Of a DNA stretch of 64,000 bases, positions 1 to 64,000 are shown one piece after another (position 1 is the stretch's first letter; every line of letters starts with the position of its first letter). Origin of the DNA: Candidatus Uhrbacteria bacterium (GTDB taxonomy: Bacteria > Patescibacteriota > Patescibacteriia > UBA9934 > GWF2-40-263). The position numbers were made by a program, and so were the translations under genes. Below the pieces are notes generated by a model. The model saw nothing but the letters and a program-made list of their open reading frames with translations, searched no databases and was not told the origin of the DNA. The stretch is taken from contig JACQSK010000021.1 in NCBI GenBank assembly GCA_016205975.1, forward strand, positions 106,593 to 170,592, written 5' to 3'.

Positions 1-1
1 C

Positions 2-1378
2 CGAGGACCCTACAGGACCGTCGGTCTCCCGACGCTGTCGGACGAGAGCAAGGCCTTCGTCAAGGAATTTGCGGACGACCCCGTGAGGACCTTCGACAGG
101 GAAATGGACTCTGTCGTGGACAGTCTCGGTCTGTTGCACCTCGTCCTGCTCGCTCGGGTGGCCAGCGGCCGTCCTCCGCTGAAGGTCGCGGGGGATTGCC
201 TTGATCTGATGCTTGAAGTGACGATGCAGGCGCAGACGCGCCAGCCGTTTGCCGAGGGGCTTCGTCTCTGGGCCAACCTGTTCCACGCCTACGGCGGAAG
301 GAAGGCTCACGGGCCGGCCCTGCGCGCGGTCGTGCACCTGCTCATTTCCATCCGCGCGGAGTCCAATCGTCTTACCCTCTTTCGACACTTGCCGTCCCTC
401 GTGGGTGAGGTCGTGCGACTCATCGTGAGCGACTCGAACGAGCTCTCGCAGATCACGCCCGTCCAGTGGGAACATCTGCGCACGAACAGTGCAAGCTCGG
501 TCCTCGCTTGGGCGCGCTTTGCCGCGCGGCACAAGATTCCGCTGTCTGAGGGAGCGATCCGACTGCGCTATGCGTTGTTCATCGCCCGGGTCCTGCAGGG
601 TCAGGGGGCTCCGCTCCTGTTCCCCGATGACGGGCTCGAACTGTGTGCGCGCCTGCTCGCGCGCGGCATCGACCTGTCCACGCTCCAGACCTTCCTTGAG
701 CGGTATGGCGAGAACCGCCTCCTTTGGCTCACGAGTCCAGGAGGACAGGCGGATGGACGCTTCCTGCGCGAGCTCTCGCGGATGTTTGCGACTTTCGCCT
801 CGGTTCCAGCCGAGGAGTTGAGCCGCATGCGCCGTGAGTGGCAGGAGCTCTGTGCCATGGACACGTCGCGCGAGTTCACGCTCAGGCAATTCTTGGAGCT
901 GGGAGGAAGTCTCGATGCGGCGCTGGAAGAGCTCTCGCGACCGGAGCCGCCTCGCGACCTCACCAACGTCGTCGAGCTGTTCCCGCCCGTGCCCATTCTC
1001 AAGCGGCCGCGGCTTGCAGTGGTGAACGTCAAGGCGGACGACCTGGAGGTCAATGACCTGGCACTGGGCCGCCATAAGGGTGAGCTCATCCAGACCGTGT
1101 GCGCCGAAGTTTGGCGCATCGGTTATCCTGGGCGTTTCGATCCAGCCCGTGCCACCGACGAGGCACGGCTCGAGCGTCTGTGCTTGCCCAAGTGTCGTGT
1201 GACTCGCGGTCAGTTCGCCGAAGCGATGGCGTGGCTCTTGGTGGAAGGCGCCATCCGCCGCGAGGGCATGGCTCTCTTTCCTGGTCCCGTCTCGCACGCC
1301 ACCGATCTTGGCCACACGATTGCTGAGCGCGCCGAGGCGCTCAAGCGCTCCGCGCTTGTCCCCGAACAGGACGCGTGA
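2..1378 (+). CDS. hypothetical protein (5' partial; reading frame open to the left edge)
   Basis: Long ORF 83..1378 has no in-frame stop back to position 2. Protein-like composition. Stop is followed by a terminator/promoter-like intergenic region. Confidence 0.45.
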   Translation, partial: RGPYRTVGLPTLSDESKAFVKEFADDPVRTFDREMDSVVDSLGLLHLVLLARVASGRPPLKVAGDCLDLMLEVTMQAQTRQPFAEGLRLWANLFHAYGGRKAHGPALRAVVHLLISIRAESNRLTLFRHLPSLVGEVVRLIVSDSNELSQITPVQWEHLRTNSASSVLAWARFAARHKIPLSEGAIRLRYALFIARVLQGQGAPLLFPDDGLELCARLLARGIDLSTLQTFLERYGENRLLWLTSPGGQADGRFLRELSRMFATFASVPAEELSRMRREWQELCAMDTSREFTLRQFLELGGSLDAALEELSRPEPPRDLTNVVELFPPVPILKRPRLAVVNVKADDLEVNDLALGRHKGELIQTVCAEVWRIGYPGRFDPARATDEARLERLCLPKCRVTRGQFAEAMAWLLVEGAIRREGMALFPGPVSHATDLGHTIAERAEALKRSALVPEQDA

Positions 1379-1474
1379 ACCCCTCTCAACACGTCTCCCC
1401 GGCCAGGCCCCGTGCCTGCCGGTTTTTTGTTGACGCGCCGCGCGCGATCCGATACGGTTTTAGCAGGAGGCACC

Positions 1475-1771
1475 ATGATCACTCTTCTGCTCTCTTGTGC
1501 AACCGCCGCGCCTCCCGAGGCGTCCGATGGTATTTCCCAGGAGACCCTGACCGTACGCGTTCCGATCGACTGCCCGCATCTCATCGTGGACGTCACTTCG
1601 CAGGAGACATCCGACATCACCGTCGCTTGTTTCGACAACGTTCTGGGACAAACGCACCTGGAGCGTTTTACCTCAACAACGCTTGGCGTCGCCTGCGACG
1701 AGGCGGGCGAGGATCGCCTTGTGGTCGAGTTCGCCGCGCGCGAAGATCCGCCCGCGATCGTGCGCCCGTGA
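1475..1771 (+). CDS. small secreted protein (N-terminal signal-peptide-like MITLLLSCATAAP)
   Basis: ATG preceded by GCAGGAGG RBS. Hydrophobic N-terminus. Lies in a short-operon region. Confidence 0.4.
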   Translation: MITLLLSCATAAPPEASDGISQETLTVRVPIDCPHLIVDVTSQETSDITVACFDNVLGQTHLERFTSTTLGVACDEAGEDRLVVEFAAREDPPAIVRP

Positions 1772-2163
1772 GCCTCTACACGATCCTCGCCACCGCGCAG
1801 ATGTGCATGGACGTGCACTCTGTCCGTGACCTCGCGCAGACGTATCAGCACCAGGCGGCCCTGGACCTGCATCTGGTCGGTCACTATGTCGAGCTCGCTG
1901 ATCTCTACGATCCGTTTTCAAACGGCGTCGCCGTTCTGAGGGAGTTCGCGATGAGCCAGATGGCCATGGGGCCGGACATCATGAGCGAAACGCTCGATGC
2001 GCGCTCGCTGTGGTTGCGCGAGGAGTCCGTGCGGCTCACGATCGAGGCACACGATCTGCTCGACCGCGCAGAAGATGCGCCCAGCCGCTGGGCCGGACTG
2101 CGCCGTCTCAACGTGCCTGCCATGCGCCTGGAGTGTCTCGACGTCCTCATTCCGCCCCCTTAA
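1768..2163 (+). CDS. hypothetical protein
   Basis: GTG overlapping the upstream stop (GTGA). Non-junk composition. Start is an inference. Confidence 0.3.
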   Translation: MSLYTILATAQMCMDVHSVRDLAQTYQHQAALDLHLVGHYVELADLYDPFSNGVAVLREFAMSQMAMGPDIMSETLDARSLWLREESVRLTIEAHDLLDRAEDAPSRWAGLRRLNVPAMRLECLDVLIPPP

Positions 2164-2243
2164 GGTGGCGGATTTTTATTCGACAATAGGCTGGATCCCA
2201 GCGCCCGCGTCAAAAAAAAATCCAGCCGAAGCTGGAGAGAGGA

Positions 2244-2612
2244 TTACTTTCCGGTGACGCGCACCAGGCATGGTTTCGACGACAGGGTCGAGCCACAGCA
2301 TACGGTGAGGGCGACCCGCTCGCCACCGTCCTCGGGCGTGGCGAGGAGGCCGTAGCCCGCGACATCGTCCGCCGCGCGGCAGTGGACGGCGTAGTCGTCC
2401 TCGTAGGTGACGGTCAGCTCCGGCTCCACGTAGTGGGCCGCCGCGACCGCGTCGTACGCTCGGTTGGCGCCGGCCGCCTCGACCATGGCCTTGCCCCAGC
2501 CCCAGATCAGCACGACGAGGCAGATGGTGAGAGCGAGGCTGGAGGCGATCGCCACCAGGATCATGAGCTCGATGAGAGAGAATCCCTTACGGGAGAGAGC
2601 CAGACGTTGCAT
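2244..2612 (-). CDS. prepilin-type N-terminal cleavage/methylation domain protein (type IV pilin / T2SS pseudopilin-like)
   Basis: N-terminus MQRLALSRKGFSLIELMILVAIAS matches the class III signal peptide G|F(T/S)LIELM consensus. AAGGAG RBS upstream. Confidence 0.6.
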   Translation of the reverse strand: MQRLALSRKGFSLIELMILVAIASSLALTICLVVLIWGWGKAMVEAAGANRAYDAVAAAHYVEPELTVTYEDDYAVHCRAADDVAGYGLLATPEDGGERVALTVCCGSTLSSKPCLVRVTGK

Positions 2613-2663
2613 GTTCCGCTCCTTGATTGCGGTAGGGCAATGTACTCGGTTTTTTCCATGTCG

Positions 2664-2981
2664 TCAAGCAAGCATCGGTGGTGCGATCGTCACGCTCATC
2701 AGCCACTCGTTGAGCGCGTCGGTCTCCTTCACGGTGAGCCGTTTGGCACGGCGGCCGCCCGCCAACATCAGACTCCAGAAGTAGACCACCCACAGCTCGC
2801 CCTCCACGCGGCAGAGGCCCACGAAGGTCACGTCGTACTCTTCGCGGTTTGCCTCACCAACGATGTCTGGGAACGCTCTGGTCCAGCTGAGCGTTTGGTC
2901 GCCGATCTTGTGGGGAATTTTGTCGAGGTCGTCGCCGAAGGAGAGGACGCGGTGCGGGACACCGTCTTGAAGTCGGTACAT
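2664..2981 (-). CDS. hypothetical protein
   Basis: GGAGGAAAG RBS 6 nt upstream of the ATG. Balanced composition. Confidence 0.4.
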   Translation of the reverse strand: MYRLQDGVPHRVLSFGDDLDKIPHKIGDQTLSWTRAFPDIVGEANREEYDVTFVGLCRVEGELWVVYFWSLMLAGGRRAKRLTVKETDALNEWLMSVTIAPPMLA

Positions 2982-3093
2982 CTGGCTTTCCTCCAGGCGA
3001 CTAAGCTACGACGAAAATAGAGGATCGTCAAGGCGTCCCCTTGACCGCCCCACGCGAGCGTGACACAGTAGAGCTCGCTTGAGAGGTTCCAGC

Positions 3094-3480
3094 ATGAGAG
3101 GCATCATCGTCACCGGTACGGGATTTTTCGCGGGCAACGGCACGGTCTGGCGCGCACGGCTCATGGAGGTCATCGTGGGCGCCATCCACGGGTTCGATGG
3201 ACTGCCCAAGGGGATGCCGATCTTCGTGTCCTTGCCCTGCGAGCCGTTCTTGCAACAACCGCGCGGCTCCGCCATCATCCAGATCGACATCTACCAGTAC
3301 GATTGGCCAAACGGCGGCGCGATCGTCCACACGAGACTCGGAGATTTGGTCACCAACGCCGTGACCGAGTGGATCGAGGGGTATCAACTCAAGGACTCGC
3401 AGACGAAGGACCATCCATCCGGCGTGCTGGTGACCATCTCCAACACGAGCTACAAGCCGTTCATCCGCACGCTCGCGTAG
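3094..3480 (+). CDS. hypothetical protein
   Basis: GAGAGG RBS then ATG (MRGIIVTGTG...). Terminator hairpin+T-run after the stop (about 3498-3526). Confidence 0.4.
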   Translation: MRGIIVTGTGFFAGNGTVWRARLMEVIVGAIHGFDGLPKGMPIFVSLPCEPFLQQPRGSAIIQIDIYQYDWPNGGAIVHTRLGDLVTNAVTEWIEGYQLKDSQTKDHPSGVLVTISNTSYKPFIRTLA

Positions 3481-3638
3481 TAACCGCTCACTCCTCCCCG
3501 ACCAATCGGTCGGGGCTTTTCTTTCTTGACGCGCGCCGATTCATGTTTCTCTAGGGCTTCTTCACAAGGAGAAGCCGATGGAAGTTCCTTCCCTTATCCG
3601 GTATTTGATCGAGCGGGCCGTGCAGGGTCCGCATACTG

Positions 3639-4247
3639 ATGAAAACGTGCGTCGCGCCTGCTCGGCGCTTCGAGGCGATGTGCTCGGCCTGCCTCTCCGG
3701 TGAGCAGACGCAATGCCATCTGCTCTGGGGCAAAGAGGACATCCTGCTCGGCTACGCCCACCAAGGAACGAGCGCCTGCCCGTACGTCGGAACGATTCTC
3801 AAGGAGCGATACGTCCGCGTCGTGTGGATGGATCACCTCCTCTACCCTTCCAAGACGACGGAGCGGGTCGTCGACGTGGAGAGCGGATCCTTCGAGGATC
3901 GCGCGCTTCTGGATGCGCGCGGCGGCGGCTACGCGATACCGCTTCCCGAAGTAAGCGTCGTCGTGCGTAGGGTGGACATGAAGGACAGCATGCCTCTCGC
4001 GCAGATCGGCGACGGACCGCTGTTTGCGGAGATCCCGCGCGAGACCATGCGGTTCGTGGACGGCGAGCTGCGTTATGTGGGGTGGCTCACGTCTGATACC
4101 ATCGATGAAAGGAAGGTACACCTCGGGCCGGTACTCGTGCACGGCCAAAGCGTGCGGCCGCTCGCCAAGGATGAGTACGACGTGAACGTGCTCCAAGACG
4201 GCGATGCCCTCGCCGTGCTCACGCACCGCCTGACCAAGGTGCGCTAG
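3639..4247 (+). CDS. hypothetical protein (start uncertain)
   Basis: Protein-like + strand ORF. The antisense 382-aa ORF is Arg/Ala-rich junk. A strong AAGGAG RBS sits before a short 41-codon ORF at ~3578 in another frame. Confidence 0.35.
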   Translation: MKTCVAPARRFEAMCSACLSGEQTQCHLLWGKEDILLGYAHQGTSACPYVGTILKERYVRVVWMDHLLYPSKTTERVVDVESGSFEDRALLDARGGGYAIPLPEVSVVVRRVDMKDSMPLAQIGDGPLFAEIPRETMRFVDGELRYVGWLTSDTIDERKVHLGPVLVHGQSVRPLAKDEYDVNVLQDGDALAVLTHRLTKVR

Positions 4248-4250
4248 CCC

Positions 4251-4706
4251 GTGCCGGAGGGGAGCCTGTCTTGCCCAGAGGGTGACGACGGACTCCGCCG
4301 CGACACGATCGTACGGTTCGTGGGCGACGACATCGAGTACGACGAGACGTACAGCGTGCCGAGCGGCTGGACGTTCATGGCTCGCGTTGGCGACCGCGTC
4401 GTGCTCTCCGGCAGGCAGCGGGGACTGAATGGTTACAGCCCCACGGCGGTGATTCTCGCGCCGAACTTCCCCGTGGTGACCAAGCCGCTCATGGGCAACG
4501 TCCACCGCGTGCGAGGCGGCGTACTCCTCGAGACCGAAGCGCGGGACGGAGAGCGCGCGTTCCTCTGGCTCCACGAGGACGGGATCAACGAGTTCCCGCT
4601 CTACGGAGAGCTCTCGAACCTGACGCAGACCGGCCATCGGACGGTCTCGGGCTGGCACACCGACGGCAACCGTACGATCTTCCTCACCCGCTACGACCGC
4701 GACTAG
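4251..4706 (+). CDS. hypothetical protein
   Basis: GTG start 4 nt after the upstream stop. Clean intrinsic terminator at 4696-4720. Confidence 0.4.
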   Translation: MPEGSLSCPEGDDGLRRDTIVRFVGDDIEYDETYSVPSGWTFMARVGDRVVLSGRQRGLNGYSPTAVILAPNFPVVTKPLMGNVHRVRGGVLLETEARDGERAFLWLHEDGINEFPLYGELSNLTQTGHRTVSGWHTDGNRTIFLTRYDRD

Positions 4707-4720
4707 CTCGCGGTTTTTTC
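4696..4720 (+). terminator. intrinsic terminator (hairpin cgcga-ctagc-tcgcg + T6) followed by a TTGACA box
   Basis: Read directly. One of about 9 similar hairpin+T-run / TTGAC junctions in 1-18 kb (~1420, 3498-3526, 6108-6132, 8531-8550, 9373-9400, 11205-11290, 16316-16352, 17505-17543). Confidence 0.55.
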
Positions 4721-4839
4721 TTGACAACGCCACGCGTTTCATGATGAATTGATCTCGCTCGGGGCGAAACTAAACCGACTGCCTGGATTCTCCGGGGGCC
4801 GTTTCAAACTCGCTGCCTTGCATCAACACGAGGTTCTCA

Positions 4840-6096
4840 ATGCCCGCTCTTCACGAGCTGCTTCTTCATCTCGGCAACCGCCACTTCAACGCTGCCGACC
4901 ACCACCGCGCACTGCTCGCGCTCATCGACCGCCTCGACCTTATGCAGACCATGACGGTGGGTATGCGGCGCACGGCGTGGAGCGGCGCCGACGTGGTCGA
5001 CGGTGCCATCGCTCCCGATGGCCGCACCTTCTTCGTCGAGCGCAAGAACAACCGGTCGTGGCTTTACGCCCAGGAAGGTTCCGCGCTCGGCATGAACCGG
5101 ACGAAGATCGCGTCCGAGAATTTCGTCTCGTTGTGTGGCTTTCCGGACGGCAAGACGCTCGCCTACGCGACGTACGATGGGAACGGATGCGGCCTGTTGC
5201 ACTTCGGCGACTGGATGAGCGACCCCATCCCGTTCCGCGCAGATGACGGAGCACTGTTCTGGGAACACGAGGGCCAGGTCTATGCCGCGGCTCGCAACTG
5301 GCAGTCGAGCGAAGTTGTCGCGTTTCAGATCTTCCATCTGCCGGAGTGCGCGCCCGTGTTGGAAGCCACCAATCCGACGCGCGGCCACGCGGTGATCAAC
5401 GGGAAGCTCTCGTGGCTCGAAGAAATCGCCGTCCGAGAGCACGGCGGCAAGGTCGAAGTCGTCCATTGGGGAGATTGGGAAAGCCCAGCGTTTCCGAACA
5501 TCTGTGGGGAGAGCGTCAGCGTCAACCCGAAGACCGGCGTTCCGCGGTTCGTCATGCGAAGCCGCAACGAGTTCCGGCTCATCGAAAACAACAGCGCCTC
5601 GGCCTGTGGCCTCCCGATCATCTCGGAAAACAAGATGTTCTCGGTTCGCCAGGAAAACATCCCCACACCCGGCGGAGACAAGCCGTGGCGTCTGGTCGTC
5701 GAAGCGATGGACGATCCGGCGTGGCATTGGAGCAGGAATCAGGTGTCATCGCTCCGCGGGATATGCTTCCTGCCCGAGAGCGGCGACACTGTACTGCTCA
5801 TCAATCGCGACACCAACCACAAGAGTGATGGACTCGAGGTTGTCGTGATCGACAGGCACGGCAAGGAGGGCGATCGCCAGCGCATCGAGGGCGCGACCGG
5901 AAAAATGCGGCGCATCGGCAACCAGATCGCGGTCGAGGGACGGGACGAACACGGAAAGACCCTGTCGCTCTTCCAGGAAGGATGGGTCACGCACCCCCTC
6001 GTCGGATCGTTCGACCGCCTCGTCGCGCTCAGCGACAACACCATCGCCGGCTGGCACTACTCAAACGGCGTCATCTCCGTCCAGCACTACGTCTAG
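4840..6096 (+). CDS. hypothetical protein (possible beta-propeller-like repeats)
   Basis: 418-aa ORF behind a TTGACA-like box at ~4722. Terminator hairpin at 6108-6132. Confidence 0.5.
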   Translation: MPALHELLLHLGNRHFNAADHHRALLALIDRLDLMQTMTVGMRRTAWSGADVVDGAIAPDGRTFFVERKNNRSWLYAQEGSALGMNRTKIASENFVSLCGFPDGKTLAYATYDGNGCGLLHFGDWMSDPIPFRADDGALFWEHEGQVYAAARNWQSSEVVAFQIFHLPECAPVLEATNPTRGHAVINGKLSWLEEIAVREHGGKVEVVHWGDWESPAFPNICGESVSVNPKTGVPRFVMRSRNEFRLIENNSASACGLPIISENKMFSVRQENIPTPGGDKPWRLVVEAMDDPAWHWSRNQVSSLRGICFLPESGDTVLLINRDTNHKSDGLEVVVIDRHGKEGDRQRIEGATGKMRRIGNQIAVEGRDEHGKTLSLFQEGWVTHPLVGSFDRLVALSDNTIAGWHYSNGVISVQHYV

Positions 6097-6463
6097 CCCG
6101 CACCACGTCTAACGTCCCGCGACAACTCGTCGCGGTTTTTTCTTTCCCCAAACAAAAAACCGGCGGGGCGTGAGCCACATCGCCGGAGGAGAAGTTCCCG
6201 AACGCGCAGGACGCTGCTGGCGCATTCTAAGCCCTCATGCTGGAATCGTCTCCAGCATCGTCCGCGCGTTCGGGATAGTGCCGGGTCTGGGATCTGTCGT
6301 GCCACTTTTTTGGACGCACGCGGGACCTATTCCCACGCACGTTCTCTCTCAATCCCAGACCCGGAGTTGGAGTGTAGCACCCGCGGAGGATTCTGTGAAT
6401 CCATGATGGAAGAAAATGTCAAACGAGCCACCGGCTTCTGAAAGAAAAATCCACCCGAGCGTA

Positions 6464-7450
6464 TCAGGTGGGTTGCAGACGGAGAACCTTCTTGGCTACG
6501 AGGTGGCAGTTCACGAGGCCGACGGCCACGGCGAGCGCGGCGGCGAGCGCGATGAACGAGAGCTTGGCCACGGGCGGCATCTCGAGGAACGCGCCGCCGT
6601 AGATGACCCGCAGGGTGACGTAGCTTGTGAGCACGCCGATCGCGGAGTCCACGGCCGCCATCCTCTGTTCTTCTTTGTGCACCTCCACGAATAGGTGCCA
6701 GGCGAAGCGCAAGCTGCCCAGCAGGATCGCGAGGCACAGGGAGAGCGACAGGCCAATCAGCCGGAACCCGAAGCGACAGGCAAGCCACAGGCCGATCGGC
6801 AGCCACCAGAGGAGAATCTTGAGGATCGCGGACACGATGATGAACGGGATCACGAAGACGATAAACAGAAGGGCCGAGGTCTGATCCAATGCGAGTTGGA
6901 ACCAGGGAACGCGCTGGGAGCCTATCCCGAAGAATATCATGTCCATGCCATCCGTTGGGTCTCCCGTCTTTCCCTCGGGGCATTTACCAACCGCGGGGAG
7001 CCATCCAACCATTCCCCACAAGCCGGCGGCGATCTCGAACAAGAGGACTTCCGCGGCGAAGATCGTTGAGGCCCAGACCACCACGATGAGTACGAACAAG
7101 ATCGTGGGCACTGTCAGCTGCATCGCGGACCGCGTCCAGTAGGCCAAGGTCATGGAGATCACGATCAAGAACCAGATCAGCACGCGCGGGACGGTGAGCC
7201 AGCGGGTGAGCGCGAACGTCATCGGGCGAATCTCGCGGACGATTTGCCGCGAGCGGGCGAACGCCGAGCGGGCGATGCGGGGAGCCAGTGCACGGACCTC
7301 TCCCACGTCGTAGAGCACGAAGGCGCACGTGGCACTCACGAAGGCGCCGACGATTGCCGCGGCTGAGGTCATCCCGAGCACGAGACAGACCACGGCGCCG
7401 ATGATTCCACCAGCGCCAAGAACGAGCGAGTAACGCACGAAAACCTCCAA
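6464..7450 (-). CDS. polytopic integral membrane protein
   Basis: Many hydrophobic helices (e.g. ILFVLIVVVWASTIFAAEVLLF). An inverted terminator-like hairpin lies downstream at ~6150-6180. Confidence 0.5.
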   Translation of the reverse strand: MEVFVRYSLVLGAGGIIGAVVCLVLGMTSAAAIVGAFVSATCAFVLYDVGEVRALAPRIARSAFARSRQIVREIRPMTFALTRWLTVPRVLIWFLIVISMTLAYWTRSAMQLTVPTILFVLIVVVWASTIFAAEVLLFEIAAGLWGMVGWLPAVGKCPEGKTGDPTDGMDMIFFGIGSQRVPWFQLALDQTSALLFIVFVIPFIIVSAILKILLWWLPIGLWLACRFGFRLIGLSLSLCLAILLGSLRFAWHLFVEVHKEEQRMAAVDSAIGVLTSYVTLRVIYGGAFLEMPPVAKLSFIALAAALAVAVGLVNCHLVAKKVLRLQPT

Positions 7451-7561
7451 GGAGCTGTCGAGAGATTAGTACGAATCGCGGCAGATTGTCAACGGCTGAG
7501 TCGGGGACCATTGACGCGGCGGCTCACATCTGGCAAATTGTCACCGCACGAAGGAGGCGCC

Positions 7562-8539
7562 GTGTCAGATCATTTCCCTGCGTTCCCGCCGATCCTCGAG
7601 CCGCGGATCATGACGAGCGAGCACCATCAGTTGCAACAGGAGCGATGTTACCAGTGGGCCCAAGGGGAGTTAGCCGCTTATGGGGGCGATAAGATGTGGC
7701 AGACGTATCGGCGAGCGGTTGGCGCCATCGATACGCTCGAGCGCATGTCGCTCCCAACGCGCACGATGGTTCCGTTCAAACAGCGGGCGGATTGGTTGCG
7801 CTTCACGCGCGACATGAACGCGCTTTTTGAGCGGGCTCCCATGTGTCCTCTAGTTCTAGAGGTGCAAGCCGACCTCATGATGTTCACGGCCGAGATCGGG
7901 GATGTCGTTCTGCGTGCGCTGAGCAACCCCACGAAGGGCATGTCCGCGCAGGATCAGCACGCGGGGCGACAGTGGATCGGTACCCATCTTGGAGTCAACT
8001 CGCTCGAGAGTGTCCTTGCAACCTATGTGCTTGCCGTGGCGGCGTATCGTGGCGCGTTCGTGGAAATCTACACTTCCGTGTCCGATGCGGATGAGGACGA
8101 TCCGCGCCAAGCCAGCGCGGGTCTGCTCGACCAGTTGGCGACCAAGCTCTTGGCCGCGGTGACGCGCGTGGTGACCAGCCGCTTGGCGCAAGCGATGGAA
8201 GCTGAGGACGACATCCTGCGGTTTCCGGCCGCGGCCAGCAACTGCGTCCTGCCCGAGCTTCCGCGATTCCCGCACGTGCGCGAAGGCGTGCTCGCGGACG
8301 GAATCCACACCGCACCCTATGCCGCGATCGCGGCCATGTCAGGATGCTTCCTCAACTCATCACGCTCGGCCGTTTCCATCTTCTCCAACACGGCTCTGCT
8401 GGCGATGCTCATCGGCGAGTATCCCCACGCGCGTCATGCCTTACGCATCGCCGGAAGGCATACGCAGGGCAACACGCCCGAGGAGATGCGCAAGATTCAG
8501 GAACTGCTCAACCAGCTTGATCCCATCGCGAACGCCTAA
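7562..8539 (+). CDS. hypothetical protein
   Basis: GTG start with GAAGGAGG RBS 3 nt upstream. TTGACG/CAAATT promoter-like boxes at ~7511-7540. Terminator at 8531-8550. Confidence 0.5.
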   Translation: MSDHFPAFPPILEPRIMTSEHHQLQQERCYQWAQGELAAYGGDKMWQTYRRAVGAIDTLERMSLPTRTMVPFKQRADWLRFTRDMNALFERAPMCPLVLEVQADLMMFTAEIGDVVLRALSNPTKGMSAQDQHAGRQWIGTHLGVNSLESVLATYVLAVAAYRGAFVEIYTSVSDADEDDPRQASAGLLDQLATKLLAAVTRVVTSRLAQAMEAEDDILRFPAAASNCVLPELPRFPHVREGVLADGIHTAPYAAIAAMSGCFLNSSRSAVSIFSNTALLAMLIGEYPHARHALRIAGRHTQGNTPEEMRKIQELLNQLDPIANA

Positions 8540-8623
8540 CCGGCGTTTTTCCTTTGGCGCTCTTCTTACGTTGACATTTCCTTCCGCGCGTATTTCACTG
8601 TCCGCGCACAAGGAGTTCTTTCC

Positions 8624-9367
8624 ATGAGCCGAGCGTCCTATGTTGCCATCACCGGTATCCGTCATCCCATCGATGCGCGCAACGTGGTGCAACTGGTCGG
8701 GCCCTCACGACGACTGTTTTGCATCACGGCGCTGCTCGATGCCCAGGAGATCGAGCAGAATATCTACGACTCGGTCAAAGAGGCCGGAAGACTGTTTCCA
8801 AACAGCGAAGGGGTATTGCCCATTCTGCGCTACAGCACCATCGGCAAGCGGGCGGGATTTGCTCCGTATCTGAGCCAGGCGCTGAAAATTGCCAGCTCCC
8901 AGTGGCTGACGGCCATCGAGATCGATGTGCCGTGGCCCGACCCTGCGTCTCTCGTCGTGTTCAAGCGCATGCACGGGCAGTCCGTGATTCTGCGGGTGGG
9001 GCCCGACGCCTATCGCGAGGCGTGGGGCACGTACGATCAGATCGTGAAGCGCCTGGGCGAGTACAAAGATGTCGTGACAGACATCATGTTCGATGTCTGC
9101 GGCCTGTTTCCTCCCACAAACCTGCTCACGCTCTTGCGCTTTGTGCGAGTTCAGATGCCCCAGGACATCAATCTCGGCATCGCGGGGACGTTCACCGTCG
9201 AGTCGCTCATTAAGGATCTGCTCTCCCTGCTCGTCGAGTTCCCAAACCTCTCCATCGAGACCACGTTTGATTCCCTGCAGCGCGATCCCAAGACCGTCGC
9301 GCAGTTCGTCGCCGACCTCGATAGGCTTACGAGCTCCCTTACAGCTCGCGCCGCCACTGGGGCGTGA
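8624..9367 (+). CDS. hypothetical protein
   Basis: AAGGAG RBS plus ATG. TTGACA box at ~8571. Confidence 0.45.
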   Translation: MSRASYVAITGIRHPIDARNVVQLVGPSRRLFCITALLDAQEIEQNIYDSVKEAGRLFPNSEGVLPILRYSTIGKRAGFAPYLSQALKIASSQWLTAIEIDVPWPDPASLVVFKRMHGQSVILRVGPDAYREAWGTYDQIVKRLGEYKDVVTDIMFDVCGLFPPTNLLTLLRFVRVQMPQDINLGIAGTFTVESLIKDLLSLLVEFPNLSIETTFDSLQRDPKTVAQFVADLDRLTSSLTARAATGA

Positions 9368-9420
9368 GCCTGTTCCCTACCAACCGGTAGGGATTTTTGA
9401 TCGAAAAAAACACGCCCAGG

Positions 9421-10176
9421 CTATGGCGCGTACGTGGCGACGAGGTGTTTGCGTTCCTTGATGAGAGCCAGGAGCGTCCGTTCGAATTCCTTAACGGTCA
9501 TGGAGGCATCATCCGTGATTCTCTGGAGTGCCTCTTTTTCCCACGGTCGTCCCAGCGGGCGCAGATAGAACATTTCTTGCAAGCGCGCGAGCATGTTTTC
9601 TCGAGCGCGCAGGTGGGTGTGCAAGACGTGTGCGTACTGATCCCCGCGGCCTTGTTCTACGAGCTCGGCCACGCGCGCTTCGTCGCTGTGGCAGAGGACC
9701 CCGAGCTCGTTGTAGAGCTTGAGCGCTTCGCCGAAGAGAATGAAGGAGACGCGCGGGTCCTTCATCAGGCCGCGCGCGGCCTTCAGTTCCCGCCGACGCC
9801 TGAAGAGTCCCGCCACCACGCACAGCACAATCGCTCCACCGATGATCCCCATGAGGACCAACGCGAGCTTGGTTACGAGCTTGGTTACTCCACGATCCGT
9901 GTGCTTCCAGTTCATGGCCGCTTCATAGGTGCCGTAGCGGATCAGGACGGCGGCGACCAGTACTTGCAAGACACACAGCGCGCCCGCGATGCCTGGGCTC
10001 ATGAGCAAGGACAGGCACACGGGCAGAAGAAGCCATGCGCCTAGGATCACGAGGGACCTGAGGAGCTGTTGCTGTGTGTTGTTGTACTCCTCTATATGGT
10101 GCAGGAGCGTGTCGCAGGCTTGGGCGAACGCCGGAGCCTCGCGCGCGAGGTCGATGTGAAATGGGGATGACGCCAT
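9421..10176 (-). CDS. membrane protein with two TM helices
   Basis: The internal Met (MASSPFHIDL) has a GGAGGCGAG RBS. TM segments LVILGAWLLLPVCLSLL and LALVLMGIIGGAIVLCVV. Confidence 0.45.
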   Translation of the reverse strand: MASSPFHIDLAREAPAFAQACDTLLHHIEEYNNTQQQLLRSLVILGAWLLLPVCLSLLMSPGIAGALCVLQVLVAAVLIRYGTYEAAMNWKHTDRGVTKLVTKLALVLMGIIGGAIVLCVVAGLFRRRRELKAARGLMKDPRVSFILFGEALKLYNELGVLCHSDEARVAELVEQGRGDQYAHVLHTHLRARENMLARLQEMFYLRPLGRPWEKEALQRITDDASMTVKEFERTLLALIKERKHLVATYAP

Positions 10177-10303
10177 CTCGCCTCCGAGGACTAAGCTAAC
10201 CGAAAACGCGCGGTGTGTCAATTGACAGGCAGAGCCCGCTGGCGTATCTTCTTCTCCTCGGTCGATAGCCGACCCAGGTCTCTCAACAAGCAAGGAGGTT
10301 TCC

Positions 10304-11200
10304 GTGCCGGAAGCAAAACACGATATTGGCATGATCGTCACGCATGAGAAGGTCGATCTGGACGCATGCGCGTCCGTATGGGCCGCCAGGCGGTTCATGT
10401 GCAAAGACCCCAACTCCCGATTCGGGTTCATCTCCGCGGCGTTTACTCCACCCTCCGTGGTGCCTGACGGCCTCGTGTTCGTGGATATCGATGCCGGCGG
10501 GCACGGCCTCAAGGGGACGCGCGACGCGGACGGCACGACACACTCGTGCTTTGCCCTGATCGTCGAGCGCTTCTGTGAGGACAGCGACAAGCGCGCGCTC
10601 GCGCCGCTCATCGAGTTTGTGGACGCGCAGGACATCTCCGCCAATGCCGTGCGCCACCTCGCGCCCGGCCTCGATCGCGACGTTCAGAACATCCTCTTAC
10701 GCACGTCGATCGTCGAGGTGCTCTGGGGACTCAAGGAGATCTACGAAGGTCAGGGCGACAAGGATGTCGTTGACCAGATGTTCATGATCTTCGAGGTGCT
10801 CTACGTGAATGGCCTGCAGCGCCTCAAGGCAGAGGCCGATGCCGACCGGGCCGAGCTTCTGGGTGACGGCAAGGTGGCCATCATCCGACAGGGCGCGACG
10901 CCATCGGTCAACGCGGTCCTGTTCGACCGCGGCGTGGCCGTGATCGTCTATGAGGACGGCAACGACCTGGGCGTCATCCGCAACCCGCGCGTCTCCTGGA
11001 TCCGTATGGATCATGAGGACCTGCGTGCTATCGTGCAAGCTGCGGGCGAGGCGGTCGGTAACGGCGGCGATACCTGGTTCGCCCATCCCGCAGGCTTCCT
11101 TTTCTGCCGCGGCTCCGGCGTGGCCCACGCGCCCTCGCCCAGCCGCGTGGATCTGCGCGCGCTGGGGGACTGCGCCCTACGCCTGCTCAAGCGCCGCTGA
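10304..11200 (+). CDS. hypothetical protein
   Basis: GTG with AAGGAGG RBS. Followed by a bidirectional terminator region at 11205-11290. Confidence 0.45.
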   Translation: MPEAKHDIGMIVTHEKVDLDACASVWAARRFMCKDPNSRFGFISAAFTPPSVVPDGLVFVDIDAGGHGLKGTRDADGTTHSCFALIVERFCEDSDKRALAPLIEFVDAQDISANAVRHLAPGLDRDVQNILLRTSIVEVLWGLKEIYEGQGDKDVVDQMFMIFEVLYVNGLQRLKAEADADRAELLGDGKVAIIRQGATPSVNAVLFDRGVAVIVYEDGNDLGVIRNPRVSWIRMDHEDLRAIVQAAGEAVGNGGDTWFAHPAGFLFCRGSGVAHAPSPSRVDLRALGDCALRLLKRR

Positions 11201-11282
11201 AAGACCGGTCGCTCCTGTACTCATGGGCGATTTTTTCATCGGTAACCAAAAACGCCGGTCCGGATGGATTGGCGTTTCTTTT

Positions 11283-12704
11283 TTAGAGTTTAACCTTGCC
11301 GACTTTTTTGGCCGGCGATCGGGTCGTTGATGGGATCCAAGTTGTCGTTCCCGTGACCTCGCCGGTGAGGCCGTTCAAGGTTACGGTGAGGCTCCCAACG
11401 GTTGCCGTGTAATAGGAGGTTCCTGAGACGGCCGTGAGTCTGTATCCGCGCGCGGGAGTGAAGATCGTGTAGTCGTAGCATGAGCCGTCGGTGTAGGTCA
11501 GGTGCGCGGCGCCTGAGCGCGCGATGGACACGGCGCTCACGTAGCCGCTTGCGCTCGCGCTGTAGGCGCTGAAGACTGGATGCGCGCGGTTCTCGCCAAG
11601 CGTGTTGGCCTCGTCGATCGCGCTGTCCCCGTCGTTGTCGCGTCCGTCGTTGCAGATCTCAATGCGGTTGTTGGGGTACGCGTCGTCTGCATTGTCGACG
11701 TAGCCGCTGGGCGCTTCTGAGGAACACAGCGTGGTCGCGTCAGCCGCGTCGCCATAGCCGTCGCCGTCCACATCCGCCCAGTACGTCTGATCGCTTGAGA
11801 CGCTGGCATCCGCGTCGTTGCAGTCCGTGTCAGAGTAAACGCCGTCGCCATCTTCGTCGACGATCAAGCAGTTATAGGGGAAACGCGCAAACGTATTCAC
11901 CGAGCCCGAGTCGTCGGCAAGCGTCATGGTGCCGGTTCCCGACGTCGGACATCCGTCCACTGCCGCGAGGCCTTCCCAGTCGCCTGATTCAGGAATCGTG
12001 TAGGAGGCGATGAGCGTGCCGTCGGTCTCGCGCTCTTCCAGGCGGTCCGCACCGTCGTAGAGCGTGAAGATCGTTCCGGTCGCTTCACTGAAATACAAGC
12101 CGGACAGGTCGCTGTATCCGGAGGTCGTGCGTACTTCGTCCAAGTAGGTGATTGAGCCGCTTGTTGAGAGGTCGGCTTCGAAGACGTACATATCGGCATC
12201 ATACTGCCAGCCCGCGTAGAAGACGCCGCCTGAGACGGTCGTCCCGTAGTCGTGGAATCCGTCTGGCACCCAAGTGAGCGCTTCCAACCCCGCATAGCCC
12301 ACGGGATAGATATAGGAGGAGACGCTCCAGCGGTCGCCGGTGAGCGCGCCCGTTCCAAGATCGAACGCGTAGATGGCGCTTCGGTTTTCGTCCGCGAGGT
12401 AGACCAGGTCAGAGGCGGTGTCGGCAACGGTTATGCCTTCCCAGTTTCCTGAAGGGCCCCAAGAGTTGACCACGGTGCCGGTGGCGGAAATTTCTGCTAC
12501 GTCGCTGCCGTCGCCCACGACGATATAGGTGCCGCGCCCTTCATGCCAGATAATGCCGCTGGGCTCGAAGTCGCTCACGCGCGACAAAAGCGCCGAGCTG
12601 ATATCCGTGGACGTACTGGAAGCAGTCCATGCCGTGGCTATGGCGAGCAAGGGGACGGACAGGGCAGTCAGCATGGTCAGAGTGATGAGAAATCGGTTGG
12701 TCAT
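11283..12704 (-). CDS. secreted repeat protein with two 'putative metal-binding motif' repeats (Myxococcales-type)
   Basis: Signal peptide MTNRFLITLTMLTALSVPLLAIATA. Repeats DTDCNDADASV... and ICNDGRDNDGDSAIDE match the PF11617-type motif. N-terminal half is beta-propeller-like. The family call is from memory. Confidence 0.5.
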   Translation of the reverse strand: MTNRFLITLTMLTALSVPLLAIATAWTASSTSTDISSALLSRVSDFEPSGIIWHEGRGTYIVVGDGSDVAEISATGTVVNSWGPSGNWEGITVADTASDLVYLADENRSAIYAFDLGTGALTGDRWSVSSYIYPVGYAGLEALTWVPDGFHDYGTTVSGGVFYAGWQYDADMYVFEADLSTSGSITYLDEVRTTSGYSDLSGLYFSEATGTIFTLYDGADRLEERETDGTLIASYTIPESGDWEGLAAVDGCPTSGTGTMTLADDSGSVNTFARFPYNCLIVDEDGDGVYSDTDCNDADASVSSDQTYWADVDGDGYGDAADATTLCSSEAPSGYVDNADDAYPNNRIEICNDGRDNDGDSAIDEANTLGENRAHPVFSAYSASASGYVSAVSIARSGAAHLTYTDGSCYDYTIFTPARGYRLTAVSGTSYYTATVGSLTVTLNGLTGEVTGTTTWIPSTTRSPAKKVGKVKL

Positions 12705-12903
12705 AACGACGCGAGAGTAGCAGGAAAATGGTTTTGTGTCAATCGCTCTCCAATCCTCCATGACGCTCCTCGTCGTCTCGACCTTGGGGCGAAGACGCAC
12801 GGACTTATGCGCACACAGATCGCCGACGAGCTCGTGAAAATGCCGGAGACGCTATAAACAAAAGCAGACTTCGTATGAAGCCTGTTTTTGTTGCTTTCGT
12901 TGA

Positions 12904-13056
12904 CTACTCAGCAGCTGGCATGTCGCCTTCTGCTGGAGCCACAGCTGGAGCTGCCTCTGGGGCAGCAGCCGCTCCGGCGCAGGTAGCACACTTTTGCTCT
13001 TCGTTGAGCGGGACGCCACTTGCTCCGCAAGCGACGCAAACACCTGATCCTTCCAT
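12904..13056 (-). CDS. small CxxC..CxxC zinc-ribbon-like protein (about 50 aa)
   Basis: Reverse-complement reading gives MEGSGVCVACGASGVPLNEEQKCATCAGAAAPEAAPAVAPAEGDMPAAE. Not in the >=60-aa ORF track. No clear RBS. Confidence 0.2.
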   Translation of the reverse strand: MEGSGVCVACGASGVPLNEEQKCATCAGAAAAPEAAPAVAPAEGDMPAAE

Positions 13057-13176
13057 AGTGATTTGCGGTTACGAATTAGCACGGGGAGTATACGTGGTTT
13101 GTTTCGATTAAGCAATACTTACTTCGTATTTTTTTTGGGGGGGGGTGCGGAAAGGGTTTTTCTTTTTCGTTTTTTG

Positions 13177-13345
13177 CAGAAGCGCATCCGTATTCGAGCT
13201 CATCTTCATAGGCGGGAGCCACTGCTCCCGCATTCGGAAGCGCATCCGCCTTCGAACGCGGCAGCAGTGGCTGCCGCCTATTCCTCCCGCTTCGGAAGCG
13301 GATGCACACACGCATTCGAACGCGGCAGCAGTGGCTGTCGCCTAT
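13177..13345 (+). repeat. three tandem ~60-bp units, each with an 8-bp-stem hairpin (gcggcagc-agtg-gctgccgc)
   Basis: Hairpins at about 13211-13231 (inverted orientation), 13258-13278 and 13322-13342. The third has a C>T change that keeps a G.U pair. Conserved flanks ggaagcgcatccg..ttcgaacgc. Confidence 0.6.
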
Positions 13346-13444
13346 GAACCTCGGGAGTGGCCTGAAGTCCTTGACCGAAATCCGTCTGTCGAGTAAGCTC
13401 AGCCCTCGCGTTTTCAAGACGCGATGCTCATTACAGGAGAAAAC

Positions 13445-14590
13445 ATGCCTCCGAAAAAGAGTCCGTCACCGGACCTTTGGATCCAGGATTTGAAGAGGAT
13501 GCTTGTTGAGCGAGAAGACGGGACCCGCTGTGGGGACTCCGACTGGGAAGAGGTCGTCAAGGGACTTCCCTATGAGAACGAGGCCGTGGGGGTCTCGTCT
13601 GATGATTGCGATGATCTCCTCCCCGAGGAGATCGGCTTCTCTGCGGAACGCCTTGTCCCTTATGTCCAGAAGCCCGTTGAGCTTTTCGCGAGCGACGCAC
13701 CCATCCTCGCGAGGCCGCGCAAAGCCGTCTTTCGTATCGTCTGGCAGCCACATTGGTCCGACGATGTGAAAACCCCTGATCGTCTCTTCGGCATCGACTG
13801 CGCTCTTGGGATCGAGCTCTCCCCACCGCTTCCCGCGTCTGCTCAGCACACGCGCATCCTCGATCCGGAGACCGGCGCGATCGTTGCAACTCTGGGCAGG
13901 CACAAGAACATCCTTTGGGTGTATGCGCAGCCTATCCACCTGCAGAATAGCGCTTTTCGCCTGAACCGGTACCGGGAGATTTTCGATGCGCTTATCACCA
14001 GGGTCATCCTCCTGCTCCCCGCGCCTGCTCTCTCGCCAGAGCAGTGGGTGCGAGAGCGCGCTCAAGCGAGGAGAGCCGTTCTTGATAGGACGTACAAAGC
14101 CTATCGGGTCCATCTCGAGTGGGAGAAAGTCGCGCTTGCGTCTGAGACCCTTATCGCGTCATTGGATCGTACCGATGAGGCCGTGTCCATCACGGACGAT
14201 ATTGAACACCTTGCCTGTGAGGTCGCAGCGTACAAGAAGCTCATAGAGCAATTCCGTGAAAAGACCGCAGCCGAGTTTGAGAAGATCCTGATGCGCCCCG
14301 ACGTTCTCTCGGCGCGCCTGTGGGGTTCGGTTCTGGTACTGGACACCCTGAAGGCTGGGTCCGTCTGGACGATCGTCATCAACCGCAACAAGGCAAGCGA
14401 TCCGATTCGCTGGTTCAAGCATGTGGAGGGCGGGCGCCAGGCGTACGCGCCGTCCTACTATCGGATGCTTCTCCCTCTTGTTGAGCTCCTCAGCAAGGGG
14501 GCATGGGAGACGTTGTTGAACGCCGCGATTCAGTCGATTGGAACCAAGCGCATCCAACCCCTCAACCCACCGACAGGAGAACCGACATGA
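13445..14590 (+). CDS. hypothetical protein, first gene of the JAB-E1-Ubl operon
   Basis: AGGAGA RBS then ATG. Stop overlaps the next start (ATGA). No recognisable domain by eye. Confidence 0.45.
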   Translation: MPPKKSPSPDLWIQDLKRMLVEREDGTRCGDSDWEEVVKGLPYENEAVGVSSDDCDDLLPEEIGFSAERLVPYVQKPVELFASDAPILARPRKAVFRIVWQPHWSDDVKTPDRLFGIDCALGIELSPPLPASAQHTRILDPETGAIVATLGRHKNILWVYAQPIHLQNSAFRLNRYREIFDALITRVILLLPAPALSPEQWVRERAQARRAVLDRTYKAYRVHLEWEKVALASETLIASLDRTDEAVSITDDIEHLACEVAAYKKLIEQFREKTAAEFEKILMRPDVLSARLWGSVLVLDTLKAGSVWTIVINRNKASDPIRWFKHVEGGRQAYAPSYYRMLLPLVELLSKGAWETLLNAAIQSIGTKRIQPLNPPTGEPT

Positions 14591-15315
14591 CCAAGCGCTT
14601 CAAGGCCTCTGCTCGCCTTATGACGAGGGCTTCGCAAACGACAAGTATGCGAGCGCTCGCACTTCCCCCCGAGGTCGAGTTCACCCAGCGCGCCATGGAG
14701 GACATGCGCATCCTGGTGGAGATCTGCGATGAGGAAGTAGGATGGTTGGGCACGGCCAAGCGCCTGGGCCGCAACTTCCTTGTGAGCGAGATTTTTCTGC
14801 CGTCTCAGCACGTCGGGCTGGCTCACACGACGATCACCAGCGCCGGACTTGAGCAGCTCATAGACGATCTCAAGCAGAAGGGGCGTCCGGGCGCGCTGGA
14901 CTCGATGCTTTTCTGGGGCCATTCCCATGCGGGCATGGAAGCCACGCCTTCACAGCAAGACGACCGCCAGATGGAAAAGTTCACGCGCCGCGCGCCCTGG
15001 TTCATCCGCGCGGTCCTGAACAAGCGCGGGCACATGCAGGTGGATGTGTACCTGTGTGATGAGGGCATGAGCTATCACAATGTGTCCTGGAGCGTCCGCG
15101 CTCCCATTCCCGCCAAGCGGCTGGCCTACTGGCAAGAGCGCGTTGCGGCATGCGTCCAGAAGGTGGAACCCCACATGGGGAGGATGCACGGACTGCCGGT
15201 GCACATGCGAAGGAGGGATGGCTTGGACCCCAAAGAGGAAGTCGATCCTGCGGAGCCGTTCCCGACTCAGGAGGAGTGGGAAGCCGCGCTCGCGAAACCC
15301 GGGAGGGTCAAGTGA
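14587..15315 (+). CDS. JAB/MPN (JAMM) metallopeptidase-domain protein
   Basis: JAMM signature in WGHSHAGMEATPSQQD (H-x-H-x7-S-x2-D) with an upstream Glu (VSEIF). AGGAGA RBS. Translationally coupled on both sides. Confidence 0.6.
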   Translation: MTKRFKASARLMTRASQTTSMRALALPPEVEFTQRAMEDMRILVEICDEEVGWLGTAKRLGRNFLVSEIFLPSQHVGLAHTTITSAGLEQLIDDLKQKGRPGALDSMLFWGHSHAGMEATPSQQDDRQMEKFTRRAPWFIRAVLNKRGHMQVDVYLCDEGMSYHNVSWSVRAPIPAKRLAYWQERVAACVQKVEPHMGRMHGLPVHMRRRDGLDPKEEVDPAEPFPTQEEWEAALAKPGRVK

Positions 15316-16004
15316 TCAACATCGCGCGGCATCACACCGTTTTCGACCCCAGGACCTTTGCGGGGAATCGGGTTGACGTGATCGGGGTTGGTGCGCTAGG
15401 ATCGCGACTGACCCTCGAGCTTGCCAGGCTTGGCATCGACGGCATCCACGTGTGGGACCCGGATACGGTCTCGGACGTGAACCTGGGCAACCAGGCTTTT
15501 GCCAAGCAGGACGTGGGCGTGAAGAAGGTCCATGCGCTCGCGCGTCTCGTCAAAGAGCACACCGGCGCCGCGCTGGTCACCCACGAAGAAGCGTGCCAGG
15601 GAGAACAGGAACTTGGGGAAGTCATCTTCCTCATGACCGACTCCCTCGCCTCGCGCAGGGAGGTCTTCCAGGCCGCCATACGGTTCAACCTCACGACCAA
15701 GCGGCTCATCGAAGCCAGGCTCGGGATCGATCAAGGACGGGCGTACTCGCTTGATCCAAACCAGGGCACCGAGGTCGAAGCCTACGCGCGGACGCTCAAT
15801 GGTGTAGCCAAGGCAGCCGTGAATTCCTGCGGCTCTCCGATCTCCGTCGGGGCCACGGCAGGCACGGCCGTCTCGATCGCCACGTGGATGTTCATCCGCT
15901 GGTGGGCCAGGGAACAGGACAAGACGACAGATGAACTGGAGAACGAGGTGATCTTCGCCCTGCGTCCCGTGATGGTCACGAGTCGCAGTTTTACCCGAGC
16001 GTGA
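15312..16004 (+). CDS. E1-like ThiF/MoeB-family adenylyltransferase (minimal, about 230 aa)
   Basis: VIGVGALGSRLTLELARLGIDGIHVWDPDTVSDVNLGNQ matches the ThiF nucleotide-binding GxGxxG...D.D.V..SNL.RQ pattern. GTG overlaps the upstream stop. GGGAGGG RBS. Confidence 0.65.
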   Translation: MINIARHHTVFDPRTFAGNRVDVIGVGALGSRLTLELARLGIDGIHVWDPDTVSDVNLGNQAFAKQDVGVKKVHALARLVKEHTGAALVTHEEACQGEQELGEVIFLMTDSLASRREVFQAAIRFNLTTKRLIEARLGIDQGRAYSLDPNQGTEVEAYARTLNGVAKAAVNSCGSPISVGATAGTAVSIATWMFIRWWAREQDKTTDELENEVIFALRPVMVTSRSFTRA

Positions 16005-16034
16005 GTGGCGATCACGAAAGTAAGGAGAAAGGCT

Positions 16035-16298
16035 ATGGCTAGCAAGGCCAAGAAGGGCAAAGAGGGCGTGAAGCAAGAAGGTGGCAAGATCAGCTTCCAG
16101 GTCTTCCCGGGCAAGCGTTGCCAGGTGGGCGTGGGTGAGGGGCAGGACGCCTACACCCTCTCGAAGCTCCTCGAGCAGGAGGGGTTCAAGGCCGACGAGA
16201 TCACGGTGAAGGTGAACGGGGAGGACGCGACCGACCTCGACCGCGTGCTCAAGAGTGGCGACAGCGTCGTCCTTCTGGAGAACGTGGAAGGCGGCTAG
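16035..16298 (+). CDS. ubiquitin-like beta-grasp protein (ThiS/MoaD-like) ending in Gly-Gly
   Basis: 87 aa, C-terminus ...ITVKVNGEDATDLDRVLKSGDSVVLLENVEGG*. Lys-rich N-terminal extension MASKAKKGKEG. AAGGAG RBS 6 nt upstream. Confidence 0.55.
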   Translation: MASKAKKGKEGVKQEGGKISFQVFPGKRCQVGVGEGQDAYTLSKLLEQEGFKADEITVKVNGEDATDLDRVLKSGDSVVLLENVEGG

Positions 16299-16376
16299 TC
16301 TCTCTCTTGCGACAAAACGGCGGGGCGCTCGTGGGACGATCCGCGAGGCCCCGTTTTTCCTTCAGGAGGAATGGTC

Positions 16377-17498
16377 ATGGAAGTTACCTTTGTTGGAACG
16401 ATGCCGTGGGAAAACCCGCAAGACACGCTCAAGTCGCTTGTGTGCAAGGAGCTCCTGCCCGTTGTCGGGAAGTCCGTCGTCATCCACTTCCCCCTGCAGC
16501 GCAACCAACCCGATAGCGTTGAACTCATGGACGCTGCGCGAGACACATCAGGAGCGTTCCACGTGTTCCTTCTGGGCAGGTTTCCCCCTTGGGATCGGAC
16601 ATTCTATGTGCCTTGGGAGCCGTATCGAGAGGCGCTGGGCGGATCGCTTGTTGGGTCCCCGATCTACGCGGAAAGGAATCGAAAGGTGCCGATGGGGGAG
16701 CAGGTCGGCGATGTCGTCTGCTTGCGCGTGCGCATGCAATACCGAGAAGATGCCTCCACTCAACTCTGGATGGATCGCATCTGTGATCTCGCGCAGCACC
16801 TGAAGAAAGGGGACAAGCAACCTTCCGGACAGCCTGGGAAGACGGCACGACAGATGGCGGAAGCCCTGGTGCCCTACCACTGGAAAGAGGCCGTACAGAC
16901 AAAGACGGAAAAGCTTCGATGTCTGCGAAAGAACAGAGGAGCATTGTTGGAGGCCTTCCTTCAGGCCACGCAAGAAGCTGAGCGTTTTGTGCAGAGCATC
17001 AGGGGTGAGGGGGCGGAGCGCGGCGCGTTGGAATGCCAGGAGGAGGTTGATCGTCTGTTCCAGCATCCCTTGTTCCAGGACGCGTGGTGCGTGTCTAACG
17101 GTAGTCCGTTGGGCTTCGGCGAAACCCCTGTGCTGTTGGTCAGGACAAAGGAAATCCTCGTGAGCATGAAGAGAGGGGATGGAGGCGTCGAGCGTCGCCG
17201 GATCGGACGATTCGAAATTCGCATTCCGTTCGTTCAGGATCACAACTGGGGCAACAACGTCCACTTCAGGAATCTTGACCGCTTGGTCGCCAACCAGCAA
17301 GGGCCGCACATCGACGATCAGGGTTGGCCGTGTTTTGGGACAGGAGAGCAGATCGTGGACGGCCTCTTTAAGGAAGGGCGGCTGGCCGAGCTCGTGGAGT
17401 TCTGCCTGCACTACCTCACGCGGGTCAATACCGACGACGGCTGGGGGAAGAACATTCATGAATGGCCTTTGGTGGAAGACACTCCCACCGAGGGATAA
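16377..17498 (+). CDS. hypothetical protein, last gene of the operon (weak E2-like H..(8)..C motif, unconfirmed)
   Basis: AGGAGG RBS. Segment GPHIDDQGWPCFGTG loosely resembles a UBC HPN...G.xC active-site stretch. This is inference only. Confidence 0.4.
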   Translation: MEVTFVGTMPWENPQDTLKSLVCKELLPVVGKSVVIHFPLQRNQPDSVELMDAARDTSGAFHVFLLGRFPPWDRTFYVPWEPYREALGGSLVGSPIYAERNRKVPMGEQVGDVVCLRVRMQYREDASTQLWMDRICDLAQHLKKGDKQPSGQPGKTARQMAEALVPYHWKEAVQTKTEKLRCLRKNRGALLEAFLQATQEAERFVQSIRGEGAERGALECQEEVDRLFQHPLFQDAWCVSNGSPLGFGETPVLLVRTKEILVSMKRGDGGVERRRIGRFEIRIPFVQDHNWGNNVHFRNLDRLVANQQGPHIDDQGWPCFGTGEQIVDGLFKEGRLAELVEFCLHYLTRVNTDDGWGKNIHEWPLVEDTPTEG

Positions 17499-17550
17499 CG
17501 CACACGGTCGCACAGCGGCCGTGTTTTTCTTTTTCGTTTTTTGAAGTAAG

Positions 17551-18045
17551 ATGGACGGCGTTATGCAGCAAGGACGCATCATCATGGGGCTTGATCCTGG
17601 CTACGGGCGCATGGGGTTTGGCGTCATTTATGTTGAGGGGTCTGGGATGGAGCTCGTGGACTATGGGGTCATCACCACGGTGAGCGGGGACGCGTTTGAG
17701 AGCCGCCTGCTTCATATCGGCAACGACCTGCACGATCTGTTCGCCCATCACCTGCCTGACGCCGTGGCGATCGAAAAACTTTTTTTCGGGAAGAGCTCAT
17801 CGACCGCGATGAATGTCGCGCACGCGCGCGGCGTGGCGATGCTCATGGCGGCGCAAGCCGTGTGTCCCGTCTTTGAGTTCACACCAGCTCAGATCAAGAA
17901 GGCACTCACCGGCGACGGCAAGGCTCCCAAGCTCGCCATGCAAAAAATGGTGGCAACGCTCCTGAGTCTCCCCAAGATCCCCAAGCCCGACGACGCCGCC
18001 GACGCGCTCGCGGTTGCGATGACGGCGAGTACGAAGAGATGGTAA
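17551..18045 (+). CDS. ruvC: crossover junction endodeoxyribonuclease RuvC (Holliday junction resolvase)
   Basis: IIMGLDPGYGRMGFGVI, ELVDYGVITT and DAVAIEKLFFGKSSSTAMNVAHARGV are characteristic RuvC motifs. Length 164 aa. True start may be a downstream ATG. Confidence 0.7.
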   Translation: MDGVMQQGRIIMGLDPGYGRMGFGVIYVEGSGMELVDYGVITTVSGDAFESRLLHIGNDLHDLFAHHLPDAVAIEKLFFGKSSSTAMNVAHARGVAMLMAAQAVCPVFEFTPAQIKKALTGDGKAPKLAMQKMVATLLSLPKIPKPDDAADALAVAMTASTKRW

Positions 18046-18099
18046 AGGGCCTCAATGGAGGCCGAAACAAAAGACTCTGACTGACGCCAGAGTTTTTTG

Positions 18100-18189
18100 T
18101 GGAGCGGGTAGCGGGAGTCGAACCCTCTGGTAACCTCAATGATCTCCCAGGAAAGATCGCCGATTCCGCTCAACCTCGCGAAAACCCGC
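18100..18189 (-). tRNA. atypical tRNA-like element (about 90 nt, encoded CCA, discriminator U)
   Basis: Minus-strand RNA ends ...GAGGGUUCGACUCCCGCUACCCGCUCCA. 7-bp acceptor pairing of GCGGGUU with UACCCGC. Candidate anticodon hairpin GAUCU/AGAUC with an 8-nt loop. D-arm and variable region are non-canonical. Coordinates +/-2. Confidence 0.3.
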
Positions 18190-18358
18190 GGACCACCAGC
18201 GATCACCTAGGCCCTCCGATCCCCTCGAATAGCCATCCCTTGGGCAACACATGGGCAGCGGCCGGGGGCCGGTGCACACGCTGCGGGACACGCGAGAGCG
18301 GCCGCTCGGGCAGGGCGAAATCTCCGCGGTTCTTCGAGAGCGACAACAGTTCGCTCGC

Positions 18359-18745
18359 TCAATCCGGGTCAATGGCGTTTGCGGGCCTGCCCTCCTTCCC
18401 GCCGTCTTTCAGCATTCCGCGCTCGCGCAGCCACACCTGCGCCCTGGCCGGCTCGTCAGCGGGAGGTGGTTCCCCCTTGACCAGACGCTTCACTATCGGC
18501 CGAAGCACCTTCCACAGTTCAACGAATGCCCTCACCGTGTTAATGATCAGGAGTACCGTCTGAACGCTTTCGACGTCGTGAACTACATCCCGACGGCCGC
18601 GTCGAACTCGCTGTGGTGCATCTCCGGCTCCCTGAGCGCGTGGGGCGCTGCGTCGAACTGAGACCCTCACATCGCTGACTAGGTGCGCGGCATCGCGAAT
18701 CGCCGCGATATCGGTCTCCGGTACACTGTCTAGCTGAACCTGCAT
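18359..18745 (-). CDS. hypothetical protein
   Basis: AGGAAG RBS. Start overlaps the end of the upstream Cys-rich gene. Confidence 0.35.
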   Translation of the reverse strand: MQVQLDSVPETDIAAIRDAAHLVSDVRVSVRRSAPRAQGAGDAPQRVRRGRRDVVHDVESVQTVLLIINTVRAFVELWKVLRPIVKRLVKGEPPPADEPARAQVWLRERGMLKDGGKEGRPANAIDPD

Positions 18746-19074
18746 TTTGCTTCCTTCTGGTTGTCGGGGATCGAGAAGTCGACCCCGATTTGTGTGTTCG
18801 TGTCGTAGACCTTAATGCCTGAACGCAAGCGGAGGCACTCGGACAAGGTCGTGAGGATGTCCTGATACGAGTCCGCGTGCAAAATGACCATTGCGTCGTA
18901 GCTTCCCATGACTGCAACTACCGAGCAAAAACAGACATTCTTGCATGGGCACCCGTCCTTGTCGCAGCGCGATCCCGCCTTGCTCGCATACTCGTGCAGT
19001 AGGCGAAGTTGGTCGGTCAATTGAATGCCTGAATCGCTGAACTTCAGCTGCGTTACGGCGACAACTCTTGCCAC
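18730..19074 (-). CDS. small Cys-rich protein (CDKDGCPCKNVCFC)
   Basis: GTG start 9 nt after an AGGAGGAG RBS. Lower-GC stretch. Confidence 0.4.
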   Translation of the reverse strand: MARVVAVTQLKFSDSGIQLTDQLRLLHEYASKAGSRCDKDGCPCKNVCFCSVVAVMGSYDAMVILHADSYQDILTTLSECLRLRSGIKVYDTNTQIGVDFSIPDNQKEAKCRFS

Positions 19075-19096
19075 AACGATACTCCTCCTACGTTCC

Positions 19097-20578
19097 CTAC
19101 CACGCGGATGCGAGCATTGCAACTCGGTACCGTAGTCGAATGTCATCAAGCGTTCGTCCGGTGCCCGGAGCGCCGACGTGCTCCCATTCGGACAACCACA
19201 TCGCATTGAGGACGTCCTCGACGGCTGCCTCACGCCCTGGCACTTCGCCGCTTTCGATTCGGCGACGAAGCCGGTCCCACTCACTTTCCGCCCTTGCACC
19301 ATCGAATGTGAACCCAGCGAATACGCGACCCCCTGCTGCCTCAGCGATGATCCGCGCTACACCCTTCACCTCATCTCGCTGTGTCGAGAAGTAGTCATCA
19401 AATACAGAGATGACTCGTTTCCAGGCCCTGGCGCCGGCCACGCGCTGTTGGACGTCATGTGCCCGTTCGTTGCCAAACCGTGCCAAGCACTCCCCAATCA
19501 TTTTTGAAACTCGCTCGTATCCACTGGAATCAGCTAACGTTTTTAGCAAGATAAGGCGCACATCGGGCGCTGGATGTTCCTGGGCGTGGGGGTCCTGCTC
19601 GTAGCGTTCCATCTCCGCCATCAAAGCGTAAGGGTAGGCCGGACCCATGACCATGAACGCACCGAAGTCGGCTAGCAACTCAATTGCCTGAGCGGCGATA
19701 TCAGCATGTACCTGCTCCGCGCTCTCCCCCCGCACAGGGGGATAGCATCCCCGGACCGCCAAGTAGAACGCCGTGGCCGCTCGAATCAAGTCTTGAGTGA
19801 GGCGAGGCAACAGGCTGCGCATTCCGCGCCATAGATGCTGACGTTGTCCAGCGCCCGCGCCTAGTCGCGGTTCTGCAAGGAGTAAGACGCGGTGCCACTG
19901 CTCGTGCGCCGACATGGCCGCATACCGCAATGTTGCAGGAACGAATCGTGGGTGGGTAACGTACGAGAGGTTCAGGTAGGTGGCGAGTTCCTTCATGCCC
20001 TTTTTGAGTTCCCATTCCCGTCTTCCGGTACGCGCGTATACCTCGTAGATGGGCTCGATGAGGCCGTAGAAGGACTCGGCGCATTCCAACGAGTACCGGA
20101 CCCCGCCCGATACCGCAGTCACCGGAACGCCGACCTCCAGGTTGCCGTAGAATGGCGCGAGACGCCGGTGGGTCGCGTCGACCACGCGTTCGACGCAACG
20201 AATCGCGTGTGGACCGATCGGATGGATGTCCCCCAGGCTCAACCTCCAGGGATCCTGCATCGAGTGGAATTCCCCGCGACCGGTTCGGCGTCCCTGCAGA
20301 TATGCACTCACGAATAGCTGGTTCCGTTCCTGTAGGCTCAGAATCCAGCGACGTAGGCGATCCCGATCCGTACCCGCGTCCCTGCTTGCCCTTTCCAGTC
20401 GTCGCGCTACTTCGGACATCGACCGGACGAAGAACCACTGCGGTGATCGGTACCCTGCCGAGGTCCGGCGAGCAACGGCCTCGATTTGGGCTCGCGTCGC
20501 TTCCACTTCGTGACACAGATATCGGAGCTGTTCATCGGTCGCAACGGCGCGTTCCCTCAGGGCCAGAATAGGGAGCAT
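19097..20578 (-). CDS. hypothetical protein (494 aa)
   Basis: Internal Met MLPILALRE with an AGAGGG RBS. The upstream part of the ORF is RBS-less. Confidence 0.45.
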   Translation of the reverse strand: MLPILALRERAVATDEQLRYLCHEVEATRAQIEAVARRTSAGYRSPQWFFVRSMSEVARRLERASRDAGTDRDRLRRWILSLQERNQLFVSAYLQGRRTGRGEFHSMQDPWRLSLGDIHPIGPHAIRCVERVVDATHRRLAPFYGNLEVGVPVTAVSGGVRYSLECAESFYGLIEPIYEVYARTGRREWELKKGMKELATYLNLSYVTHPRFVPATLRYAAMSAHEQWHRVLLLAEPRLGAGAGQRQHLWRGMRSLLPRLTQDLIRAATAFYLAVRGCYPPVRGESAEQVHADIAAQAIELLADFGAFMVMGPAYPYALMAEMERYEQDPHAQEHPAPDVRLILLKTLADSSGYERVSKMIGECLARFGNERAHDVQQRVAGARAWKRVISVFDDYFSTQRDEVKGVARIIAEAAGGRVFAGFTFDGARAESEWDRLRRRIESGEVPGREAAVEDVLNAMWLSEWEHVGAPGTGRTLDDIRLRYRVAMLASAW

Positions 20579-21363
20579 CTTGGCCCTCTTGCGCGCGCGT
20601 GGGTGAACGGTTACTATACTAAGGCATGGGCGTTCTGTCAAGCCACCGCCGGTTCACGCCGTACAATGAGGTACGTTGGCGCGCAATCGTGATGGTCCTG
20701 TCATTCAGACGACTTACGTACCAGGCGATGATGGAGGGCAGATGACCCCGAAGAAAGCTGCTGCGCATCGCAAGAAGGCGGCCTCGCTAGTTGATCGTCA
20801 CGGTCGTCGTTTTCGAGGGGAAAAGAACTTCAAACGGCGTACGGATGCCCTTCCTGAACACGTGGATCCCTGGGGTGTGCACAGCAACAGGGAGACGCAA
20901 GCGGTCCCCCGCCGTCGAGCAGCGAAGCCTGCCGAGCGCGAGGAACCCGGCAAGGAGAAGTGAGCAAGGCGAGCAGTGCTTTGGGTGCTCGTGGACCAGA
21001 CGTGCATGGGCACGGTTTGACACTCCACAAGGCATGGAGGGGAGTCGATTGCGCGAATCAGGCGCCGGATGAGATGGTGCGCTGACCCCGTCGAGGTCTA
21101 CGACGCGATCACCCGCGGCGCGTTCCCGCCGAACCCGTCCTGGATGTGCCCCCGGTGCGAGTACCGGCGGGCGTGCAGGGGCGCGATCGCGATGAAAGCT
21201 GCGGCGTGAACGAAAACGACCCACTCCCGGGACGCGGGGGTGGGTTTTCGATTCAGAAGAGGTGCGTGTTTCACCGGTGAAACAGGAGTACCTGCATCCG
21301 GCGGAGGCGGCACGCATGCCTGGTGACGGGCCTCTCCCCCGGCTTACGCCATCCACCGCGACC

Positions 21364-21855
21364 CTACCCCCCGGCCAGGCTCCACGCGATCCCGACGACG
21401 ACCGGGATCGCGACCACGCCGACGATGACCAGCACCCCCTTGGCGTCCAGCTCGCGAGGCGGGTCGGCGTCGTTCCCCACCTGCGGCACGCCCGGCCGGT
21501 ACGTGACGAGGCCCCCGTCGTGCACGATCGTTCCCGGCCGCTCCACCCGTCGGCGCTCGAAGATGAGCGTCTCGCCCGCCTGGGGCGCGTACAGGAACAG
21601 GGTCACGAGCAGGCACACCAGGGCGAGCAGGTGGAACAGGATGCCGGTCTTGGCCGGCAGCACGTGGGCGAGCCGGTACCCCTTCTCGTTGTACCGCGCG
21701 ATGGTCGTCTCGAGCTTGCGCCGCTGGAGGCCGCCGGTCATCGCCCCGACGAGCCCGCCGGCGTAGCTGAGCGTCGCCACCCGCGACTCGACGGGGACGG
21801 GGACCTCGGCAGGTCCAGGGCTCGAGGATGGCAAGCTCGGCGTGGGCGTGTCCAT
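21364..21855 (-). CDS. hypothetical membrane protein
   Basis: Start at MDTPTPS. One TM helix (ILFHLLALVCLLVTLFLY). Confidence 0.35.
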   Translation of the reverse strand: MDTPTPSLPSSSPGPAEVPVPVESRVATLSYAGGLVGAMTGGLQRRKLETTIARYNEKGYRLAHVLPAKTGILFHLLALVCLLVTLFLYAPQAGETLIFERRRVERPGTIVHDGGLVTYRPGVPQVGNDADPPRELDAKGVLVIVGVVAIPVVVGIAWSLAGG

Positions 21856-21908
21856 GGTGTTCTCCGGGGTCAGGTTTGTTCGCGCGGGGTGGCGGGCGCG
21901 CCGCGCTA

Positions 21909-23180
21909 CTACTCGTCGCCAGGTCGCGCGCGGATTCCCGTTGCCTTGTTCGCGTCGCGATCGAACGGCTTGGGCACCCAGGAGGTGAGGATGCCGTTGG
22001 TCACGACGAAGGTGCCCACCGTGGCATCGATCGTGGTCGTGATCTCGCGCTCCGTGATGGCGGTGCGGACCTCCGCGCCCGACTCTGGCCATGCCCAGCG
22101 CACGAGCGGCTCCGGAAGGCCGGTTGCGAGATCACCTGCGGCGAGGTGATCGCGGACGTCGATCTTGCCCGCGTCGTGGCTCCACTCAATCGCTTCGGCT
22201 GGGGAGTCGACGTCGGCGGTGGGAACCAGCCAGAGCGAGTCCAGCGATACGCGCCTCACGAGGGTCTGCTTTCGCCTGAAGCTCACCTTGCAGGTGTTGC
22301 TCGTGTAGCTGCCGGCCACGCACCGAATGCCGCCGGTGTCCACCCCTGACAGCGATACCACGGGCGGATTCTCCAGAAAGTAGTACGGCCGCGAGCGAAC
22401 CGTCCCGGCCCTGGGCGGCGCGTTGAGCGAGCCGCCGACGCACCAGCGCCCCGGACACCAGTCCCGGTATACCCAGCCCGACACGGCTTCGAAGACTGGG
22501 TTGAAGACGTCGACGAAGGTGCCGTAGCCGCTATCGTCCCTGCCGGTCAACTTGCCGCCGCTGAACGGGGGCAGGCCCCCCGAGGGGGTATCGGCGTCCA
22601 GCGGCAGGACATGTGCCCCGCCGGCTCGCACCACGAAGCGCATTCGCTCCGCGACCGGGGAGGCGGCGAAGATGGGATGAGCAGCCCACGGTCCGACCTG
22701 CCCGTCCCACGTCCGGAGTCCCCCAACCAGGAGATCGTCGCCCACCGCGGAAAGGGCCGCGAACTCGGAGCAGCAAGTCCATGCCGCCTCGGCCGCCTTC
22801 TGCGCCGCCTCGCGATCGCTCGAGATCAGCGTGAGCGACCGCTTCGCCAGGACCAGGCCCTGGTCCTCGTCACCGAGCTTGAGGGCGCCGTCATAGGCCC
22901 GGGCCGCTGCCGCGAACAACGCCTCGGGCTCCTTGTTCTCCGCGCTCGCGTCGTTCGAGGCGAGGCCGGCTTGGAGCCGGATGTCGCCGAGCGCGATGTA
23001 TGCGTCGCGCAACTCGGGGTCCGCGGTGATGAGCCCCTCCAGCTTCTTCACTGCGAGGTCGACCTGCGCGTTCTCGGCGAGTTGACGAGCGGCAGCGATC
23101 TCTCGACCGCTACCGCCGCACGCAGCGGGGAGCGCGAGCGCCGGAATCGCGGTCGCGACCCACCACGTACTCGGGTTCAT
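21909..23180 (-). CDS. secreted protein with TPR-like N-terminal helices
   Basis: Signal peptide MNPSTWWVATAIPALALPAAC. The upstream part of the ORF is junk. Confidence 0.4.
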   Translation of the reverse strand: MNPSTWWVATAIPALALPAACGGSGREIAAARQLAENAQVDLAVKKLEGLITADPELRDAYIALGDIRLQAGLASNDASAENKEPEALFAAAARAYDGALKLGDEDQGLVLAKRSLTLISSDREAAQKAAEAAWTCCSEFAALSAVGDDLLVGGLRTWDGQVGPWAAHPIFAASPVAERMRFVVRAGGAHVLPLDADTPSGGLPPFSGGKLTGRDDSGYGTFVDVFNPVFEAVSGWVYRDWCPGRWCVGGSLNAPPRAGTVRSRPYYFLENPPVVSLSGVDTGGIRCVAGSYTSNTCKVSFRRKQTLVRRVSLDSLWLVPTADVDSPAEAIEWSHDAGKIDVRDHLAAGDLATGLPEPLVRWAWPESGAEVRTAITEREITTTIDATVGTFVVTNGILTSWVPKPFDRDANKATGIRARPGDE

Positions 23181-23187
23181 GGAGCGC

Positions 23188-23697
23188 CTAATCACAGAAC
23201 CAGTCCATCCCGCCCTCGGAGACGCGGAGACCGCTCTCGCCGGGGGCGATGGTGAAGTGCACGATAGCTTCCATGCAGCTACACCCATCGACCTTGCAGT
23301 CGGCGTAAACCTTGTAGGTGGTCTTGGTGCCGGACGTCGTAGGCTTCCACTGCCCGAGCGTACCGAGCTTGAGATCGTCGGGAAAGCAGAAGGAGGTATC
23401 CCGGCCGCGAAACCGTGCGCGGTATTCGTCGGTGCTGGCGAGCGGCTTGCCTCCACATGAAAACGGGAATTGAATCAGGTCAAGCGTGCGCGGCTCGTCC
23501 TTCGCGTCGAATGCGGCGACGAAGGCCATCCACACGCCGCCAACAGTCGTGGGTCGGGGAGGCGTCGTGGTTGGACTCGGTGCGGCTGCGGTCAGGGCAG
23601 GCGGCGTCGCCGGGGCGTCCGCCATCGCCACCGGTGCGATCGCCAACACGGCCACCAAGCCGAGTAACGCGATTCGCGTCAGTTTCACGTCGGTCAT
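23188..23697 (-). CDS. secreted Cys-containing protein
   Basis: GGAGAG RBS plus ATG. Signal peptide MTDVKLTRIALLGLVAVLAIAPVAMA. Confidence 0.45.
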   Translation of the reverse strand: MTDVKLTRIALLGLVAVLAIAPVAMADAPATPPALTAAAPSPTTTPPRPTTVGGVWMAFVAAFDAKDEPRTLDLIQFPFSCGGKPLASTDEYRARFRGRDTSFCFPDDLKLGTLGQWKPTTSGTKTTYKVYADCKVDGCSCMEAIVHFTIAPGESGLRVSEGGMDWFCD

Positions 23698-23838
23698 CGG
23701 TCTCTCCATTCGAGGGTTGTCCACACCCCCCGGCCTTGCCGACGCGAGCCCGTGCCGTACCCTGGAGGGCAGCGGCACGAACCGGGGGCGACATCGCCAG
23801 GAAGGTTCGTCCAAGCGTAGGTAGGGCGAAGCGCGCGG

Positions 23839-24261
23839 TCAAGACGACCGGGCGTCTTTTTTCGACCGAGGAGGCCCAGGATCCGCCGGCACGGGGCTCG
23901 CCGACTCGTCGAAGCCCGGCGTTCCTGGCCAGGATTCGTCGACCGGGCGAGCCGAGGCGAGCGGGCGCGCGGCGCGTTCTCCGGGAGCGGCTTCGGCGAC
24001 CTGGTCGCGGTTCATCACCCGGGCGCGCAGGCGCACGAGGTAGCGGTCGAGTCCCGTGAGCCAGTGATCCAGCGCGTCGAGCTGCCGCAGCACCTCGCTC
24101 GCGGGCAGCTCCTCCACGCGCGGGTCCGTGGCGTCGGGGTCGTGCGCGAGCAGGTCGGAGATGGCGTCCCGGATCGCGATGAGATCGGAGAGCGGCGTCG
24201 ATGGGGACGTGGGCAGGGGAACCTCCGGTGGGGGTCGGTCACCCGGGTCGTGGAGGATCAA
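23839..24261 (-). CDS. hypothetical protein
   Basis: ORF with an acidic, helical composition. Weak evidence. Confidence 0.25.
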   Translation of the reverse strand: MILHDPGDRPPPEVPLPTSPSTPLSDLIAIRDAISDLLAHDPDATDPRVEELPASEVLRQLDALDHWLTGLDRYLVRLRARVMNRDQVAEAAPGERAARPLASARPVDESWPGTPGFDESASPVPADPGPPRSKKDARSS

Positions 24262-24322
24262 GGTAGCGGTTGGGCTTCCCGCGTGCCATCGGCAGGGCGT
24301 CGAGATGGCCGTACCGACCGGG

Positions 24323-25255
24323 CTACGCCCCCATCCGCGCCGAGAGCCACGGTAGCCGCCCGATGGCGTCCCGGAGCAGCGCCTCGTCCCCGTGCAGGTA
24401 GCGGGCGGTAGTGGCGAGCGAGGCGTGGTTCAAGGACTGCCGGATGATCTCGGTCGCCACCCCGACGCGCAAGAGCGCCGTCGCGTGCGCGTGGCGCAAG
24501 AGGTGGGGATGGAGGCGCACCGCGAGGCCGGCCCTTTCCCCGAGCCGCGCGAGCCGGAGCTGGATGGCCCGGGTCGTGAGCCGGTAAACGACCGGCGAGC
24601 TGGCTGCCGACGTGAATCCGCGCGGATTTACACGGCTCGGGAACAGCGACCCGTCGTCCCGGCCCCGGACCTCGATCCACGCGCGCACGACCTCCGCGGC
24701 GCACGGGTGGAGGACCACGTCGGTCCGGCCCCCGCCCTTGCGGGTGGCGCCCCGCAGGTGGCCGGTCGCGAAGTCGACCTGGGCAACGTCAAGACCGGCC
24801 AGCTCGGCGACGCGCAGGCCGGTGTAGAAGAAGAGGAGGAGGATCGTGGTGTCCCGGGCCCGTCGCCAGGACGGGGCTTCCGACGCGAGCACCCCGAGCA
24901 ACCGCTCGACGTCGGCGACGCCCGGGGCGGCGATCACGGACCTGGGCACCCGGGCGCGGGAGATCCCCGTGGTGGGGTCCGCGGCGAGCACCCGCTCGCG
25001 CACGAGCCACGCGCACAGCCCGCGGACGATCACCAGCCGGCGGTTGCGGGTGGACGGCGCGAGCAGCGTCCCGTCCGCCTGGCGGGTGACGAACGCGGCG
25101 AGGGCCTCCGGTTCGAGGGGAATGGCGCGACGCACGAGGAGCCCCAGCTCCTCGCGGTAGCCGGCGACGGTGGTCTCCCCCAGCCGCCGGTCGTCGGCGA
25201 GGTGGCGCAGGTAGCGGGCGAGCAGGTCGAGAGTGAGAAGGACGGGGGTAGGCAT
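24323..25255 (-). CDS. tyrosine recombinase, XerC/XerD-like
   Basis: N-terminal SAM-like domain (TTVAGYREEL). C-terminal catalytic region HLLRHAHATALL ... LGHASLATTARYLH with the conserved R/H/R/Y pattern. 310 aa. Confidence 0.7.
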   Translation of the reverse strand: MPTPVLLTLDLLARYLRHLADDRRLGETTVAGYREELGLLVRRAIPLEPEALAAFVTRQADGTLLAPSTRNRRLVIVRGLCAWLVRERVLAADPTTGISRARVPRSVIAAPGVADVERLLGVLASEAPSWRRARDTTILLLFFYTGLRVAELAGLDVAQVDFATGHLRGATRKGGGRTDVVLHPCAAEVVRAWIEVRGRDDGSLFPSRVNPRGFTSAASSPVVYRLTTRAIQLRLARLGERAGLAVRLHPHLLRHAHATALLRVGVATEIIRQSLNHASLATTARYLHGDEALLRDAIGRLPWLSARMGA

Positions 25256-25618
25256 GGTGGGCGGCACGTCTTTCAAGGGGATCGGAACTTCGCAAAACCT
25301 ACGCGAGGGCGAAAAGAGGAGGTCCCCGTGCTGGGACCTCTCGTTGGCGTTCCGGTCTTCTGGGGTTGCTCCGCTTCCTGGCCGACGGTGGCCGCGACCG
25401 GATGCTCCTATGCTCGCGGTGTGCACAGGATGCGCGGGCTGCCTTGCTCCCGTCTGACCTGACGCCGCCGGCGAGGAGGCCGCCCGACGGGATAGCGTCG
25501 TCGGCGGGGAGTGGCGAGCCCCGTTCAACGCGCGCCCCGCACGTCACCCGTCTGCAGGACGGACGGGTTGTCGGCGCCGATGGTCTTCCACTTCTGATAC
25601 TCTCTTGCGTGAGAGGAT

Positions 25619-26938
25619 GTGATGCATACGGCGAGACGAATCCCCATTCCCCTCGCCATTTTCGCGCTCGGACAAGGCTGCGCGACGGAGTTGTGCGCGG
25701 AGGACTCGCCGAACGGCGAGCAGTGCCAGAATGGAGGAACAGAGCCGGATGCCGGGGAGAGCCCGGGCAAAGAAGATTCGGGGGACACCGGGGAGACCGC
25801 CGACAGCGGCGAACCGTGCCCGGCCGACGATTGGCCCTGCCAGGTCGTGCCCCTTTCCGGCGCGCAGGCCCAGCTCATCGGCGAGTTTCCGGGCGACTAC
25901 GCCGGATTCGCACTGGCCATCCTCGACGACCGGGTGTTCGTCGGGGCGCGGCGAGAAGGGACGTTAGCCGTTTTCGTTTCGCCCCCCGTCCCGGCCGGAC
26001 GAACGCTCCTCTCGGACCCACTCGTCCTGGAGGGTGACGTGCTGAGCGGCGGCATCGAAGTGCTGGGCGGGGACGAGGTCGTTCTGTCTTCGGCGTATAC
26101 GACCTGGGTGGTCGATTCCCTCACCCTCTCCACCGCTGAAGCGCGCCTGTGGACCAGCACGGTCGGGGATTATGGAACCGGCGACCTGACGGGGGACGGG
26201 TTCCCCGACCTCGTCGTTGGCCTTTCCCACGTTGACGTAGTGGATGGGCTGCGGACGGGTGATGCATCCAACCCGGATGCGCGGATCTCCGGCGTAGGCT
26301 ATCGCATCATCGTGCCGGGCGACGGGGACGGGGACGGAGTCGACGACGTGGTAGCCATGGACGAGTATAGAGAACTCGCGTACCTCTTCCGCGGCCCGTT
26401 CGCTGGCGAAGTTGATGCATCAGCCAGCGATGCTCGGTGGGGTAGCGAGTTCGACATGAGCTGGATCGAGCCCGTGGGTGACATCGATGGGGATGGGCTC
26501 CCGGAGATGTCGATCTTTTCGTACGGGCAGGGGGACAACGAATGGATCCCTCTCATCCTCCCGCTGCGCGAGGACGGGACGCCCTCCCTGGGTGATGCAC
26601 TTGCCAAGATCGTGAACGACGTACCCGGCGTCGGCTTGGCGAACGCGAAACGCGCGGGCGATGTCGACGGCGACGGGCGCGGCGACCTCGTCGTCGAAGG
26701 CTGGGTGCCCTCCGAGCGCGGCAACGTCCGCTCGGTGCTCTTCTATGGCCCGATCGAGGGCAGCGTCTCCCTCGCAGACAACGGCCAAGCCATCCTCCGC
26801 GAGGACGATGATGCGGCCGAGGGCGAAACCCGGAGCGGCGACATCGACGCCGACGGCCTGTCGGACCTGGTATTCGGGATCGGGGATTCGGAAGAGGGTG
26901 CCGGCTCCGCGTACGTGCTGTACGGTGGAGCTTTCTGA
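25619..26938 (+). CDS. FG-GAP repeat lipoprotein
   Basis: Signal peptide ending ...LGQGC. Repeated D.DGDG..D and FG..GAP-like segments (GDVDGDGRGDLVV, GDIDADGLSDLVFG, YVLYGG). Confidence 0.6.
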   Translation: MMHTARRIPIPLAIFALGQGCATELCAEDSPNGEQCQNGGTEPDAGESPGKEDSGDTGETADSGEPCPADDWPCQVVPLSGAQAQLIGEFPGDYAGFALAILDDRVFVGARREGTLAVFVSPPVPAGRTLLSDPLVLEGDVLSGGIEVLGGDEVVLSSAYTTWVVDSLTLSTAEARLWTSTVGDYGTGDLTGDGFPDLVVGLSHVDVVDGLRTGDASNPDARISGVGYRIIVPGDGDGDGVDDVVAMDEYRELAYLFRGPFAGEVDASASDARWGSEFDMSWIEPVGDIDGDGLPEMSIFSYGQGDNEWIPLILPLREDGTPSLGDALAKIVNDVPGVGLANAKRAGDVDGDGRGDLVVEGWVPSERGNVRSVLFYGPIEGSVSLADNGQAILREDDDAAEGETRSGDIDADGLSDLVFGIGDSEEGAGSAYVLYGGAF

Positions 26939-26950
26939 GCGACCGAGGAT

Positions 26951-28111
26951 CTACGGCAGATCCACAACCCAGTCCACCCTCATCTGGCCCTTCCCGTTCT
27001 CGGTCCAACACGTGATGATGTACCCCTCCCACGCTTGCGTGTGCGGGCGGTTCGCCTGTCCCGAGGACGTGAGGGCTTCAGGTTCTGACCATAGAGGTTG
27101 CCAGTCCGAATCGAACAACTGACGCATGATGTCGCCAGCGTCATTCTTCTCGTCCTCCGGCCGCACCTCGAACTGCCGATACGTCACGAGGAAACAGTTC
27201 CCGATTTGGACCACCGTTGGCATGGCCAGGTTGCAGTCACTTTTTTCGATGAGTACCTCGGCAGACCTGATCCCCGCAGACGTCATGGAATCGTCGACCA
27301 CGACACGTGCGATGGTGCTCTCTTGGGATGGCACCATGCTCGTCGGGGCAAGGATACAAATCTCCGAGTACCTCGACTGGAGAAACGCAGATGCTCCGTT
27401 CTTGTGCCTCGAATCCCTGACATACGTAGAGTCAGTGACGTCTCCCCACTCATACAACGCTCCGCGGAGCGTGACATGGATCAGCCGGGTCCCGCTGTGC
27501 GTTCCAGGGGCCAGCACCCCAACGATCACTCCACCATAGAAGGGGTCGTTCAACGCATGAACCAAGAAGTGGTCGTTGGTCCCCGTGACCCGCTCGAAGA
27601 AATCGGCGCCTGAGTAGGACAACTCCATGGCGTCCTCCATGCCCGGGATCACATCGATTTCGTCCTCGACCGTGAACGTCTCGCTCGCCTCGTCGAAGGT
27701 GACCTGGAGAACGGAGAGGGATTCGTTGCCTTCGCCATCGTCGGGCCCATAGGAGTACGATAGCCAGTGATACTGCGTCAATGGTGAGACGATGTGCCAA
27801 TGGTCTACGACTCGACCGGACGTCGAGAGCGAATGCCACGAGATACTCGTCATCTCACTGGAATCGATTGGATCAACGACCGCCAACTTCAGCGTTCCAC
27901 CCTGGCTGGTCGACAGGATGACTCGCGCGCCGCTGCCGTACCCGCGCGCAAACAACCACTCCGCGGTCCCGTCGATGTCGGCGTGTTGGACTACCTTGTA
28001 TAGGTGCGGCTCCCAGAGATGGTTCGTTGCCTCTCTCACCCCCTCCATCAACTCCTCCCACCACGCCTCCACGTAGGCAGTCAACCACGTCGATATATTA
28101 TTGAACCACAT
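26951..28111 (-). CDS. hypothetical protein (lower-GC islet)
   Basis: 386-aa ORF with non-biased composition. Local GC about 55%. Confidence 0.4.
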   Translation of the reverse strand: MWFNNISTWLTAYVEAWWEELMEGVREATNHLWEPHLYKVVQHADIDGTAEWLFARGYGSGARVILSTSQGGTLKLAVVDPIDSSEMTSISWHSLSTSGRVVDHWHIVSPLTQYHWLSYSYGPDDGEGNESLSVLQVTFDEASETFTVEDEIDVIPGMEDAMELSYSGADFFERVTGTNDHFLVHALNDPFYGGVIVGVLAPGTHSGTRLIHVTLRGALYEWGDVTDSTYVRDSRHKNGASAFLQSRYSEICILAPTSMVPSQESTIARVVVDDSMTSAGIRSAEVLIEKSDCNLAMPTVVQIGNCFLVTYRQFEVRPEDEKNDAGDIMRQLFDSDWQPLWSEPEALTSSGQANRPHTQAWEGYIITCWTENGKGQMRVDWVVDLP

Positions 28112-28266
28112 GCTCCAACAAGCCCCGCAACAACAGCGTTAGACAGCGCAGTCCCGTCCGAGACAGAGATTTGACTAGGTCGCCTGCCCGCTTCTTCTCG
28201 ACTGGCAGGTGGTACCGGTATCATGGTACCGACGTTGCGCGCCGGCCCCAGCCCGCTACGGCTCGA

Positions 28267-28683
28267 CTACCCGCAATCCTCCCACTCGACGACACCCGAG
28301 ACGCGGGCGCACTTCAGCGATGCGGCGCTTGCCTTGAAATAGAATCCGAAACGAATGAGCTGCTTCCCGGCCGTGCTCCCGGCAAGCCCCGTCATCCCCT
28401 GCGGAAAGCTCACGCCATTGCCCGTCTTGTCGTTGCGCGTCGGATCGGCGCCGCCGCTTGGAAAGATGGTGGTCGTCGGGCTGTCCGGCACGTCCGCGGT
28501 CTCGAACGCAGGGTACACGATGCCGTTGGAGTCGGTCGTGTTGCGTACCTCGAACGTGATCCGGGCCAACTGGACATCAGGGGCGGGCCCCCAAGCCGTG
28601 CAGGGATTGAACTCTCCAGTCCCGGTCTCGAGATCGCTGAAGATGGTGGTCCAGGGAATGACGATCTTGCGAAGGCGGGCCAT
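28267..28683 (-). CDS. hypothetical protein
   Basis: 138-aa ORF, protein-like. Confidence 0.3.
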   Translation of the reverse strand: MARLRKIVIPWTTIFSDLETGTGEFNPCTAWGPAPDVQLARITFEVRNTTDSNGIVYPAFETADVPDSPTTTIFPSGGADPTRNDKTGNGVSFPQGMTGLAGSTAGKQLIRFGFYFKASAASLKCARVSGVVEWEDCG

Positions 28684-29951
28684 GTGTAACTCCTAGTCCG
28701 TTGGTTGAGTAGGTACGCTGTCGGGCCGAACCCGACCCAGGTTGTCAGCGCAGTGGTCCATCCATTCCATCCTTGTACCGGATGCCCATGCGCACGAAGC
28801 GCTTTTCGCTGGTGAACTCCGAGAAACGCTGCGGGTCGATTTCCGTCGGCTTCTTCCAGGGTCCACCCACACCCGTGCGGCTGAGCAGGATGCCGACGTG
28901 GACCTCCAGGCGGTCATCGGTGTCCAGGTCGGGTCGCATCGGGACCAGGAAGTGCATCCGCGGCGCGCGCGGCAGCTCCACCGAGGAGCGTGACAGCCAC
29001 TCCGCAAGCGGCACGAACCTCGTGGCTGGCGGCGCGGCGTGGGCGGGCGATCGATGCTCGCCATTGCCGGACAGTCGCTTGGCCATGGAATCCTCCCGCG
29101 AGGCGGCCCGGAACTCGGGGCGCCTGAGCGACCCTTGCACTGTGCGCGAGCGACTCCCGGCGGGTCAATGGCCGCCGCGAAAAAACCTGCCGCAACGGCG
29201 GGAGGTCCCCGCTGGTACCCCGATGGGCACGCGATCGTAGACGAGTAAAAAAGTTTTCGCGACGGGTGATCCGGGCGCGCTCGGGCCGTGCTGGCTGCCG
29301 TCCAATTCACGATCGAAATCGCCGGGTGCGGGTCGGGACGGTCGTGCCGGCGCCACATCCCCGGCGCAGCGAGCAGGAGCTTTCCGAGCATCTTGCACTG
29401 CACGAGCCGCACGGTCACGCTCGGGAAGTCCGACGGGTAGAGCGGCACCTGGTCCTTGTTCGTGAACTCGACCTTCACCGAGTCCTCGACCCGGGTGGTC
29501 CCCGTCCCGGACTTCAAGTGCGTCTCGATCTCGAGGCTCCGCCTGCCCGGGGCTAGCCTCGCGCGCGCGCGCGAAGAGAGAAGTGTGTCAACGGTATTGG
29601 CGAACAGTCTCCCGTCGATGCCGCCTCCTGGGGCGCGGTCGACGCTTCCCATGACGACAGCGAACACCGTCGGCTCGGCGGCGAGGATCTCGGGCTTGTC
29701 GTTGCGCCCCCGCGTCGGTGTCGTGCAGTGCGCCACCTCCGGGCCGGCGTCGAGCCGCACGGCTCATCCACGCCCAGCGCGGACGAGTGCACGCCGGGAA
29801 TCGCGTCCGGCGAGCAGCCGCGAAAGCCGTGCGCGCCCGGGAGCCGCTCGCATCGGCAAAATAAAGTTCGTGGGCCGCGAGACATTTGTCCTTCTGCGCA
29901 CCCTTCCTCAGTGAGCGACCTGGCATTTCGCGCGGCGCTCCGGAGCCCACG

Positions 29952-30716
29952 ATGGCCGAGAGCCCCACCGAGACCATGCTGCATCCCCCAGGACGTCACG
30001 CCAGCCTGCCGCCCGTGACCGCCACGCTCCCCGGCGAACGCAACCTTGCGCCCGAGCGCCTCGACCACCTCGCGAAGCGGATCCGTGAGCTGTGCGCCGG
30101 GGCGGGTCTCTCGAACGCCCGCCCGCTTGGGGAGTTCCTCGTCGAGGAGCTCTTCGACGGGGACGAGGAGGCGTTCTACGCCAACCCGTCCGGCCACGCC
30201 GCGTTCCGAGAACTCGCCAAGCGTCCCGACGTCCCGGTCTCGGGCCCGCACCTCGCCGCGTCCGTCGCGGTGCTCCGGCAGCTGCGCGAACTCCCGGCGG
30301 ATCTTGCCGAGGCACTCTCCTTCGAACACCACCGCGTGCTCCTCACCGTCCGCGACCTCGAGAAGAAGATCGCACTGGCCCGCATCGCGTGCGAGGAAGG
30401 GCTCAAGTGTCGGGCGTTCCGGCTGCGCGTGCGCGACGCGCGCGAGCCGCGCCGGGGCATGGTGCCTGGGCGCCCGCCGACCCCCGCCCTCCTGCGCATC
30501 GTCCACGACATCGAGACGCTCGCGTCGAAGTACGCAGAGCTAGCCCGGGGGGAAGAGGCGGCCGCCAAGGCGCTCGGCGCGGAGGGCGTGAAGGTGCTCG
30601 CCCGGCGTGTCGACAAGGTGATCACGACGCTCGACGACGCGAACGACGACCTGGGCGGCCATGTGGGCCTCGAACCGGGCTTCGCCGGCCGCGACGAGAT
30701 CCGCACGGAGTTGTGA
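29952..30716 (+). CDS. hypothetical protein
   Basis: ATG start MAESPTE. Helical, charged composition. The stop lies inside a 17-bp palindrome. Confidence 0.45.
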   Translation: MAESPTETMLHPPGRHASLPPVTATLPGERNLAPERLDHLAKRIRELCAGAGLSNARPLGEFLVEELFDGDEEAFYANPSGHAAFRELAKRPDVPVSGPHLAASVAVLRQLRELPADLAEALSFEHHRVLLTVRDLEKKIALARIACEEGLKCRAFRLRVRDAREPRRGMVPGRPPTPALLRIVHDIETLASKYAELARGEEAAAKALGAEGVKVLARRVDKVITTLDDANDDLGGHVGLEPGFAGRDEIRTEL

Positions 30717-30726
30717 CAGTCACAAC
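30710..30726. promoter_or_regulatory. 17-bp palindrome gttgtgacagtcacaac
   Basis: Perfect inverted repeat overlapping the stop of the upstream gene. Candidate operator. Confidence 0.4.
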
Positions 30727-30886
30727 TGTCCGGAAAACGGCAAGGCCGCCTTTCCATGCCCGTCAAGTCCACCCCACGAGTCCCCGGCACCCCGGCAGAG
30801 TCGACCGCGCCACCACGGTGCGGTATCGAGCTGGTCGACGTGCGCGAGGCCGAGGCCGGCGAAGCGTCGGCGGCGACACCGTGACC

Positions 30887-30902
30887 GTTATCACGTGATA
30901 AC
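30887..30902. promoter_or_regulatory. 16-bp perfect palindrome gttatcacgtgataac
   Basis: Read directly from the sequence. Confidence 0.4.
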
Positions 30903-30967
30903 ACCCGGCCTCGCGAGGGCCGGCGAGGGCACCGACGACCGCTGCGCGCGTGGTCGACCGGCAGCTA

Positions 30968-30983
30968 GTTGACGCGCGTCAAC
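30968..30983. promoter_or_regulatory. 16-bp perfect palindrome gttgacgcgcgtcaac
   Basis: Read directly. The 14-mer gctagttgacgcgc recurs at 33661-33674. Confidence 0.4.
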
Positions 30984-31439
30984 ATGACACGTCAAGACTT
31001 CGCCCTGGCGAGCCGGGGCCTGCGCGCGGATTTCGTAAGCGAGATGACCTCGGTCGCTCGGAAGGACATCAACCGTCTCGACGAGGCACTCGATGACGCC
31101 CGCAGCCACGCCGGCGTCGCTCTCGTCGACGGTGACAACGCGGCCGACGAGGCATGAACGTTACGGCGGCGGAACGTTTCCCCGGGGAAACGTTCGCCGC
31201 CTGCACCCTCGGCCGATCGGCCCCCGGCCGACACGCCGCTCGCCCGGCTGGTCGCCGACTTCGAGAAGATCACCGAGCGCTTCGCCTGCCTCGCGAAGGA
31301 CGCGGATGGCGCAACCGCGCTCGGGCGGGACGAGGTCCAGGGGCTCATCGGTCGCGTCTACCCGTACGCGGCCAAGGTCGAGGAAGCGATCGACGACATC
31401 GGGCTGCACGTCGGGATCGATGACGTCCGCGGGGAGAGC

Positions 31440-31494
31440 TAGCCGTCTTGTTTAGCCGGCTAAACAAGACGGCTACCGTCACGCGAGGCGTGAC
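31440..31494. terminator. 36-bp perfect palindrome (tagccgtcttgtttagcc|ggctaaacaagacggcta) plus adjacent 7-bp-stem hairpin
   Basis: Read directly. Lies between the interrupted small gene and the PilZ gene. Likely a bidirectional terminator or operator. Confidence 0.45.
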
Positions 31495-31577
31495 CGCGTC
31501 GTGCATGCGCGGTCCCTCGCGTCCTGCCCGGTCCAGTTGACACGCCCGCGACCACCCCGCCTCCAGGATCACCCGCC

Positions 31578-32309
31578 ATGGCCGACCCCGTGAAGATGAG
31601 CGCACCGTCGTCCCTGCCCCATCACGCCGTCCCGCCGCGGGTCGTGCCGCTCCCCGCCGAGGAGGCAGAGCGGGTGGTCGTCCGCGCGGCGTATGCGGGG
31701 GCCCACGTTCTCGTGCGCCTGCCGGGGTCCGACGCGCGGGTGAGCGCCTGCGTGGTGCATGGCGGAGCCCACCATGGCGAGCTGGCGCTCGGGGGATGGG
31801 CCATCCCGGTGCGGGTGCCGGCCGGGGCGACCGTGGCCGCCGAGTTCGTCCTGGGCGCGAGTGCCTACCGGGTCGAGGGGCGGGTCATCCGCTGCGAGGC
31901 GGAGATCGTCGCCCTCGACTGGCCGGTGCGCGTGTTGAAGGTCCAGCGCCGCCGCTACTTCCGGGTCCCGGCGCCCCCCGGCGTGGAGGTCGTGTTCCGC
32001 GTCCAGGATCGACCGCGGGTCCGGCCGCTCTTGGACCTGAGCGCGTCGGGGATCGGCCTCCAGCTCGACCTCGCGGAGGACGGCGACGTGCGCGAGGACA
32101 CGCCGGTCGAGGCGATCCAGGTCCCGTTGGGGTCCGCCGGGTGGTTCGTGGGCCAGGGCGTCACCCGGCGCGTGGTGGTCCCGCCCGCCGGCTCCACGTC
32201 TCCGCCGCGCTGCGGCATCGAGCTGGTCCACGTGCGCGAGGCGGAGCGCGATCGGCTCGTCGCGTGGGTCCTGGCGCGGGAGAGGGAGCTGCTCGCGGGA
32301 GCGCCCTGA
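31578..32309 (+). CDS. PilZ domain protein (c-di-GMP receptor)
   Basis: RRRYFRV (RxxxR) followed by DLSASGIGL (D.S..G) is the PilZ c-di-GMP binding signature. Confidence 0.6.
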   Translation: MADPVKMSAPSSLPHHAVPPRVVPLPAEEAERVVVRAAYAGAHVLVRLPGSDARVSACVVHGGAHHGELALGGWAIPVRVPAGATVAAEFVLGASAYRVEGRVIRCEAEIVALDWPVRVLKVQRRRYFRVPAPPGVEVVFRVQDRPRVRPLLDLSASGIGLQLDLAEDGDVREDTPVEAIQVPLGSAGWFVGQGVTRRVVVPPAGSTSPPRCGIELVHVREAERDRLVAWVLARERELLAGAP

Positions 32310-32322
32310 GCGGCGTTCCCAC

Positions 32323-32700
32323 GTGGCCTCCGATAGACTGCGCGGCCCGATGTCCTCCCCCCGTGCGTTGCTGTTCATCGACCTCCGGCTGCCAGCGGCG
32401 TTCGTCCTGGACGAGCCGGCGTTCCTCCGGGTGAACGACGGGGTGCTCGTCGTGGACGGAATCTCGGCGGTCGAGGCGCGCCGAGTCGCGGCGCAGCTCG
32501 TCTACGACGGGGCGCGCGCCCACGTGGCGCTACCCGCGCCGGGGACCACGCCCGACACCCCCGGTCACCCGCACCCGGCCGGGACGCTCGTGCACGTCCC
32601 GGGAGACGGAGCGGGTTGGGGCGCGGAGCTGCCACGACTCGTGGCGGCGAGGGTCGGCTCCCGCGCCGCGGCCGGGAAACCGCGCGGCGTCCCGGGGTAG
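32323..32700 (+). CDS. hypothetical protein
   Basis: Short ORF immediately after the PilZ gene. Weak evidence. Confidence 0.25.
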   Translation: MASDRLRGPMSSPRALLFIDLRLPAAFVLDEPAFLRVNDGVLVVDGISAVEARRVAAQLVYDGARAHVALPAPGTTPDTPGHPHPAGTLVHVPGDGAGWGAELPRLVAARVGSRAAAGKPRGVPG

Positions 32701-32749
32701 CGTCGAGATCCCGGGACGTTCCGCTGGCCCGTCCGCTACCGAGCGGTAC

Positions 32750-33487
32750 CTACAGCTCCTGGGCCACGAGCGTCACGGCGATCAACTCGCCCTCCACACC
32801 CCTGGTCCTGAGCCGGTTCGCCGCCGCGTGGGACGCGCCAGCGATGTCGGCGGCGACGAGCCCGTAGGCGCGAACTCCCGTCGGCGTCTCGACCTGCACG
32901 ATGTACACGAGCTGACCGCTCGCGGTGCCCGGGGATGCGCTCGGCGAAGGGGAAGGCGCGGGCGTCGCGGCAACAACCGGCGCTGGCGGCGCTGCGAGGG
33001 CGTCGCGGTCCGCCGTAGCCAGCTCGATGCCCCGGCGGGCTCGGTAGGTCCGGACGTTCTCGGGCGTCACGCCAGCGAGCTTGGCGATCTCGTCGTCCGG
33101 CGCCTTGCCGAGCATGGCCGCGTACGGGTCGAGCTTCGACCGGCGGCCGTAAAACGGCCGCACACGGCCTGTACCTGCCGCGGAAGCCGCCGCCCTCGCC
33201 GCCGGCGCTCTGGTGCGCGAGGCCGACGCGGATGCGATCGATGCCGGGGCGGCGGGTCGCACGATGCGCCGCCGCGGTGCGCGTGTCGCGGGCTCCGCCG
33301 CCGCTGGCGCTTGTCGTCCCGGTCCGGCCCCGAACTTGTAGCCCTCGTAGGCGGGGATCCCGAGCTGCTTGCGGTAGTTCACGATCGACGACCGGGACAC
33401 GCCCGCCTCCCTCGCAACGAGGTGGTCCGGCTCCTTTCCAAGCCGGTCGTGGAAGGCAGCGAGCTTCGTGGCGCTCGGGCTGGGCAT
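32750..33487 (-). CDS. hypothetical protein with two repeated HTH-like segments
   Basis: EAGVSRSSIVNYRKQLGI and LAGVTPENVRTYRARRGI are duplicated. Pro/Ala-rich linker between them. Confidence 0.4.
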   Translation of the reverse strand: MPSPSATKLAAFHDRLGKEPDHLVAREAGVSRSSIVNYRKQLGIPAYEGYKFGAGPGRQAPAAAEPATRAPRRRIVRPAAPASIASASASRTRAPAARAAASAAGTGRVRPFYGRRSKLDPYAAMLGKAPDDEIAKLAGVTPENVRTYRARRGIELATADRDALAAPPAPVVAATPAPSPSPSASPGTASGQLVYIVQVETPTGVRAYGLVAADIAGASHAAANRLRTRGVEGELIAVTLVAQEL

Positions 33488-33685
33488 GATCGAGGCTCCG
33501 GGGATGAGCTCGGTCGTATGCCACCGGGTTTCGCATGACAACGGGTCCGGTCCCCCGGATCGCGGCGACAGCGGCCCTGCGTGCCGGGAGGGCCCCGGGA
33601 GTGTGCGACCGGGAGCGACGCGGCCAACGAAAACAACAGGACCCTCCGGCCCTGTCTTTTGCTAGTTGACGCGCCTGGGCGTCTT

Positions 33686-35368
33686 CTACGCATCCCGCGC
33701 CCGGATCCACGTTTCGAGCTGCGTCGGGGGCATCGGCCGCGCGACGTGCCAGCCTTGCGCCTGGTCGGCTCCGTTCTCGCGCAGGTACTGCGCCGCGGCC
33801 GCCGTCTCCACCCCCTCGGCGATCACCGCGAGGTCCAGCCCGTGCCCGAGCTCGATCGTCGCCCGGACCACGAGTGCCTCCTTGCGGCCCGCCGGGAGCG
33901 CGCGGACGAACCGCTGGTCGATCTTCACCGCGGAGACCGGGAGGGACACCAGGTAGCCGAGCGAGGAGTACCCGGTGCCGAAGTCGTCGATGGATACCGC
34001 GATCCCCCGCGCCGCCAGCTCCCCCAGGACCGCGATGGCGTGCGCCGGGTCCTGCATGATCTCGCTCTCGGTCACTTCCAGCTCCAGGCAGCTCGGCGGC
34101 ATCTCGGCCTGGGCAAGCGCCGCGTCGAGGTGCTCGACCAGGTCCGCGCGACCGAGGAGCCGCGCGGAGAGGTTCACTGCGACCCGCGTGCCCGGGTGGG
34201 TGGACAGCCACGAGCGCGACTCGGAAAGTGCGCGTCGAACGAGGGACCGGGTGAGCGGCACGATGTCGCCCAGCCGCTCGGCGACGGGGATGAACCGGCC
34301 GGGTGGAACCGGGCCCAGCTCCGGGTGCGTCCAGCGCGCCAGCGCCTCGGCTCCCGAAAAGGCGCCGCTCGCGAGGTCGACCTTGGGCTGGTAGGCGAGG
34401 GTGATCTCCCCGCGCTCGACCGCGCGGCGCAGGTCCGCAGCTAGCGCGAGCGCGGAGGGGTCGAACGTGTCCATGGTGACGTTGAACTCGACGAGTGCTT
34501 CGCCGGAGCGCCGGCTCGCGTTCACGGCGACGTGGGCAGCACGGCGCAGCGCGTTCACGCCGGTCCCGTCGCGGGGGGAAACCGCGAACCCGGCCGCGGC
34601 CGCGACGGTGAGCCGCACCCCGCCGATCTCCACCGGGTTCGCGAGCGCCCCGAGCAGGTCCTGGGCGATCTGCCGGCACGTCGCCGGCCCCTCCGGCACG
34701 AGCACGGCGAACCCGTCCCCGCCGCCGCGCGCGAGCAGGCAGCCCGGGGGCGTGGCCCTCCGGGCGCGCTCGGCCAGCTCCTGGAGGACCCGGTCGCCCA
34801 GCTCGAACCCCAGCGCGTGGTTGATCTCCCGGAACTCCCGGATCTCCACCGCGATGAAGCCCGTCTCGGCGACGCCCGCGAGCTGAGCCGCCTCGAACGC
34901 CGCCATCGCGTTGCGGTTGGGCAGCCCCGTGAGCGGGTCGTGGTAGGCGAGCCAGTGCGCGCGCTCGTCGGCGGCCCTTCGCGCCGCGCGCTCCTGGGCC
35001 CGCACCATCTCGCGCGCCAACGCGCCGGGAAGGCGGGCGAGCCGGTCCTTGGGGACGAAGTCGTCCGCGCCCCGGCGGACGAGGTCGGCCACGGTCTCCT
35101 CGCCGACGGTCCCGGAGACGACCAGAAGCGCCACGTCGCGCAGGCGGGCACGCACGAGCGCGATGCTCTCGCCTGCGTCGAGCTCGGGCAGGTGTGCGTC
35201 CACGAGCACCGCGTCCCAGGACTCGCCCAGGGCCTCTTCGAGCCCCGGCCGGTCCTCGACCCGGGAGACCGCGACAGTCAAGCCACCGCGGCGCAGCGCC
35301 CGCAGCACGAGCTCCGCGTCGGCCGGGTCGTCCTCGACGTGCAGGATGCGAAGGGGAGGGGTGGGCAT
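33686..35368 (-). CDS. response regulator receiver-GGDEF(degenerate)-EAL protein (c-di-GMP phosphodiesterase type)
   Basis: N-terminal REC (ILHVEDDPADAELV ... DAVLVD). GGDGF in place of GGDEF. EAL motif (EALARW) and DDFGTGYSSL. Confidence 0.75.
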   Translation of the reverse strand: MPTPPLRILHVEDDPADAELVLRALRRGGLTVAVSRVEDRPGLEEALGESWDAVLVDAHLPELDAGESIALVRARLRDVALLVVSGTVGEETVADLVRRGADDFVPKDRLARLPGALAREMVRAQERAARRAADERAHWLAYHDPLTGLPNRNAMAAFEAAQLAGVAETGFIAVEIREFREINHALGFELGDRVLQELAERARRATPPGCLLARGGGDGFAVLVPEGPATCRQIAQDLLGALANPVEIGGVRLTVAAAAGFAVSPRDGTGVNALRRAAHVAVNASRRSGEALVEFNVTMDTFDPSALALAADLRRAVERGEITLAYQPKVDLASGAFSGAEALARWTHPELGPVPPGRFIPVAERLGDIVPLTRSLVRRALSESRSWLSTHPGTRVAVNLSARLLGRADLVEHLDAALAQAEMPPSCLELEVTESEIMQDPAHAIAVLGELAARGIAVSIDDFGTGYSSLGYLVSLPVSAVKIDQRFVRALPAGRKEALVVRATIELGHGLDLAVIAEGVETAAAAQYLRENGADQAQGWHVARPMPPTQLETWIRARDA

Positions 35369-35485
35369 GAGCGCCTATTGTGCGGCACGTGGGCGACCGG
35401 GCATAAGCGGATCCCTGCGGACCGGGGGCGGGGCGTACTCAACGACGAGAACGCGCCGCGGGAACGGGCGTTGTAGGATGCCGCG

Positions 35486-36253
35486 ATGTTCCGCCGGGGC
35501 CGGGTTCTCGCTGCGCGTGTCGCGTCCTGGTCCCAGGTCCGCCTGGGGACAGTCGGCGTGCGCGATCTCCGGTTCGTCTTGGTGTACCTGCCGGCGGGAC
35601 TGTTGCCGGCGCTCTTGGCGGCATTCTACGGGCGCGACGAGATCCGCGACCGAGCGGTGCCGGTGCCGCTGCTGCTGGGCGCGATCGCGAGCCTGCTCGT
35701 GCTGGGGGTCATCGTCTCGCTCTACCGGCAGGTCGAGCGCGCGGACCGCCTGCGCGACGAGCTGGTGGCGCTCGCCTCCCGCGACCCGCTCACGGGTCTC
35801 TCCAACCGCCGCATGCTCCAGCCCACGCTCGCTCGCACGAGCCGGCAGGCGGACCGGGGCGGCACCCCCGCGTGCCTGGTGCTCATGGACCTGGACGACC
35901 TCAAGATCGTGAACGACCGGATGGGGCACGCCGCGGGGGATGCGCTCCTCGTCGGGTTCGCGCGCACGCTCCGGCGGGTGACCCGGGCGCAGACCGACCT
36001 GCTGTTCCGCATCGGCGGCGACGAGTTCCTCGTCGTGCTCCCCGGCGCGGCGATCCCGCACGCCCGCGTTATCGCCGAGCGGCTCCTGGAGGCGCTCGCC
36101 GAGGACACCGCGCCGGTCCCGGGGGTGCATCCCCGCTGCTCCATCGGGGTGGCACAGCGCCACGGGCAGGAGCGCCCCGAGGCGTGGCTGCGCCGCGCCG
36201 ACCTCGCGATGTACCGGGCGAAGGAGACGGGCGCCGGCGTCGAGGTGGCGTAG
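35486..36253 (+). CDS. membrane-anchored GGDEF diguanylate cyclase
   Basis: Two N-terminal TM helices, then LTGLSNRR ... RIGGDEF ... a typical GGDEF domain. Confidence 0.7.
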   Translation: MFRRGRVLAARVASWSQVRLGTVGVRDLRFVLVYLPAGLLPALLAAFYGRDEIRDRAVPVPLLLGAIASLLVLGVIVSLYRQVERADRLRDELVALASRDPLTGLSNRRMLQPTLARTSRQADRGGTPACLVLMDLDDLKIVNDRMGHAAGDALLVGFARTLRRVTRAQTDLLFRIGGDEFLVVLPGAAIPHARVIAERLLEALAEDTAPVPGVHPRCSIGVAQRHGQERPEAWLRRADLAMYRAKETGAGVEVA

Positions 36254-36262
36254 GCGACGTCC

Positions 36263-36652
36263 TCAGCGCCAGAGCAAGCGCACCTGGTCCCCGTCCAGCG
36301 CGTACCCGCACAGGTCGGCCTCGACATGCGCCTGCCGCAAGAGCGCCCGCGCGGCCGGCATCTGCTCGGCGGGGACGACGAACCACGCCCGCGCCCCGGT
36401 CGCCGCGGCATGCTCGGCGGCGCGCCGCCACCGCTCGCCCTCGCCGGGGTTCGCGGCGTCCACCCCGGTCCGCACGACGAGGCTGCGCACGTACCGGTCC
36501 TGGCGTTGCACCACGACGTCGGCCACGCCCCCCTCCGCGAACGACGGCCGACACGGCTCGGCCCGGTAGGTTCCGTGTCCCGTGTACTCCCGGAGCAGCC
36601 GCGCGATCACCCGCGCGCGGACGGCCCCCGCATCGCCCGTCGGCTTGTCCAT
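36263..36652 (-). CDS. hypothetical protein
   Basis: Start at MDKPTG with a GGGAG RBS. Confidence 0.35.
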   Translation of the reverse strand: MDKPTGDAGAVRARVIARLLREYTGHGTYRAEPCRPSFAEGGVADVVVQRQDRYVRSLVVRTGVDAANPGEGERWRRAAEHAAATGARAWFVVPAEQMPAARALLRQAHVEADLCGYALDGDQVRLLWR

Positions 36653-36723
36653 CTCGCAGCTCCCAGCAATGTCCTGCACAGCATGCGAGCTTCATCGGCC
36701 GGCAACGCGGCGAGTTGAGGCGG

Positions 36724-37392
36724 TCAGCCTCCCAGCCCGGACGGGGGCTCGCCTCCCTCGATCTCGGCTTCGCGACGGGCCACGTGGCGGTGCAGCCGCG
36801 TCGCGTCTCCCTCCGGGAGCGACTCGAGGTGGACGCCGCAGCGCCACGCGCCGGCGAGCGCCGGGTCGGGCCGGCCGACCTGGCCGACGCTCCCGTGACC
36901 CACCACCCACCCGTCCCCGCGCAGGTGGAACTGGATCGCCTCTACGGGCGTGCCGCGCGCAAGGTCCCGGTCCGCGGCTTCGGCGGCGAACCCGATCCCA
37001 CGTTCCCCGACGTCCAGCAGCCGTCGGACCCGGGGACGACCTGCCACCCGGAACACGAGATCCGTGTCCCGGGCCGCGGGGACCCGGCGATGCGCCCGCC
37101 GCTCGTCCCAGCGCAGGAAGCGGGGTTGACCGACCACCACCCGCTCCCGCGAGACGAGGTGAACGACGGCGACGAGCACCACCGGGCGCGCGACCTCGAC
37201 GCGGAGCTGGAGCTCGGTCCCGGGTCGCACCGCGGGGTTCCCGCTCCCGTGATCCAGGAGCACGACCAGGATCCCCGAGGTGGCGCACCAGCTCTCGACC
37301 TGTCCGCGCACCGGCACGCCTCGCTCCTCCACGGCGACGCCGGCCCGCGTCGCGCTCGCCTCGCGCAAGAGATCATCCAGGCGTGGCGGCAT
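36724..37392 (-). CDS. PilZ-like domain protein
   Basis: RRAHRRVP followed by DVGERGIGF (a variant of the RxxxR / D.S..G signature). Confidence 0.45.
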   Translation of the reverse strand: MPPRLDDLLREASATRAGVAVEERGVPVRGQVESWCATSGILVVLLDHGSGNPAVRPGTELQLRVEVARPVVLVAVVHLVSRERVVVGQPRFLRWDERRAHRRVPAARDTDLVFRVAGRPRVRRLLDVGERGIGFAAEAADRDLARGTPVEAIQFHLRGDGWVVGHGSVGQVGRPDPALAGAWRCGVHLESLPEGDATRLHRHVARREAEIEGGEPPSGLGG

Positions 37393-37911
37393 GGCCACCC
37401 CCGGCGCGTGGACGCGAAAAACGCTCGCGGCGTGGGCGGCGAGCGTCAGGGTGGGCCGGACGGTTCGAGAGCATGCTCGCCCCGGGGCTACGGGGAGAGG
37501 ATAGCACTCAGAGGCGCCCGCGCGCGGTCGTGCCGGACCACGGCGCACATGAACCCGCACCCGTATGTGGCCGGTCGGTGTAGTCGCGCCGGGACAGGCC
37601 CGAAAGCCTGATGGGTCACACTCACGCCGCATGACTGCCGTATCGCGGCCGGGACTTCCTGATCACCCACGCCGCTCTTGGTCACGTTTACCAGACGATG
37701 CGGGCTGGTCACTCGCTGAGGTGGACGCGACCGGAGGGCGACGCGACGTGGTTCCCTGACCTACCCGCCTCGCGGCTTCGGAGGCCGACCTGCCGAAGGG
37801 GCTGGGGCGGAGCCTGGATTGTGGACAACCGATCCCCCAGCGGGGGGCTTCGGCTGCGCCGGTCCTGACTGAGGGGGCTGATACCCGCCCTTTCGGAGAG
37901 GCTGATAGCCC

Positions 37912-38709
37912 TCATGGAGGGGGTGCTTGTTCGCCATCGTCGACTCTCGGGATTCCGAAGAAGCGTATCACGCGCTGGTTGGCCGAGGCGAAGGCCCGTT
38001 GAATCCATGAGCGCCAGCCCGTGACCGCGGTGATCTCGCGTCCCGGACTTTCCGCCTCGAGCAGTTCCATGCACGCGATCTCCGACCCGCTGATCCACCC
38101 ACCGATGCTGCCCGGGGCTGGTTCTACGAGGCTCCCTTCGTCATCGACGCGCCAGAGCGTCTGGAGGTAGATGTCTCGCGGGTCGGGATGGCTGGTCGCG
38201 TAGGACTCCCGCGACCACCAGCCCACAACGCATCGCCCGTCCTTCAGGGTGATCCGGATGAAACAAGGTGGCAGGCGCTCGAAGACGTAGTCCCACGCGG
38301 TCGGCTGCAGGAGTTGGAAGCCGATGTAAGCGGGCAGTCGCGGGAATATCTTCACGGTTCGGGCGCCGAGGTAGGCGACGATGGGTGCGAGCACGATTAC
38401 GCCAGCCGGTAGGAGCAGGACATCACCCGGCATGGCTGCATTTGCGGATGTGATCGGCTTCAGCAGACTGAGTTCGAGCAGGGGGGCCAAGAGCGGCAGC
38501 AGCCATCCCCCGATGTGTGTGGGAAGTAGGACGCGGGCCCCTACAAGGCAGGACGACCACCACAGCGCGGAGTAGGTCAACGACCTGAGAACCAGGTGGC
38601 CGGCCTCGGGCTTCGTTCGCGTGACCATGTAGTCCCACACATGCGCCAACAGGAAGCCAGGCGCGACGAAGCAAAGGAAAATGAGAAGCGCTTCGATCGT
38701 GCTCGGCAT
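37912..38709 (-). CDS. integral membrane protein (lower-GC islet)
   Basis: Multiple TM helices. Local GC about 58%. Confidence 0.45.
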   Translation of the reverse strand: MPSTIEALLIFLCFVAPGFLLAHVWDYMVTRTKPEAGHLVLRSLTYSALWWSSCLVGARVLLPTHIGGWLLPLLAPLLELSLLKPITSANAAMPGDVLLLPAGVIVLAPIVAYLGARTVKIFPRLPAYIGFQLLQPTAWDYVFERLPPCFIRITLKDGRCVVGWWSRESYATSHPDPRDIYLQTLWRVDDEGSLVEPAPGSIGGWISGSEIACMELLEAESPGREITAVTGWRSWIQRAFASANQRVIRFFGIPRVDDGEQAPPP

Positions 38710-38893
38710 GATTGGTTCCGCTTGCGGGTGCTGAGACTACCACGCCAGGTGGCTATCGATCTTGTCCGTCGCTTGGAGATGGTGGTGCGGCGCGGATTCC
38801 TCGAATCGATCGGCACACCAACTGGATCTCGAGCTGTGATCCAGGCGTCGAGCGCGACGCGCGCGGAACGCTCCGCGATCTGGGCGCTGACAT

Positions 38894-39709
38894 CTACCGA
38901 CTCCGGAACACCTCCGGCGCGCTTTCGAGTTGCGCGAGGTCCAGCTCCAGGCGCGTGTCGCCCCCGTCGCAGCTCGCGCCCACGGTGAACGCGCCCCACG
39001 CGAGCAACGAGAGCGTGGCCTCGCCGTCCTCGACGGGCCGGGTCACCACCGGCGAGGGGAACGTCGGGTGGAGGTGGAACGTGACGCTGCCGGTGAGCGG
39101 GTCGCCCGGGTTCGTAGAGCACACGCGCAGGCGGACGCGGAACCAGCTCGCGCTTCCCGGCACCGCTACGACGATCGCGCACAGCCGGCGGTCGTTCGCC
39201 GCGGCCATCCCGCCCCACTTTCCCTTGTGCGGGTCCTCGTCCGCGGGGGCCGCGCCCACCGCCCGTCCCCGGTCGCCCTCCACGTCCAGGAGCATGTCCT
39301 CCTCCGCGACCGGGCGGGACCCACCGGGCCGGGGGATGTGGTCGAACACCGCGCCGGTCGCGTCCAGGTCGTCGGCGACCTCCTTTACTCGTCCACGCAC
39401 CCGCTCGATCTCCCCCCGCTGGGTTTCCAGGGCGGCCTGGAGATCCTGCATCTCGATTTTGTTGTCCCCGAACGAGAGCGACTTCACGCGGTGGAGGATG
39501 GTGACCGCGCCGGCCACGAGGAAGAAGCGCGCGGCCGTGTCGTCGATGTCCTGGCCGCCGACCAGTTGGCGGATGAGCACCGCCGCGCCGGCCAGGGCGG
39601 AGAGCGCCCCGATGGTCGCGAGGAGCCTCGCCGGGAGCCGCTCCCCGGCACCGGGGGATGGCGGCGCCGCGGGGACCTTCGCGAGCGACTCCTTCGGGCC
39701 GGCCGTCAT
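38894..39709 (-). CDS. membrane-anchored coiled-coil protein, downstream partner of the hydrolase-caspase gene
   Basis: Start overlaps the upstream stop. TM LLATIGALSALAGAAVLI. Coiled-coil IEMQDLQAALETQRGEIERVRGRVKEV. Confidence 0.45.
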   Translation of the reverse strand: MTAGPKESLAKVPAAPPSPGAGERLPARLLATIGALSALAGAAVLIRQLVGGQDIDDTAARFFLVAGAVTILHRVKSLSFGDNKIEMQDLQAALETQRGEIERVRGRVKEVADDLDATGAVFDHIPRPGGSRPVAEEDMLLDVEGDRGRAVGAAPADEDPHKGKWGGMAAANDRRLCAIVVAVPGSASWFRVRLRVCSTNPGDPLTGSVTFHLHPTFPSPVVTRPVEDGEATLSLLAWGAFTVGASCDGGDTRLELDLAQLESAPEVFRSR

Positions 39710-41475
39710 CGCCGTCCCCCGCCCGGTACCGGCTCGTCTCGCCGTGACCGTGGCCCTGCGAGCTGCGGGTGCTGGTCGTAGCCGAGCGCCGCGATCGACC
39801 TCGACGCCCGCTTCACGAGCTGGTTGAACGTGAGCGCCTCGCCCTTCGCCCGCGCCCGGCGCAGCTCGGCGACGACGCACCAGGTGAACGCGCCGTAGGC
39901 CGCGGTGCCGTTGCGGTACTCGTACGCCAGTTCCTGTTCGCGGCAGGCGTACAGCAGCAGCGGGACGTACGGCCCCTTGTGTCCGTAGGCCGTGCGCGCG
40001 TGCTCGAACTGCACCGCGGAGTCCGACCAGACCGGGAGCGCGCGCCCGAGCCGCTTCGTGGCCCCGCCCGTCCCGAGCATCTCGGCGCGGTCGGCCTTGC
40101 GCGTGACGAGCGGCTTGGCCTTCCGAGGAAGGTCGCGCTGCTTCCAGAGTCCGAGGTCCGCGTCCCACGCGAGCGCACGGTGGCGGATGTCGTCGGGGAG
40201 AGGGAGCCCGCGGGCGCGAACGCCGCCCTCGCGGGTGAGCCCGCCGGAGTGGCAGCAGTCGAAGATGGCGGTGAACTGCGTGCCGTACGGGAGCTGGGTG
40301 TACAGCTCGAAGAACTGGTCGTCGGTGAACGCCCGGTCGCGCGACCAGTCGAAGTCGTGCGGGACCAGGCATTCATCGAGCCCGTCGACCTGGTCGCCGA
40401 TCCCGTAGGTGGGGACCTGCGCCCCGTGGCCGGAGTAGAAGAAGACGCGCTGCGCCCCGTCGTCGGCGTCGTCGAGGAGCCACTCCAGCCGTTCTTGGAT
40501 CGCGCCGCAGGTCGCACGGCCGTCGAGCACCACCCGGATGTTCTCGGGGGCGAACCCCAGCTCCTGCAATGCCGCGCTCACGAGATAGGTGTCGTTCACG
40601 CACCCCTCCAGGCGCATGTCCGGCTTGGGGTAGCTGTTGATGCCGACTAGCAGCGCCCGGTGCTGGGGCGTCTTGCGCAGCGTCGCGCGAGGCGCGAGCG
40701 CCGCGGTCGCCATGGCGGACTTCGCGCCGGCGATCGCCCGCCACGCCCGCTGGCCGGTGCTTGCGTGGGAGAGGTACTGCGCCCCGTCGTGGTCGAGCGG
40801 CCCCGGCACGTCGAACCGGGTCTCCACTTCCTGCACGGGCTGGATGCGGAACCGGTCGAGCGAGGCGGTGAATGCCGCGTCCTCGGGGTTGAACAGGTGG
40901 AACCAGCCACGTGCCGTCTCCAGGCTGCGCAGTCGCCCACCGAACGTGGCGCGCACGGCGGGGTTGCCGATCTGCGAACCGAACGTGACGAGCCAGCGGT
41001 CCTTCACGAGCGACGGGTCGAGCGCGAACGTGTCGTACGCGAGGAGCGACCCGAGGCTGTGGGCGCAGACGAGCCGCGGTTGCTGAGCGCCGATTGCCGC
41101 GGCAAGGTGCTTCCTCAGCGCCGCGCGCAGCTTCTCGTCGGCCGCCCACTGCGCGACCATGCCCACCGTCCACCGGACGGCCTCGCCGACCCCGCCCCGG
41201 GCGAGCCGTTTCGCGCCGGGCGTCCCGACGAGATCGCCGACGCCATGGACAACGAGGCTCCCCATGAGCCGCGCGAACGCCTCGGCGACGAGCAGCGGGT
41301 TGATCTTCGCCTTCTCGAAGAACGAGTCGTACTCCAGGAAGGTGATGTCGCTCGGCGAGACCTGCTGGCCCCAGCGCGACAGGCCCGAGACGATCGCGGA
41401 CGTCCAGCCGGCGCGCCAGCTCGGATCGGCGTCGCCGTGGCCGATGCCGTGGATACACAGGATGGGGAAGGACAT
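39706..41475 (-). CDS. fusion protein: N-terminal alpha/beta-hydrolase (GxSxG) + C-terminal caspase-like peptidase C14 domain
   Basis: N-terminal LCIHGIGHG ... CAHSLGS (serine hydrolase nucleophile elbow). C-terminal LLVGINSYP ... FFYSGHGAQ ... FDCCHSGG (caspase His/Cys dyad). Confidence 0.6.
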   Translation of the reverse strand: MSFPILCIHGIGHGDADPSWRAGWTSAIVSGLSRWGQQVSPSDITFLEYDSFFEKAKINPLLVAEAFARLMGSLVVHGVGDLVGTPGAKRLARGGVGEAVRWTVGMVAQWAADEKLRAALRKHLAAAIGAQQPRLVCAHSLGSLLAYDTFALDPSLVKDRWLVTFGSQIGNPAVRATFGGRLRSLETARGWFHLFNPEDAAFTASLDRFRIQPVQEVETRFDVPGPLDHDGAQYLSHASTGQRAWRAIAGAKSAMATAALAPRATLRKTPQHRALLVGINSYPKPDMRLEGCVNDTYLVSAALQELGFAPENIRVVLDGRATCGAIQERLEWLLDDADDGAQRVFFYSGHGAQVPTYGIGDQVDGLDECLVPHDFDWSRDRAFTDDQFFELYTQLPYGTQFTAIFDCCHSGGLTREGGVRARGLPLPDDIRHRALAWDADLGLWKQRDLPRKAKPLVTRKADRAEMLGTGGATKRLGRALPVWSDSAVQFEHARTAYGHKGPYVPLLLYACREQELAYEYRNGTAAYGAFTWCVVAELRRARAKGEALTFNQLVKRASRSIAALGYDQHPQLAGPRSRRDEPVPGGGRR

Positions 41476-41628
41476 CGGGGCTCCGGAGCCGGAAGGTCTG
41501 CGCGACGGTAGCACGACGGCTCGTCGCCTTGGCCGGCGCTGGAGCCGCCCAGGCCCGGGGTCAGCCGCCCGGCGAAACACGGGCGGCGAAGCGCCCCTCG
41601 TGGACGCTGCCCGTGGTAGATTCGCCCG

Positions 41629-42144
41629 ATGTGGTGGTGGGCGGCCTCGGCGCTCGCGGGTGACTGCACCCGGTTCACGGAGTGCGATGAGAGCGTCGTC
41701 GGCGTGGCGGCTACGATCGGCGCGCCGACGGGTCTACGAGTCGAGTTCTTTCCGCAGCTCGAGGGAGGGCGGTGGATGCTGTCGATCGAGGGAGTCGTGC
41801 AGGGGACGGCACACGCGGTCGGCCTGGTCGGCACGATCGGTGCCGGCGTACGCGCCCACCTTGTTCCCACCGCGGGGAAGAGGGGGGCGCTGGTGCTGGC
41901 GCCGGGCCTCGGCATCCACGGGTACTTCCCAGGAGCCGATGACGGCTGCTCCGGTCTCGGGTGCCTGGACTTGACGCCGAACACGCCGCTGCTGTTCGTC
42001 TACCCGTCGATGGACATCGGCTACGCCCACGCCGGGCGGGTCGGCTTCCACCTCGGTCTCGAGCTGGGCGCCAGTGCGACCCTCCCCGAACGCGAGTTGG
42101 TGGTGTCCCCGCAGGGAGCGGTGGTGACTGGCGCGCGGTTCTGA
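41629..42144 (+). CDS. hypothetical (possibly secreted) protein
   Basis: 171-aa ORF, Gly-rich and beta-like. Confidence 0.35.
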   Translation: MWWWAASALAGDCTRFTECDESVVGVAATIGAPTGLRVEFFPQLEGGRWMLSIEGVVQGTAHAVGLVGTIGAGVRAHLVPTAGKRGALVLAPGLGIHGYFPGADDGCSGLGCLDLTPNTPLLFVYPSMDIGYAHAGRVGFHLGLELGASATLPERELVVSPQGAVVTGARF

Positions 42145-42163
42145 CGGGCGGGGGAATGTCGGT

Positions 42164-45100
42164 CTAGAACCCGCCGAAGATCACGTACACCGCACCCGCA
42201 TACGTGCCGTTCGTGCTCTCGTTCGCATTGGCGAGGAGGATATCGGGCACCCCGTCCGCATCGATGTCCGCGGCATCGCCGAGGCCCCCGGCGCCCCCGA
42301 CGGAGGCGTCGGCCTCCGTCTCCAGGAAGGTCCCGGAGAGGGGGCCGTAGAATGCGTAGGCGTTTCCCGTTGCTCCGTTGCCGGAGTTGAACAGGATGTC
42401 GGGCACGGCGTCGTCGGAGACGTCGCCCAGATGGGCATTTGCGCCCACCCCGCCGGATTCCTCGCCGTAGATGACCGCCGTGGCGGACGCGAGGGTGACG
42501 GTCGACCAGTCGGCGCGGGCGCGCCCATCGACCAGGTACACCGCCCCTCCGCCCGACGCGGCGTAGTCGACTCCCGGCAGCCCGAGCAGGATGTCGTCGT
42601 AGCCATCGCCGTTGGCATCCTCGCGGCAGTCGATGGTCATGCCGAGCCCATCGCCGTCCACGGACTGCTCGAAGATCACGTCCGCGTCCGCGTCGAGGCT
42701 CATCGACCCTGCCACCGGGCCGAATGCCAAGTACACGCGCCCTGCCGTGCCTGCGTACCAGTTGTAGGCGCCCACGAGGATGTCGTCGTAGCCGTCGCCA
42801 TCGACGTCGCCTGAGTTCGAACCTTCCATTCCCGTGAACGTGTACGCCCCCGACATCGTCGCGACCGAACCGGTGGCAAGATCTACGTCCGTGCCGACGG
42901 GGCCATCCACGAGGTAGGCGACCCAGCTCTCCTCGTTGCCAACGAGCACGTCGGCGTCACCATCACCATCCACGTCGCCGCTGCTCAGCGCCCGTTGCGA
43001 GCCGTACGTGCCCGCCCCGTCGAGAATCCACGCATCTCCCACGGCGCTGCCGGACGAGATCGGCCCGGGAAGCGCGTAAACGGCATCCACGGCGCGAACA
43101 AGAAGGTCCGCGACGCCGTCGTCTGTCACGTCGCCGATCGCGAGCGTACCCCCGATCTGTTCGTCGGTGACCGTGCCCTCGAAGCGGTACTCGGCCGTAG
43201 CAAGCGTGTCCGATGCAGACGGTGCACCGCTGTACACGTACGCCTCCCCGACCGCGTTCGTGCCAGCGCCGGGCACGCCGATCGCGACGTCGAGCACACC
43301 GTCGTCGTCGAGGTCGCCGATGGCGAGCCCGGTACCTGCATGGTCGCTGGTGTCCTCCCCGTAGATCGTCACATCTACCTGGTCGACAGAGCACCAGTCC
43401 ACGATGCCGTCGCAATCGTCGTCGACGCCGTTCAGGCAGACCTCCGCGAAGTCCGGGCTGCGCATCGCGTCCGCGTCGTCACAATCCTCGCACGCGACGC
43501 TCCCATCGCTGTCCGCGTCGGTGGTCTCGTCCGTGCCCAGCGACCCGTCGCAGTCGTTGTCCTGCGCGTCGCACACCTCGGTGGCGCCCGGGTACACGGT
43601 GCTGTCGCCGTCGTCGCAGTCGGCGACGACCTCGCAGGCCGCTGCGTCGTCGAAGTCCGAGCACTCGCACGCGAGCGCGCCGTCGCCGTCGTCGTCGACG
43701 CCCTCCCCGATCGGGTACTCCCCGTTGCAGTTGTTGTCCTCCCCGTCGCAGATCTCCTCGGCACCGGGGTGGATGGTGTCGTCCCCGTCGTCGCAGTCCT
43801 CCTCCTCGCCCGAGCCGTCGCAGAGGTAGTAGCCGTCGCCGTCCGCGTCGGTCCCGCCGTCGGAGGTGGAGCTGTTGCAGTCGTTGTCGACGCCGTCGCA
43901 CAGCTCCTCGGCTCCCGGGTACACCGCGTCGTCGGCGTCGTCGCAGTCGTTGTCGTCTGCGACGTAGCCTCCGGGGGCCTCGCACGCGGTCAGCGCCGCG
44001 CCGGCGCCGTAGCCGTCGTCGTCCGTGTCCGCGTACCAGGACGCGGCGTCCGTCGCGGAGGCCTCGTCGACCTCCCCGTCCCCGTCGTTGTCCACGCCGT
44101 CGCACTCCTCCGCGTCGAGCGCGTCGCACGTGCCGTCCCCGTCGGCGTCGGCGGTGCCCTCATCGACGTCGCCGTCCCCGTCGTTGTCCACCCCGTCGCA
44201 GTCCTCGGCGTCGTGGCAGTCGACGATCCCGTCCCCGTCGGCGTCGAGGCCCTCGTCCACCGCGTCGTCGCAGTCGTCGTCGACGTCGTTGCACGTCTCC
44301 GTGGCGTCCGGGCTCACGCCCGCGTCGGTGTCGTTGCAGTCGTCGCCGATGGAGACCTGGTCCGCGCGCGGGGTGCAGTCGACCATCGGCGTCGTCGGGT
44401 CCCCGTGGCCGTCCCCGTCGGCGTCGGTGTACCAGGTCGGCACGTCCGCGGCGTCGTCCTCGTCGACCTCCCCGTCGCAGTCGTTGTCGGTGCCGTCGCA
44501 CACTTCGGTCGCGGAGGGGTTCACCGCCGGGTCGGTGTCATCGCAGTCGTCGCCGGTCGCGCAGGTGCCGGCGAGGATGGAGCCGTCGTTGTCCTCGTCG
44601 AGGCACTCGCCCACGGTGATCGCGACCTGGTCGGAGGCGGACTCCCCGTCGCCGTCGGTCACGGAGAGGGTGAGCACGTGGTCGCCGGGGGAGAGCGCGA
44701 CGTAGTCGGTCGTCTCGCCCGACTCGGTCGCGAGCCCGGACAGCACCACGCCGTCGAGGCTGCTCGTCCACTCCACGGCGAGCTGGTCGAGGAGCGTCTC
44801 CTCGTCGAAGACATGCCCGTACAGCCAGGTGAGCTCGTCCTCGGGGAGCGCGTCGGTCGAGGACGGGCGCACGATCGTGGAGGTCGGGGCGTGGTTGGCG
44901 ACGCAGGCGAACGACACGGATGCATCCGCGAAGAGGGCATCCGCGTCGGTGACGCGCAGGGTGACCTCGTAGGCGCCTTCGTAGGCCGGAGTCCACGATG
45001 CCGCGACGACGCCCGAAGCGTCGGGCCCGGACACGTCGAGCGACTCCTCGCGGTCCGCATCCACGGCGTACACGCTCCACGTGACGATCAGCGCGTCGTT

Positions 45101-45271
45101 CACGGTTCGACCGTCGCTGTCGGAGACGAGCCCGGAGAGCGTCAGCTCGCGCCCAACCAGGCACCCGCCGCCCGAGTCCGTGATCGCGGCCTCGGGGCCT
45201 TTCAGGTAAACGGAGAGACCGGCGTCGCTGCAAGCAGTGAGCACGAGCATCGGGGAGAGTCGGCGAAGCAT
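42164..45271 (-). CDS. large lipoprotein (1035 aa) with FG-GAP/VCBS-like repeats and multiple 'putative metal-binding motif' repeats
   Basis: Lipobox LVLTAC. More than 8 DCDDxD...CDGxDNDCDG repeats. FG-GAP-like D.DGDG...G segments. The antisense ORFs are Arg-rich junk. Confidence 0.65.
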   Translation of the reverse strand: MLRRLSPMLVLTACSDAGLSVYLKGPEAAITDSGGGCLVGRELTLSGLVSDSDGRTVNDALIVTWSVYAVDADREESLDVSGPDASGVVAASWTPAYEGAYEVTLRVTDADALFADASVSFACVANHAPTSTIVRPSSTDALPEDELTWLYGHVFDEETLLDQLAVEWTSSLDGVVLSGLATESGETTDYVALSPGDHVLTLSVTDGDGESASDQVAITVGECLDEDNDGSILAGTCATGDDCDDTDPAVNPSATEVCDGTDNDCDGEVDEDDAADVPTWYTDADGDGHGDPTTPMVDCTPRADQVSIGDDCNDTDAGVSPDATETCNDVDDDCDDAVDEGLDADGDGIVDCHDAEDCDGVDNDGDGDVDEGTADADGDGTCDALDAEECDGVDNDGDGEVDEASATDAASWYADTDDDGYGAGAALTACEAPGGYVADDNDCDDADDAVYPGAEELCDGVDNDCNSSTSDGGTDADGDGYYLCDGSGEEEDCDDGDDTIHPGAEEICDGEDNNCNGEYPIGEGVDDDGDGALACECSDFDDAAACEVVADCDDGDSTVYPGATEVCDAQDNDCDGSLGTDETTDADSDGSVACEDCDDADAMRSPDFAEVCLNGVDDDCDGIVDWCSVDQVDVTIYGEDTSDHAGTGLAIGDLDDDGVLDVAIGVPGAGTNAVGEAYVYSGAPSASDTLATAEYRFEGTVTDEQIGGTLAIGDVTDDGVADLLVRAVDAVYALPGPISSGSAVGDAWILDGAGTYGSQRALSSGDVDGDGDADVLVGNEESWVAYLVDGPVGTDVDLATGSVATMSGAYTFTGMEGSNSGDVDGDGYDDILVGAYNWYAGTAGRVYLAFGPVAGSMSLDADADVIFEQSVDGDGLGMTIDCREDANGDGYDDILLGLPGVDYAASGGGAVYLVDGRARADWSTVTLASATAVIYGEESGGVGANAHLGDVSDDAVPDILFNSGNGATGNAYAFYGPLSGTFLETEADASVGGAGGLGDAADIDADGVPDILLANANESTNGTYAGAVYVIFGGF

Positions 45272-45473
45272 GCGGGTTCCGCGGAGGAGCGCGATGCTAC
45301 ACCCGCGCGGGCTCCGACGTCTTCGCGAGCGCCACGAGCATGTCCGTGAAGACGGCGAGGAGCGGTTCCGCGAGCGCTCCCCGCGCGGGTCTCGGCCGCC
45401 AGGAGGCGAGGAGCGCGAAGGCCGGGGCGGTAGGCGCGGGGAGTGGCGCGCTCGCTCGTTCCACCAGCTCGCG

Positions 45474-45761
45474 TCACTCCTCGTCGGTGATCTTGTCGAG
45501 GAGCTTCACGAGCAGGTAGGCCAACCCGCCGACCGCCGCGGCGCCAACCAGGACGGCGATCACCGCCTTCGCCGTCGATGGGTCCTTGGCGAGCTTCTCG
45601 CGCAGCCCGTTCAGGACCGCCTCGGCCGCCCCGGTGGGCCGGGCGATCCCGGCTTCCCAGCGGGTCACGGTCCGGGCGTCGACGCCGACGAGTCGTGCGA
45701 AGCTGGCCACGTCGAGGTCGAGGTGCTGCCGGAGATCACGGACGTCCTGCGCGTTCCACAT
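45474..45761 (-). CDS. XRE-type HTH regulator with C-terminal TM anchor
   Basis: DVASFARLVGVDARTVTRWEAG is an HTH. C-terminal AVIAVLVGAAAVGGLAYLLV is a TM helix. Confidence 0.5.
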   Translation of the reverse strand: MWNAQDVRDLRQHLDLDVASFARLVGVDARTVTRWEAGIARPTGAAEAVLNGLREKLAKDPSTAKAVIAVLVGAAAVGGLAYLLVKLLDKITDEE

Positions 45762-45881
45762 GCGCCGATTCGCTCCTTGAAACCTTGTAGCACGCAGTCG
45801 GTCAGCGCCGTGACCGTCATCTGTCGCTGTTCCGTAATCCACAATACAGACACGGTCGAGGCCGAGGTGTAGCGTCCACGC

Positions 45882-46160
45882 ATGAGTTCCCGCTGGCACA
45901 CCCCCGCTCTCGCCTGGCCTCGCGGCCAGGTCCTCGACCTCGTTCGCTCTCTTCCTACCGGGCAGGGCCGCCTCCACTACCAGGAGTGGCCGGGCGGGCG
46001 GGGCGAGACCCACCGGGACCGGTTCGACCCCGAGCGCGGTCCCGCCCAGGCGGTGCTGCACGTCCTGCTCGAGACGCCGATCCTCGTCATCCTCGCCGCC
46101 CTCGGCGCCCTCGGGTTCGCCGGGTACGGCGTGGTTCGCTACCTCCGGGGTGCGCGGTGA
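45882..46160 (+). CDS. small membrane protein
   Basis: C-terminal TM helix. Stop overlaps the next GTG start. Confidence 0.3.
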   Translation: MSSRWHTPALAWPRGQVLDLVRSLPTGQGRLHYQEWPGGRGETHRDRFDPERGPAQAVLHVLLETPILVILAALGALGFAGYGVVRYLRGAR

Positions 46161-46600
46161 ACCGCATCCACCCGTCGCGTCTCCTGGCATCGACGGTGAT
46201 CGGAGTCCCAGCAGAGGTGGGCGGCGGCCTGCTCACGGTGGAGCACGTGGGGGTGGTGGCGTCCCTGCAGGACCAGCAGGGCCTGCCCTTCGTGTACAAC
46301 GCCTCGAAGCGCACCGGGAGGATCATGCTCGACTCGTGGGCCGAGTTCACACAGCGGCGGGAAGGCCGGGTGCTCGACGTCCGGGGCGCCCTCGATGCCG
46401 ACGAGGTCCTGCGCCGTGCGCACTCGCGCCTCGGAGAGCGCTGGAACCTCGTCTTCTCGAACTGCGAGCACTACGTGCGCTGGTGCCACGACCTCGACGA
46501 GGAGAGCCCGCAGCTGCAGAAGGGCCTGGTGGTCGCGGGCGGGCTCGTGGCTCTCGGCGGACTCGTCATCGCCGCCATCGCGACCGCGGACGAGGGGTAG
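46157..46600 (+). CDS. NC-domain (LRAT/NlpC-P60 superfamily) protein with C-terminal TM
   Basis: NCEHYVRWCH resembles the NCEHF motif of LRAT-like NC domains. C-terminal TM GLVVAGGLVALGGLVIAAIA. Confidence 0.45.
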   Translation: MNRIHPSRLLASTVIGVPAEVGGGLLTVEHVGVVASLQDQQGLPFVYNASKRTGRIMLDSWAEFTQRREGRVLDVRGALDADEVLRRAHSRLGERWNLVFSNCEHYVRWCHDLDEESPQLQKGLVVAGGLVALGGLVIAAIATADEG

Positions 46601-46606
46601 CCTCAA

Positions 46607-46803
46607 CGGGGTGGGGCCCGATCGCCTTCTGGTCCGCAACCAGAAGGTCGAGCGCCAGCCAGACAGTCTGGCAACGGGGTGCAAAACGGTGCGTTTTTGG
46701 GCAAAACCGTGCAGGGTATGATCCAAAAAATACAGGTACTTGGCTAATATTATTACATTTCGGGACCAGAAGGTCGTGGGTTCGAATCCCGCCACCCCGA
46801 CCA
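46607..46803 (+). tRNA. split / disrupted tRNA-like locus (3' T-arm+acceptor+CCA at ~46765-46803; candidate 5' half at ~46607-46650)
   Basis: GGUCGUGGGUUCGAAUCCCGCCACCCCGACCA is a canonical T-arm plus acceptor plus CCA. CGGGGUG at 46607 pairs 7/7 with CACCCCG. A 7-bp stem / 7-nt loop hairpin (CUUCUGG-UCCGCAA-CCAGAAG) lies between. An ~115-bp AT-rich insert is flanked by a 12-nt direct repeat accagaaggtcg. Coordinates +/-2. Confidence 0.35.
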
Positions 46804-47551
46804 TCGAAAAGGAAAGGCCGGACGAGGAGAATATCCAGTCCGGTCTTTTTGTTTCTTGCGACGCGAAGGACGACTGTCTGGCGCGCCGGTCTTGCGGGCG
46901 ATGCCCAATCGCGTCGATCAGCCCAGTAGCCAGCCACAATCTGCGTGACGGCGCCGCCGGTCCTCACTCGCGAGGATCGCGTCGACCTCGAGACCGAGCT
47001 GGATCCGCGCACGGACCTCGCCGTCGCGCTGGTAGATGGCGTCCGTGGCCTGGCTCTCGGCGGTGTCGCAGCGACCGCATCGATGCGGAAGGAGCGTCGA
47101 CGAGCCGTCCGGCCAGAGCCAGATATGGCGAGCCTCGTGCGAAATCGAGATTGCCGTCTCGAGAACCCCGTGTTGCTCAGGCGGAACCGCTAGAATCGCG
47201 ACGCGATGGAGACGCTGAGTGATGCATGCCAGGGCGCCGGGGCCGCACGCCGTCGGCGAAAAGGCGATCGTGAGAACCTTCCTTCGGACCGCAGCGTGCT
47301 CCTCGGGCACGTAGTGCTGCAACAGCCCGAGCGCCGTGCGAATGACGTGTACCCCCACGGGCGTGAAGCCCACCAGAGGAATCCCGCGGAACGCTGCCCG
47401 AGGGTAACGGGGTGCGACGGCCGCGTGCATGAGACCTCCGCCCGCAGCTTACACGCCTGGGCGCGCGTTCGGGATCCATGCGCGAGGCCGCTCCGATCGG
47501 AGCGGCCTGCCGGTCCACTGGATCCAGCTCGACAACGAAGAAACCGCTCGC

Positions 47552-48751
47552 CTATCGAGGCGAGCGGTGATTTGCCGAACGCGAGATCCCCGCCTTCGCC
47601 ATCACCTCCGCCTTGTGGGCGTCGGTGGTGTGCGCGTAGATCTCGTCCAGCATGCGCCCCTCGGTCCAGCCGCCGAGCTCCATGAGCGTGCGCCGATCGA
47701 CACCGGCGATCGCGAGCCGCGTCGCCCAGGTGTGGCGGAGACCGTGCGGGTGCATCGGGGGGAGGCCCGCGCGCTTGCAGGCGCGGCGCAGCGCGATGCC
47801 GAAGTCCTGGCGGGGCCGCGTGGGCGCGGTCGGGGAGGGGAAGACCCACCCGTGGGTAGGAGCGCCGAGTGCCACGTGACGGCGCCTGAGCTCGTCGGCG
47901 AGCTCGGGCGTCATCGGGATGGCGCGGTCATGCCGGGTTTTCACCTGGAACCGGATCTCCGGCTTCGCCCGGACCAGCATCGTGCCGTGCGGACCGACGT
48001 CCCACAGCACGTCTTCCCAGCCGCGCGAGAGGATCTCTCCCTTGCGCATGCCGAGGTTCAACGCCATCAGCACCGCGAGGTACGTGAGCGGGTCGCGCGG
48101 GATCGGGGGCTTCCCTCGCGTGACGACGTGAGGCTGTTCGCGCAGCGGCCCGACGGCGTCCAGGAGTCGTTCGCACTCCTCCGTGGAGAAGAAGCGATGA
48201 GCCCGACGATCGTTGTTCTTGATCCTTGGCATCTTGGGCAGGTGCGAGAGCACGCCGCTGTCGACCGCGTGGACGAGCGCGCCGCGAAGCCAGGCCAGCT
48301 CGATGATGATCGTCTTGCTCTTGCGCCCAAGAGCCCGCCGGGCGGTGACGTACCCGTCGATCGCGACGTAGTCGAGCGCGGAGAGCACGGTGTCGCCCAG
48401 CACCGGCTTCAACGCGTTCGCCGAGGTCTGCGCGCTCGTCGCGGTCTTCGGCGCCTTGTCGCGCCGGACCACCGGCAGGTAGACCTCGTCGAGGTAGCGC
48501 GCGAGCGTGTAGCCCGCGGGCTCAGCCCTCGTCGAGGAGCCACGCTCGGTACGCGGCGGCTCCACGGACTTCCCGGTCACGAGTTTCCCCTCGAACACCG
48601 TGAGCGCGTCCTTCGCCGCGGTCCTCGGGATGAACCCGAGCCCCCGGGTGCGGGTCTTGCCCGTTCCCGGGTCGCGCCACTGGATCGCGAAGTAGGGTTC
48701 CGTCTTGCCGCTGGCGCGGTTCACGCGCTTCACCTCGGTCAGCCATGCCAT
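47552..48751 (-). CDS. int: phage-type tyrosine integrase
   Basis: N-terminal arm-binding-like MAWLTEVKRVNRASGKTEPYFAIQWRDPGTGKTRTRG. C-terminal HGLRHTWATRLAIAGV...LGGWTEGRMLDEIYAHT. Lies next to the tRNA-like site. Confidence 0.7.
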   Translation of the reverse strand: MAWLTEVKRVNRASGKTEPYFAIQWRDPGTGKTRTRGLGFIPRTAAKDALTVFEGKLVTGKSVEPPRTERGSSTRAEPAGYTLARYLDEVYLPVVRRDKAPKTATSAQTSANALKPVLGDTVLSALDYVAIDGYVTARRALGRKSKTIIIELAWLRGALVHAVDSGVLSHLPKMPRIKNNDRRAHRFFSTEECERLLDAVGPLREQPHVVTRGKPPIPRDPLTYLAVLMALNLGMRKGEILSRGWEDVLWDVGPHGTMLVRAKPEIRFQVKTRHDRAIPMTPELADELRRRHVALGAPTHGWVFPSPTAPTRPRQDFGIALRRACKRAGLPPMHPHGLRHTWATRLAIAGVDRRTLMELGGWTEGRMLDEIYAHTTDAHKAEVMAKAGISRSANHRSPR

Positions 48752-49211
48752 CGTCTCTCTCCTTCCCGGCCGCGAGCACCGCGACCAGTCGTTCCCGGTG
48801 AATGCGCCACGCCCGGCCCGCCCGGACGGCGGCGCCGTCGAGCTGCCCCTCGGCGAGCAGCCGGCGGAGCAGCCGCTCCGACACCTGGAGGTGCGCGGCC
48901 GCCTCCTCCACGCTGAGCCAGTCGGACCGGCTCTCCCCGGGAGCGTACTGCGCGGACGGTGGAGCGGGGGAGGGGGGCGAGCGCTCCGCCGGCGACCCAC
49001 CGGTCGCTCCCAGGGTCGCGAGCACGTCCCCCCACCGGTAGACGGTAGACCCCGCGATCTCCCCGGCGGGAGCGACCGTCGCGACCAGCCACGCCTGTGC
49101 GCCGGGGCCGGGGCACGGGAGCGCCTCGGCCGCCTCCTGCGCGGACAGGAGCGACGTGGGCGCGAGCGACGCGCGCCACATCCGTCGCTGGAACGCGGAG
49201 AGCGCGCTCAT
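48752..49211 (-). CDS. excisionase/HTH-like DNA-binding protein (boundaries uncertain; frame runs on into the integrase gene)
   Basis: WLSVEEAAAHLQVSERLLRRLLAEGQLDGAAVRAGRAWRIHRERL is an Xis/MerR-like HTH just upstream of int. The ORF has no stop until 48522. Confidence 0.3.
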
Positions 49212-51171
49212 CGCCGGGACGCCTCCCCGCCGCGTGAGAGGACGCACGGCCCGGTCGGCGTGGACCCGTCGCGCCGAGACTCGCGTTCTGCCCCGGTCGC
49301 CTGCGACCTGCCGCGCTCGTGCCCCCCGCCCCCCTCCCCGCTGGTCCAGGCGCCCGGGACGAGCCCGGCACGCCCGGGGTCGAAGCCCCGGAGCGTGGCG
49401 CGCCGCGCGCGTCCGTGACTCCCAGGGGAGCCGGACGAGCCGCGGAGCGCAGCACCCGGCGCAGGGCCGCCCAGGGCGGCCACTCGGCGGAGAACCGCCG
49501 AGCCGGGGAGGGGGGAGCGAGGGACAGCGAGCCGACCGGGGACCGCAGCGCGGACCGGGACGGGGAACGAGAGAACCGGCAGGGACGACCCCACGCCGAG
49601 CGGGACCGTGGCTCGGAGGAGGCCGAGGGGACGAACGGGACCTACACGGTGGACCGCAGCCTCCAGCGCGGGGGCGTACCCGGGACGCGCACGAAGACGC
49701 TCTCGTCTCGTAGCACGCCCGGTACCCACGCCTGGGGCGGGGGGAAAACCATCATGAACCGACCTTTCTCTTCGACCAGGACCCACATCGCGTCGATGAC
49801 CTCCTCGGTCGTCGCCGCGCCGTGTCCCAGGGTCTCGAGCGCCTCGGCCACGAGGTTCTTTGCCAGCATCAGTGCCATAGGGGAATGGGATTACGTCGAG
49901 GGATGGGGGTCGCCCGGCGGTTCCACGTTCCCGGGCCCAGCTGCGCTGCTGCCCATCGGCGGGCGCCGTCGCCTCGCCTCCTGCGAGAGGGAAACGCCCC
50001 CGGGGTGGGGGCGTATGGGCGCGGCTCCTTCCGCGCCCCGGTGAGTCGGGGGAACACGACCGTGACGGCGCACGAGCGCCACCGTCCGCCTCGGCCGGCC
50101 ACGACCGGCCCGCCCCGCGCCGCGGCGAGCCCGCGCCTCCCCCGGGCCACCCCCCCGCGCGCGCCGTGGACGCCGGGCCCGAGGCCCGCGCGGCGGGGAC
50201 CCGGGAGCTCGCCTCGCCCGGGGTCCCGGAGGACCACGAGCAGGAGACGAGCCGACCCGGGCGCCCCCCGGCCGCGACCCGCCGACCGCGCGGCACGTAC
50301 CCCGAGGGGGGTACCGCGAGAGCCGGCGAGCTTCGCCGAGGCACGTCGCAGGCGAGTCCAGCCGTCCCGCCCCGGGGCTGAGGCCCGGGACGAGGAGCGA
50401 CCAGGATCCGCCCGCGCGATCCGCGTCCAGGGGGACGGGGACGGGGAGGGTGGCAGGGGGATTCGACGAGCCCGCGGAGGGCCACGAGGAAGACCGGCCA
50501 GGGGACGGCCGGGCGGGGGCAGGCAACCCCTGCGCCGGCACGATCGGTCCCGGGGAGAGCATCGACACCCACGGCGACCTGCGGGCCCGCCGCGCGGCAC
50601 GCTACCCGTCGACGAGCCGCCAGTTGCCGCTGCCCTTCGCCACCGAGGCGAAGGACCGTGAGCGCTGGACGACTTGCCGAACCTTGGCCTGCCATGTCGG
50701 GGTGAGCGGGCGTCCGCGGCGCTCGCACTCGGCTTTGACCGCCGCGTACAAGACCGCAAGATGCACGCCCCGCCGAGACTGGGGCAAGGAACGGGACGCA
50801 GCCACGACGATGGGCGCCCAGCGGAGTTCCGCCGGGGCCGAGGAGGTGGAGGTTGCCATAGTGGGCTACCGCAACGACGAGACCATGACGATCGCCAGGG
50901 CGCCCGCGGTCACGACGTAGAGGACCATGAAGATCCCCTCGCGCACCCACGAGACGCGCCAGGCGCGCTTCATGTGCTTGGTCATAGGCGTGAGGATTAC
51001 GAACAAGGTGAGCAGGGGGTTGCCTGCCCCTCGCCCGGTCCGTCCCACTGGCCACGTCCGCCCCACGGCGCCCACGGGCCACCGCGATGCCGACCTCTTC
51101 CACGAGAACGAGATCACGACGGGACCGGCTCCTCCCGGCCCCCTGGTAGCTGGTGAAATGAACGCCGTAGC

Positions 51172-52128
51172 TCATGGCCGTTCCCCGGCCCTGAAAGACC
51201 CTTCCTGCACGCTCCCAGGATCCGCACCTGCACGAGATCCTGGACCCACCAGGCCGTTCCCACCGTGGGAACGGTCCGTCGGAACGGTTTCCACGAGGCA
51301 AGACGGCGCAAGGCGCGCGCGCTCGGTGCCGTCCTGGGTGACGACCCTCGGGGTGAGCCAGGCGGTCGGCGCGAGGATGTCCCGGTCGGTCAGCTCGCTG
51401 GCCACGGCGAAGGAGACGAGCCCCTCGGGAAGGCCCGCCTCCCAGGCCGCGAGCGCAAGGCGATTGCGCCTCCGGGCGGTGGGGACGGTGACGGCGACGC
51501 GCCAGTTCGAGGTACCCAGGAGCGGCGCGCCCGCGCTCCGGAGCGCGGCGTACGCGAGCGCCTTGTGCGCGAGCCAGCTCGGGGACTCGGTGCCGAGGTC
51601 CACTTCGAAGGCGACGGCGACCTGGCCGGCCCCCGCGGAGAGCAGGGCGACCGCGTCGGGCACGAGCCGAGCGTTCGGCAGCGCGCGCCGGAGTTCCCCC
51701 TCGAACAGGAAGCGTGCGAGCCGCCAGGCGCGCGAGCGACCGCACGCGACCGAGAGCGCGACGTAGAGGTCGACCTGCCCGTCGTGGTGGGCGAGGTTCA
51801 CGCGCTCGACCCCGTCGCGCACGCGGTAGTCCCCGGCCTCGCCGCCGAGGGCCGCCGCCAAGACCGGCCGCGCCGCGGGCGCGAGCGTGACGCGGTTGGG
51901 CCCGTTCAATCCCTCGGGGAGGTGCACGGTCACGAGCCCCAGGTCGCGCAGGACGCGCAGGCGCCGACGCGCCATGGGCACGCTCATCTGCACGCCGCGC
52001 GCGACCTGGTCGATGGTGACCGGCTGCGCGCGCTCGACGAGCGTGAGCACGAGGGTGTCGCGCACGGTCCGGCGCGCCCCGCCCGGGTCGCGACGCGCGG
52101 TGCGGCGGCTCGCCTCAGCGGGCATCAT
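51172..52128 (-). CDS. replication-relaxation (Replic_Relax) family protein
   Basis: N-terminal winged HTH (TLVLTLVERAQPVTIDQVARGV ... RRLRVLRDLGLV). Overall similarity to mobile-element replication-relaxation proteins, assessed from memory. Confidence 0.5.
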   Translation of the reverse strand: MMPAEASRRTARRDPGGARRTVRDTLVLTLVERAQPVTIDQVARGVQMSVPMARRRLRVLRDLGLVTVHLPEGLNGPNRVTLAPAARPVLAAALGGEAGDYRVRDGVERVNLAHHDGQVDLYVALSVACGRSRAWRLARFLFEGELRRALPNARLVPDAVALLSAGAGQVAVAFEVDLGTESPSWLAHKALAYAALRSAGAPLLGTSNWRVAVTVPTARRRNRLALAAWEAGLPEGLVSFAVASELTDRDILAPTAWLTPRVVTQDGTERARLAPSCLVETVPTDRSHGGNGLVGPGSRAGADPGSVQEGSFRAGERP

Positions 52129-52471
52129 CGCTCCCGAGGAGCTCGAAGACCGGGTTGTCGAGGGCGAGCCCGCACGGGCAGGTCACGTAGGCGGCGACGG
52201 CTCCGCACCGGGGGCAGGGACCCCACCCGGAGCCGAGGTAGGCATAGCCGCAGGCGCCGCACGTCCAGGCCGCGCCGGGGCCGAGTACGACGACGTGCCC
52301 GCGCGGGCAGCGCGCCTCGGGGGTGGAGAGCGACCGGGCCACGCGCCACGACCGCGCGAACATGACGATGGCGTCGACGAGGAGCGTGACCGGCAGCGCG
52401 GCAAGCACAAGCGCACTGAGCGCCAGGAGGACCCACCAGGGCGCGCGCACCCCGGCGAGGGCCGCGAGCAT
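52115..52471 (-). CDS. small membrane protein with C-terminal zinc-ribbon (CPRGH..CGACG..CPRCG..CPCG)
   Basis: TM helix WWVLLALSALVLAALPVTLLV then four Cys pairs. Confidence 0.4.
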   Translation of the reverse strand: MLAALAGVRAPWWVLLALSALVLAALPVTLLVDAIVMFARSWRVARSLSTPEARCPRGHVVVLGPGAAWTCGACGYAYLGSGWGPCPRCGAVAAYVTCPCGLALDNPVFELLGSDDAR

Positions 52472-52479
52472 CCCCCCGG

Positions 52480-53958
52480 TCACGGCAGCTCCAGGGCCGG
52501 CCGGCGCGAGGGACCCCGGCGTGCGCCGCTTCGCGCGGGGGCGGAGGGCCAGGGAATCGTGTTGTCTGCGACGGGAACCGCTGGCGCGGGGGGTGACGAG
52601 GTCGAGCCGTCGAACGCCTCGAGATCCTGCGCCCGCCGACCCAGCCGGCCGAGGCGGTAGCGTTCGCGCAGCTCCGCGGGGACGCGCGCGGCTTCCCGCA
52701 CCACGGCCGCGAGCGGGAGCGTACCGGTCACGAGGACCTGGCTCGTGCCGTTCACGAGGTCCGCGTAGAGCGCGGTCTGCCGGGGCAGCGCGCGCAGCCT
52801 TCGCTCCCACCGGGCGCGCGCGTCGGCGGGCGAGAGGAGCCGGTCGGGCACCTCGGGGTCCACCATCCGGGAGAGCGACTCCGGGAGCACGTGGGAGAGG
52901 AGCCGCACGTCCTCCTGCCGAGGCCGGAACGCGGTCCAGGTCGCCACGTTGACGAGCAGCGCGTCCACCAGTGCCGGGTTGCGCAGGGCACCCAGGGACT
53001 GGGTCGCCAGTTCCCAGCCCACGCCCTGCTCGCGGGAGAGCTGGAGCGCGCGCTCCAGGTCGATGCCGCTCCCCTCCGCCAGTACGTGGAACTCGTCGAG
53101 GTACACGGTGACGGGCACGTCCCGGTCCGGCCGGCTCATGACCGCCGCCAAGAGCAGCATGAGGAGAAGCGAGCCCACCATGCTGGGCAGGCCCGGGAGC
53201 CCCATCGGCGCGCCGCCCAGGTCCAGCACCGTGAGCCGGGAGCCGAGGAGCGCCTCGCCGGCGAGGCAGCCCCGGGCGTTGAACATCGCGCGCATGTCGG
53301 AGAGCGCGAGCACGTGCCGATCCAGGCGGGCCGCCAGCGCCAAGGCACTCGCCGCGGGCTCGGAGTCGAACTCGACGGACCAGTACTGGCGATCCACCGG
53401 GTCATCGATGCGCGAGACCACGGCGCGGCGGAACGTCTCGTCGGTGAGCAAGCGATGGAGCTCGACGAGGCTCCGGCTCACGCGCAGGCCGCGCATGAGC
53501 ATCCGGGACATCCGGGGGCCGAACGCCTCCCCGGCCATCTTGCCCAGGATGTCGGCGACCAGAGCCGCGCGCTCGTCGCGGGGAATCCCGGGGACCTCCG
53601 AGCAGAAGTTCAAGGGCACGGCCACGCCCTTGAAGGGCGCGAACACGGTGACGTCCGTGGGCGAGATGCCCCAGCGCGGGCCGAAGACCGGCAGCCAGTG
53701 GGCGTAGAGGTCCTCCGCGTCGTGCCCCTTGGCCGCGCCCATGATGACGACGCGCTCCCCCGCGCGCAGGCGTTGCAGGGCCTGCCCCTTCTGGTCCTGG
53801 GACTTCCCGACCCCGGTGGGACCGGTGACGAGCGCGTGCGCTCCTCTCCGGGTGGTCTCCCACAGGACCCGCCGCCCGCCCGGGGTCGAGATCCAGCCGC
53901 GCGCGCGACGGCGCGAACCGGCGCGGGCGGGCGCGAGGGGATCGCGCTCACCGGCCAT
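52480..53958 (-). CDS. P-loop ATPase of the conjugative coupling / FtsK-HerA type
   Basis: Walker A VTGPTGVGKS. Walker B-like VTVYLDEFHVL. Size and context match TraD/VirD4/TraG-like or FtsK-like DNA translocases. Confidence 0.55.
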   Translation of the reverse strand: MAGERDPLAPARAGSRRRARGWISTPGGRRVLWETTRRGAHALVTGPTGVGKSQDQKGQALQRLRAGERVVIMGAAKGHDAEDLYAHWLPVFGPRWGISPTDVTVFAPFKGVAVPLNFCSEVPGIPRDERAALVADILGKMAGEAFGPRMSRMLMRGLRVSRSLVELHRLLTDETFRRAVVSRIDDPVDRQYWSVEFDSEPAASALALAARLDRHVLALSDMRAMFNARGCLAGEALLGSRLTVLDLGGAPMGLPGLPSMVGSLLLMLLLAAVMSRPDRDVPVTVYLDEFHVLAEGSGIDLERALQLSREQGVGWELATQSLGALRNPALVDALLVNVATWTAFRPRQEDVRLLSHVLPESLSRMVDPEVPDRLLSPADARARWERRLRALPRQTALYADLVNGTSQVLVTGTLPLAAVVREAARVPAELRERYRLGRLGRRAQDLEAFDGSTSSPPAPAVPVADNTIPWPSAPARSGARRGPSRRPALELP

Positions 53959-54541
53959 CGTCGTCGTCCCCTTCGCCGAGCAGGTGGAAGTCGTCGTCGT
54001 CGCCTCCCGCGCGCGGCGCCTCGCCGGCGGCCTCGTCCATGGCGGGCTCGTCGTCCCCGGGCTCGACGACCCGGGCGCGGCGACGGGCGGTGGGACGCGG
54101 CGCCGGCCGCGGGGAAGGCAGCGCGGCGCGCGCCTTGGCCGCGACGAGGAGCACCGCGGCGGCGGCGAGCATGAGCCCGGCGAGCATGGCGCAGGTCTCG
54201 GCGTCGTAGAGCACCCCGTCGAGACCCGTGTCCGCGGACGGAGCGCCGACGCGGACGCCCCCGAGGCGCGCGCGCACGCCCGCGAGCGCAGAGATGGCGA
54301 GGGGCCAGCCCCCGGCGAAGAGCGCGAGCCCGATCGCCCACGGGAGGATGCGCCCGGAAAGCTGGGTCGCGCCCACCATCCAGGTGACGCACAGCCCGAG
54401 CACGGCGAGCACGAGCAGGCCCGCGGCCAGGTGATGGAGCGGCACGGCGAACAGCGCCGCGCCGACGGCGAGCACGACGAGCACCGCCACTCCGGCGCGG
54501 CCGGCGCGATCGTGCTGGCGCAGCGGGCGGGGCGTTGTCAC
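53948..54541 (-). CDS. membrane protein (4 TM) with acidic C-terminal tail
   Basis: GTG start overlapping the upstream stop. TM helices. Tail DDDDFHLLGEGDDDDGR. Confidence 0.35.
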   Translation of the reverse strand: MTTPRPLRQHDRAGRAGVAVLVVLAVGAALFAVPLHHLAAGLLVLAVLGLCVTWMVGATQLSGRILPWAIGLALFAGGWPLAISALAGVRARLGGVRVGAPSADTGLDGVLYDAETCAMLAGLMLAAAAVLLVAAKARAALPSPRPAPRPTARRRARVVEPGDDEPAMDEAAGEAPRAGGDDDDFHLLGEGDDDDGR

Positions 54542-54897
54542 GGCCACGGCTCCGGGCACTCGAGCATGCGGCGGTATGCCCACGGAGTGTCGGCGGACGC
54601 GCAGATCTCCTCCTTGTCCAGGCCGGGGTTGCGCTCGCGCTCCGCCGCGACCGCTCGTCGCGCCGCGCGCTCCGCGATGGCCTCGACTTCCTCCACCGAG
54701 GGCCCGGGGACGTAGGACACGACCGTCGGCGCGGGCGGGTCCGCCGCCTTGGCGCGCGCCACGACGACGGATCCGGCCTGTCCGGGCGCGGCCTCCCGCG
54801 CACAACCCGTTCGCACGAGGAGTATGCCCGCGATGCCGGCGGCGATCGCGCCCAGGGAGAGGAGGGTGAGGGCGTCAACGAGACGGCGAAGGTCCAT
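54538..54897 (-). CDS. small TM protein
   Basis: MDLRRLVDALTLLSLGAIAAGIAGILLV. Translationally coupled to its neighbours. Confidence 0.35.
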   Translation of the reverse strand: MDLRRLVDALTLLSLGAIAAGIAGILLVRTGCAREAAPGQAGSVVVARAKAADPPAPTVVSYVPGPSVEEVEAIAERAARRAVAAERERNPGLDKEEICASADTPWAYRRMLECPEPWP

Positions 54898-55504
54898 GGT
54901 GGCCTCCGGGGGAGCGAGGAAGCACGAAGAACGGGACGGGGGCGTCGAGCGCGGAGAAACCGTCGGACTCGACGGGCTGGAGCACGCCGGAGCGGGGGCC
55001 GAGGTACGCCCCCGTGCCCTGGCCGATGGGCAGGCTGGGGTCGATGACAACTCCTACGGAGCTGGCTGCGGGGAACGTGGCCTGGGTCGCCTCGTCGGTA
55101 CGGGAGAAGCGGGTGCCGTAGCCAGGGTGGGTGTGCCACCAGCCGACGACCTCGGCGATGGGCCAGCCCCACCGGAGATCCTCCATGAGCGCGGCCATCT
55201 CCTCGACGCCCGCGAAGACGTGGGCGTGGCCGGCGTCGGCGCGCACGGCGCGCACCGCGCCGGTGACCAGGGTGTAGGGGCCGTCTGCGTCCTCGCACGC
55301 CCGCCCGGCGAGGAGTCCCATCGTCTCGCGCGGCACGGCCGCCCGCGCCCAGGCGACCAGGTCGTCCAGGACGGCCTCCGACAGGTAGACGGCGACTCCC
55401 AGCGCGTCGCCGAACCGCGACCAGCCGGGCTCCTCCGGGGCAGGCGCGGGCCGGTAGAGAGGAACGCATTCGCGCACCCCGCGGACCACGAGGCGGGTGC
55501 TCAT
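54875..55504 (-). CDS. JAB/MPN (JAMM) metallopeptidase-domain protein
   Basis: WWHTHPGYGTRFSRTDE matches H-x-H-x7-S-x2-D. Upstream Glu (RETMGLLAG). Start overlaps the E2 stop (ATGA). Confidence 0.6.
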   Translation of the reverse strand: MSTRLVVRGVRECVPLYRPAPAPEEPGWSRFGDALGVAVYLSEAVLDDLVAWARAAVPRETMGLLAGRACEDADGPYTLVTGAVRAVRADAGHAHVFAGVEEMAALMEDLRWGWPIAEVVGWWHTHPGYGTRFSRTDEATQATFPAASSVGVVIDPSLPIGQGTGAYLGPRSGVLQPVESDGFSALDAPVPFFVLPRSPGGHHGPSPSR

Positions 55505-56148
55505 GCGCGCCCCCGGACGCGCAGGCGCGGCGAGGGGGTGGGCGGCCAGGGCGAGAGCACCCGCAGCGCGGGCCGCGACCGGGCCACGCCGTGAGTGAAC
55601 TCGACCGGCATCGCCGGGTAGACGAGGTCGCGGTGCAAGGAGTGCCCGCGCAGCGTCTCCTGCCAGTAGCGGATGGCGTCGGGCTGGTAGCCCCAGTCGC
55701 TGTCCGAGTACGGCTCGTCGAAGTTGAGGATGCGCGCCACCTGCACGAGCAGGTGGGCAAGCAGGACCTGCCCGCCGGCGTCGCCCCAGTCCGAGCCGAT
55801 GCACACCACCCCCGAGGCCGGCTGGACACGGTGGTTCCACGGCAAGGGCGGCAGGACGGTGACCGCGGGGGGCGTGAACGGGTAGTTGCCGCCCGCGAGC
55901 AGGTCGAAGGCGACCACCGTCGCCGCCTGGTACCGGCCGGGCCCCGCGAGCGTCCGGAAGTCGTACCGTGCCAAGACGTAGGGGGGCGCGGCCCCGGGCG
56001 TGCCGGGAGCGACGGGATCGCGTGCCGAGAGCAGGGCCGGGATGCTCGCGAACCCTGCGACCTGCAACCACGGGGCGGCGAGCCGCGCCACGACCTCGAA
56101 GTCGAAGCGCAGCCGGCGCTCCCGCTCTCCTGGCGCGAGGCGTCGCAT
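55501..56148 (-). CDS. E2-like (UBC-fold) ubiquitin-conjugating enzyme homologue
   Basis: PLPWNHRVQPASGVVCIGSDWG resembles the UBC active-site HPN(I/V)xxxGxICL stretch. Start overlaps the Ubl stop (TGATG). Confidence 0.5.
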   Translation of the reverse strand: MRRLAPGERERRLRFDFEVVARLAAPWLQVAGFASIPALLSARDPVAPGTPGAAPPYVLARYDFRTLAGPGRYQAATVVAFDLLAGGNYPFTPPAVTVLPPLPWNHRVQPASGVVCIGSDWGDAGGQVLLAHLLVQVARILNFDEPYSDSDWGYQPDAIRYWQETLRGHSLHRDLVYPAMPVEFTHGVARSRPALRVLSPWPPTPSPRLRVRGRA

Positions 56149-56408
56149 CAGCGGGCGCCCTCCATGGCCTGGACCACCTCGACGACGTCCCCGTCGGCCA
56201 CGCCCGCGGCACGCAAGGTGCGACCCGGGAGGATCGGGAGGTGTGTGCGGCCGTGGACCAGGCCGTACTCCCGCCGGTCGGTGACGGGCAAGAGCGCGTC
56301 GCAGCGGACCAGCTCGTGGATGGTCTCCAGGGCGGTCAGCTCGGGGTCGACGTCGACGTCGAGCGCGGAAGGGGTGCGGGGACAGGCGAACTTGACGTTC
56401 ATGGTCAT
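56148..56408 (-). CDS. small beta-grasp (ubiquitin-like) protein, 86 aa, C-terminus ...VVQAMEGAR (no terminal Gly-Gly)
   Basis: GAGGAGGA RBS. ATG overlaps the E1 stop (ATGA). ...GRTLRAAGVADGDVVEVV resembles ThiS/MoaD C-terminal strands. Confidence 0.45.
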   Translation of the reverse strand: MTMNVKFACPRTPSALDVDVDPELTALETIHELVRCDALLPVTDRREYGLVHGRTHLPILPGRTLRAAGVADGDVVEVVQAMEGAR

Positions 56409-57667
56409 TCCTCCTCGGAATGGGGGGTGAGAGAGAGGCGGGGAAAGACGCCGGGGACCGTGCCCGGGAGCTGCACGAGCGCACCGTCGGCACGGGCGAC
56501 CGCGCCCGGTCCCAGCCCGAGCCGGGGAAGCGGCACGTCCAGGAGCACGGCGTCCGAGGCCCGGAGAACCGAGCGGAGGTCGGGGAGGCCGGGCGCACTC
56601 CCCGGCGAGCACGAGTCTCCCGGGCACCGGGGCGCGGAGGTGACCGCGTACCGCGGCTGGTTCACGACCACGGGCCGCCCGCACCCCGCGCACGGGAGCG
56701 ACACGACGACCGGCTCGGACAGCTGGATCTCGCTGCAGGGGAGCCCCAGCCGCCGCAGCGCCTCGAACAGCTCGTACAGCGTCGCGGGCTCCCCGGGGAC
56801 GCGCGCCGCTTCCTCGCCGAAGGGGACGTGGTCGAGCCGGCAGTCCGGGTCGCTCACGAGCGTCGTGAGCACCGACCGCCCCGTGCGGATGTCGAGGTGC
56901 CAACGATGGCCGGCGAGCGGCACGTACCGGGGCAACAGCGCCGGGTCGGTCTCGAACCCGTCCGAGAGCAGGTGCGCGTGCGCGAACCCGATCGCCGCCT
57001 CGGCGACGAGCGCGCCGGCGACCTGGGCCGCGGACTGGATGGCCGGGGAGAAGCCGGCCGCCTCCGCCTGCCTGGCGTAGAGCGTGCACAGCCCGCGGGT
57101 GCTCGCGTCCCGGAGGGAGCGCCGGCCGCAGCCCCAGCACGGCTCGTCCGGGATCCCGGGGTGGTTCGCGATGACCGTGACCGCGAGCTGGGGGCCCTCG
57201 AACCCCGCCTCGACGAGCGGCAGCCGGGAGCGCCGGCACAGCTCGGAGAGGTACGCGCGCGTCTCGTTGCTGTCGACCGCGGAGATGAGCGCGTGCGGGT
57301 ACCACGGGCCCCGTGCGCCCGCGAGCAGGTCCCCGACCGCCTGCACCAGGCCCAGGTGGTGGTACGCCTCGGCGCCAGGGTGGGTCGCGGACCGCAAAAA
57401 ACCCTCGGCGACGGCCGGGGCCTTGGGGGCGTCCTTCTGGTAGAAGGGGCTCCGGGTGCGGTTGGACTCCTCGAAGGCGTCGGGGTCGACGACGATGAGC
57501 GTGCGGACGCCGGAGAGCGCGAGCGCGAGCGCGGCGTTCTGGCCGAGCGCACCGGCGCCCACCAGCGCGACCCGGGTGCCCGAGAGCACGTGCGGGTCGT
57601 ACCCGGCGAGCCGCTCGCGGGAGAGGAAAGAGGGATCAGTGACGGTGGCCGTCATTGGGCCCTCCAC
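56405..57667 (-). CDS. E1-like ThiF/MoeB-family adenylyltransferase with C-terminal Cys-rich (CxxC...C..C) region
   Basis: RVALVGAGALGQNAALALALSGVRTLIVVDPDAFEESN is a ThiF fold. C-terminal SLPCAGCGRPVV ... PRCPGDSCSPG. Confidence 0.65.
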   Translation of the reverse strand: MEGPMTATVTDPSFLSRERLAGYDPHVLSGTRVALVGAGALGQNAALALALSGVRTLIVVDPDAFEESNRTRSPFYQKDAPKAPAVAEGFLRSATHPGAEAYHHLGLVQAVGDLLAGARGPWYPHALISAVDSNETRAYLSELCRRSRLPLVEAGFEGPQLAVTVIANHPGIPDEPCWGCGRRSLRDASTRGLCTLYARQAEAAGFSPAIQSAAQVAGALVAEAAIGFAHAHLLSDGFETDPALLPRYVPLAGHRWHLDIRTGRSVLTTLVSDPDCRLDHVPFGEEAARVPGEPATLYELFEALRRLGLPCSEIQLSEPVVVSLPCAGCGRPVVVNQPRYAVTSAPRCPGDSCSPGSAPGLPDLRSVLRASDAVLLDVPLPRLGLGPGAVARADGALVQLPGTVPGVFPRLSLTPHSEEE

Positions 57668-58466
57668 AGGTCCAGCAGGTGGGGCCGGCCTCCACCCGCT
57701 CCCGCGAAACGACGAGCGGCGCGGCCGAGTGGGTTGCCGGCGGTGCGGCCGCGCGGGCGGTCGGCGTCGACGCTCTTCTCTCCGCGCGCGCGGGAGATCG
57801 CGCGGCCCAGTGCGGGGCCAAGCGCGGGGTTGGCGGTGCGGTTGGAGGGGTGGCCGACGGGGCCGCCTGGCGGGTGGCCGGCCTCGGGGCCGAGGAGGTG
57901 GCCGGCGTCGACACCCCTCGCTCTTCGCGCTCGGGAGTACCGCGCGGGGGCGAGAAGGCGCGGGCGGCCCACGCCTCCACTTCGCGCGTAAGCCACGCCT
58001 GCGCGGCGTTCAGGCCGTCGGCCGCCCCGGTGACGATCCACCGGGCGAGCAGGACGAGGAGGCCGAGGCCGCCGAGCGTCACGATGATCGGGTCGACGCC
58101 GGCGGACGGCGCCCAGCGGGTCCATGCCTCGTGGACCGCGGCGACCAGCACGCAGAGGCCGACCCGGCGGAGGAGCGCACGGAGGCCGGGAGGGAAGGCG
58201 CGGTACCGCTCCACGACGTGATCGAGGAGCTTCCCGGCCTCGCCGGCGACGACGAGCAGCAGGAAGCCGACCGGGACGGTGACGGCGAAAAGGGCGGCGG
58301 CCTCGATCGCCGCCTGCAAGTACGCGATGGGCGCGGCGGAGCCGGGGCAGCCCGGGAGGACCAGGAGCAACGGGGCGACGGCGCCGAGGCGAACCAGCCA
58401 TCCCGCGACGTCCAGGTCGCAAGGCGACCGGCCCCGGCGCCATGCGCGATCGCAGCCGGTGGTCAT
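57636..58466 (-). CDS. membrane protein with Pro/Ala/Thr-rich C-terminal tail
   Basis: Several TM helices. The stop overlaps the next gene. Confidence 0.35.
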   Translation of the reverse strand: MTTGCDRAWRRGRSPCDLDVAGWLVRLGAVAPLLLVLPGCPGSAAPIAYLQAAIEAAALFAVTVPVGFLLLVVAGEAGKLLDHVVERYRAFPPGLRALLRRVGLCVLVAAVHEAWTRWAPSAGVDPIIVTLGGLGLLVLLARWIVTGAADGLNAAQAWLTREVEAWAARAFSPPRGTPEREERGVSTPATSSAPRPATRQAAPSATPPTAPPTPRLAPHWAARSPARAERRASTPTARAAAPPATHSAAPLVVSRERVEAGPTCWTCGGPNDGHRH

Positions 58467-58636
58467 TCTCCACCCCCGTCGAGCGAGTTGCCGTCGTCGG
58501 AGTCGAAGCCGTCGAAGTCGAGGATGACGGTGTCGTTCTCGACGTCGTAGACCGGCTCGATGTTGCCCTCGGCCACCGCGGGACGGGTCGCCGCGGTGCC
58601 TTCCGAGACTCGGTTCGATGTCGCTCTTGACGTCAT
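58463..58636 (-). CDS. small acidic protein (about 57 aa)
   Basis: MTSRATSNRVSEG ... DFDGFDSDDGNSLDGGGE. Stop overlaps the next ATG. Below the ORF-track size cutoff. Coordinates +/-2. Confidence 0.2.
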   Translation of the reverse strand: MTSRATSNRVSEGTAATRPAVAEGNIEPVYDVENDTVILDFDGFDSDDGNSLDGGGE

Positions 58637-58739
58637 ACTGGACCAGTAGGATCCAGCCGGGGTCGCGTCAAGGAGAAAAGTTGACTTCTCGTCCGATTCG
58701 ACCTATACGGCTCCTGGTTGAGACCCCCGGAGCGCAGCC

Positions 58740-59891
58740 ATGCCCATTCGCAAGCCCGGCGCCGGCCCCTCCTCGCGGATCCCGCGCCGCAAGGTGCTGG
58801 AGGCCGCGCGTCGATTCTACCTGCACGGGGAGACCCAGACCGCGATCGCCGCGGACCTCGGGGTCTCGAACTCCTACTTGGCGCGGCTCTTGAAGGACGC
58901 GCGCGAGCAGGGCTGGGTGAAGATCATCGTGGACAGCGACCGGGAGACGGAACTCGCGGCGGCGCTCATGGCCAAGTACCCCCACCTCGTCCACTGCGAG
59001 GTGGTGCCGACCGGGAGTACGCCCGAGGACACGGCGCGGGCGATCGGGACGGCGATGGCGAACTGGTTCGACGAGTTGCTCGACCGGGACGAGGAGTCCG
59101 CCGACCCACAGGTTCGCAAGGTGGCGATCGGAGGCGCGTGGCCCCACCAGTTCATGGTCGACGCCGTGGTGCGCCGGCGGAACCGGGTCTCGGTCGGGCC
59201 CACCGCGCTCACGCCGTCACCGGCGAGGATGGACCGGTACACCGCCCCGGTGGTGGCCGCGAAGCTCGCGGACCGCCTGGGGGCGCTCGGGGCGGGCTCG
59301 GCCACGCCGCCGGGAAGCTCGCGGACCGGCTTCCTCTACTCCCCGACGTTCAAGCCGCCCCGCGACAGCTTGCCGGCGCTCCAACGGTTCTTCGAGGACA
59401 TCAAAAAAGACCCGGACTACCGGGCCATGCTGGACTTCTGGATGGACGTGGACGTGGCGTTCCTGAGCGTGGTCGCGCCGCAGTGGCGGTACTCGGACGT
59501 GCACGACCGGCTCTCGGCGCTAGGGCTCTCCACGCAGAATCTCATCGACCGCGGCGCGACGGCCGTGGTGGCGAACCGGTTCCTGGACGGCAACGGCCGA
59601 GACGTCCCGCTTGCCGAGGGAGTGCCGTCCTACGAGGTGGCGATGCCGACCGAGGCGATCCGGGCGGTGATGGAACGGCACGCCGCGAGCGGGGGGAGGC
59701 GCGGGTTCGTGGTGCTGGATGCTTGGGGGGAGCCTGGTGTCGGCGGGCGGACACTCTTGCAGGCGGGCGTAGTGAACATCCTGCTCTGCGATGCATCAAC
59801 GGGGGTTCAAATCGCTTCACCGCCGAGACCTGAGCACGTCCAAGCGCGGCCGTCTCCATCTACTCAATCTGATCTACCCCGTCGTCCCTAA
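58740..59891 (+). CDS. SorC/DeoR-like transcriptional regulator (N-terminal HTH + sugar-binding-like domain)
   Basis: TQTAIAADLGVSNSYLARLLKDAREQGWVKI is an HTH. Divergent from the E1/E2/JAB operon. C-terminal extent uncertain. Confidence 0.5.
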   Translation: MPIRKPGAGPSSRIPRRKVLEAARRFYLHGETQTAIAADLGVSNSYLARLLKDAREQGWVKIIVDSDRETELAAALMAKYPHLVHCEVVPTGSTPEDTARAIGTAMANWFDELLDRDEESADPQVRKVAIGGAWPHQFMVDAVVRRRNRVSVGPTALTPSPARMDRYTAPVVAAKLADRLGALGAGSATPPGSSRTGFLYSPTFKPPRDSLPALQRFFEDIKKDPDYRAMLDFWMDVDVAFLSVVAPQWRYSDVHDRLSALGLSTQNLIDRGATAVVANRFLDGNGRDVPLAEGVPSYEVAMPTEAIRAVMERHAASGGRRGFVVLDAWGEPGVGGRTLLQAGVVNILLCDASTGVQIASPPRPEHVQARPSPSTQSDLPRRP

Positions 59892-60759
59892 CCCAAGAGC
59901 ACCAAATGATGCGCACGAGCACGAGCCCAGATACCGTTGCCAGCGTGAACAGAACGATCGCGACTCCTTTTCCCTTGACCGCAAGAGCAGCCAGCCAGAC
60001 CAACAGTGCAGCAACGGCAACGGCAATCACTCCGACAACCAAGCAGATAAGAAAGACGATGCTCCAGAAGCCCTTTTTCAGCACGCCATAACCAGGCCAC
60101 TTCTTCTTTTGCTCTTCGGCGACTGCGTTGAAGGCGACAAAAAACAGCTCAAACCACCGTTCGACATCAGGGACCATCCACTCGTATATCTCCAGTGCAT
60201 GCACCCAACACCACCACCCCGCGGCCCCGAAGGCAAGCGAGAGCGAGGCCGTTGCGAACTCAAACCCCCCCCACGTTTCCATGCCGGGTGCCCTGGTCCT
60301 CTGTCTGACTGTGCGTGTAGTTCCGACATGAACGGCCGGTCGTGCAGGGGCGGGCTGGGACGCGGTCGCGGCGACAGAGCTCGGCGGCGGGGTCATCCTC
60401 ACGGCGGGCTCTTCGGTCGGGCTCGGAGGTCGCTTCATCCGCCAGACTTCCTCGAACGCGACCACCGCGTCCAACGCGCCGGCTTCCGTCGGCACGCGGC
60501 CATCATGCATCACGCGGTTCCGCACGAACGTCGCGGCTTGTAGGTCGTGCTCAAGGGTCGTCCCAAACACTTTTTCGGCGACGCGCTCCGCCCACGCCCA
60601 GAACGGCTCTGTACCGCCGTCGTCGGAGGCGCCCCGTTCGCATCCTGCCCTCTTCAGAGCCAGCTCGGCCTTGGTATACCCATCGAGGACTGCATGGCGG
60701 CGGTGATCCTCGTCGCCTAGTGTCCATTGTTTCAGCGTATGCCAGGCCGGCAAGCTCAT
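59860..60759 (-). CDS. HEPN-motif protein fused or linked to a C-terminal multi-TM domain
   Basis: VRNRVMHDG fits the Rx4-6H HEPN motif. Pro-rich linker. C-terminal TM helices in lower-GC (about 50%) DNA. May be two genes. Confidence 0.4.
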   Translation of the reverse strand: MSLPAWHTLKQWTLGDEDHRRHAVLDGYTKAELALKRAGCERGASDDGGTEPFWAWAERVAEKVFGTTLEHDLQAATFVRNRVMHDGRVPTEAGALDAVVAFEEVWRMKRPPSPTEEPAVRMTPPPSSVAATASQPAPARPAVHVGTTRTVRQRTRAPGMETWGGFEFATASLSLAFGAAGWWCWVHALEIYEWMVPDVERWFELFFVAFNAVAEEQKKKWPGYGVLKKGFWSIVFLICLVVGVIAVAVAALLVWLAALAVKGKGVAIVLFTLATVSGLVLVRIIWCSWVRDDGVDQIE

Positions 60760-61037
60760 CGTGGCTCTCGGTATCCCTCTCGGGTTGCTCGGTAGTCCAG
60801 CCAATCAGCCCGGCTGATGCCCGCAGCATCCATCACCAGGTGATTCCACTCGTAGATCATTTTTTCAAGTCGCGACAATGGAGCGGACACGTCGGGGCGC
60901 TCCCTCACGTCGTGGGGGATCTCGCTGAACGTGCTGATCGTCGTCTCGTGCAAATCGTAGATCCTCCGAGAAATATCGCGGAGTCGCTCCTTGGACGACT
61001 CCGGGCCAGGTCCGGACTCGTGTCGCGAAGTTGGCAT
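60756..61037 (-). CDS. hypothetical small protein upstream of the HEPN gene
   Basis: Stop overlaps the HEPN start. AT-rich promoter-like DNA upstream (61040-61100). Confidence 0.35.
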   Translation of the reverse strand: MPTSRHESGPGPESSKERLRDISRRIYDLHETTISTFSEIPHDVRERPDVSAPLSRLEKMIYEWNHLVMDAAGISRADWLDYRATREGYREPR

Positions 61038-61247
61038 ACAAGGTTGTTTAGATGTGAATTATTCTGAAGTAACTCTACCAAGCACGAGCCGGTGTTGTAA
61101 AGCGCAGACGGCCCCGCCACTGACGACCTGACTGGTGGGTTCTGTGGCACGGGCGAGCTTGCCGGAGCAGCAGCACCCATCATTGGACACCCCGACTCTA
61201 GCGTTGCTCGCACCGTCGAGGGCACAGCGAACGACGACGGGTTCAGC

Positions 61248-61463
61248 GTGGAGGGCGCCGAGGCCACGGACATCGAGCTCGACGCCGACGGCTACCCGGA
61301 CTGCCTCGTGGGCAGCGAGATCGACATCGAGCTGCTGATCGTCGACGGCGACTCCCTCCAGGGGCAGGCAATCCTCCGCACCGAGTCCTTCGACGAGGAC
61401 ACGTGCCCTGTGGCGCCCGAAACCTGCGACATCGTCATGGACATCGTCGCCGAGCGCCAGTAG
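61248..61463 (+). CDS. small acidic protein
   Basis: 71-aa ORF (DIELDADGYPDCLVGSEIDIELLIVDGD...). Weak evidence. Confidence 0.2.
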   Translation: MEGAEATDIELDADGYPDCLVGSEIDIELLIVDGDSLQGQAILRTESFDEDTCPVAPETCDIVMDIVAERQ

Positions 61464-61676
61464 CGCCACCGGAGCATAGGGTCGTCGGGCCCGGCGACGT
61501 CGAGACCTGCGGCGCGTGCGAGAGCGACGTGCGGAGGTGAACGGAGATCAGGACGGCCGGCTGCTGCGGCGCCCGCCGTTCGACCGCGAGACCCATGATC
61601 CCGGGCGTCCTGCCCTGGGCGGCGCTGGCAGGAGTGCCGGCGCCACGCGGCGATGCAGCCCACGTCGCCTCGGTAT

Positions 61677-62102
61677 CTACGCCCCTCGCAGGTACTCCAC
61701 GATGTCGTGTGCTCGGGCCTCGTAGAACGAAGCAGGCTGCCCCGGATTCACGCGCACCGTGAAGACAGAGAACCCTTGCCTCTCCAACGCGGTTATGAGG
61801 GGCGTGTAGAGCGACCCCGGCTCCTCTGGCGGGCGCGCTGCGCAGACCAAGTAGGTGAAGTGCCCGTACCGAGCGATGAAGGCATCAGTACTGGCTACGC
61901 GCCTCTCCTCAAGCGTCTGCGAGAGAACGGCACCGTTGGGAACTCGCTCTTCCAGCGATTGCGAGAGCACGGCGCCCGTCCGCGCATCGAGCAGAAACCG
62001 CCGAGCGCGCGATGAAATCCGCAGCAATGGCTTCAGGAACTCCCTAAGCGTCCTGCTTTTCCCAGAGTGGTGGGGGCCCACCACGATGGCCGCTCGCTTC
62101 AT
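61677..62102 (-). CDS. small P-loop NTPase-like protein
   Basis: Walker A GPHHSGKS. Internal duplication VLSQSLEERV / VLSQTLEERR. GAGGAG RBS. Confidence 0.4.
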   Translation of the reverse strand: MKRAAIVVGPHHSGKSRTLREFLKPLLRISSRARRFLLDARTGAVLSQSLEERVPNGAVLSQTLEERRVASTDAFIARYGHFTYLVCAARPPEEPGSLYTPLITALERQGFSVFTVRVNPGQPASFYEARAHDIVEYLRGA

Positions 62103-62541
62103 GGGTCTCGCTCCTCGCTCTCGCATCTTGGTGTCCGTATCATGGCCGGCCGCGCAGCACGCCCGCCGTCTCCCACATGGCGTCACTCGGGGCGACAAGG
62201 CGACGCGCGGGCTCATTCAGGTGGGCGTCCTCCTCCGCCTTTCGGTGCTCGACCACGTTGTCATCGCCAGCGACACCTATGCGTCTCTGGCGGCGAGCGT
62301 CATGGACGAGGCGCCGTACCCGGTGCTCGGGGTGGCGTGAACTCAGACCTCTCCGTCTCGGTAGAGGTTTTTCATTTCCAGAGTCTCGGCAGGCGCTCAT
62401 CGCGCGCGCTCCTCTCGAAGCTTCGCAGGACACGCTCGGTCGTCTGGAGGCCGCCATGATCGTGAAGCTCCCATCCAGCGTCGTGTCCTACGGCCTCCCG
62501 ACTACCAAGCGCACACCGCGACGGCAGGGCTCGCGCTCCTG

Positions 62542-63612
62542 CTATCGTCCCCGAAAAGCGTCCCCGTCCTCGTCGAAGTACTCGGTCTCCTCGTCGTCCT
62601 CGTCCTCACCCCCGTCGTCGTCGAGATCGAGGAACTCGTGGATCAGGTACATCTTGAGGCGACCGGAGCGACTCTGGAGTTCCGATCCGAAGAAGGACAC
62701 CTCAACACGCGGGCCCTTCGGGTCGGTCGCGAACCGTTGCAGGCTCGCGGCGACCTGGGCGATTTCGTTGCTCCCGCGGGCCTTCTCGTCGATCACGAAT
62801 GGGATCGGTCGCTGCTTGCCTGGAACGTAGACCCGGCCCTTGAATGTATTGGCGTTGTAGCTGGTGATCACTCCGTCATCCACGCGGATCCCGTCTACGC
62901 GATTCGTGTGCTGGAGGTACTCGGCGGTCGCGGCGGTCAACTCCTGACCGATCAGGAGTTGTTGTCCTTCCACCTGCGCGAGGAGTCGAGCCCGCTCGGC
63001 GGTCCCGGTCTCGAAGATCGGCCTGTGGACGTTCAGCACCGCCACCTCGACCTTCTCGGCGATGCTGTCGATCTGGGCGTCCCGGAGGACATGGGGCATC
63101 GCCGTGTCGGGAAGCCCGGCGTCACGCAGCTTCTGCTTGTATTCCTGGTAGCTCGCCAACAGCGGCTTTTCATAGTCCACGTCGAAGCCGAGGGTCGTCT
63201 TGATCACGGCGTGGTAGGCGGAGAAGAGGACGTGGCCGAGCGGGTTGTCCCTCCCCGTTGTGGTGAGCGCGAACGCCGCGCCCACGACCCCCGCAGTCCC
63301 GGTGCCGACGAGTCCCAGCACGGCCACCACCAGCTCCCAACTCCCCGGAGTCGGCGGTCGAGCGCGGATCGAGGCTCCTTTCAAGGCTGGAGCCTGCGTG
63401 ATGATTTCCCCGTTGAGGACGGCGTGTGTGGTGATGGCGAGGGTCCGGTGGAGCCCCTGCATCGCGACGGACACGTCGTAGAGGTCGAGTTCCTGTCGGG
63501 AGGCGTCGGCCCCGTCGAAGCTCAACTTCAACCATAGGAGCGGGCGGTTCGACTGTATGATTGCCACGGCGCGACTCCTCAGATCAGATGCCACGCGACG
63601 TAGCAGGGTCAC
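62542..63612 (-). CDS. hypothetical protein with poly-acidic C-terminal tail
   Basis: 356-aa ORF ending DDDGGEDEDDEETEYFDEDGD. Confidence 0.4.
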   Translation of the reverse strand: MTLLRRVASDLRSRAVAIIQSNRPLLWLKLSFDGADASRQELDLYDVSVAMQGLHRTLAITTHAVLNGEIITQAPALKGASIRARPPTPGSWELVVAVLGLVGTGTAGVVGAAFALTTTGRDNPLGHVLFSAYHAVIKTTLGFDVDYEKPLLASYQEYKQKLRDAGLPDTAMPHVLRDAQIDSIAEKVEVAVLNVHRPIFETGTAERARLLAQVEGQQLLIGQELTAATAEYLQHTNRVDGIRVDDGVITSYNANTFKGRVYVPGKQRPIPFVIDEKARGSNEIAQVAASLQRFATDPKGPRVEVSFFGSELQSRSGRLKMYLIHEFLDLDDDGGEDEDDEETEYFDEDGDAFRGR

Positions 63613-64000
63613 ATCCTGACGGCCACGGAGCCACCCTGACGTCGGCGGGAGGGAGTCCGATTTTGTCCACTCCGCGTCGCGGGCCTCCGGACACGGACTC
63701 GTCGAACAGTGTCACGTCCAGTTGACGGACTGGAACCGATGCCCTCCCGGCGGCCCACCTCAGGGTGCGCGCCGAGCGCAAGCATATTCGGATCGAGGTC
63801 GTGCGGAGGGCGCCCGCACGCTACGTTGTCTTTCGGAGTTCACATGATGCTGCGCAAGAAATGGATGCTCCGCCCCGTCGCCCACTGCCCCGGCGGTGGC
63901 TGACGACGACCAAGCGTCTCCCGACAGCAAGGACCCCTCCCGCTCGCGCAGGAAGGGCTCGTTGTCGTCCACGCCGACGAGGATGAGCGGCGCCCGCGCG

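Follow-up and report, generated by a model that had tools for sequence, protein, structure and literature searches.

The analysed window is a stretch of 64,000 nt from Candidatus Uhrbacteria bacterium (GCA_016205975.1, contig JACQSK010000021.1, positions 106,593-170,592 of the forward strand). On its minus strand, at 54875-57667, lie four translationally coupled genes for an E1, a ubiquitin-like protein (Ubl), an E2, and a JAB peptidase. A full cassette of this composition had been proposed in a preliminary description of the locus, and it is borne out by coding frames, Pfam matches, a fold model, and recurrence. Peaks of GC3 (0.9-1.0) follow exactly the frames of the four genes, and the same string is present in all of the approximately 45 independent public loci with sufficient sequence; therefore, it is not a chance pattern of open reading frames. 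The start/stop overlaps of 1-4 nt described earlier are also seen. The E1 stop and the Ubl start share ATGA within ...GAGGAGGAATGACCATG, which amounts to an overlap of 4 nt when 56408 is taken as the Ubl start; a second ATG at 56402, the start in the public gene call (84 aa), has the more favourable Shine-Dalgarno spacing. The Ubl and E2 genes overlap by 1 nt (TGATG), and the E2 and JAB genes by 4 nt (ATGA). Another Ubl system is located at 13.4-17.5 kb of the window; no sequence relationship between it and the cassette was found. The presence of two distinct Ubl systems in the window had been pointed out before.

The E1 (56405-57667, minus strand; 420 aa from GTG 57667 or 416 aa from ATG 57655) matches Pfam ThiF at 3.3e-20. 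It has a zinc motif (C177xxC180 ... C275xxxH279), a conserved cysteine in the crossover loop (Cys194), and a C-terminal zinc ribbon (C323xxC326 ... C348 ... C353), and it ends in a domain of about 60 residues. The adenylation motifs, both zinc motifs, and Cys194 are kept in 12 of the 13 family E1s aligned. When the E1 profile was compared with PDB sequences, the matches were MoeB (2.7e-19), UBA7 (1.4e-18), and SAE2 (1.2e-16), with Cys194 pairing with the crossover-loop cysteine of MoeB. Since the closest solved relative of the adenylation domain is MoeB itself, the enzyme is of a minimal, MoeB-like type rather than a canonical multidomain E1, and no UFD or CYS domain is recognisable by sequence in this MoeB-sized protein. 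The function of MoeB tolerates the loss of its crossover-loop cysteine, and because MoeB has a cysteine at the same position, Cys194 alone is no proof of E1 thioester chemistry.

It could be argued that the genes form a pair of the MoeB-MoaD or ThiF-ThiS type that serves as a sulfur carrier or in cofactor/peptide biosynthesis and not in protein conjugation, since E. coli MoeB is the best solved match of the adenylation domain and the architecture is minimal, with no CYS domain. However, the E1 scores far under the cut-offs of the NCBIfam MoeB/ThiF equivalogs (e.g. 42.7 bits where 275 are required, and 34.7 where 449 are required), no rhodanese domain was found, and the scanned operon products and flanking ORFs included no MoaE, ThiG, or sulfurtransferase. 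Moreover, no locus lacks its obligatory partners, a UBC-fold E2 with an invariant cysteine and an Rpn11-like JAB; the Ubl does not end in Gly-Gly, and many relatives have it as a fusion with the E2. A biosynthetic pair of this kind is therefore barely credible. The preliminary description had asked whether the E1 retains a catalytic cysteine or clusters with MoeB/ThiF biosynthetic enzymes; the conserved crossover-loop cysteine and the low equivalog scores speak for a conjugation enzyme, but the nearest solved relative is still MoeB.

The E2 (55501-56148, minus strand, 215 aa) has the UBC fold that had been looked for in this reading frame. Its family is marked by the motif GGNYPFxxPxVxVxSxPxPWxPHVHPxxGxVCxG with the invariant Cys116, and by an equally invariant LNFDE motif (N142, D144, E145). 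The family does not conserve the HPN motif found in classical E2s; the window protein has NHRVQP instead. All scores of the family against Pfam UQ_con are sub-threshold (best 1.4e-03), and by sequence profile and by structure the closest relatives are canonical UBC E2s. The protein is closer to eukaryotic E2s than the known bacterial E2s are.

The JAB gene (54875-55504, minus strand) encodes a JAMM/MPN+ metallopeptidase of 209 aa (Pfam Prok-JAB 3.9e-11, JAB 2.7e-07). The HTHx7SxxD motif reported earlier is present and is completed by a glutamate, giving an intact catalytic set of E60 and H123-T-H125-x7-S133-xx-D136. The best PDB sequence matches are Rpn11 (4.4e-11), CSN5 (about 1e-08), and an Rpn11-like protein of Caldiarchaeum (8e-07). 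The peptidase is predicted to be both a Ubl-maturing and a deconjugating enzyme.

The Ubl (56148-56408, minus strand) is a beta-grasp protein of 86 aa. Its AlphaFold2 model (pLDDT 81.9) has the order beta-beta-alpha-beta-beta, and the top Foldseek matches include ubiquitin, SUMO, NEDD8, and Caldiarchaeum ubiquitin (TM 0.7-0.8); identity to ubiquitin and to Caldiarchaeum ubiquitin is 24-26%, at a TM of about 0.7. The C-terminus reads ...M-E-G84-A85-R86, and its departure from Gly-Gly had been regarded as unusual. This view is not upheld, since BilA of Ensifer aridi (type II Bil) ends in Gly97-Ala98, with Ala98 being removed by BilC ahead of adenylation (bioRxiv 10.1101/2023.09.26.559546). In the alignments of the family (A2 and A3), Gly84-Ala85 is the constant C-terminal dipeptide and R86 is part of a variable tail: in about 64 of 69 family Ubls, a Gly-Ala is present and 0-14 residues come after it, and 12 relatives stop exactly at Gly-Ala. 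Ubl-E2 fusions occur in about 20 of the best 150 E2 relatives, and there are two Ubl-Ubl-E2 fusions; the junction motif is [GA]-A, and the fusion operons retain the order E1, fusion, JAB. Because of the Gly-Ala with variable tails and the fusions, it is strongly implied that a Ubl precursor is matured by the JAB peptidase, in agreement with the earlier suggestion that JAB exposes a reactive terminus. As to the residue that would be activated, the Bil precedent favours Gly84, whereas the invariant Ala85, the relatives that terminate in Gly-Ala, and the register of Gly-Ala after beta-5 in the model, which is that of Gly75-Gly76 in ubiquitin, argue against it. Experimental precedent for processing also comes from Citrobacter, where a conserved Gly precedes the site at which BubCD cuts the BubAB fusion (PMC11601596).

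The cassette is flanked by membrane proteins, a P-loop ATPase, and a Replic_Relax protein, as originally noted. All are encoded on the minus strand. The operon's first large gene (57636-58466) encodes a membrane protein of 276 aa, for which the GC3 frame plot, hydropathy scan, and gene map indicate about 3 TM helices. The gene overlaps the E1 start at its 3' end, L014, the closest related element, has a homologue at the equivalent position, and a family search gave no match. Downstream, a single-pass membrane protein of 119 aa (54538-54897; frame plot and hydropathy scan) overlaps the 3' end of the JAB gene by 23 nt and has a homologue in L014; other variant-A loci have a small 3-TM protein in its place. 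It is followed by a membrane protein of 197 aa (53948-54541) with 3-4 TM helices and an acidic C-terminal tail by the same two analyses, whose L014 homologue is 59% identical. The next gene (52480-53958) encodes an FtsK/HerA-superfamily ATPase of 492 aa, with Walker A GPTGVGKS and Walker B YLDEFH, and with no N-terminal TM anchor in the hydropathy scan and gene map. It has weak matches to TrwB, TraD, and PADLOC mad8; members of its family match DUF87, FtsK_SpoIIIE, TrwB_AAD_bind, and TraG-D_C, and the profile (A4) matches EccC (5.5e-09), HerA (1.4e-05), and FtsK (7e-04) in the PDB. The protein is a candidate ATPase for coupling or translocation.

Such surroundings bring to mind the YukD and EccD proteins, and the Ubl could serve, unconjugated, in the structure or assembly of a membrane translocation apparatus, with E1, E2, and JAB vestigial or otherwise used. 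No Pfam signal other than YukD recurs in the Ubl family, and Foldseek places the EccD5 Ubl domain among the top matches of the Ubl. The best solved match of the ATPase profile is the type VII secretion (T7SS) ATPase EccC, and membrane proteins surround the cassette. However, the YukD matches (27 of 54 family members, best 9.5e-05) all fall under the Pfam threshold, and family scans of the operon and flanking ORFs gave neither WXG100 nor EssB/EccB-type genes. The catalytic residues of E1, E2, and JAB and the Gly-Ala end of the Ubl are conserved across phyla, which argues for active conjugation. A purely structural Ubl is therefore highly improbable.

Further downstream, a membrane-anchored zinc-binding protein of 122 aa (52115-52483) carries the conserved ligand pattern CxxxH ... 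CxxC ... CxxC ... Cx(1-2)C, probably forming two zinc ribbons. It matches no Pfam or NCBIfam family and is conserved in eight related loci (L001, L002, L004, L006, L008, L014, L017, and L034); a role as an E3 or as an adaptor for substrates is no more than conjecture. The Replic_Relax protein (51172-52128; Pfam 1.1e-13, 52.2 bits with a cut-off of 25.3) keeps the invariant motifs PDA ... EVDLGTE ... K of its family alignment. Replic_Relax is the MOB_C relaxase family, with a wHTH and a PD-(D/E)xK nuclease fold (PMC5357655, PMC3424549). Downstream of the operon there is a tyrosine recombinase (47552-49000; Pfam Phage_integrase 9.8e-25), given as 399 aa (47552-48751) in the public gene call; L014 has the same gene string with the integrase at the same relative position. 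The integrase, relaxase, and FtsK/HerA-type ATPase bear out the mobile-element context of the 'integrative/conjugative-type' module proposed before. A Pfam scan showed no T4SS genes among the operon products or flanking ORFs, and therefore 'mobilizable' is safer than 'conjugative'.

Overall, a set of 1.84 billion proteins contains 234 cluster representatives of the family, and every one of them comes from a MAG or a metagenome. The family is rare, is distinct from Bil, Bub/6E, and CBASS-Cap2/3, and could not be found described in the literature. The gene 3' of JAB encodes either an FtsK/HerA-type ATPase or a DUF4407 membrane protein, and loci of the ATPase type have the zinc-ribbon membrane protein and the MOB_C relaxase nearby, as in the window, which adds the integrase. 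One may ask whether the Ubl cascade, membrane proteins, ATPase, zinc-ribbon protein, and MOB_C form one functional unit rather than a machine with independent cargo. Ubl conjugation might then toggle the DNA-mobilisation or translocation machine of the element, or the ATPase and nuclease might be the effector arm of a defence system, triggered or restrained by conjugation. Eleven genes, from 58636 to 51172, are joined by overlapping or abutting start/stop codons in the gene map. At least 13 distinct loci preserve the order JAB, small TM protein, ATPase, despite ATPases only 25-28% identical to that of the window, and in most of these the zinc-ribbon protein and MOB_C accompany the ATPase. In L014 the ATPase and relaxase (79%) are better conserved than the Ubl enzymes (58-64%), and the DUF4407 protein that follows JAB in another clade resembles a swappable effector module. 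Nevertheless, at least nine distinct loci have the core cassette and DUF4407 with no ATPase or MOB_C, and a few have neither; therefore, the cascade can do without them. The position and strand of MOB_C also vary (L001, L003, L018, L032, and L050), and we know of no conjugation or mobilisation system that uses a Ubl. A single unit is thus possible but rather unlikely.

The best explanation is that the cassette encodes a complete and probably active conjugation cascade of a rare family, working by the mechanism outlined here and serving in genetic conflict, and we would put the probability of this statement as a whole at about 0.7. Its enzymology is very probable, while the odds of an autonomous conflict role are about even. 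By homology at each step, the JAMM peptidase would trim the Ubl precursor at Gly84-Ala85, taking off R86 or A85-R86, and in relatives it would cut Ubl-E2 or Ubl-Ubl-E2 fusions so as to free the Ubl. The E1, MoeB-like and probably homodimeric, would adenylate the exposed C-terminus and form a thioester on Cys194, from which the Ubl would be handed to Cys116 of the E2. Since no RING or HECT E3 is recognisable at the locus, transfer to target lysines may be direct or aided by the membrane-anchored zinc-ribbon protein, and the JAB peptidase could also undo the modification. The cassette shares a transcription unit with the membrane proteins, ATPase, and relaxase, with the integrase adjacent; it therefore rides on an integrative mobilizable element, into which it is possibly wired. 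Its role would most likely be in conflict, as anti-phage or anti-plasmid defence or for the benefit of the element itself, on the basis of the analogy to Bil and of the neighbourhoods of relatives, which adjoin a type III CBASS (L017), CHAT/caspase/TIR genes (L016), or a NACHT protein (L018). The case for defence comes from context, since the PADLOC and NCBIfam defence models match neither E2 nor Ubl.

Among known systems, the cassette had been called Bil/Bub/6E-like, which is appropriate for the working principle but not as a family assignment; the defining features of each family were tested, and those of the cassette are different. Type II BilABCD (formerly CEHH/6C; e.g. Ensifer aridi TW10) likewise has four separate proteins (Ubl, E2, JAB, and E1) and lacks an E3; its Ubl has a single beta-grasp domain and a conserved Gly before a short non-conserved tail, and its genes are located on mobile or defence islands. 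However, the Bil E1 consists of IAD-AAD with an alpha-helical CYS insertion, whereas the cassette E1 has a single MoeB-like adenylation domain, a short crossover loop with its cysteine, and a C-terminal zinc ribbon. The E2 and Ubl of the cassette have no detectable sequence homology to BilB and BilA (hhalign probability 0.1), the gene order is E1-Ubl-E2-JAB rather than Ubl-E2-JAB-E1, and the Ala after Gly is invariant, unlike in Bil. Types I and II Bub (formerly 6E/DUF6527 operons) share with the cassette family a minimal, homodimer-type E1, Ubl-E2 fusions that need a JAB cut after a conserved small residue, and multi-Ubl forms. Bub E1 and E2 have no catalytic cysteines and use oxyester chemistry, and Bub operons have JAB-E1 or E2-E1 fusions and always the DUF6527 serine protease BubE (PMC11601596). 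In contrast, the cassette has separate E1, E2, and JAB proteins, both cysteines conserved, and no DUF6527.

MOB_C modules of integrative mobilizable elements and mobilizable plasmids similarly place the relaxase by an FtsK/TcpA/VirD4-like ATPase and a tyrosine integrase, and in CloDF13 the MobC relaxase is paired with its own coupling protein, MobB. The window locus differs in that neither element boundaries (att repeats) nor an oriT were identified, nor T4SS genes, and in that its ATPase is closest to EccC, HerA, and FtsK and not to VirD4-type coupling proteins; no report of a MOB_C module containing a Ubl cascade was found in the literature. The T7SS likewise has Ubl proteins or domains (YukD, EccD) near an FtsK/SpoIIIE-type ATPase (EccC) and multi-pass membrane proteins. 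YukD was reported to be unconjugated and has no E1, E2, or JAB partners (PMC1779556), whereas the cassette has a full cascade, and T7SS substrates or core components were not found with it. In comparison with the eukaryotic ubiquitin machinery and with the Ub/E1/E2/RING/Rpn11 operon of Caldiarchaeum subterraneum, the cassette has no recognised RING E3, a non-conserved HPN, Gly-Ala instead of Gly-Gly, and a MoeB-sized E1. Caldiarchaeum ubiquitin is made as a precursor and trimmed by an Rpn11-type peptidase, as the titles of PDB entries 6FNO and 6FNN suggest and as is predicted for the cassette Ubl; it is with these systems that the cassette shares the likeness of its E2, JAB, and Ubl.

The cassette region (54875-57667, minus strand) has a GC content of about 75%, and long spurious ORFs are common there because the region is so GC-rich. 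A plot of GC at third codon positions singles out exactly four minus-strand frames, those of E1, Ubl, E2 and JAB, and these are the same frames as were named in the preliminary description. The overlaps of 1-4 nt between start and stop codons described there are also found: the E1/Ubl junction reads GAGGAGGAATGACCATG, in which a Ubl start at 56408 makes an ATGA overlap, the Ubl/E2 junction is TGATG (1-nt overlap), and the E2/JAB junction is ATGA (4-nt overlap). A second Ubl ATG, at 56402, has better Shine-Dalgarno spacing and corresponds to the public gene call (84 aa). Between 58636 and 51172, eleven genes abut or overlap, in the order 57-aa acidic ORF, 3-TM protein, E1, Ubl, E2, JAB, 1-TM protein, 3-4-TM protein, P-loop ATPase, Zn-binding TM protein, and Replic_Relax protein. 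Ubl, E2, JAB, and E1 are encoded by separate genes, and no E3 was recognised with them. All four components of the proposed cassette are identified, by a ThiF match, a beta-grasp model, a UBC model, and an intact JAMM site, respectively for E1, Ubl, E2, and JAB. Overall, 54875-57667 is a genuine and complete Ubl-conjugation operon, the activity of which is predicted from its sequence.

For the E2 (55501-56148, minus strand), nothing reached threshold in Pfam, NCBIfam, or PADLOC. Since neither the E2 nor the Ubl has an at-threshold match in the HMM libraries, the evidence for their folds and families was taken from alignments and models. Thirty-three E2 relatives obtained by database search were aligned; they share the motif GGNYPFxxPxVxVxSxPxPWxPHVHPxxGxVCxG, in which Cys116 is invariant. 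When the profile of this alignment was compared with the PDB, all 43 matches at E<=10 were UBC-fold E2s (best 0.0035), aligned through YPF..P...G.(I/V)C in such a way that the catalytic Cys positions coincide. The AlphaFold2 model (pLDDT 90.3) retrieved E2s as all of its best 50 Foldseek matches, each with probability 1.00. The UBC fold of the proposed UBC-like E2 is thus present, together with a catalytic Cys in the loop after beta-4, a canonical UBC feature. Pfam UQ_con is sub-threshold in ten of the 33 members (best 1.4e-03; window protein 0.26) and a Prok-E2 family matches only one of them. The classical HPN motif is not conserved, its His and Asn positions being variable, and the window E2 reads NHRVQP. 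An exhaustive profile search recovered 234 representatives among 1.84 billion proteins.

The E1 (56405-57667, minus strand) matches Pfam ThiF at 3.3e-20, and members of its family are 416-426 aa long. In an alignment of 13 family E1s, the adenylation motifs are conserved, as are a zinc knuckle, PCWRC (C177, C180), and its partner motif DPxC275xxxH279. A short crossover loop holds Cys194, 14 residues past the CxxC, and 12 of the 13 sequences keep it. Compared with PDB sequences, the family profile finds E. coli MoeB best (2.7e-19), followed by UBA7 (1.4e-18), SAE2 (1.2e-16), and UBA6; BubCD is matched at 2.6e-04 only, and neither BilD nor Cap2 is among the best 60 matches. The MoeB alignment covers a single adenylation domain (E1 residues 13-255, MoeB residues 18-246) and places Cys194 opposite the MoeB crossover-loop Cys. 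The best match to MoeB and the alignment of Cys194 together indicate that this is a minimal, MoeB-sized enzyme which keeps a Cys at the position used by E1 enzymes. Its Cys-rich C-terminus, already pointed out in the preliminary description, corresponds to a four-Cys zinc ribbon (C323, C326, C348, C353); the last ~60 residues have no recognised fold, and a comparison of the C-terminal 141 residues with the Ubl profile gave no signal of a UFD-like beta-grasp. The preliminary description would have been refuted by an E1 that lacked a catalytic Cys and clustered with MoeB/ThiF biosynthetic enzymes, but Cys194 is present in all but one of the aligned E1s. A sulfur-carrier role is very unlikely, as the NCBIfam MoeB/ThiF models score 27-43 bits against equivalog cut-offs of 152-449, and the E1-Ubl-E2-JAB core is constant across the fetched loci. 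No rhodanese, MoaE, or ThiG/ThiS partner genes were found among the operon products and flanking ORFs scanned.

The AlphaFold2 model of the Ubl (56148-56408, minus strand) has a pLDDT of 81.9 and displays the beta-grasp order of strands followed by a flexible tail. At TM scores of 0.7-0.8, Foldseek matches it to ubiquitin, SUMO, NEDD8, Caldiarchaeum ubiquitin (24-26% identity), and the EccD5 Ubl domain, in agreement with the earlier assignment of this small protein as a beta-grasp. Ubl profiles recovered no Ubl from PDB sequences; a BurrH match (5e-05) was discarded as a summed-repeat artefact, the TALE-like repeats ending in 'GGAQ'. Pfam gives the family just one recurrent signal, YukD: 27 of the 54 members match it, none of them at threshold, and the window Ubl scores 22 bits where the cut-off is 27. 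YukD membership was rejected on account of these scores, and since no type VII secretion (T7SS) gene cluster, neither WXG100 nor other T7SS core genes, was found.

The C-terminus of the Ubl was compared in the genes between E1 and E2 of related loci and in 69 database relatives. It consists of a Gly-Ala, with Ala85 invariant and Gly84 nearly so, followed by a tail of 0-14 unconserved residues; twelve relatives end exactly at Gly-Ala, while the others have tails of 1-14 residues, with endings such as GAR, GAGR, GAAR, GAGVDR, and GARQWTD. Therefore a Gly does precede a putatively cleavable tail in the homologues, and the ending ...MEGAR, which had seemed unusual in lacking Gly-Gly, obeys the same rule. 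In the model, the Gly-Ala has the same four-residue register after beta-5 as Gly75-Gly76 of ubiquitin. About 20 of the best 150 E2 relatives are Ubl-E2 fusions, and two are Ubl-Ubl-E2. The fusion junctions read ...[GA]-A-..., and the operons retain the order E1 / fusion / JAB. Therefore, a peptidase must free the Ubl from these fusions. In the two double fusions (database proteins P0157 and P0164) each Ubl ends in G-A, a layout like that of a polyubiquitin precursor. There are precedents in Type II Bil and Bub systems: E. aridi BilA ends in Gly97-Ala98, and its reactive Gly becomes exposed when BilC takes off Ala98 (bioRxiv 10.1101/2023.09.26.559546), and the BubAB fusion is cut by BubCD after a conserved Gly (PMC11601596). 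With the tails and the fusions, these precedents favour the earlier suggestion that JAB processing exposes the Ubl terminus, which is predicted here as well. The activated residue would be either Gly84 or Ala85.

The JAB (54875-55504, minus strand) exceeds the Prok-JAB cut-off (3.9e-11, 43.3 bits against 25) and has an intact metal site, E60 + H123-T-H125-x7-S133-xx-D136, so the JAMM peptidase with HTHx7SxxD stands as first described. Among proteins of solved structure, those closest to it in sequence are eukaryotic Rpn11 (4.4e-11), CSN5 (~1e-08), and a Caldiarchaeum Rpn11-like protein (8e-07). As judged from profiles and models, the E2, JAB, and Ubl have their closest counterparts in the canonical eukaryotic and Caldiarchaeum-type components, every one of these similarities being sub-threshold for curated families.

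A possible cascade can be described by homology as follows. The JAB would mature the Ubl, the E1 would adenylate it and form a thioester at Cys194, and the Ubl would then be handed to Cys116 of the E2. Target lysines would be modified by the E2 with no recognisable E3, and the modification would be reversible by the JAB. The membrane-anchored zinc protein, which has a conserved eight-ligand pattern (CxxxH..CxxC..CxxC..CxxC), may speculatively serve as a Zn-ribbon adaptor; no match to Prok-RING or another RING was found among the operon products in Pfam or NCBIfam. We give this predicted enzymology a probability of roughly 0.85.

In L014, the nearest relative (59% identity in the E2), the same gene string recurs together with an integrase. 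Over the 58 related loci that were fetched, the E1-Ubl-E2-JAB core is constant and the module that follows it varies. At least 13 distinct loci, from Myxococcota-like MAGs and metagenomes, have a small TM protein and the ATPase after the JAB, and in most of them the Zn-TM protein and MOB_C are close by. At least nine distinct Acidobacteriota-like loci have a DUF4407 membrane protein (~440 aa) directly after the JAB instead of the ATPase/relaxase module (L016 11855-13171, with equivalents in L005, L009, L025, L026, L030, L041, L043, and L044); it has no PADLOC match, and the papers retrieved on DUF4407 show no evident link with Ubl or conflict systems. Neither module follows in a few loci. Neighbours in relatives include type III CBASS, CHAT/caspase/TIR genes, and a NACHT protein. 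All ten genome matches are MAGs. The homologous cassettes that were to be sought on plasmids are not found there: a tblastn search with the E2 through 72,556 plasmid and 50,697 phage sequences gave no match, and the family is therefore absent from sequenced plasmids and phages. It is rare and known so far from uncultured bacteria only.

Several relatives depart from the common arrangement. In L008 (CAVWUP010000007.1, 9980-10780), most of the E2 gene (residues ~33-192) is reversed in strand relative to its own first ~30 codons and to E1, Ubl, JAB, ATPase, Zn-TM, and MOB_C; the cause is a ~650-bp inversion within the gene or else an assembly artefact, and no convincing inverted repeats flank the segment. 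L044 has a second E2 copy (15502-16575) ~5 kb downstream on the opposite strand, and an additional Ubl-domain ORF occurs in L004, L006, L009, and L044.

The flanks of the cassette were described as membrane proteins, a coupling-type ATPase, and a Replic_Relax protein, and such genes are present. The ATPase of the window has weak library matches, while its relatives match DUF87, FtsK_SpoIIIE, TrwB, and TraG-D_C; the TrwB/TraG matches are sub-threshold, and the superfamily is FtsK/HerA (family profile: EccC 5.5e-09, HerA 1.4e-05, FtsK 7e-04). The Replic_Relax protein is well above its Pfam cut-off (1.1e-13, 52.2 bits against 25.3) and its PDA...EVDLGTE...K motifs are invariant; the Replic_Relax family corresponds to the MOB_C relaxases, whose fold is PD-(D/E)xK (PMC5357655, PMC3424549). 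A tyrosine integrase (47552-49000; Phage_integrase 9.8e-25) lies downstream of the operon, and homology with L014 extends over ~48996-58306. A search for direct repeats of att type at ~45-61 kb gave only low-complexity, GC-rich chance pairs. Of the integrative/conjugative-type module first proposed, the integrase and relaxase were found, but the operon products and flanking ORFs that were scanned include no VirB4-like gene; the operon is embedded in a module of the integrative mobilizable type. Divergent from the operon, 58740-59891 (plus strand) encodes a 383-aa protein with an N-terminal HTH (HTH_28, 1.4e-04), which is not conserved in other loci and could be a regulator.

This mobility, the neighbourhoods of relatives, and the Bil precedent suggest that the cascade probably acts in genetic conflict or benefits the mobile element. 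That the cascade serves conflict autonomously has about even odds. A direct functional link with the ATPase/relaxase module would fit the deeply conserved order JAB-TM-ATPase, but it is weakened by the DUF4407 variant and appears rather unlikely. No paper connecting Replic_Relax with ubiquitin was found. Quite improbable is a joint reading in which Ubl conjugation by a conjugatable YukD/EccD relative, in a lineage nearer to the eukaryotic core than Bil/Bub, is mechanistically coupled to the membrane-associated FtsK/EccC-like ATPase and MOB_C relaxase and gates DNA or protein translocation by a mobile element. If it were true, the YukD/EccD Ubl of type VII secretion would be the enigmatic non-conjugated kin of this family, and its near-canonical UBC E2 and Rpn11-like JAB would place this bacterial lineage nearer than Bil or Bub to the ubiquitin core of eukaryotes.

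Another Ubl system is encoded at 13424-17498 (plus strand), in the ~60% GC part of the window, with a 388-aa protein (no family), a JAB-like protein (GHSHx7SxxD; Prok-JAB just 3e-04), a short E1 of 284 aa (ThiF 1.9e-15; PADLOC Cap2-type E1-E2 models 4e-13), a 97-aa Ubl ending in ...VEGG, and a 375-aa protein (no family). No E2 was recognised in it. It has no sequence relationship to the system at 55-57 kb. Just downstream of it is the sole tRNA of the window, a tRNA-Arg (anticodon GCG; 18100-18189, minus strand), which could have served for integration. At 39706-41580 (minus strand), a 624-aa protein ends in a caspase domain (Peptidase_C14, 9.4e-29); it adjoins a protein of 1035 aa in which MopE metal-binding, FG-GAP, and PKD repeats occur (42164-45271, minus strand); caspase and CHAT genes also adjoin the Ubl cassette in relatives. 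Just past a GC drop at ~59-60 kb, a DUF7946 + DUF7947 protein (62542-63612, minus strand; 2e-27, 1.6e-10) and a small AAA_16-like P-loop protein (61677-62216, minus strand) may be another conflict-type pair. GC varies from 58% to 76% across the window and is 73-76% in the cassette region, and the relatives come without exception from MAGs of Myxococcota, Acidobacteriota, or Chloroflexota; either the binning looks questionable or the contig could be a mosaic. The exact E2 and Ubl proteins of the window are deposited as 'Candidatus Uhrbacteria bacterium' (HY631_04510 and HY631_04515; P0001 / P0225).

CBASS-Cap2/3, Bil, and Bub operons have been shown to conjugate proteins only lately, each with diverged E1 and E2. 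The present family would add an architecture with a MoeB-sized E1 carrying a crossover-loop cysteine, an Rpn11-like peptidase, and a tailed or E2-fused Ubl precursor. In fold and motif, its E2 appears to resemble eukaryotic UBC enzymes more than BilB or BubB does. It may therefore offer a compact and tractable model of a minimal E1 passing a Ubl to a canonical-type E2, and a data point on the origin of the eukaryotic system. Its set position beside membrane proteins and an FtsK/HerA ATPase with relaxase (or DUF4407) raises the question of tagging for defence versus control of transfer. The interest is a specialist one, and would be paradigm-breaking only if coupling to translocation or mobilisation machinery proves functional.

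Burroughs et al. (2011) reportedly catalogued the eukaryote-like prokaryotic Ub systems, and the Pfam families Prok-E2_A to E, Prok_Ub, Multiubiq, and Prok-RING presumably stem from that catalogue. None of these families matched, though Burroughs et al. 2011/2012 may still mention the present one. Two summaries of that work give E1, E2, RING E3, JAB, and Ub as the components of the 'tri-ligase' systems (PMC7159879, PMC3417536). Type II CBASS (Cap2/Cap3) and 6A-MBL have E2-E1 or E2-E1-JAB fusions with a CD-NTase or metallo-beta-lactamase partner and no Ubl. Membership in them was rejected, since the PADLOC 'E1-E2' and NCBIfam 6A-MBL models match just the E1 nucleotide-binding region or the JAB domain, well under cut-offs, and no SMODS or MBL gene is in the operon. 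Bub/6E systems have JAB-E1 (BubCD) or E2-E1 (BubBD) fusions, E1 and E2 without a catalytic Cys, and Ser/oxyester chemistry, whereas in the present operon E1, E2, and JAB are separate and the cysteines Cys116 (invariant) and Cys194 (12/13) are retained; no DUF6527 (BubE) was found in the operon products scanned against Pfam or in the public gene calls of L011, L014, L016, L017, and L018.

Bil likewise has four separate genes for Ubl, E2, JAB, and E1 and no E3. In Type II Bil, a Gly found in every Ubl precedes up to ~9 non-conserved residues, which are cut off by the JAB peptidase; in sequence, Gly84-Ala85 with its 0-14-aa tail shows this pattern, and its cleavage is predicted. However, the family E1, a single MoeB-like adenylation domain with a short crossover-loop Cys, differs from the Bil E1 architecture, and BLASTP of E1 against BilD aligned the GxGxxG loop only. 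Direct comparison with E. aridi BilA, BilB, and BilD gave no homology beyond this nucleotide-binding loop, and none was detected between the window E2 and BilB/CEHH or between the window Ubl and BilA. The order is Ubl-E2-JAB-E1 in Bil but E1-Ubl-E2-JAB in the window and nearly all relatives; the locus L040 alone has the Bil-like order. Therefore, of the 'Bil/Bub/6E-like' label in the preliminary description, the way of working holds and the family membership does not: the operon works like Type II Bil, yet it is outside the Bil, Bub/6E, and CBASS/6A-MBL families.

Follow-up and report, generated by a model that had tools for sequence, protein, structure and literature searches.

Membrane-associated HEPN proteins of bacteria fall into three groups, in one of which an N-terminal HEPN domain is followed by a pair of transmembrane (TM) helices (Anantharaman et al. 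2013, PMC3710099); the HEPN Rx4-6H motif is located where helix 3 ends or where the loop leading to helix 4 begins (PMC3710099). Csx28 of type VI-B2 CRISPR-Cas, in which a TM helix accompanies a HEPN-like bundle of four helices and which forms an octameric depolarising pore, provides a precedent for membrane perturbation instead of RNA cleavage (bioRxiv 10.1101/2021.11.02.466367). Two-gene modules are represented by type II toxin-antitoxin (TA) pairs, such as MNT-HEPN and RnlA-RnlB, and by two-gene abortive-infection (Abi) systems.

The locus described here comprises genes A, B and C and lies in a window of 64 kb, meaning the whole stretch of DNA that was analysed. Protein A resembles the group in which the HEPN domain precedes a TM pair in its putatively cytoplasmic, all-helical domain of ~110 aa with R-N-x3-H at a helix end, followed by predicted TM helices. 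It differs from that group in that a long Pro-rich linker precedes its TM helices, which number 2-4, and from the membrane-associated HEPN groups in general in lacking a C-terminal Zn-ribbon and a WP-signature TM helix and in showing no resemblance, by sequence or profile, to DUF4145, Abi2/Swt1 or other HEPN families. As in Csx28, membrane helices are joined in A to a small helical domain whose Rx4-6H is divergent; in Csx28, however, the single TM helix is N-terminal, the soluble domain is C-terminal and the protein depends on Cas13b, whereas A has the reverse order and more TM helices, and no similarity between the two was found by PADLOC. The B-A pair is organised like type II TA pairs and two-gene Abi systems, being co-directional, with a 4-nt ATGA overlap, the small gene first and a location on mobile DNA. 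Unlike type II TA pairs, it yielded no toxin or antitoxin family match, B has no DNA-binding or MNT domain that could be recognised, and A, a 299-aa membrane protein, far exceeds the usual size of a type II toxin.

Gene layout and coding signals

Table 1. Coordinates of the features of the locus within the 64-kb window
Feature	Position	Strand	Details	Accession
Gene A	59860-60759	minus	299 aa from ATG	MBI4438192.1
Strongly hydrophobic helical hairpin of A	59890-60078	minus	residues ~228-258 and 263-290, KGKG turn	
RNRVMH, candidate Rx4H motif of A	60505-60522	minus	residues 80-85	
Gene B	60756-61037	minus	93 aa, ATGA overlap with A	
Sigma-70-like promoter match	61072-61101	minus	TTTACA, 18 nt, TG-TAGAGT; consensus match only	
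Hyperacidic 71-aa ORF	61248-61463	plus	divergent from B	MBI4438193.1
Gene C	61677-62102	minus	141 aa, Walker A	MBI4438194.1
radC (JAB-domain) remnant	62101-62340	plus	degenerate, N-terminally truncated; abuts C start	

The sequence of the locus was 100% identical across all five assemblies. At 60756-60759, the TGA stop of B and the ATG of A share four nucleotides, confirming the pairing of a small upstream gene with the membrane-protein gene that had been proposed in the initial annotation; the reading frame of A is open further 5', up to a TTG at 60804. B and A are adjacent, co-directional and overlapping genes on mobile DNA, as expected of a two-gene TA/Abi module. This organisation agrees with the Abi/TA-like arrangement claimed for them. 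When Pfam, NCBIfam, PADLOC and PHROGs were scanned, neither partner matched a toxin, antitoxin or Abi family.

The promoter-like match is found ~35 nt 5' of the B start codon, within the lowest-GC intergenic stretch; the GC content of the intergenic region 61038-61247 is 58.6%. It was the only promoter-like site on both strands of 59500-64000, where shuffles predict 0.4. No Shine-Dalgarno sequence was visible before the ATG of B.

Codon scoring in six frames showed the annotated frames of A, B and C to outscore the other five, weakly so for B (0.01-0.07 bits/codon), and codon-position GC was of coding type in the annotated frames. ORF A is too long to have arisen by chance, since the probability of 299 codons without a stop is ~1e-4. 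For a 93-codon ORF such as B the chance is ~6% per position. B forms a singleton cluster, was called in two of four identical Logan contigs and is missing from the NCBI (PGAP) annotation. Its product is hydrophilic and charged (pI 6.1, GRAVY -1.0) and matched no family in Pfam, NCBIfam, PADLOC or PHROGs. An Rx4H motif of its own (RIYDLH) was discounted because 82% of B shuffles contain such a motif. The 71-aa ORF, present in both the NCBI and the Logan annotations, has the highest codon score of the region (0.64-0.78 bits/codon) and a GC3 of about 0.93-0.95; its product (pI 4.05, net charge -18.5) matched nothing in the Pfam, NCBIfam, PADLOC and PHROGs scans.

Gene C had been described as following the pair. 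It was instead found 640 bp away on the upstream side, with the plus-strand 71-aa ORF in the gap. A single three-gene operon is dismissed on account of this distance and of the intervening opposite-strand gene; C is a separate transcription unit. Taken as a whole, the observations of the initial annotation were partly confirmed and its interpretation partly supported.

When 1.84 billion representative proteins were searched exhaustively with HMMER at E≤1e-3, A recovered only itself, and homology searches with B and C likewise returned only the respective query. By tblastn, neither plasmids (queried with A, B, C and the 71-aa ORF) nor phages and IMG/VR contigs (queried with A) gave a match. Judging from these searches, A, B and C appear to be orphans limited to one poorly sampled lineage. 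Homologues among conserved core genes, which would have spoken against an acquired origin, were sought in vain, no homologues of the three proteins having been found.

Composition and mobile-element context

A GC content of about 50-58% had been given for the segment 59860-62102. Such values are confined to 200-bp sub-windows at 59.85-60.25 kb and 60.85-61.15 kb, and the whole span has a GC content of 63.4%, with 33% of windows of that size across the 64 kb being equal or lower. The dip is genuine relative to the 75%-GC neighbours. A codon-usage comparison, as proposed in the initial annotation, revealed A, B and C to be outliers, with a GC3 of 0.69-0.77 versus 0.88-0.94 in the adjacent genes of the element.

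The tract of 62-68% GC extends at least 10 kb beyond the window end, which rules out a discrete 2.2-kb islet. Tandem and dispersed repeat searches revealed no meaningful direct or inverted repeats flanking 59860-62102 and no islet boundaries, no tRNA gene was found nearby, and an Rfam scan of 59500-62700 returned no RNA family. What was taken for a 2.2-kb islet is the edge of a far more extensive accessory tract within a mobile element, and serves as a caution in the reading of such segments. The view that the DNA was acquired agrees with the GC3 deviation and with the integrase, Replic_Relax and RadC genes nearby; a 2.2-kb unit with boundaries of its own was not upheld.

The surroundings contain an integrase (47552-49000), Replic_Relax (relaxase), RadC and the radC remnant, a Bil-like ubiquitin-like operon (E1/Ubl/E2/JAB), Mrr and PD-(D/E)XK nucleases, a protein kinase and a trypsin-like protease. 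A, B and C sit in the cargo part of this integrated mobile element.

Protein A and possible roles of the B-A pair

Protein A is composed of a soluble helical N-terminal domain (residues ~1-110), a basic linker rich in Pro, Ser, Thr and Ala (111-165) and a membrane region (166-296). Strong hydrophobicity with two helices was found for residues 224-290 and two weaker helices for residues 163-220, in line with the multi-TM C-terminal region of the initial annotation. The hairpin has a Kyte-Doolittle 19-residue maximum of 3.27 and a mean hydropathy of 2.25 and 1.73 for its two helices, and in the AF2 model helices 224-260 and 264-296 were the best predicted (pLDDT 64-72). On these predictions, A is a membrane protein with 2-4 C-terminal TM helices. 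A KKK/KK cluster ahead of the hairpin implies an N-in topology.

As a tentative reading, we regard B-A as a cassette of two genes that has a promoter of its own and forms part of the cargo of the mobile element or defence island, with A as the membrane effector and B as its partner. A TA, abortive-infection or exclusion role is plausible, given the location in an integrase/relaxase element together with a Bil-like operon and nucleases. The ATGA overlap would couple translation, so that the small soluble B is made alongside A. A would reside in the inner membrane, its N-terminal helical domain in the cytoplasm and its 2-4-TM C-terminal bundle serving as an anchor, and could be a membrane-anchored effector of the TA, abortive-infection or exclusion type. 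B may bind the cytoplasmic domain of A and keep A inactive, or may serve as its sensor; upon loss or displacement of B, A would act at the membrane via the hydrophobic hairpin and/or the RNxxxH helical domain. Should B-A prove to function as a toxin or in abortive infection, the defence repertoire would gain a membrane-effector family that is orphan in sequence, and such modules would be seen to hide among the singleton genes of poorly sampled lineages.

Possible, if doubtful, is a non-toxic role of A as a lineage-specific membrane protein of the element, acting in entry or superinfection exclusion or in membrane-anchored signalling or regulation, with B as an accessory subunit and no TA logic. 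Against this, A resembles none of the exclusion, anti-sigma or signalling families known, and no partner genes for such roles were identified nearby; this reading is as thinly supported as that of a toxin.

It is unlikely that A is a membrane-tethered HEPN RNase toxin with RNRVMH (R80/H85) as the catalytic motif and B as the antitoxin, after the manner of TM-associated HEPN proteins and HEPN TA pairs. The motif is of the common R-N-x3-H form; the stricter pattern R[NHQD]xxxH arises in 3.7-5.5% of A shuffles and the loose Rx4-6H in 72-75%. In the AF2 model of A (pLDDT 53, low confidence), RNRVMH closes a predicted helix (69-85) and is followed by a loop (86-91) and a further helix (92-109), as are HEPN motifs, and about four helices are predicted within the 110-aa N-terminal domain. 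The agreement in motif position is weak, the loose motif being common by chance and the helices being taken from a model of pLDDT 53. HEPN proteins linked to TM helices form an established class (PMC3710099), and the small translationally coupled gene upstream would suit an antitoxin.

The searches with HEPN family profiles that had been proposed as a check (Pfam, NCBIfam, PADLOC and PHROGs) returned nothing significant for A. Full-length A matched no Pfam family at E≤1 and the N-terminal domain alone none at E≤10; no profile match was obtained for the HEPN families sought (HEPN, DUF4145, Abi_2/Swt1, AbiU2, AbiV, MAE_28990 and others) and none in NCBIfam or PADLOC. In PHROGs the sole match was to a family whose function is not known (E=0.44). 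A phmmer search of PDB sequences with the N-terminal domain gave designed ankyrins at E ~1, and no chain better than E=0.7. The fold search with the low-confidence single-sequence AF2 model of A returned nothing significant and no HEPN match. By the criterion set in the initial annotation, a predicted HEPN fold, the claim of a HEPN protein was thus not upheld, nor is it refuted by a model too poor for the fold to be judged. What stood of it is the motif; HEPN identity was not supported, with no profile match even at E≤10 and no PDB match. The identity of A as a HEPN RNase is unproven, since a six-residue motif, its sole basis, is often produced by chance. The main value of the locus is at present cautionary, in that a short Rx4-6H motif together with TM helices is insufficient for a HEPN call.

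Highly unlikely is that B-A represents an unseen family of membrane-anchored conflict effectors in which a highly diverged, cytoplasmic HEPN-like RNxxxH domain would be controlled by the co-translated B and would pass its activation on to the C-terminal TM hairpin, which would depolarise the membrane as in Csx28, in a self-sufficient, CRISPR-independent two-gene system.

Protein C and its neighbourhood

Gene C is preceded by a GAGGAG ribosome-binding site and encodes a basic protein. GPHHSGKS is found at residues 9-16 (nt 62055-62078) behind a hydrophobic strand, strand and Walker A together (AAIVVGPHHSGKS) occupying residues 4-16, so that the pattern GxxxxGK[ST] follows an N-terminal beta-strand. 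A Walker A motif anywhere occurred in 0.46% of C shuffles, and with the preceding strand and the N-terminal position in 0 of 20000. The peptide GAVLSQ[S/T]LEER is present twice (nt 61944-61976 and 61902-61934) with 10 of 11 residues identical; both parts of the earlier description, a Walker-A protein and an internal duplication, were thereby verified. At the DNA level, 26 of 42 positions of the repeat are identical, with six synonymous codon differences. The conservation of the peptide despite these six changes argues for selection on the protein.

Like minimal P-loop NTPases and the N-termini of AAA_16 and AAA_22, C has a strand and then GxxxxGKS at its extreme N-terminus and a predicted beta/alpha alternation. 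Unlike ATPases of the AAA_16/AAA_22 type, it comprises 141 aa, contains no clear Walker B (the sole candidate being FLLD at residues 36-39) and stayed below the gathering thresholds in Pfam, at 20.2 bits for AAA_16 (cutoff 32.6) and 17.5 for AAA_22 (cutoff 27), the overall range being about 17.5-22 versus 27-33. It departs from minimal P-loop NTPases in the duplicated 11-residue peptide inserted after FLLD and in a predicted fold without a P-loop structure match. Apart from these sub-threshold AAA matches, C gave nothing in Pfam, NCBIfam, PADLOC or PHROGs. The single-sequence AF2 model of C showed an alpha/beta fold of alternating elements at low confidence (pLDDT 60.9, pTM 0.55), and Foldseek with this low-confidence model gave a best E of 0.06, mostly ferredoxin-like folds (ACT/CutA) and no P-loop match. 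By its motif and repeat, C is a putative small protein of P-loop type that selection would maintain; it has a ribosome-binding site of its own and lies outside the B-A operon.

The conservation of the repeat peptide also bears on whether the ORFs, B above all and perhaps C, are non-functional, being decaying remnants or chance ORFs in an eroding old element. This is improbable. The truncated, degenerate radC that abuts C would fit such erosion, as would the codon score of B near zero and the length of its ORF, the omission of B by PGAP and by two of the four Logan gene calls, the shortness of C for a P-loop NTPase and its want of a clear Walker B, and the absence of homologues of A, B and C. 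However, A is long for a chance ORF and has coherent hydrophobic helices and a frame-specific codon bias, and neither the precise ATGA junction together with the upstream promoter match nor the preserved repeat of C would be expected by chance. As a cargo cassette of the element, our tentative reading, B-A would lie in a tract that is partly decaying, as indicated by the radC remnant nearby.

The remnant matched Pfam RadC at E=2e-4 (21.7 bits versus a cutoff of 22.1) over profile positions 85-118 of 121, and shares 50% identity with the intact RadC gene (L001) across 26 aa. As the scar of a rearrangement, it parts C from a DUF7946/DUF7947 gene. An 86-aa minus-strand ORF called beside C in the Logan annotation was rejected as spurious, the coding signal there being on the plus strand (radC remnant). 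A functional link of the DUF7946/DUF7947 gene to C, B or A was dropped, because an opposite-strand radC remnant separates it from C and because its homologue in a Sphingomonas MAG (39% identical) is solitary, standing alone among housekeeping genes.

Coding evidence and predicted architecture of genes A, B and C

GenBank lists A and C, two of the three minus-strand ORFs at 59860-62102, as hypothetical proteins (MBI4438192.1 and MBI4438194.1, respectively); their contig is 197,571 bp long and belongs to a 'Candidatus Uhrbacteria bacterium' MAG. For A, a stop-free run of 299 codons at 62% GC has a chance probability of ~1e-4, the order GC3>GC1>GC2 holds along the whole gene, and a codon model trained on confident genes of the window revealed the annotated frame to be the best, at 0.17-0.20 bits/codon; the open frame extends back to a TTG at 60804. 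The small upstream ORF B is missing from the GenBank annotation, was called in two of four identical Logan contigs (other assemblies covering the locus), scored 0.01-0.07 bits/codon, has a length of 93 codons with a chance of ~6% per position, and is the weakest case for a real gene among the three. The exact ATGA junction with A and a sigma-70-like promoter match just upstream (TTTACA-18-TGTAGAGT at 61101-61072), the sole match in 4.5 kb, count in its favour.

Hydropathy analysis revealed two very hydrophobic helices in A. In combination with a single-sequence AF2 model (pLDDT 53.5), it predicted N-terminal helices at residues 30-37, 53-65, 69-85 and 92-109, a basic, Pro/Ser/Thr/Ala-rich disordered linker at 110-162, Trp/Phe-rich, weakly hydrophobic helices at 163-194 and 199-220, and a strongly hydrophobic hairpin of helices 224-260 and 264-296 with a KGKG joint and a preceding KKK...KK stretch, conforming with the multi-TM C-terminal region that the initial annotation had described. 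The N-terminal domain is predicted to be cytoplasmic by the positive-inside rule. The best-supported statement is a structural one: B and A are a translationally coupled pair in mobile, conflict-rich DNA, B encoding a small, soluble protein and A a polytopic membrane protein of N-in topology.

The Walker A motif of C is genuine; its N-terminal strand plus GPHHSGKS was found in none of 20000 shuffles. The reported duplication also stands, with the peptide GAVLSQ[S/T]LEER occurring twice (10 of 11 residues kept), and its conservation despite six synonymous codon differences (DNA copies identical at 26 of 42 positions) indicates selection on the protein. AAA_16 and AAA_22 scores were sub-threshold, no clear Walker B was seen (FLLD at 36-39 being the sole candidate), and the alpha/beta AF2 model (pLDDT 60.9) gave no significant Foldseek match (best E 0.06, mostly ferredoxin-like folds). 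C is best described as a putative minimal or derived P-loop-type protein. Its inclusion in a single unit with B-A was not upheld, since a 640 bp gap and an opposite-strand gene lie between, which implies that A, B and C are not one operon; C is predicted to be transcribed apart from B-A. No other ORF of the region shows as strong a coding signal as this intervening one (GC3 ~0.95), and 20 Asp+Glu against 2 Lys+Arg (pI 4.05, net charge -18.5) give it a charge that we take to resemble that of small DNA-mimic or anti-restriction proteins; no homologues were found in family libraries or plasmids.

Features of the A/B/C region and its surroundings (window positions unless a flanking sequence is named)
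Feature	Position	Strand	Remark
Tyrosine recombinase (Phage_integrase), second	24323-25528	minus	
Tyrosine recombinase (Phage_integrase)	47552-49000	minus	
Replic_Relax	~51172-52128	minus	
JAB/MPN peptidase	54875-55504	minus	
216-aa ORF, E2 position	55501-56151	minus	without family match
YukD-like Ubl	56148-56405	minus	
ThiF-type E1	56405-57667	minus	
Two small or hydrophobic ORFs	upstream of E1	minus	276 aa and 57 aa
SorC/DeoR-like HTH gene	58740-59891		convergent with A; 3' ends overlap by 32 nt
Gene A	59860-60759	minus	299 aa from ATG
Gene B	60756-61037	minus	93 aa; TGA overlaps ATG of A as ATGA
Hyperacidic ORF MBI4438193.1	61248-61463	plus	71 aa; between C and B, divergent from B
Gene C	61677-62102	minus	141 aa; GAGGAG before start
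radC remnant	62101-62340	plus	degenerate C-terminal fragment (RadC JAB domain); directly upstream of C, abutting its start
DUF7946/DUF7947 gene	62542-63567	minus	also PHROG 13337, E=1e-24
Intact radC	L001 (flanking sequence) 1-625		a few kb past window end
Mrr/NA-iREase1, PD-(D/E)XK/Cas4-like, trypsin-like protease, protein kinase	beyond window end		

Relatives, composition and mobile-element context

A word-indexed homology search with the TM-rich A (at least 8000 candidates) missed A's own cluster; its null result was therefore discounted and, given the hydrophobic query, is not to be taken as absence of homologues. Among 1.84 billion representatives, exhaustive phmmer with A found nothing but a 140-aa piece of the query, each search with B and C returned only the query's own sequence, and no tblastn match was obtained for A, B, C or the acidic ORF in plasmids or for A in phages and IMG/VR contigs. 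Four other assemblies of the locus were 100% identical and thus offered no polymorphism. Neighbouring genes are likewise singleton clusters at 90% identity, and the lineage is thinly sampled; unlike A, B and C, these neighbours match Pfam families. B-A is an orphan cassette without relatives or a confident fold.

The GC dip holds for the span as a whole (63.4% versus 74.8% for 49-59 kb), with values of 51-57% confined to 200-bp sub-windows in the TM-coding part of A and at the 5' end of B with its promoter; across the 64 kb, GC is equal or lower in one third of windows of this size. GC3 values of 0.71 (A), 0.69 (B) and 0.77 (C) versus 0.88-0.94 in adjacent element genes imply that the dip is not solely a hydrophobic-codon effect. 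The proposal of a discrete 2.2-kb islet had to be abandoned, as a tract of 62-68% GC runs on for at least 10 kb beyond the window end and no repeats or tRNA genes bounding the segment were found.

The region is mobile-element cargo in which conflict genes abound, and the right-hand third of the window is covered by at least one integrated element. Adjoining the A/B/C region is a complete operon for ubiquitin-like conjugation (54875-58636, minus strand). Its E1/Ubl/E2/JAB set, with E2 assigned by position only, is like that of Bil operons (10.1101/2024.11.21.623953), and the presence of Ubl, E2, E1 and JAB as separate genes indicates likeness to these antiphage operons rather than to Bub. The radC remnant (Pfam E=2e-4, 21.7 bits versus a cutoff of 22.1), which shares 50% identity over 26 aa with the intact copy and by eye has seemingly lost its HxH and S..D motifs, points to a scar next to C left by a rearrangement or an insertion. 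An 86-aa Arg-rich ORF called here in Logan contigs (62140-62400, minus strand) is probably spurious, because the best coding score falls on the opposite strand, that of the radC remnant. Relatives of the DUF7946/DUF7947 gene were found in Sphingomonas and Planktotalea MAGs at 35-39% identity (L005 4749-5600; L006 1751-2618); a link to A, B and C was dropped, as the 39% Sphingomonas homologue stands by itself in a housekeeping neighbourhood, flanked by chemotaxis-receptor-like, TyrS and RecG genes.

A 161-bp inverted duplicate (89% identity) lies at 21090-21249 and at L001 5250-5408 (~65.35-65.51 kb, opposite orientation), comprising the Cys-rich 3' end of a PD-(D/E)XK/Cas4-like gene and its terminator hairpin. 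The 21.1-kb copy is an orphan 3' remnant at a GC jump from ~60% to ~70%, and the duplicate may be the trace of an inversion or of a site where two related elements meet. The whole window (MBI44381xx, HY631_045xx) averages 67% GC, with single kilobases reaching 77%, and among its products are a MopE/FG-GAP/PKD repeat protein of 1035 aa, a protein with a caspase domain and a response-regulator GGDEF-EAL protein. CPR bacteria with small genomes do not typically have such GC and gene content, and the contig labelled Candidatus Uhrbacteria may therefore be mis-binned.

Functional readings of the B-A pair

The initial annotation was confirmed in part as an observation and is partly supported in its interpretation: the ATGA overlap and the element context bear out a mobile, accessory, toxin-antitoxin-like arrangement. 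Based on this anatomy and context, we tentatively regard as the most likely mechanism that A would be a membrane-anchored effector and that B, co-translated with it, would keep it in check, as in toxin-antitoxin, abortive infection or exclusion systems. A non-toxic function for the element is an only slightly less likely alternative.

A narrower version of the effector reading, A as a HEPN RNase, is improbable. RNRVMH (residues 80-85), a motif of the Rx4-6H type, ends predicted helix 69-85 and is followed by a loop and the last helix (model pLDDT 53.5), and the HEPN motif site likewise lies at a helix end ahead of a loop and the last helix (Anantharaman et al., PMC3710099). No family match was obtained in Pfam, NCBIfam, PADLOC or PHROG for A, nor at E<=10 for its isolated N-terminal domain, and no PDB sequence matched; Foldseek with the same model gave a best E=0.83, the first HEPN chain ranking 35th (E=8.1). 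When A or its N-terminal domain is shuffled, 72-75% of the sequences contain Rx4-6H; B carries such a motif too, as do 82% of its shuffles. The R[NHQD]x3H form turns up in 3.7-5.5%. With these independent tests all failing or uninformative, a HEPN assignment of A would be a lead, not a demonstrated finding. Csx28 offers a precedent for a HEPN-like helical domain on TM helices that works by membrane depolarisation, not RNA cleavage (bioRxiv 10.1101/2021.11.02.466367); the domain order is reversed in A, and no similarity is detectable.

That the ORFs are non-functional or decaying is similarly improbable, the low codon score of B being set against the coding frame of A and the repeat kept in C.
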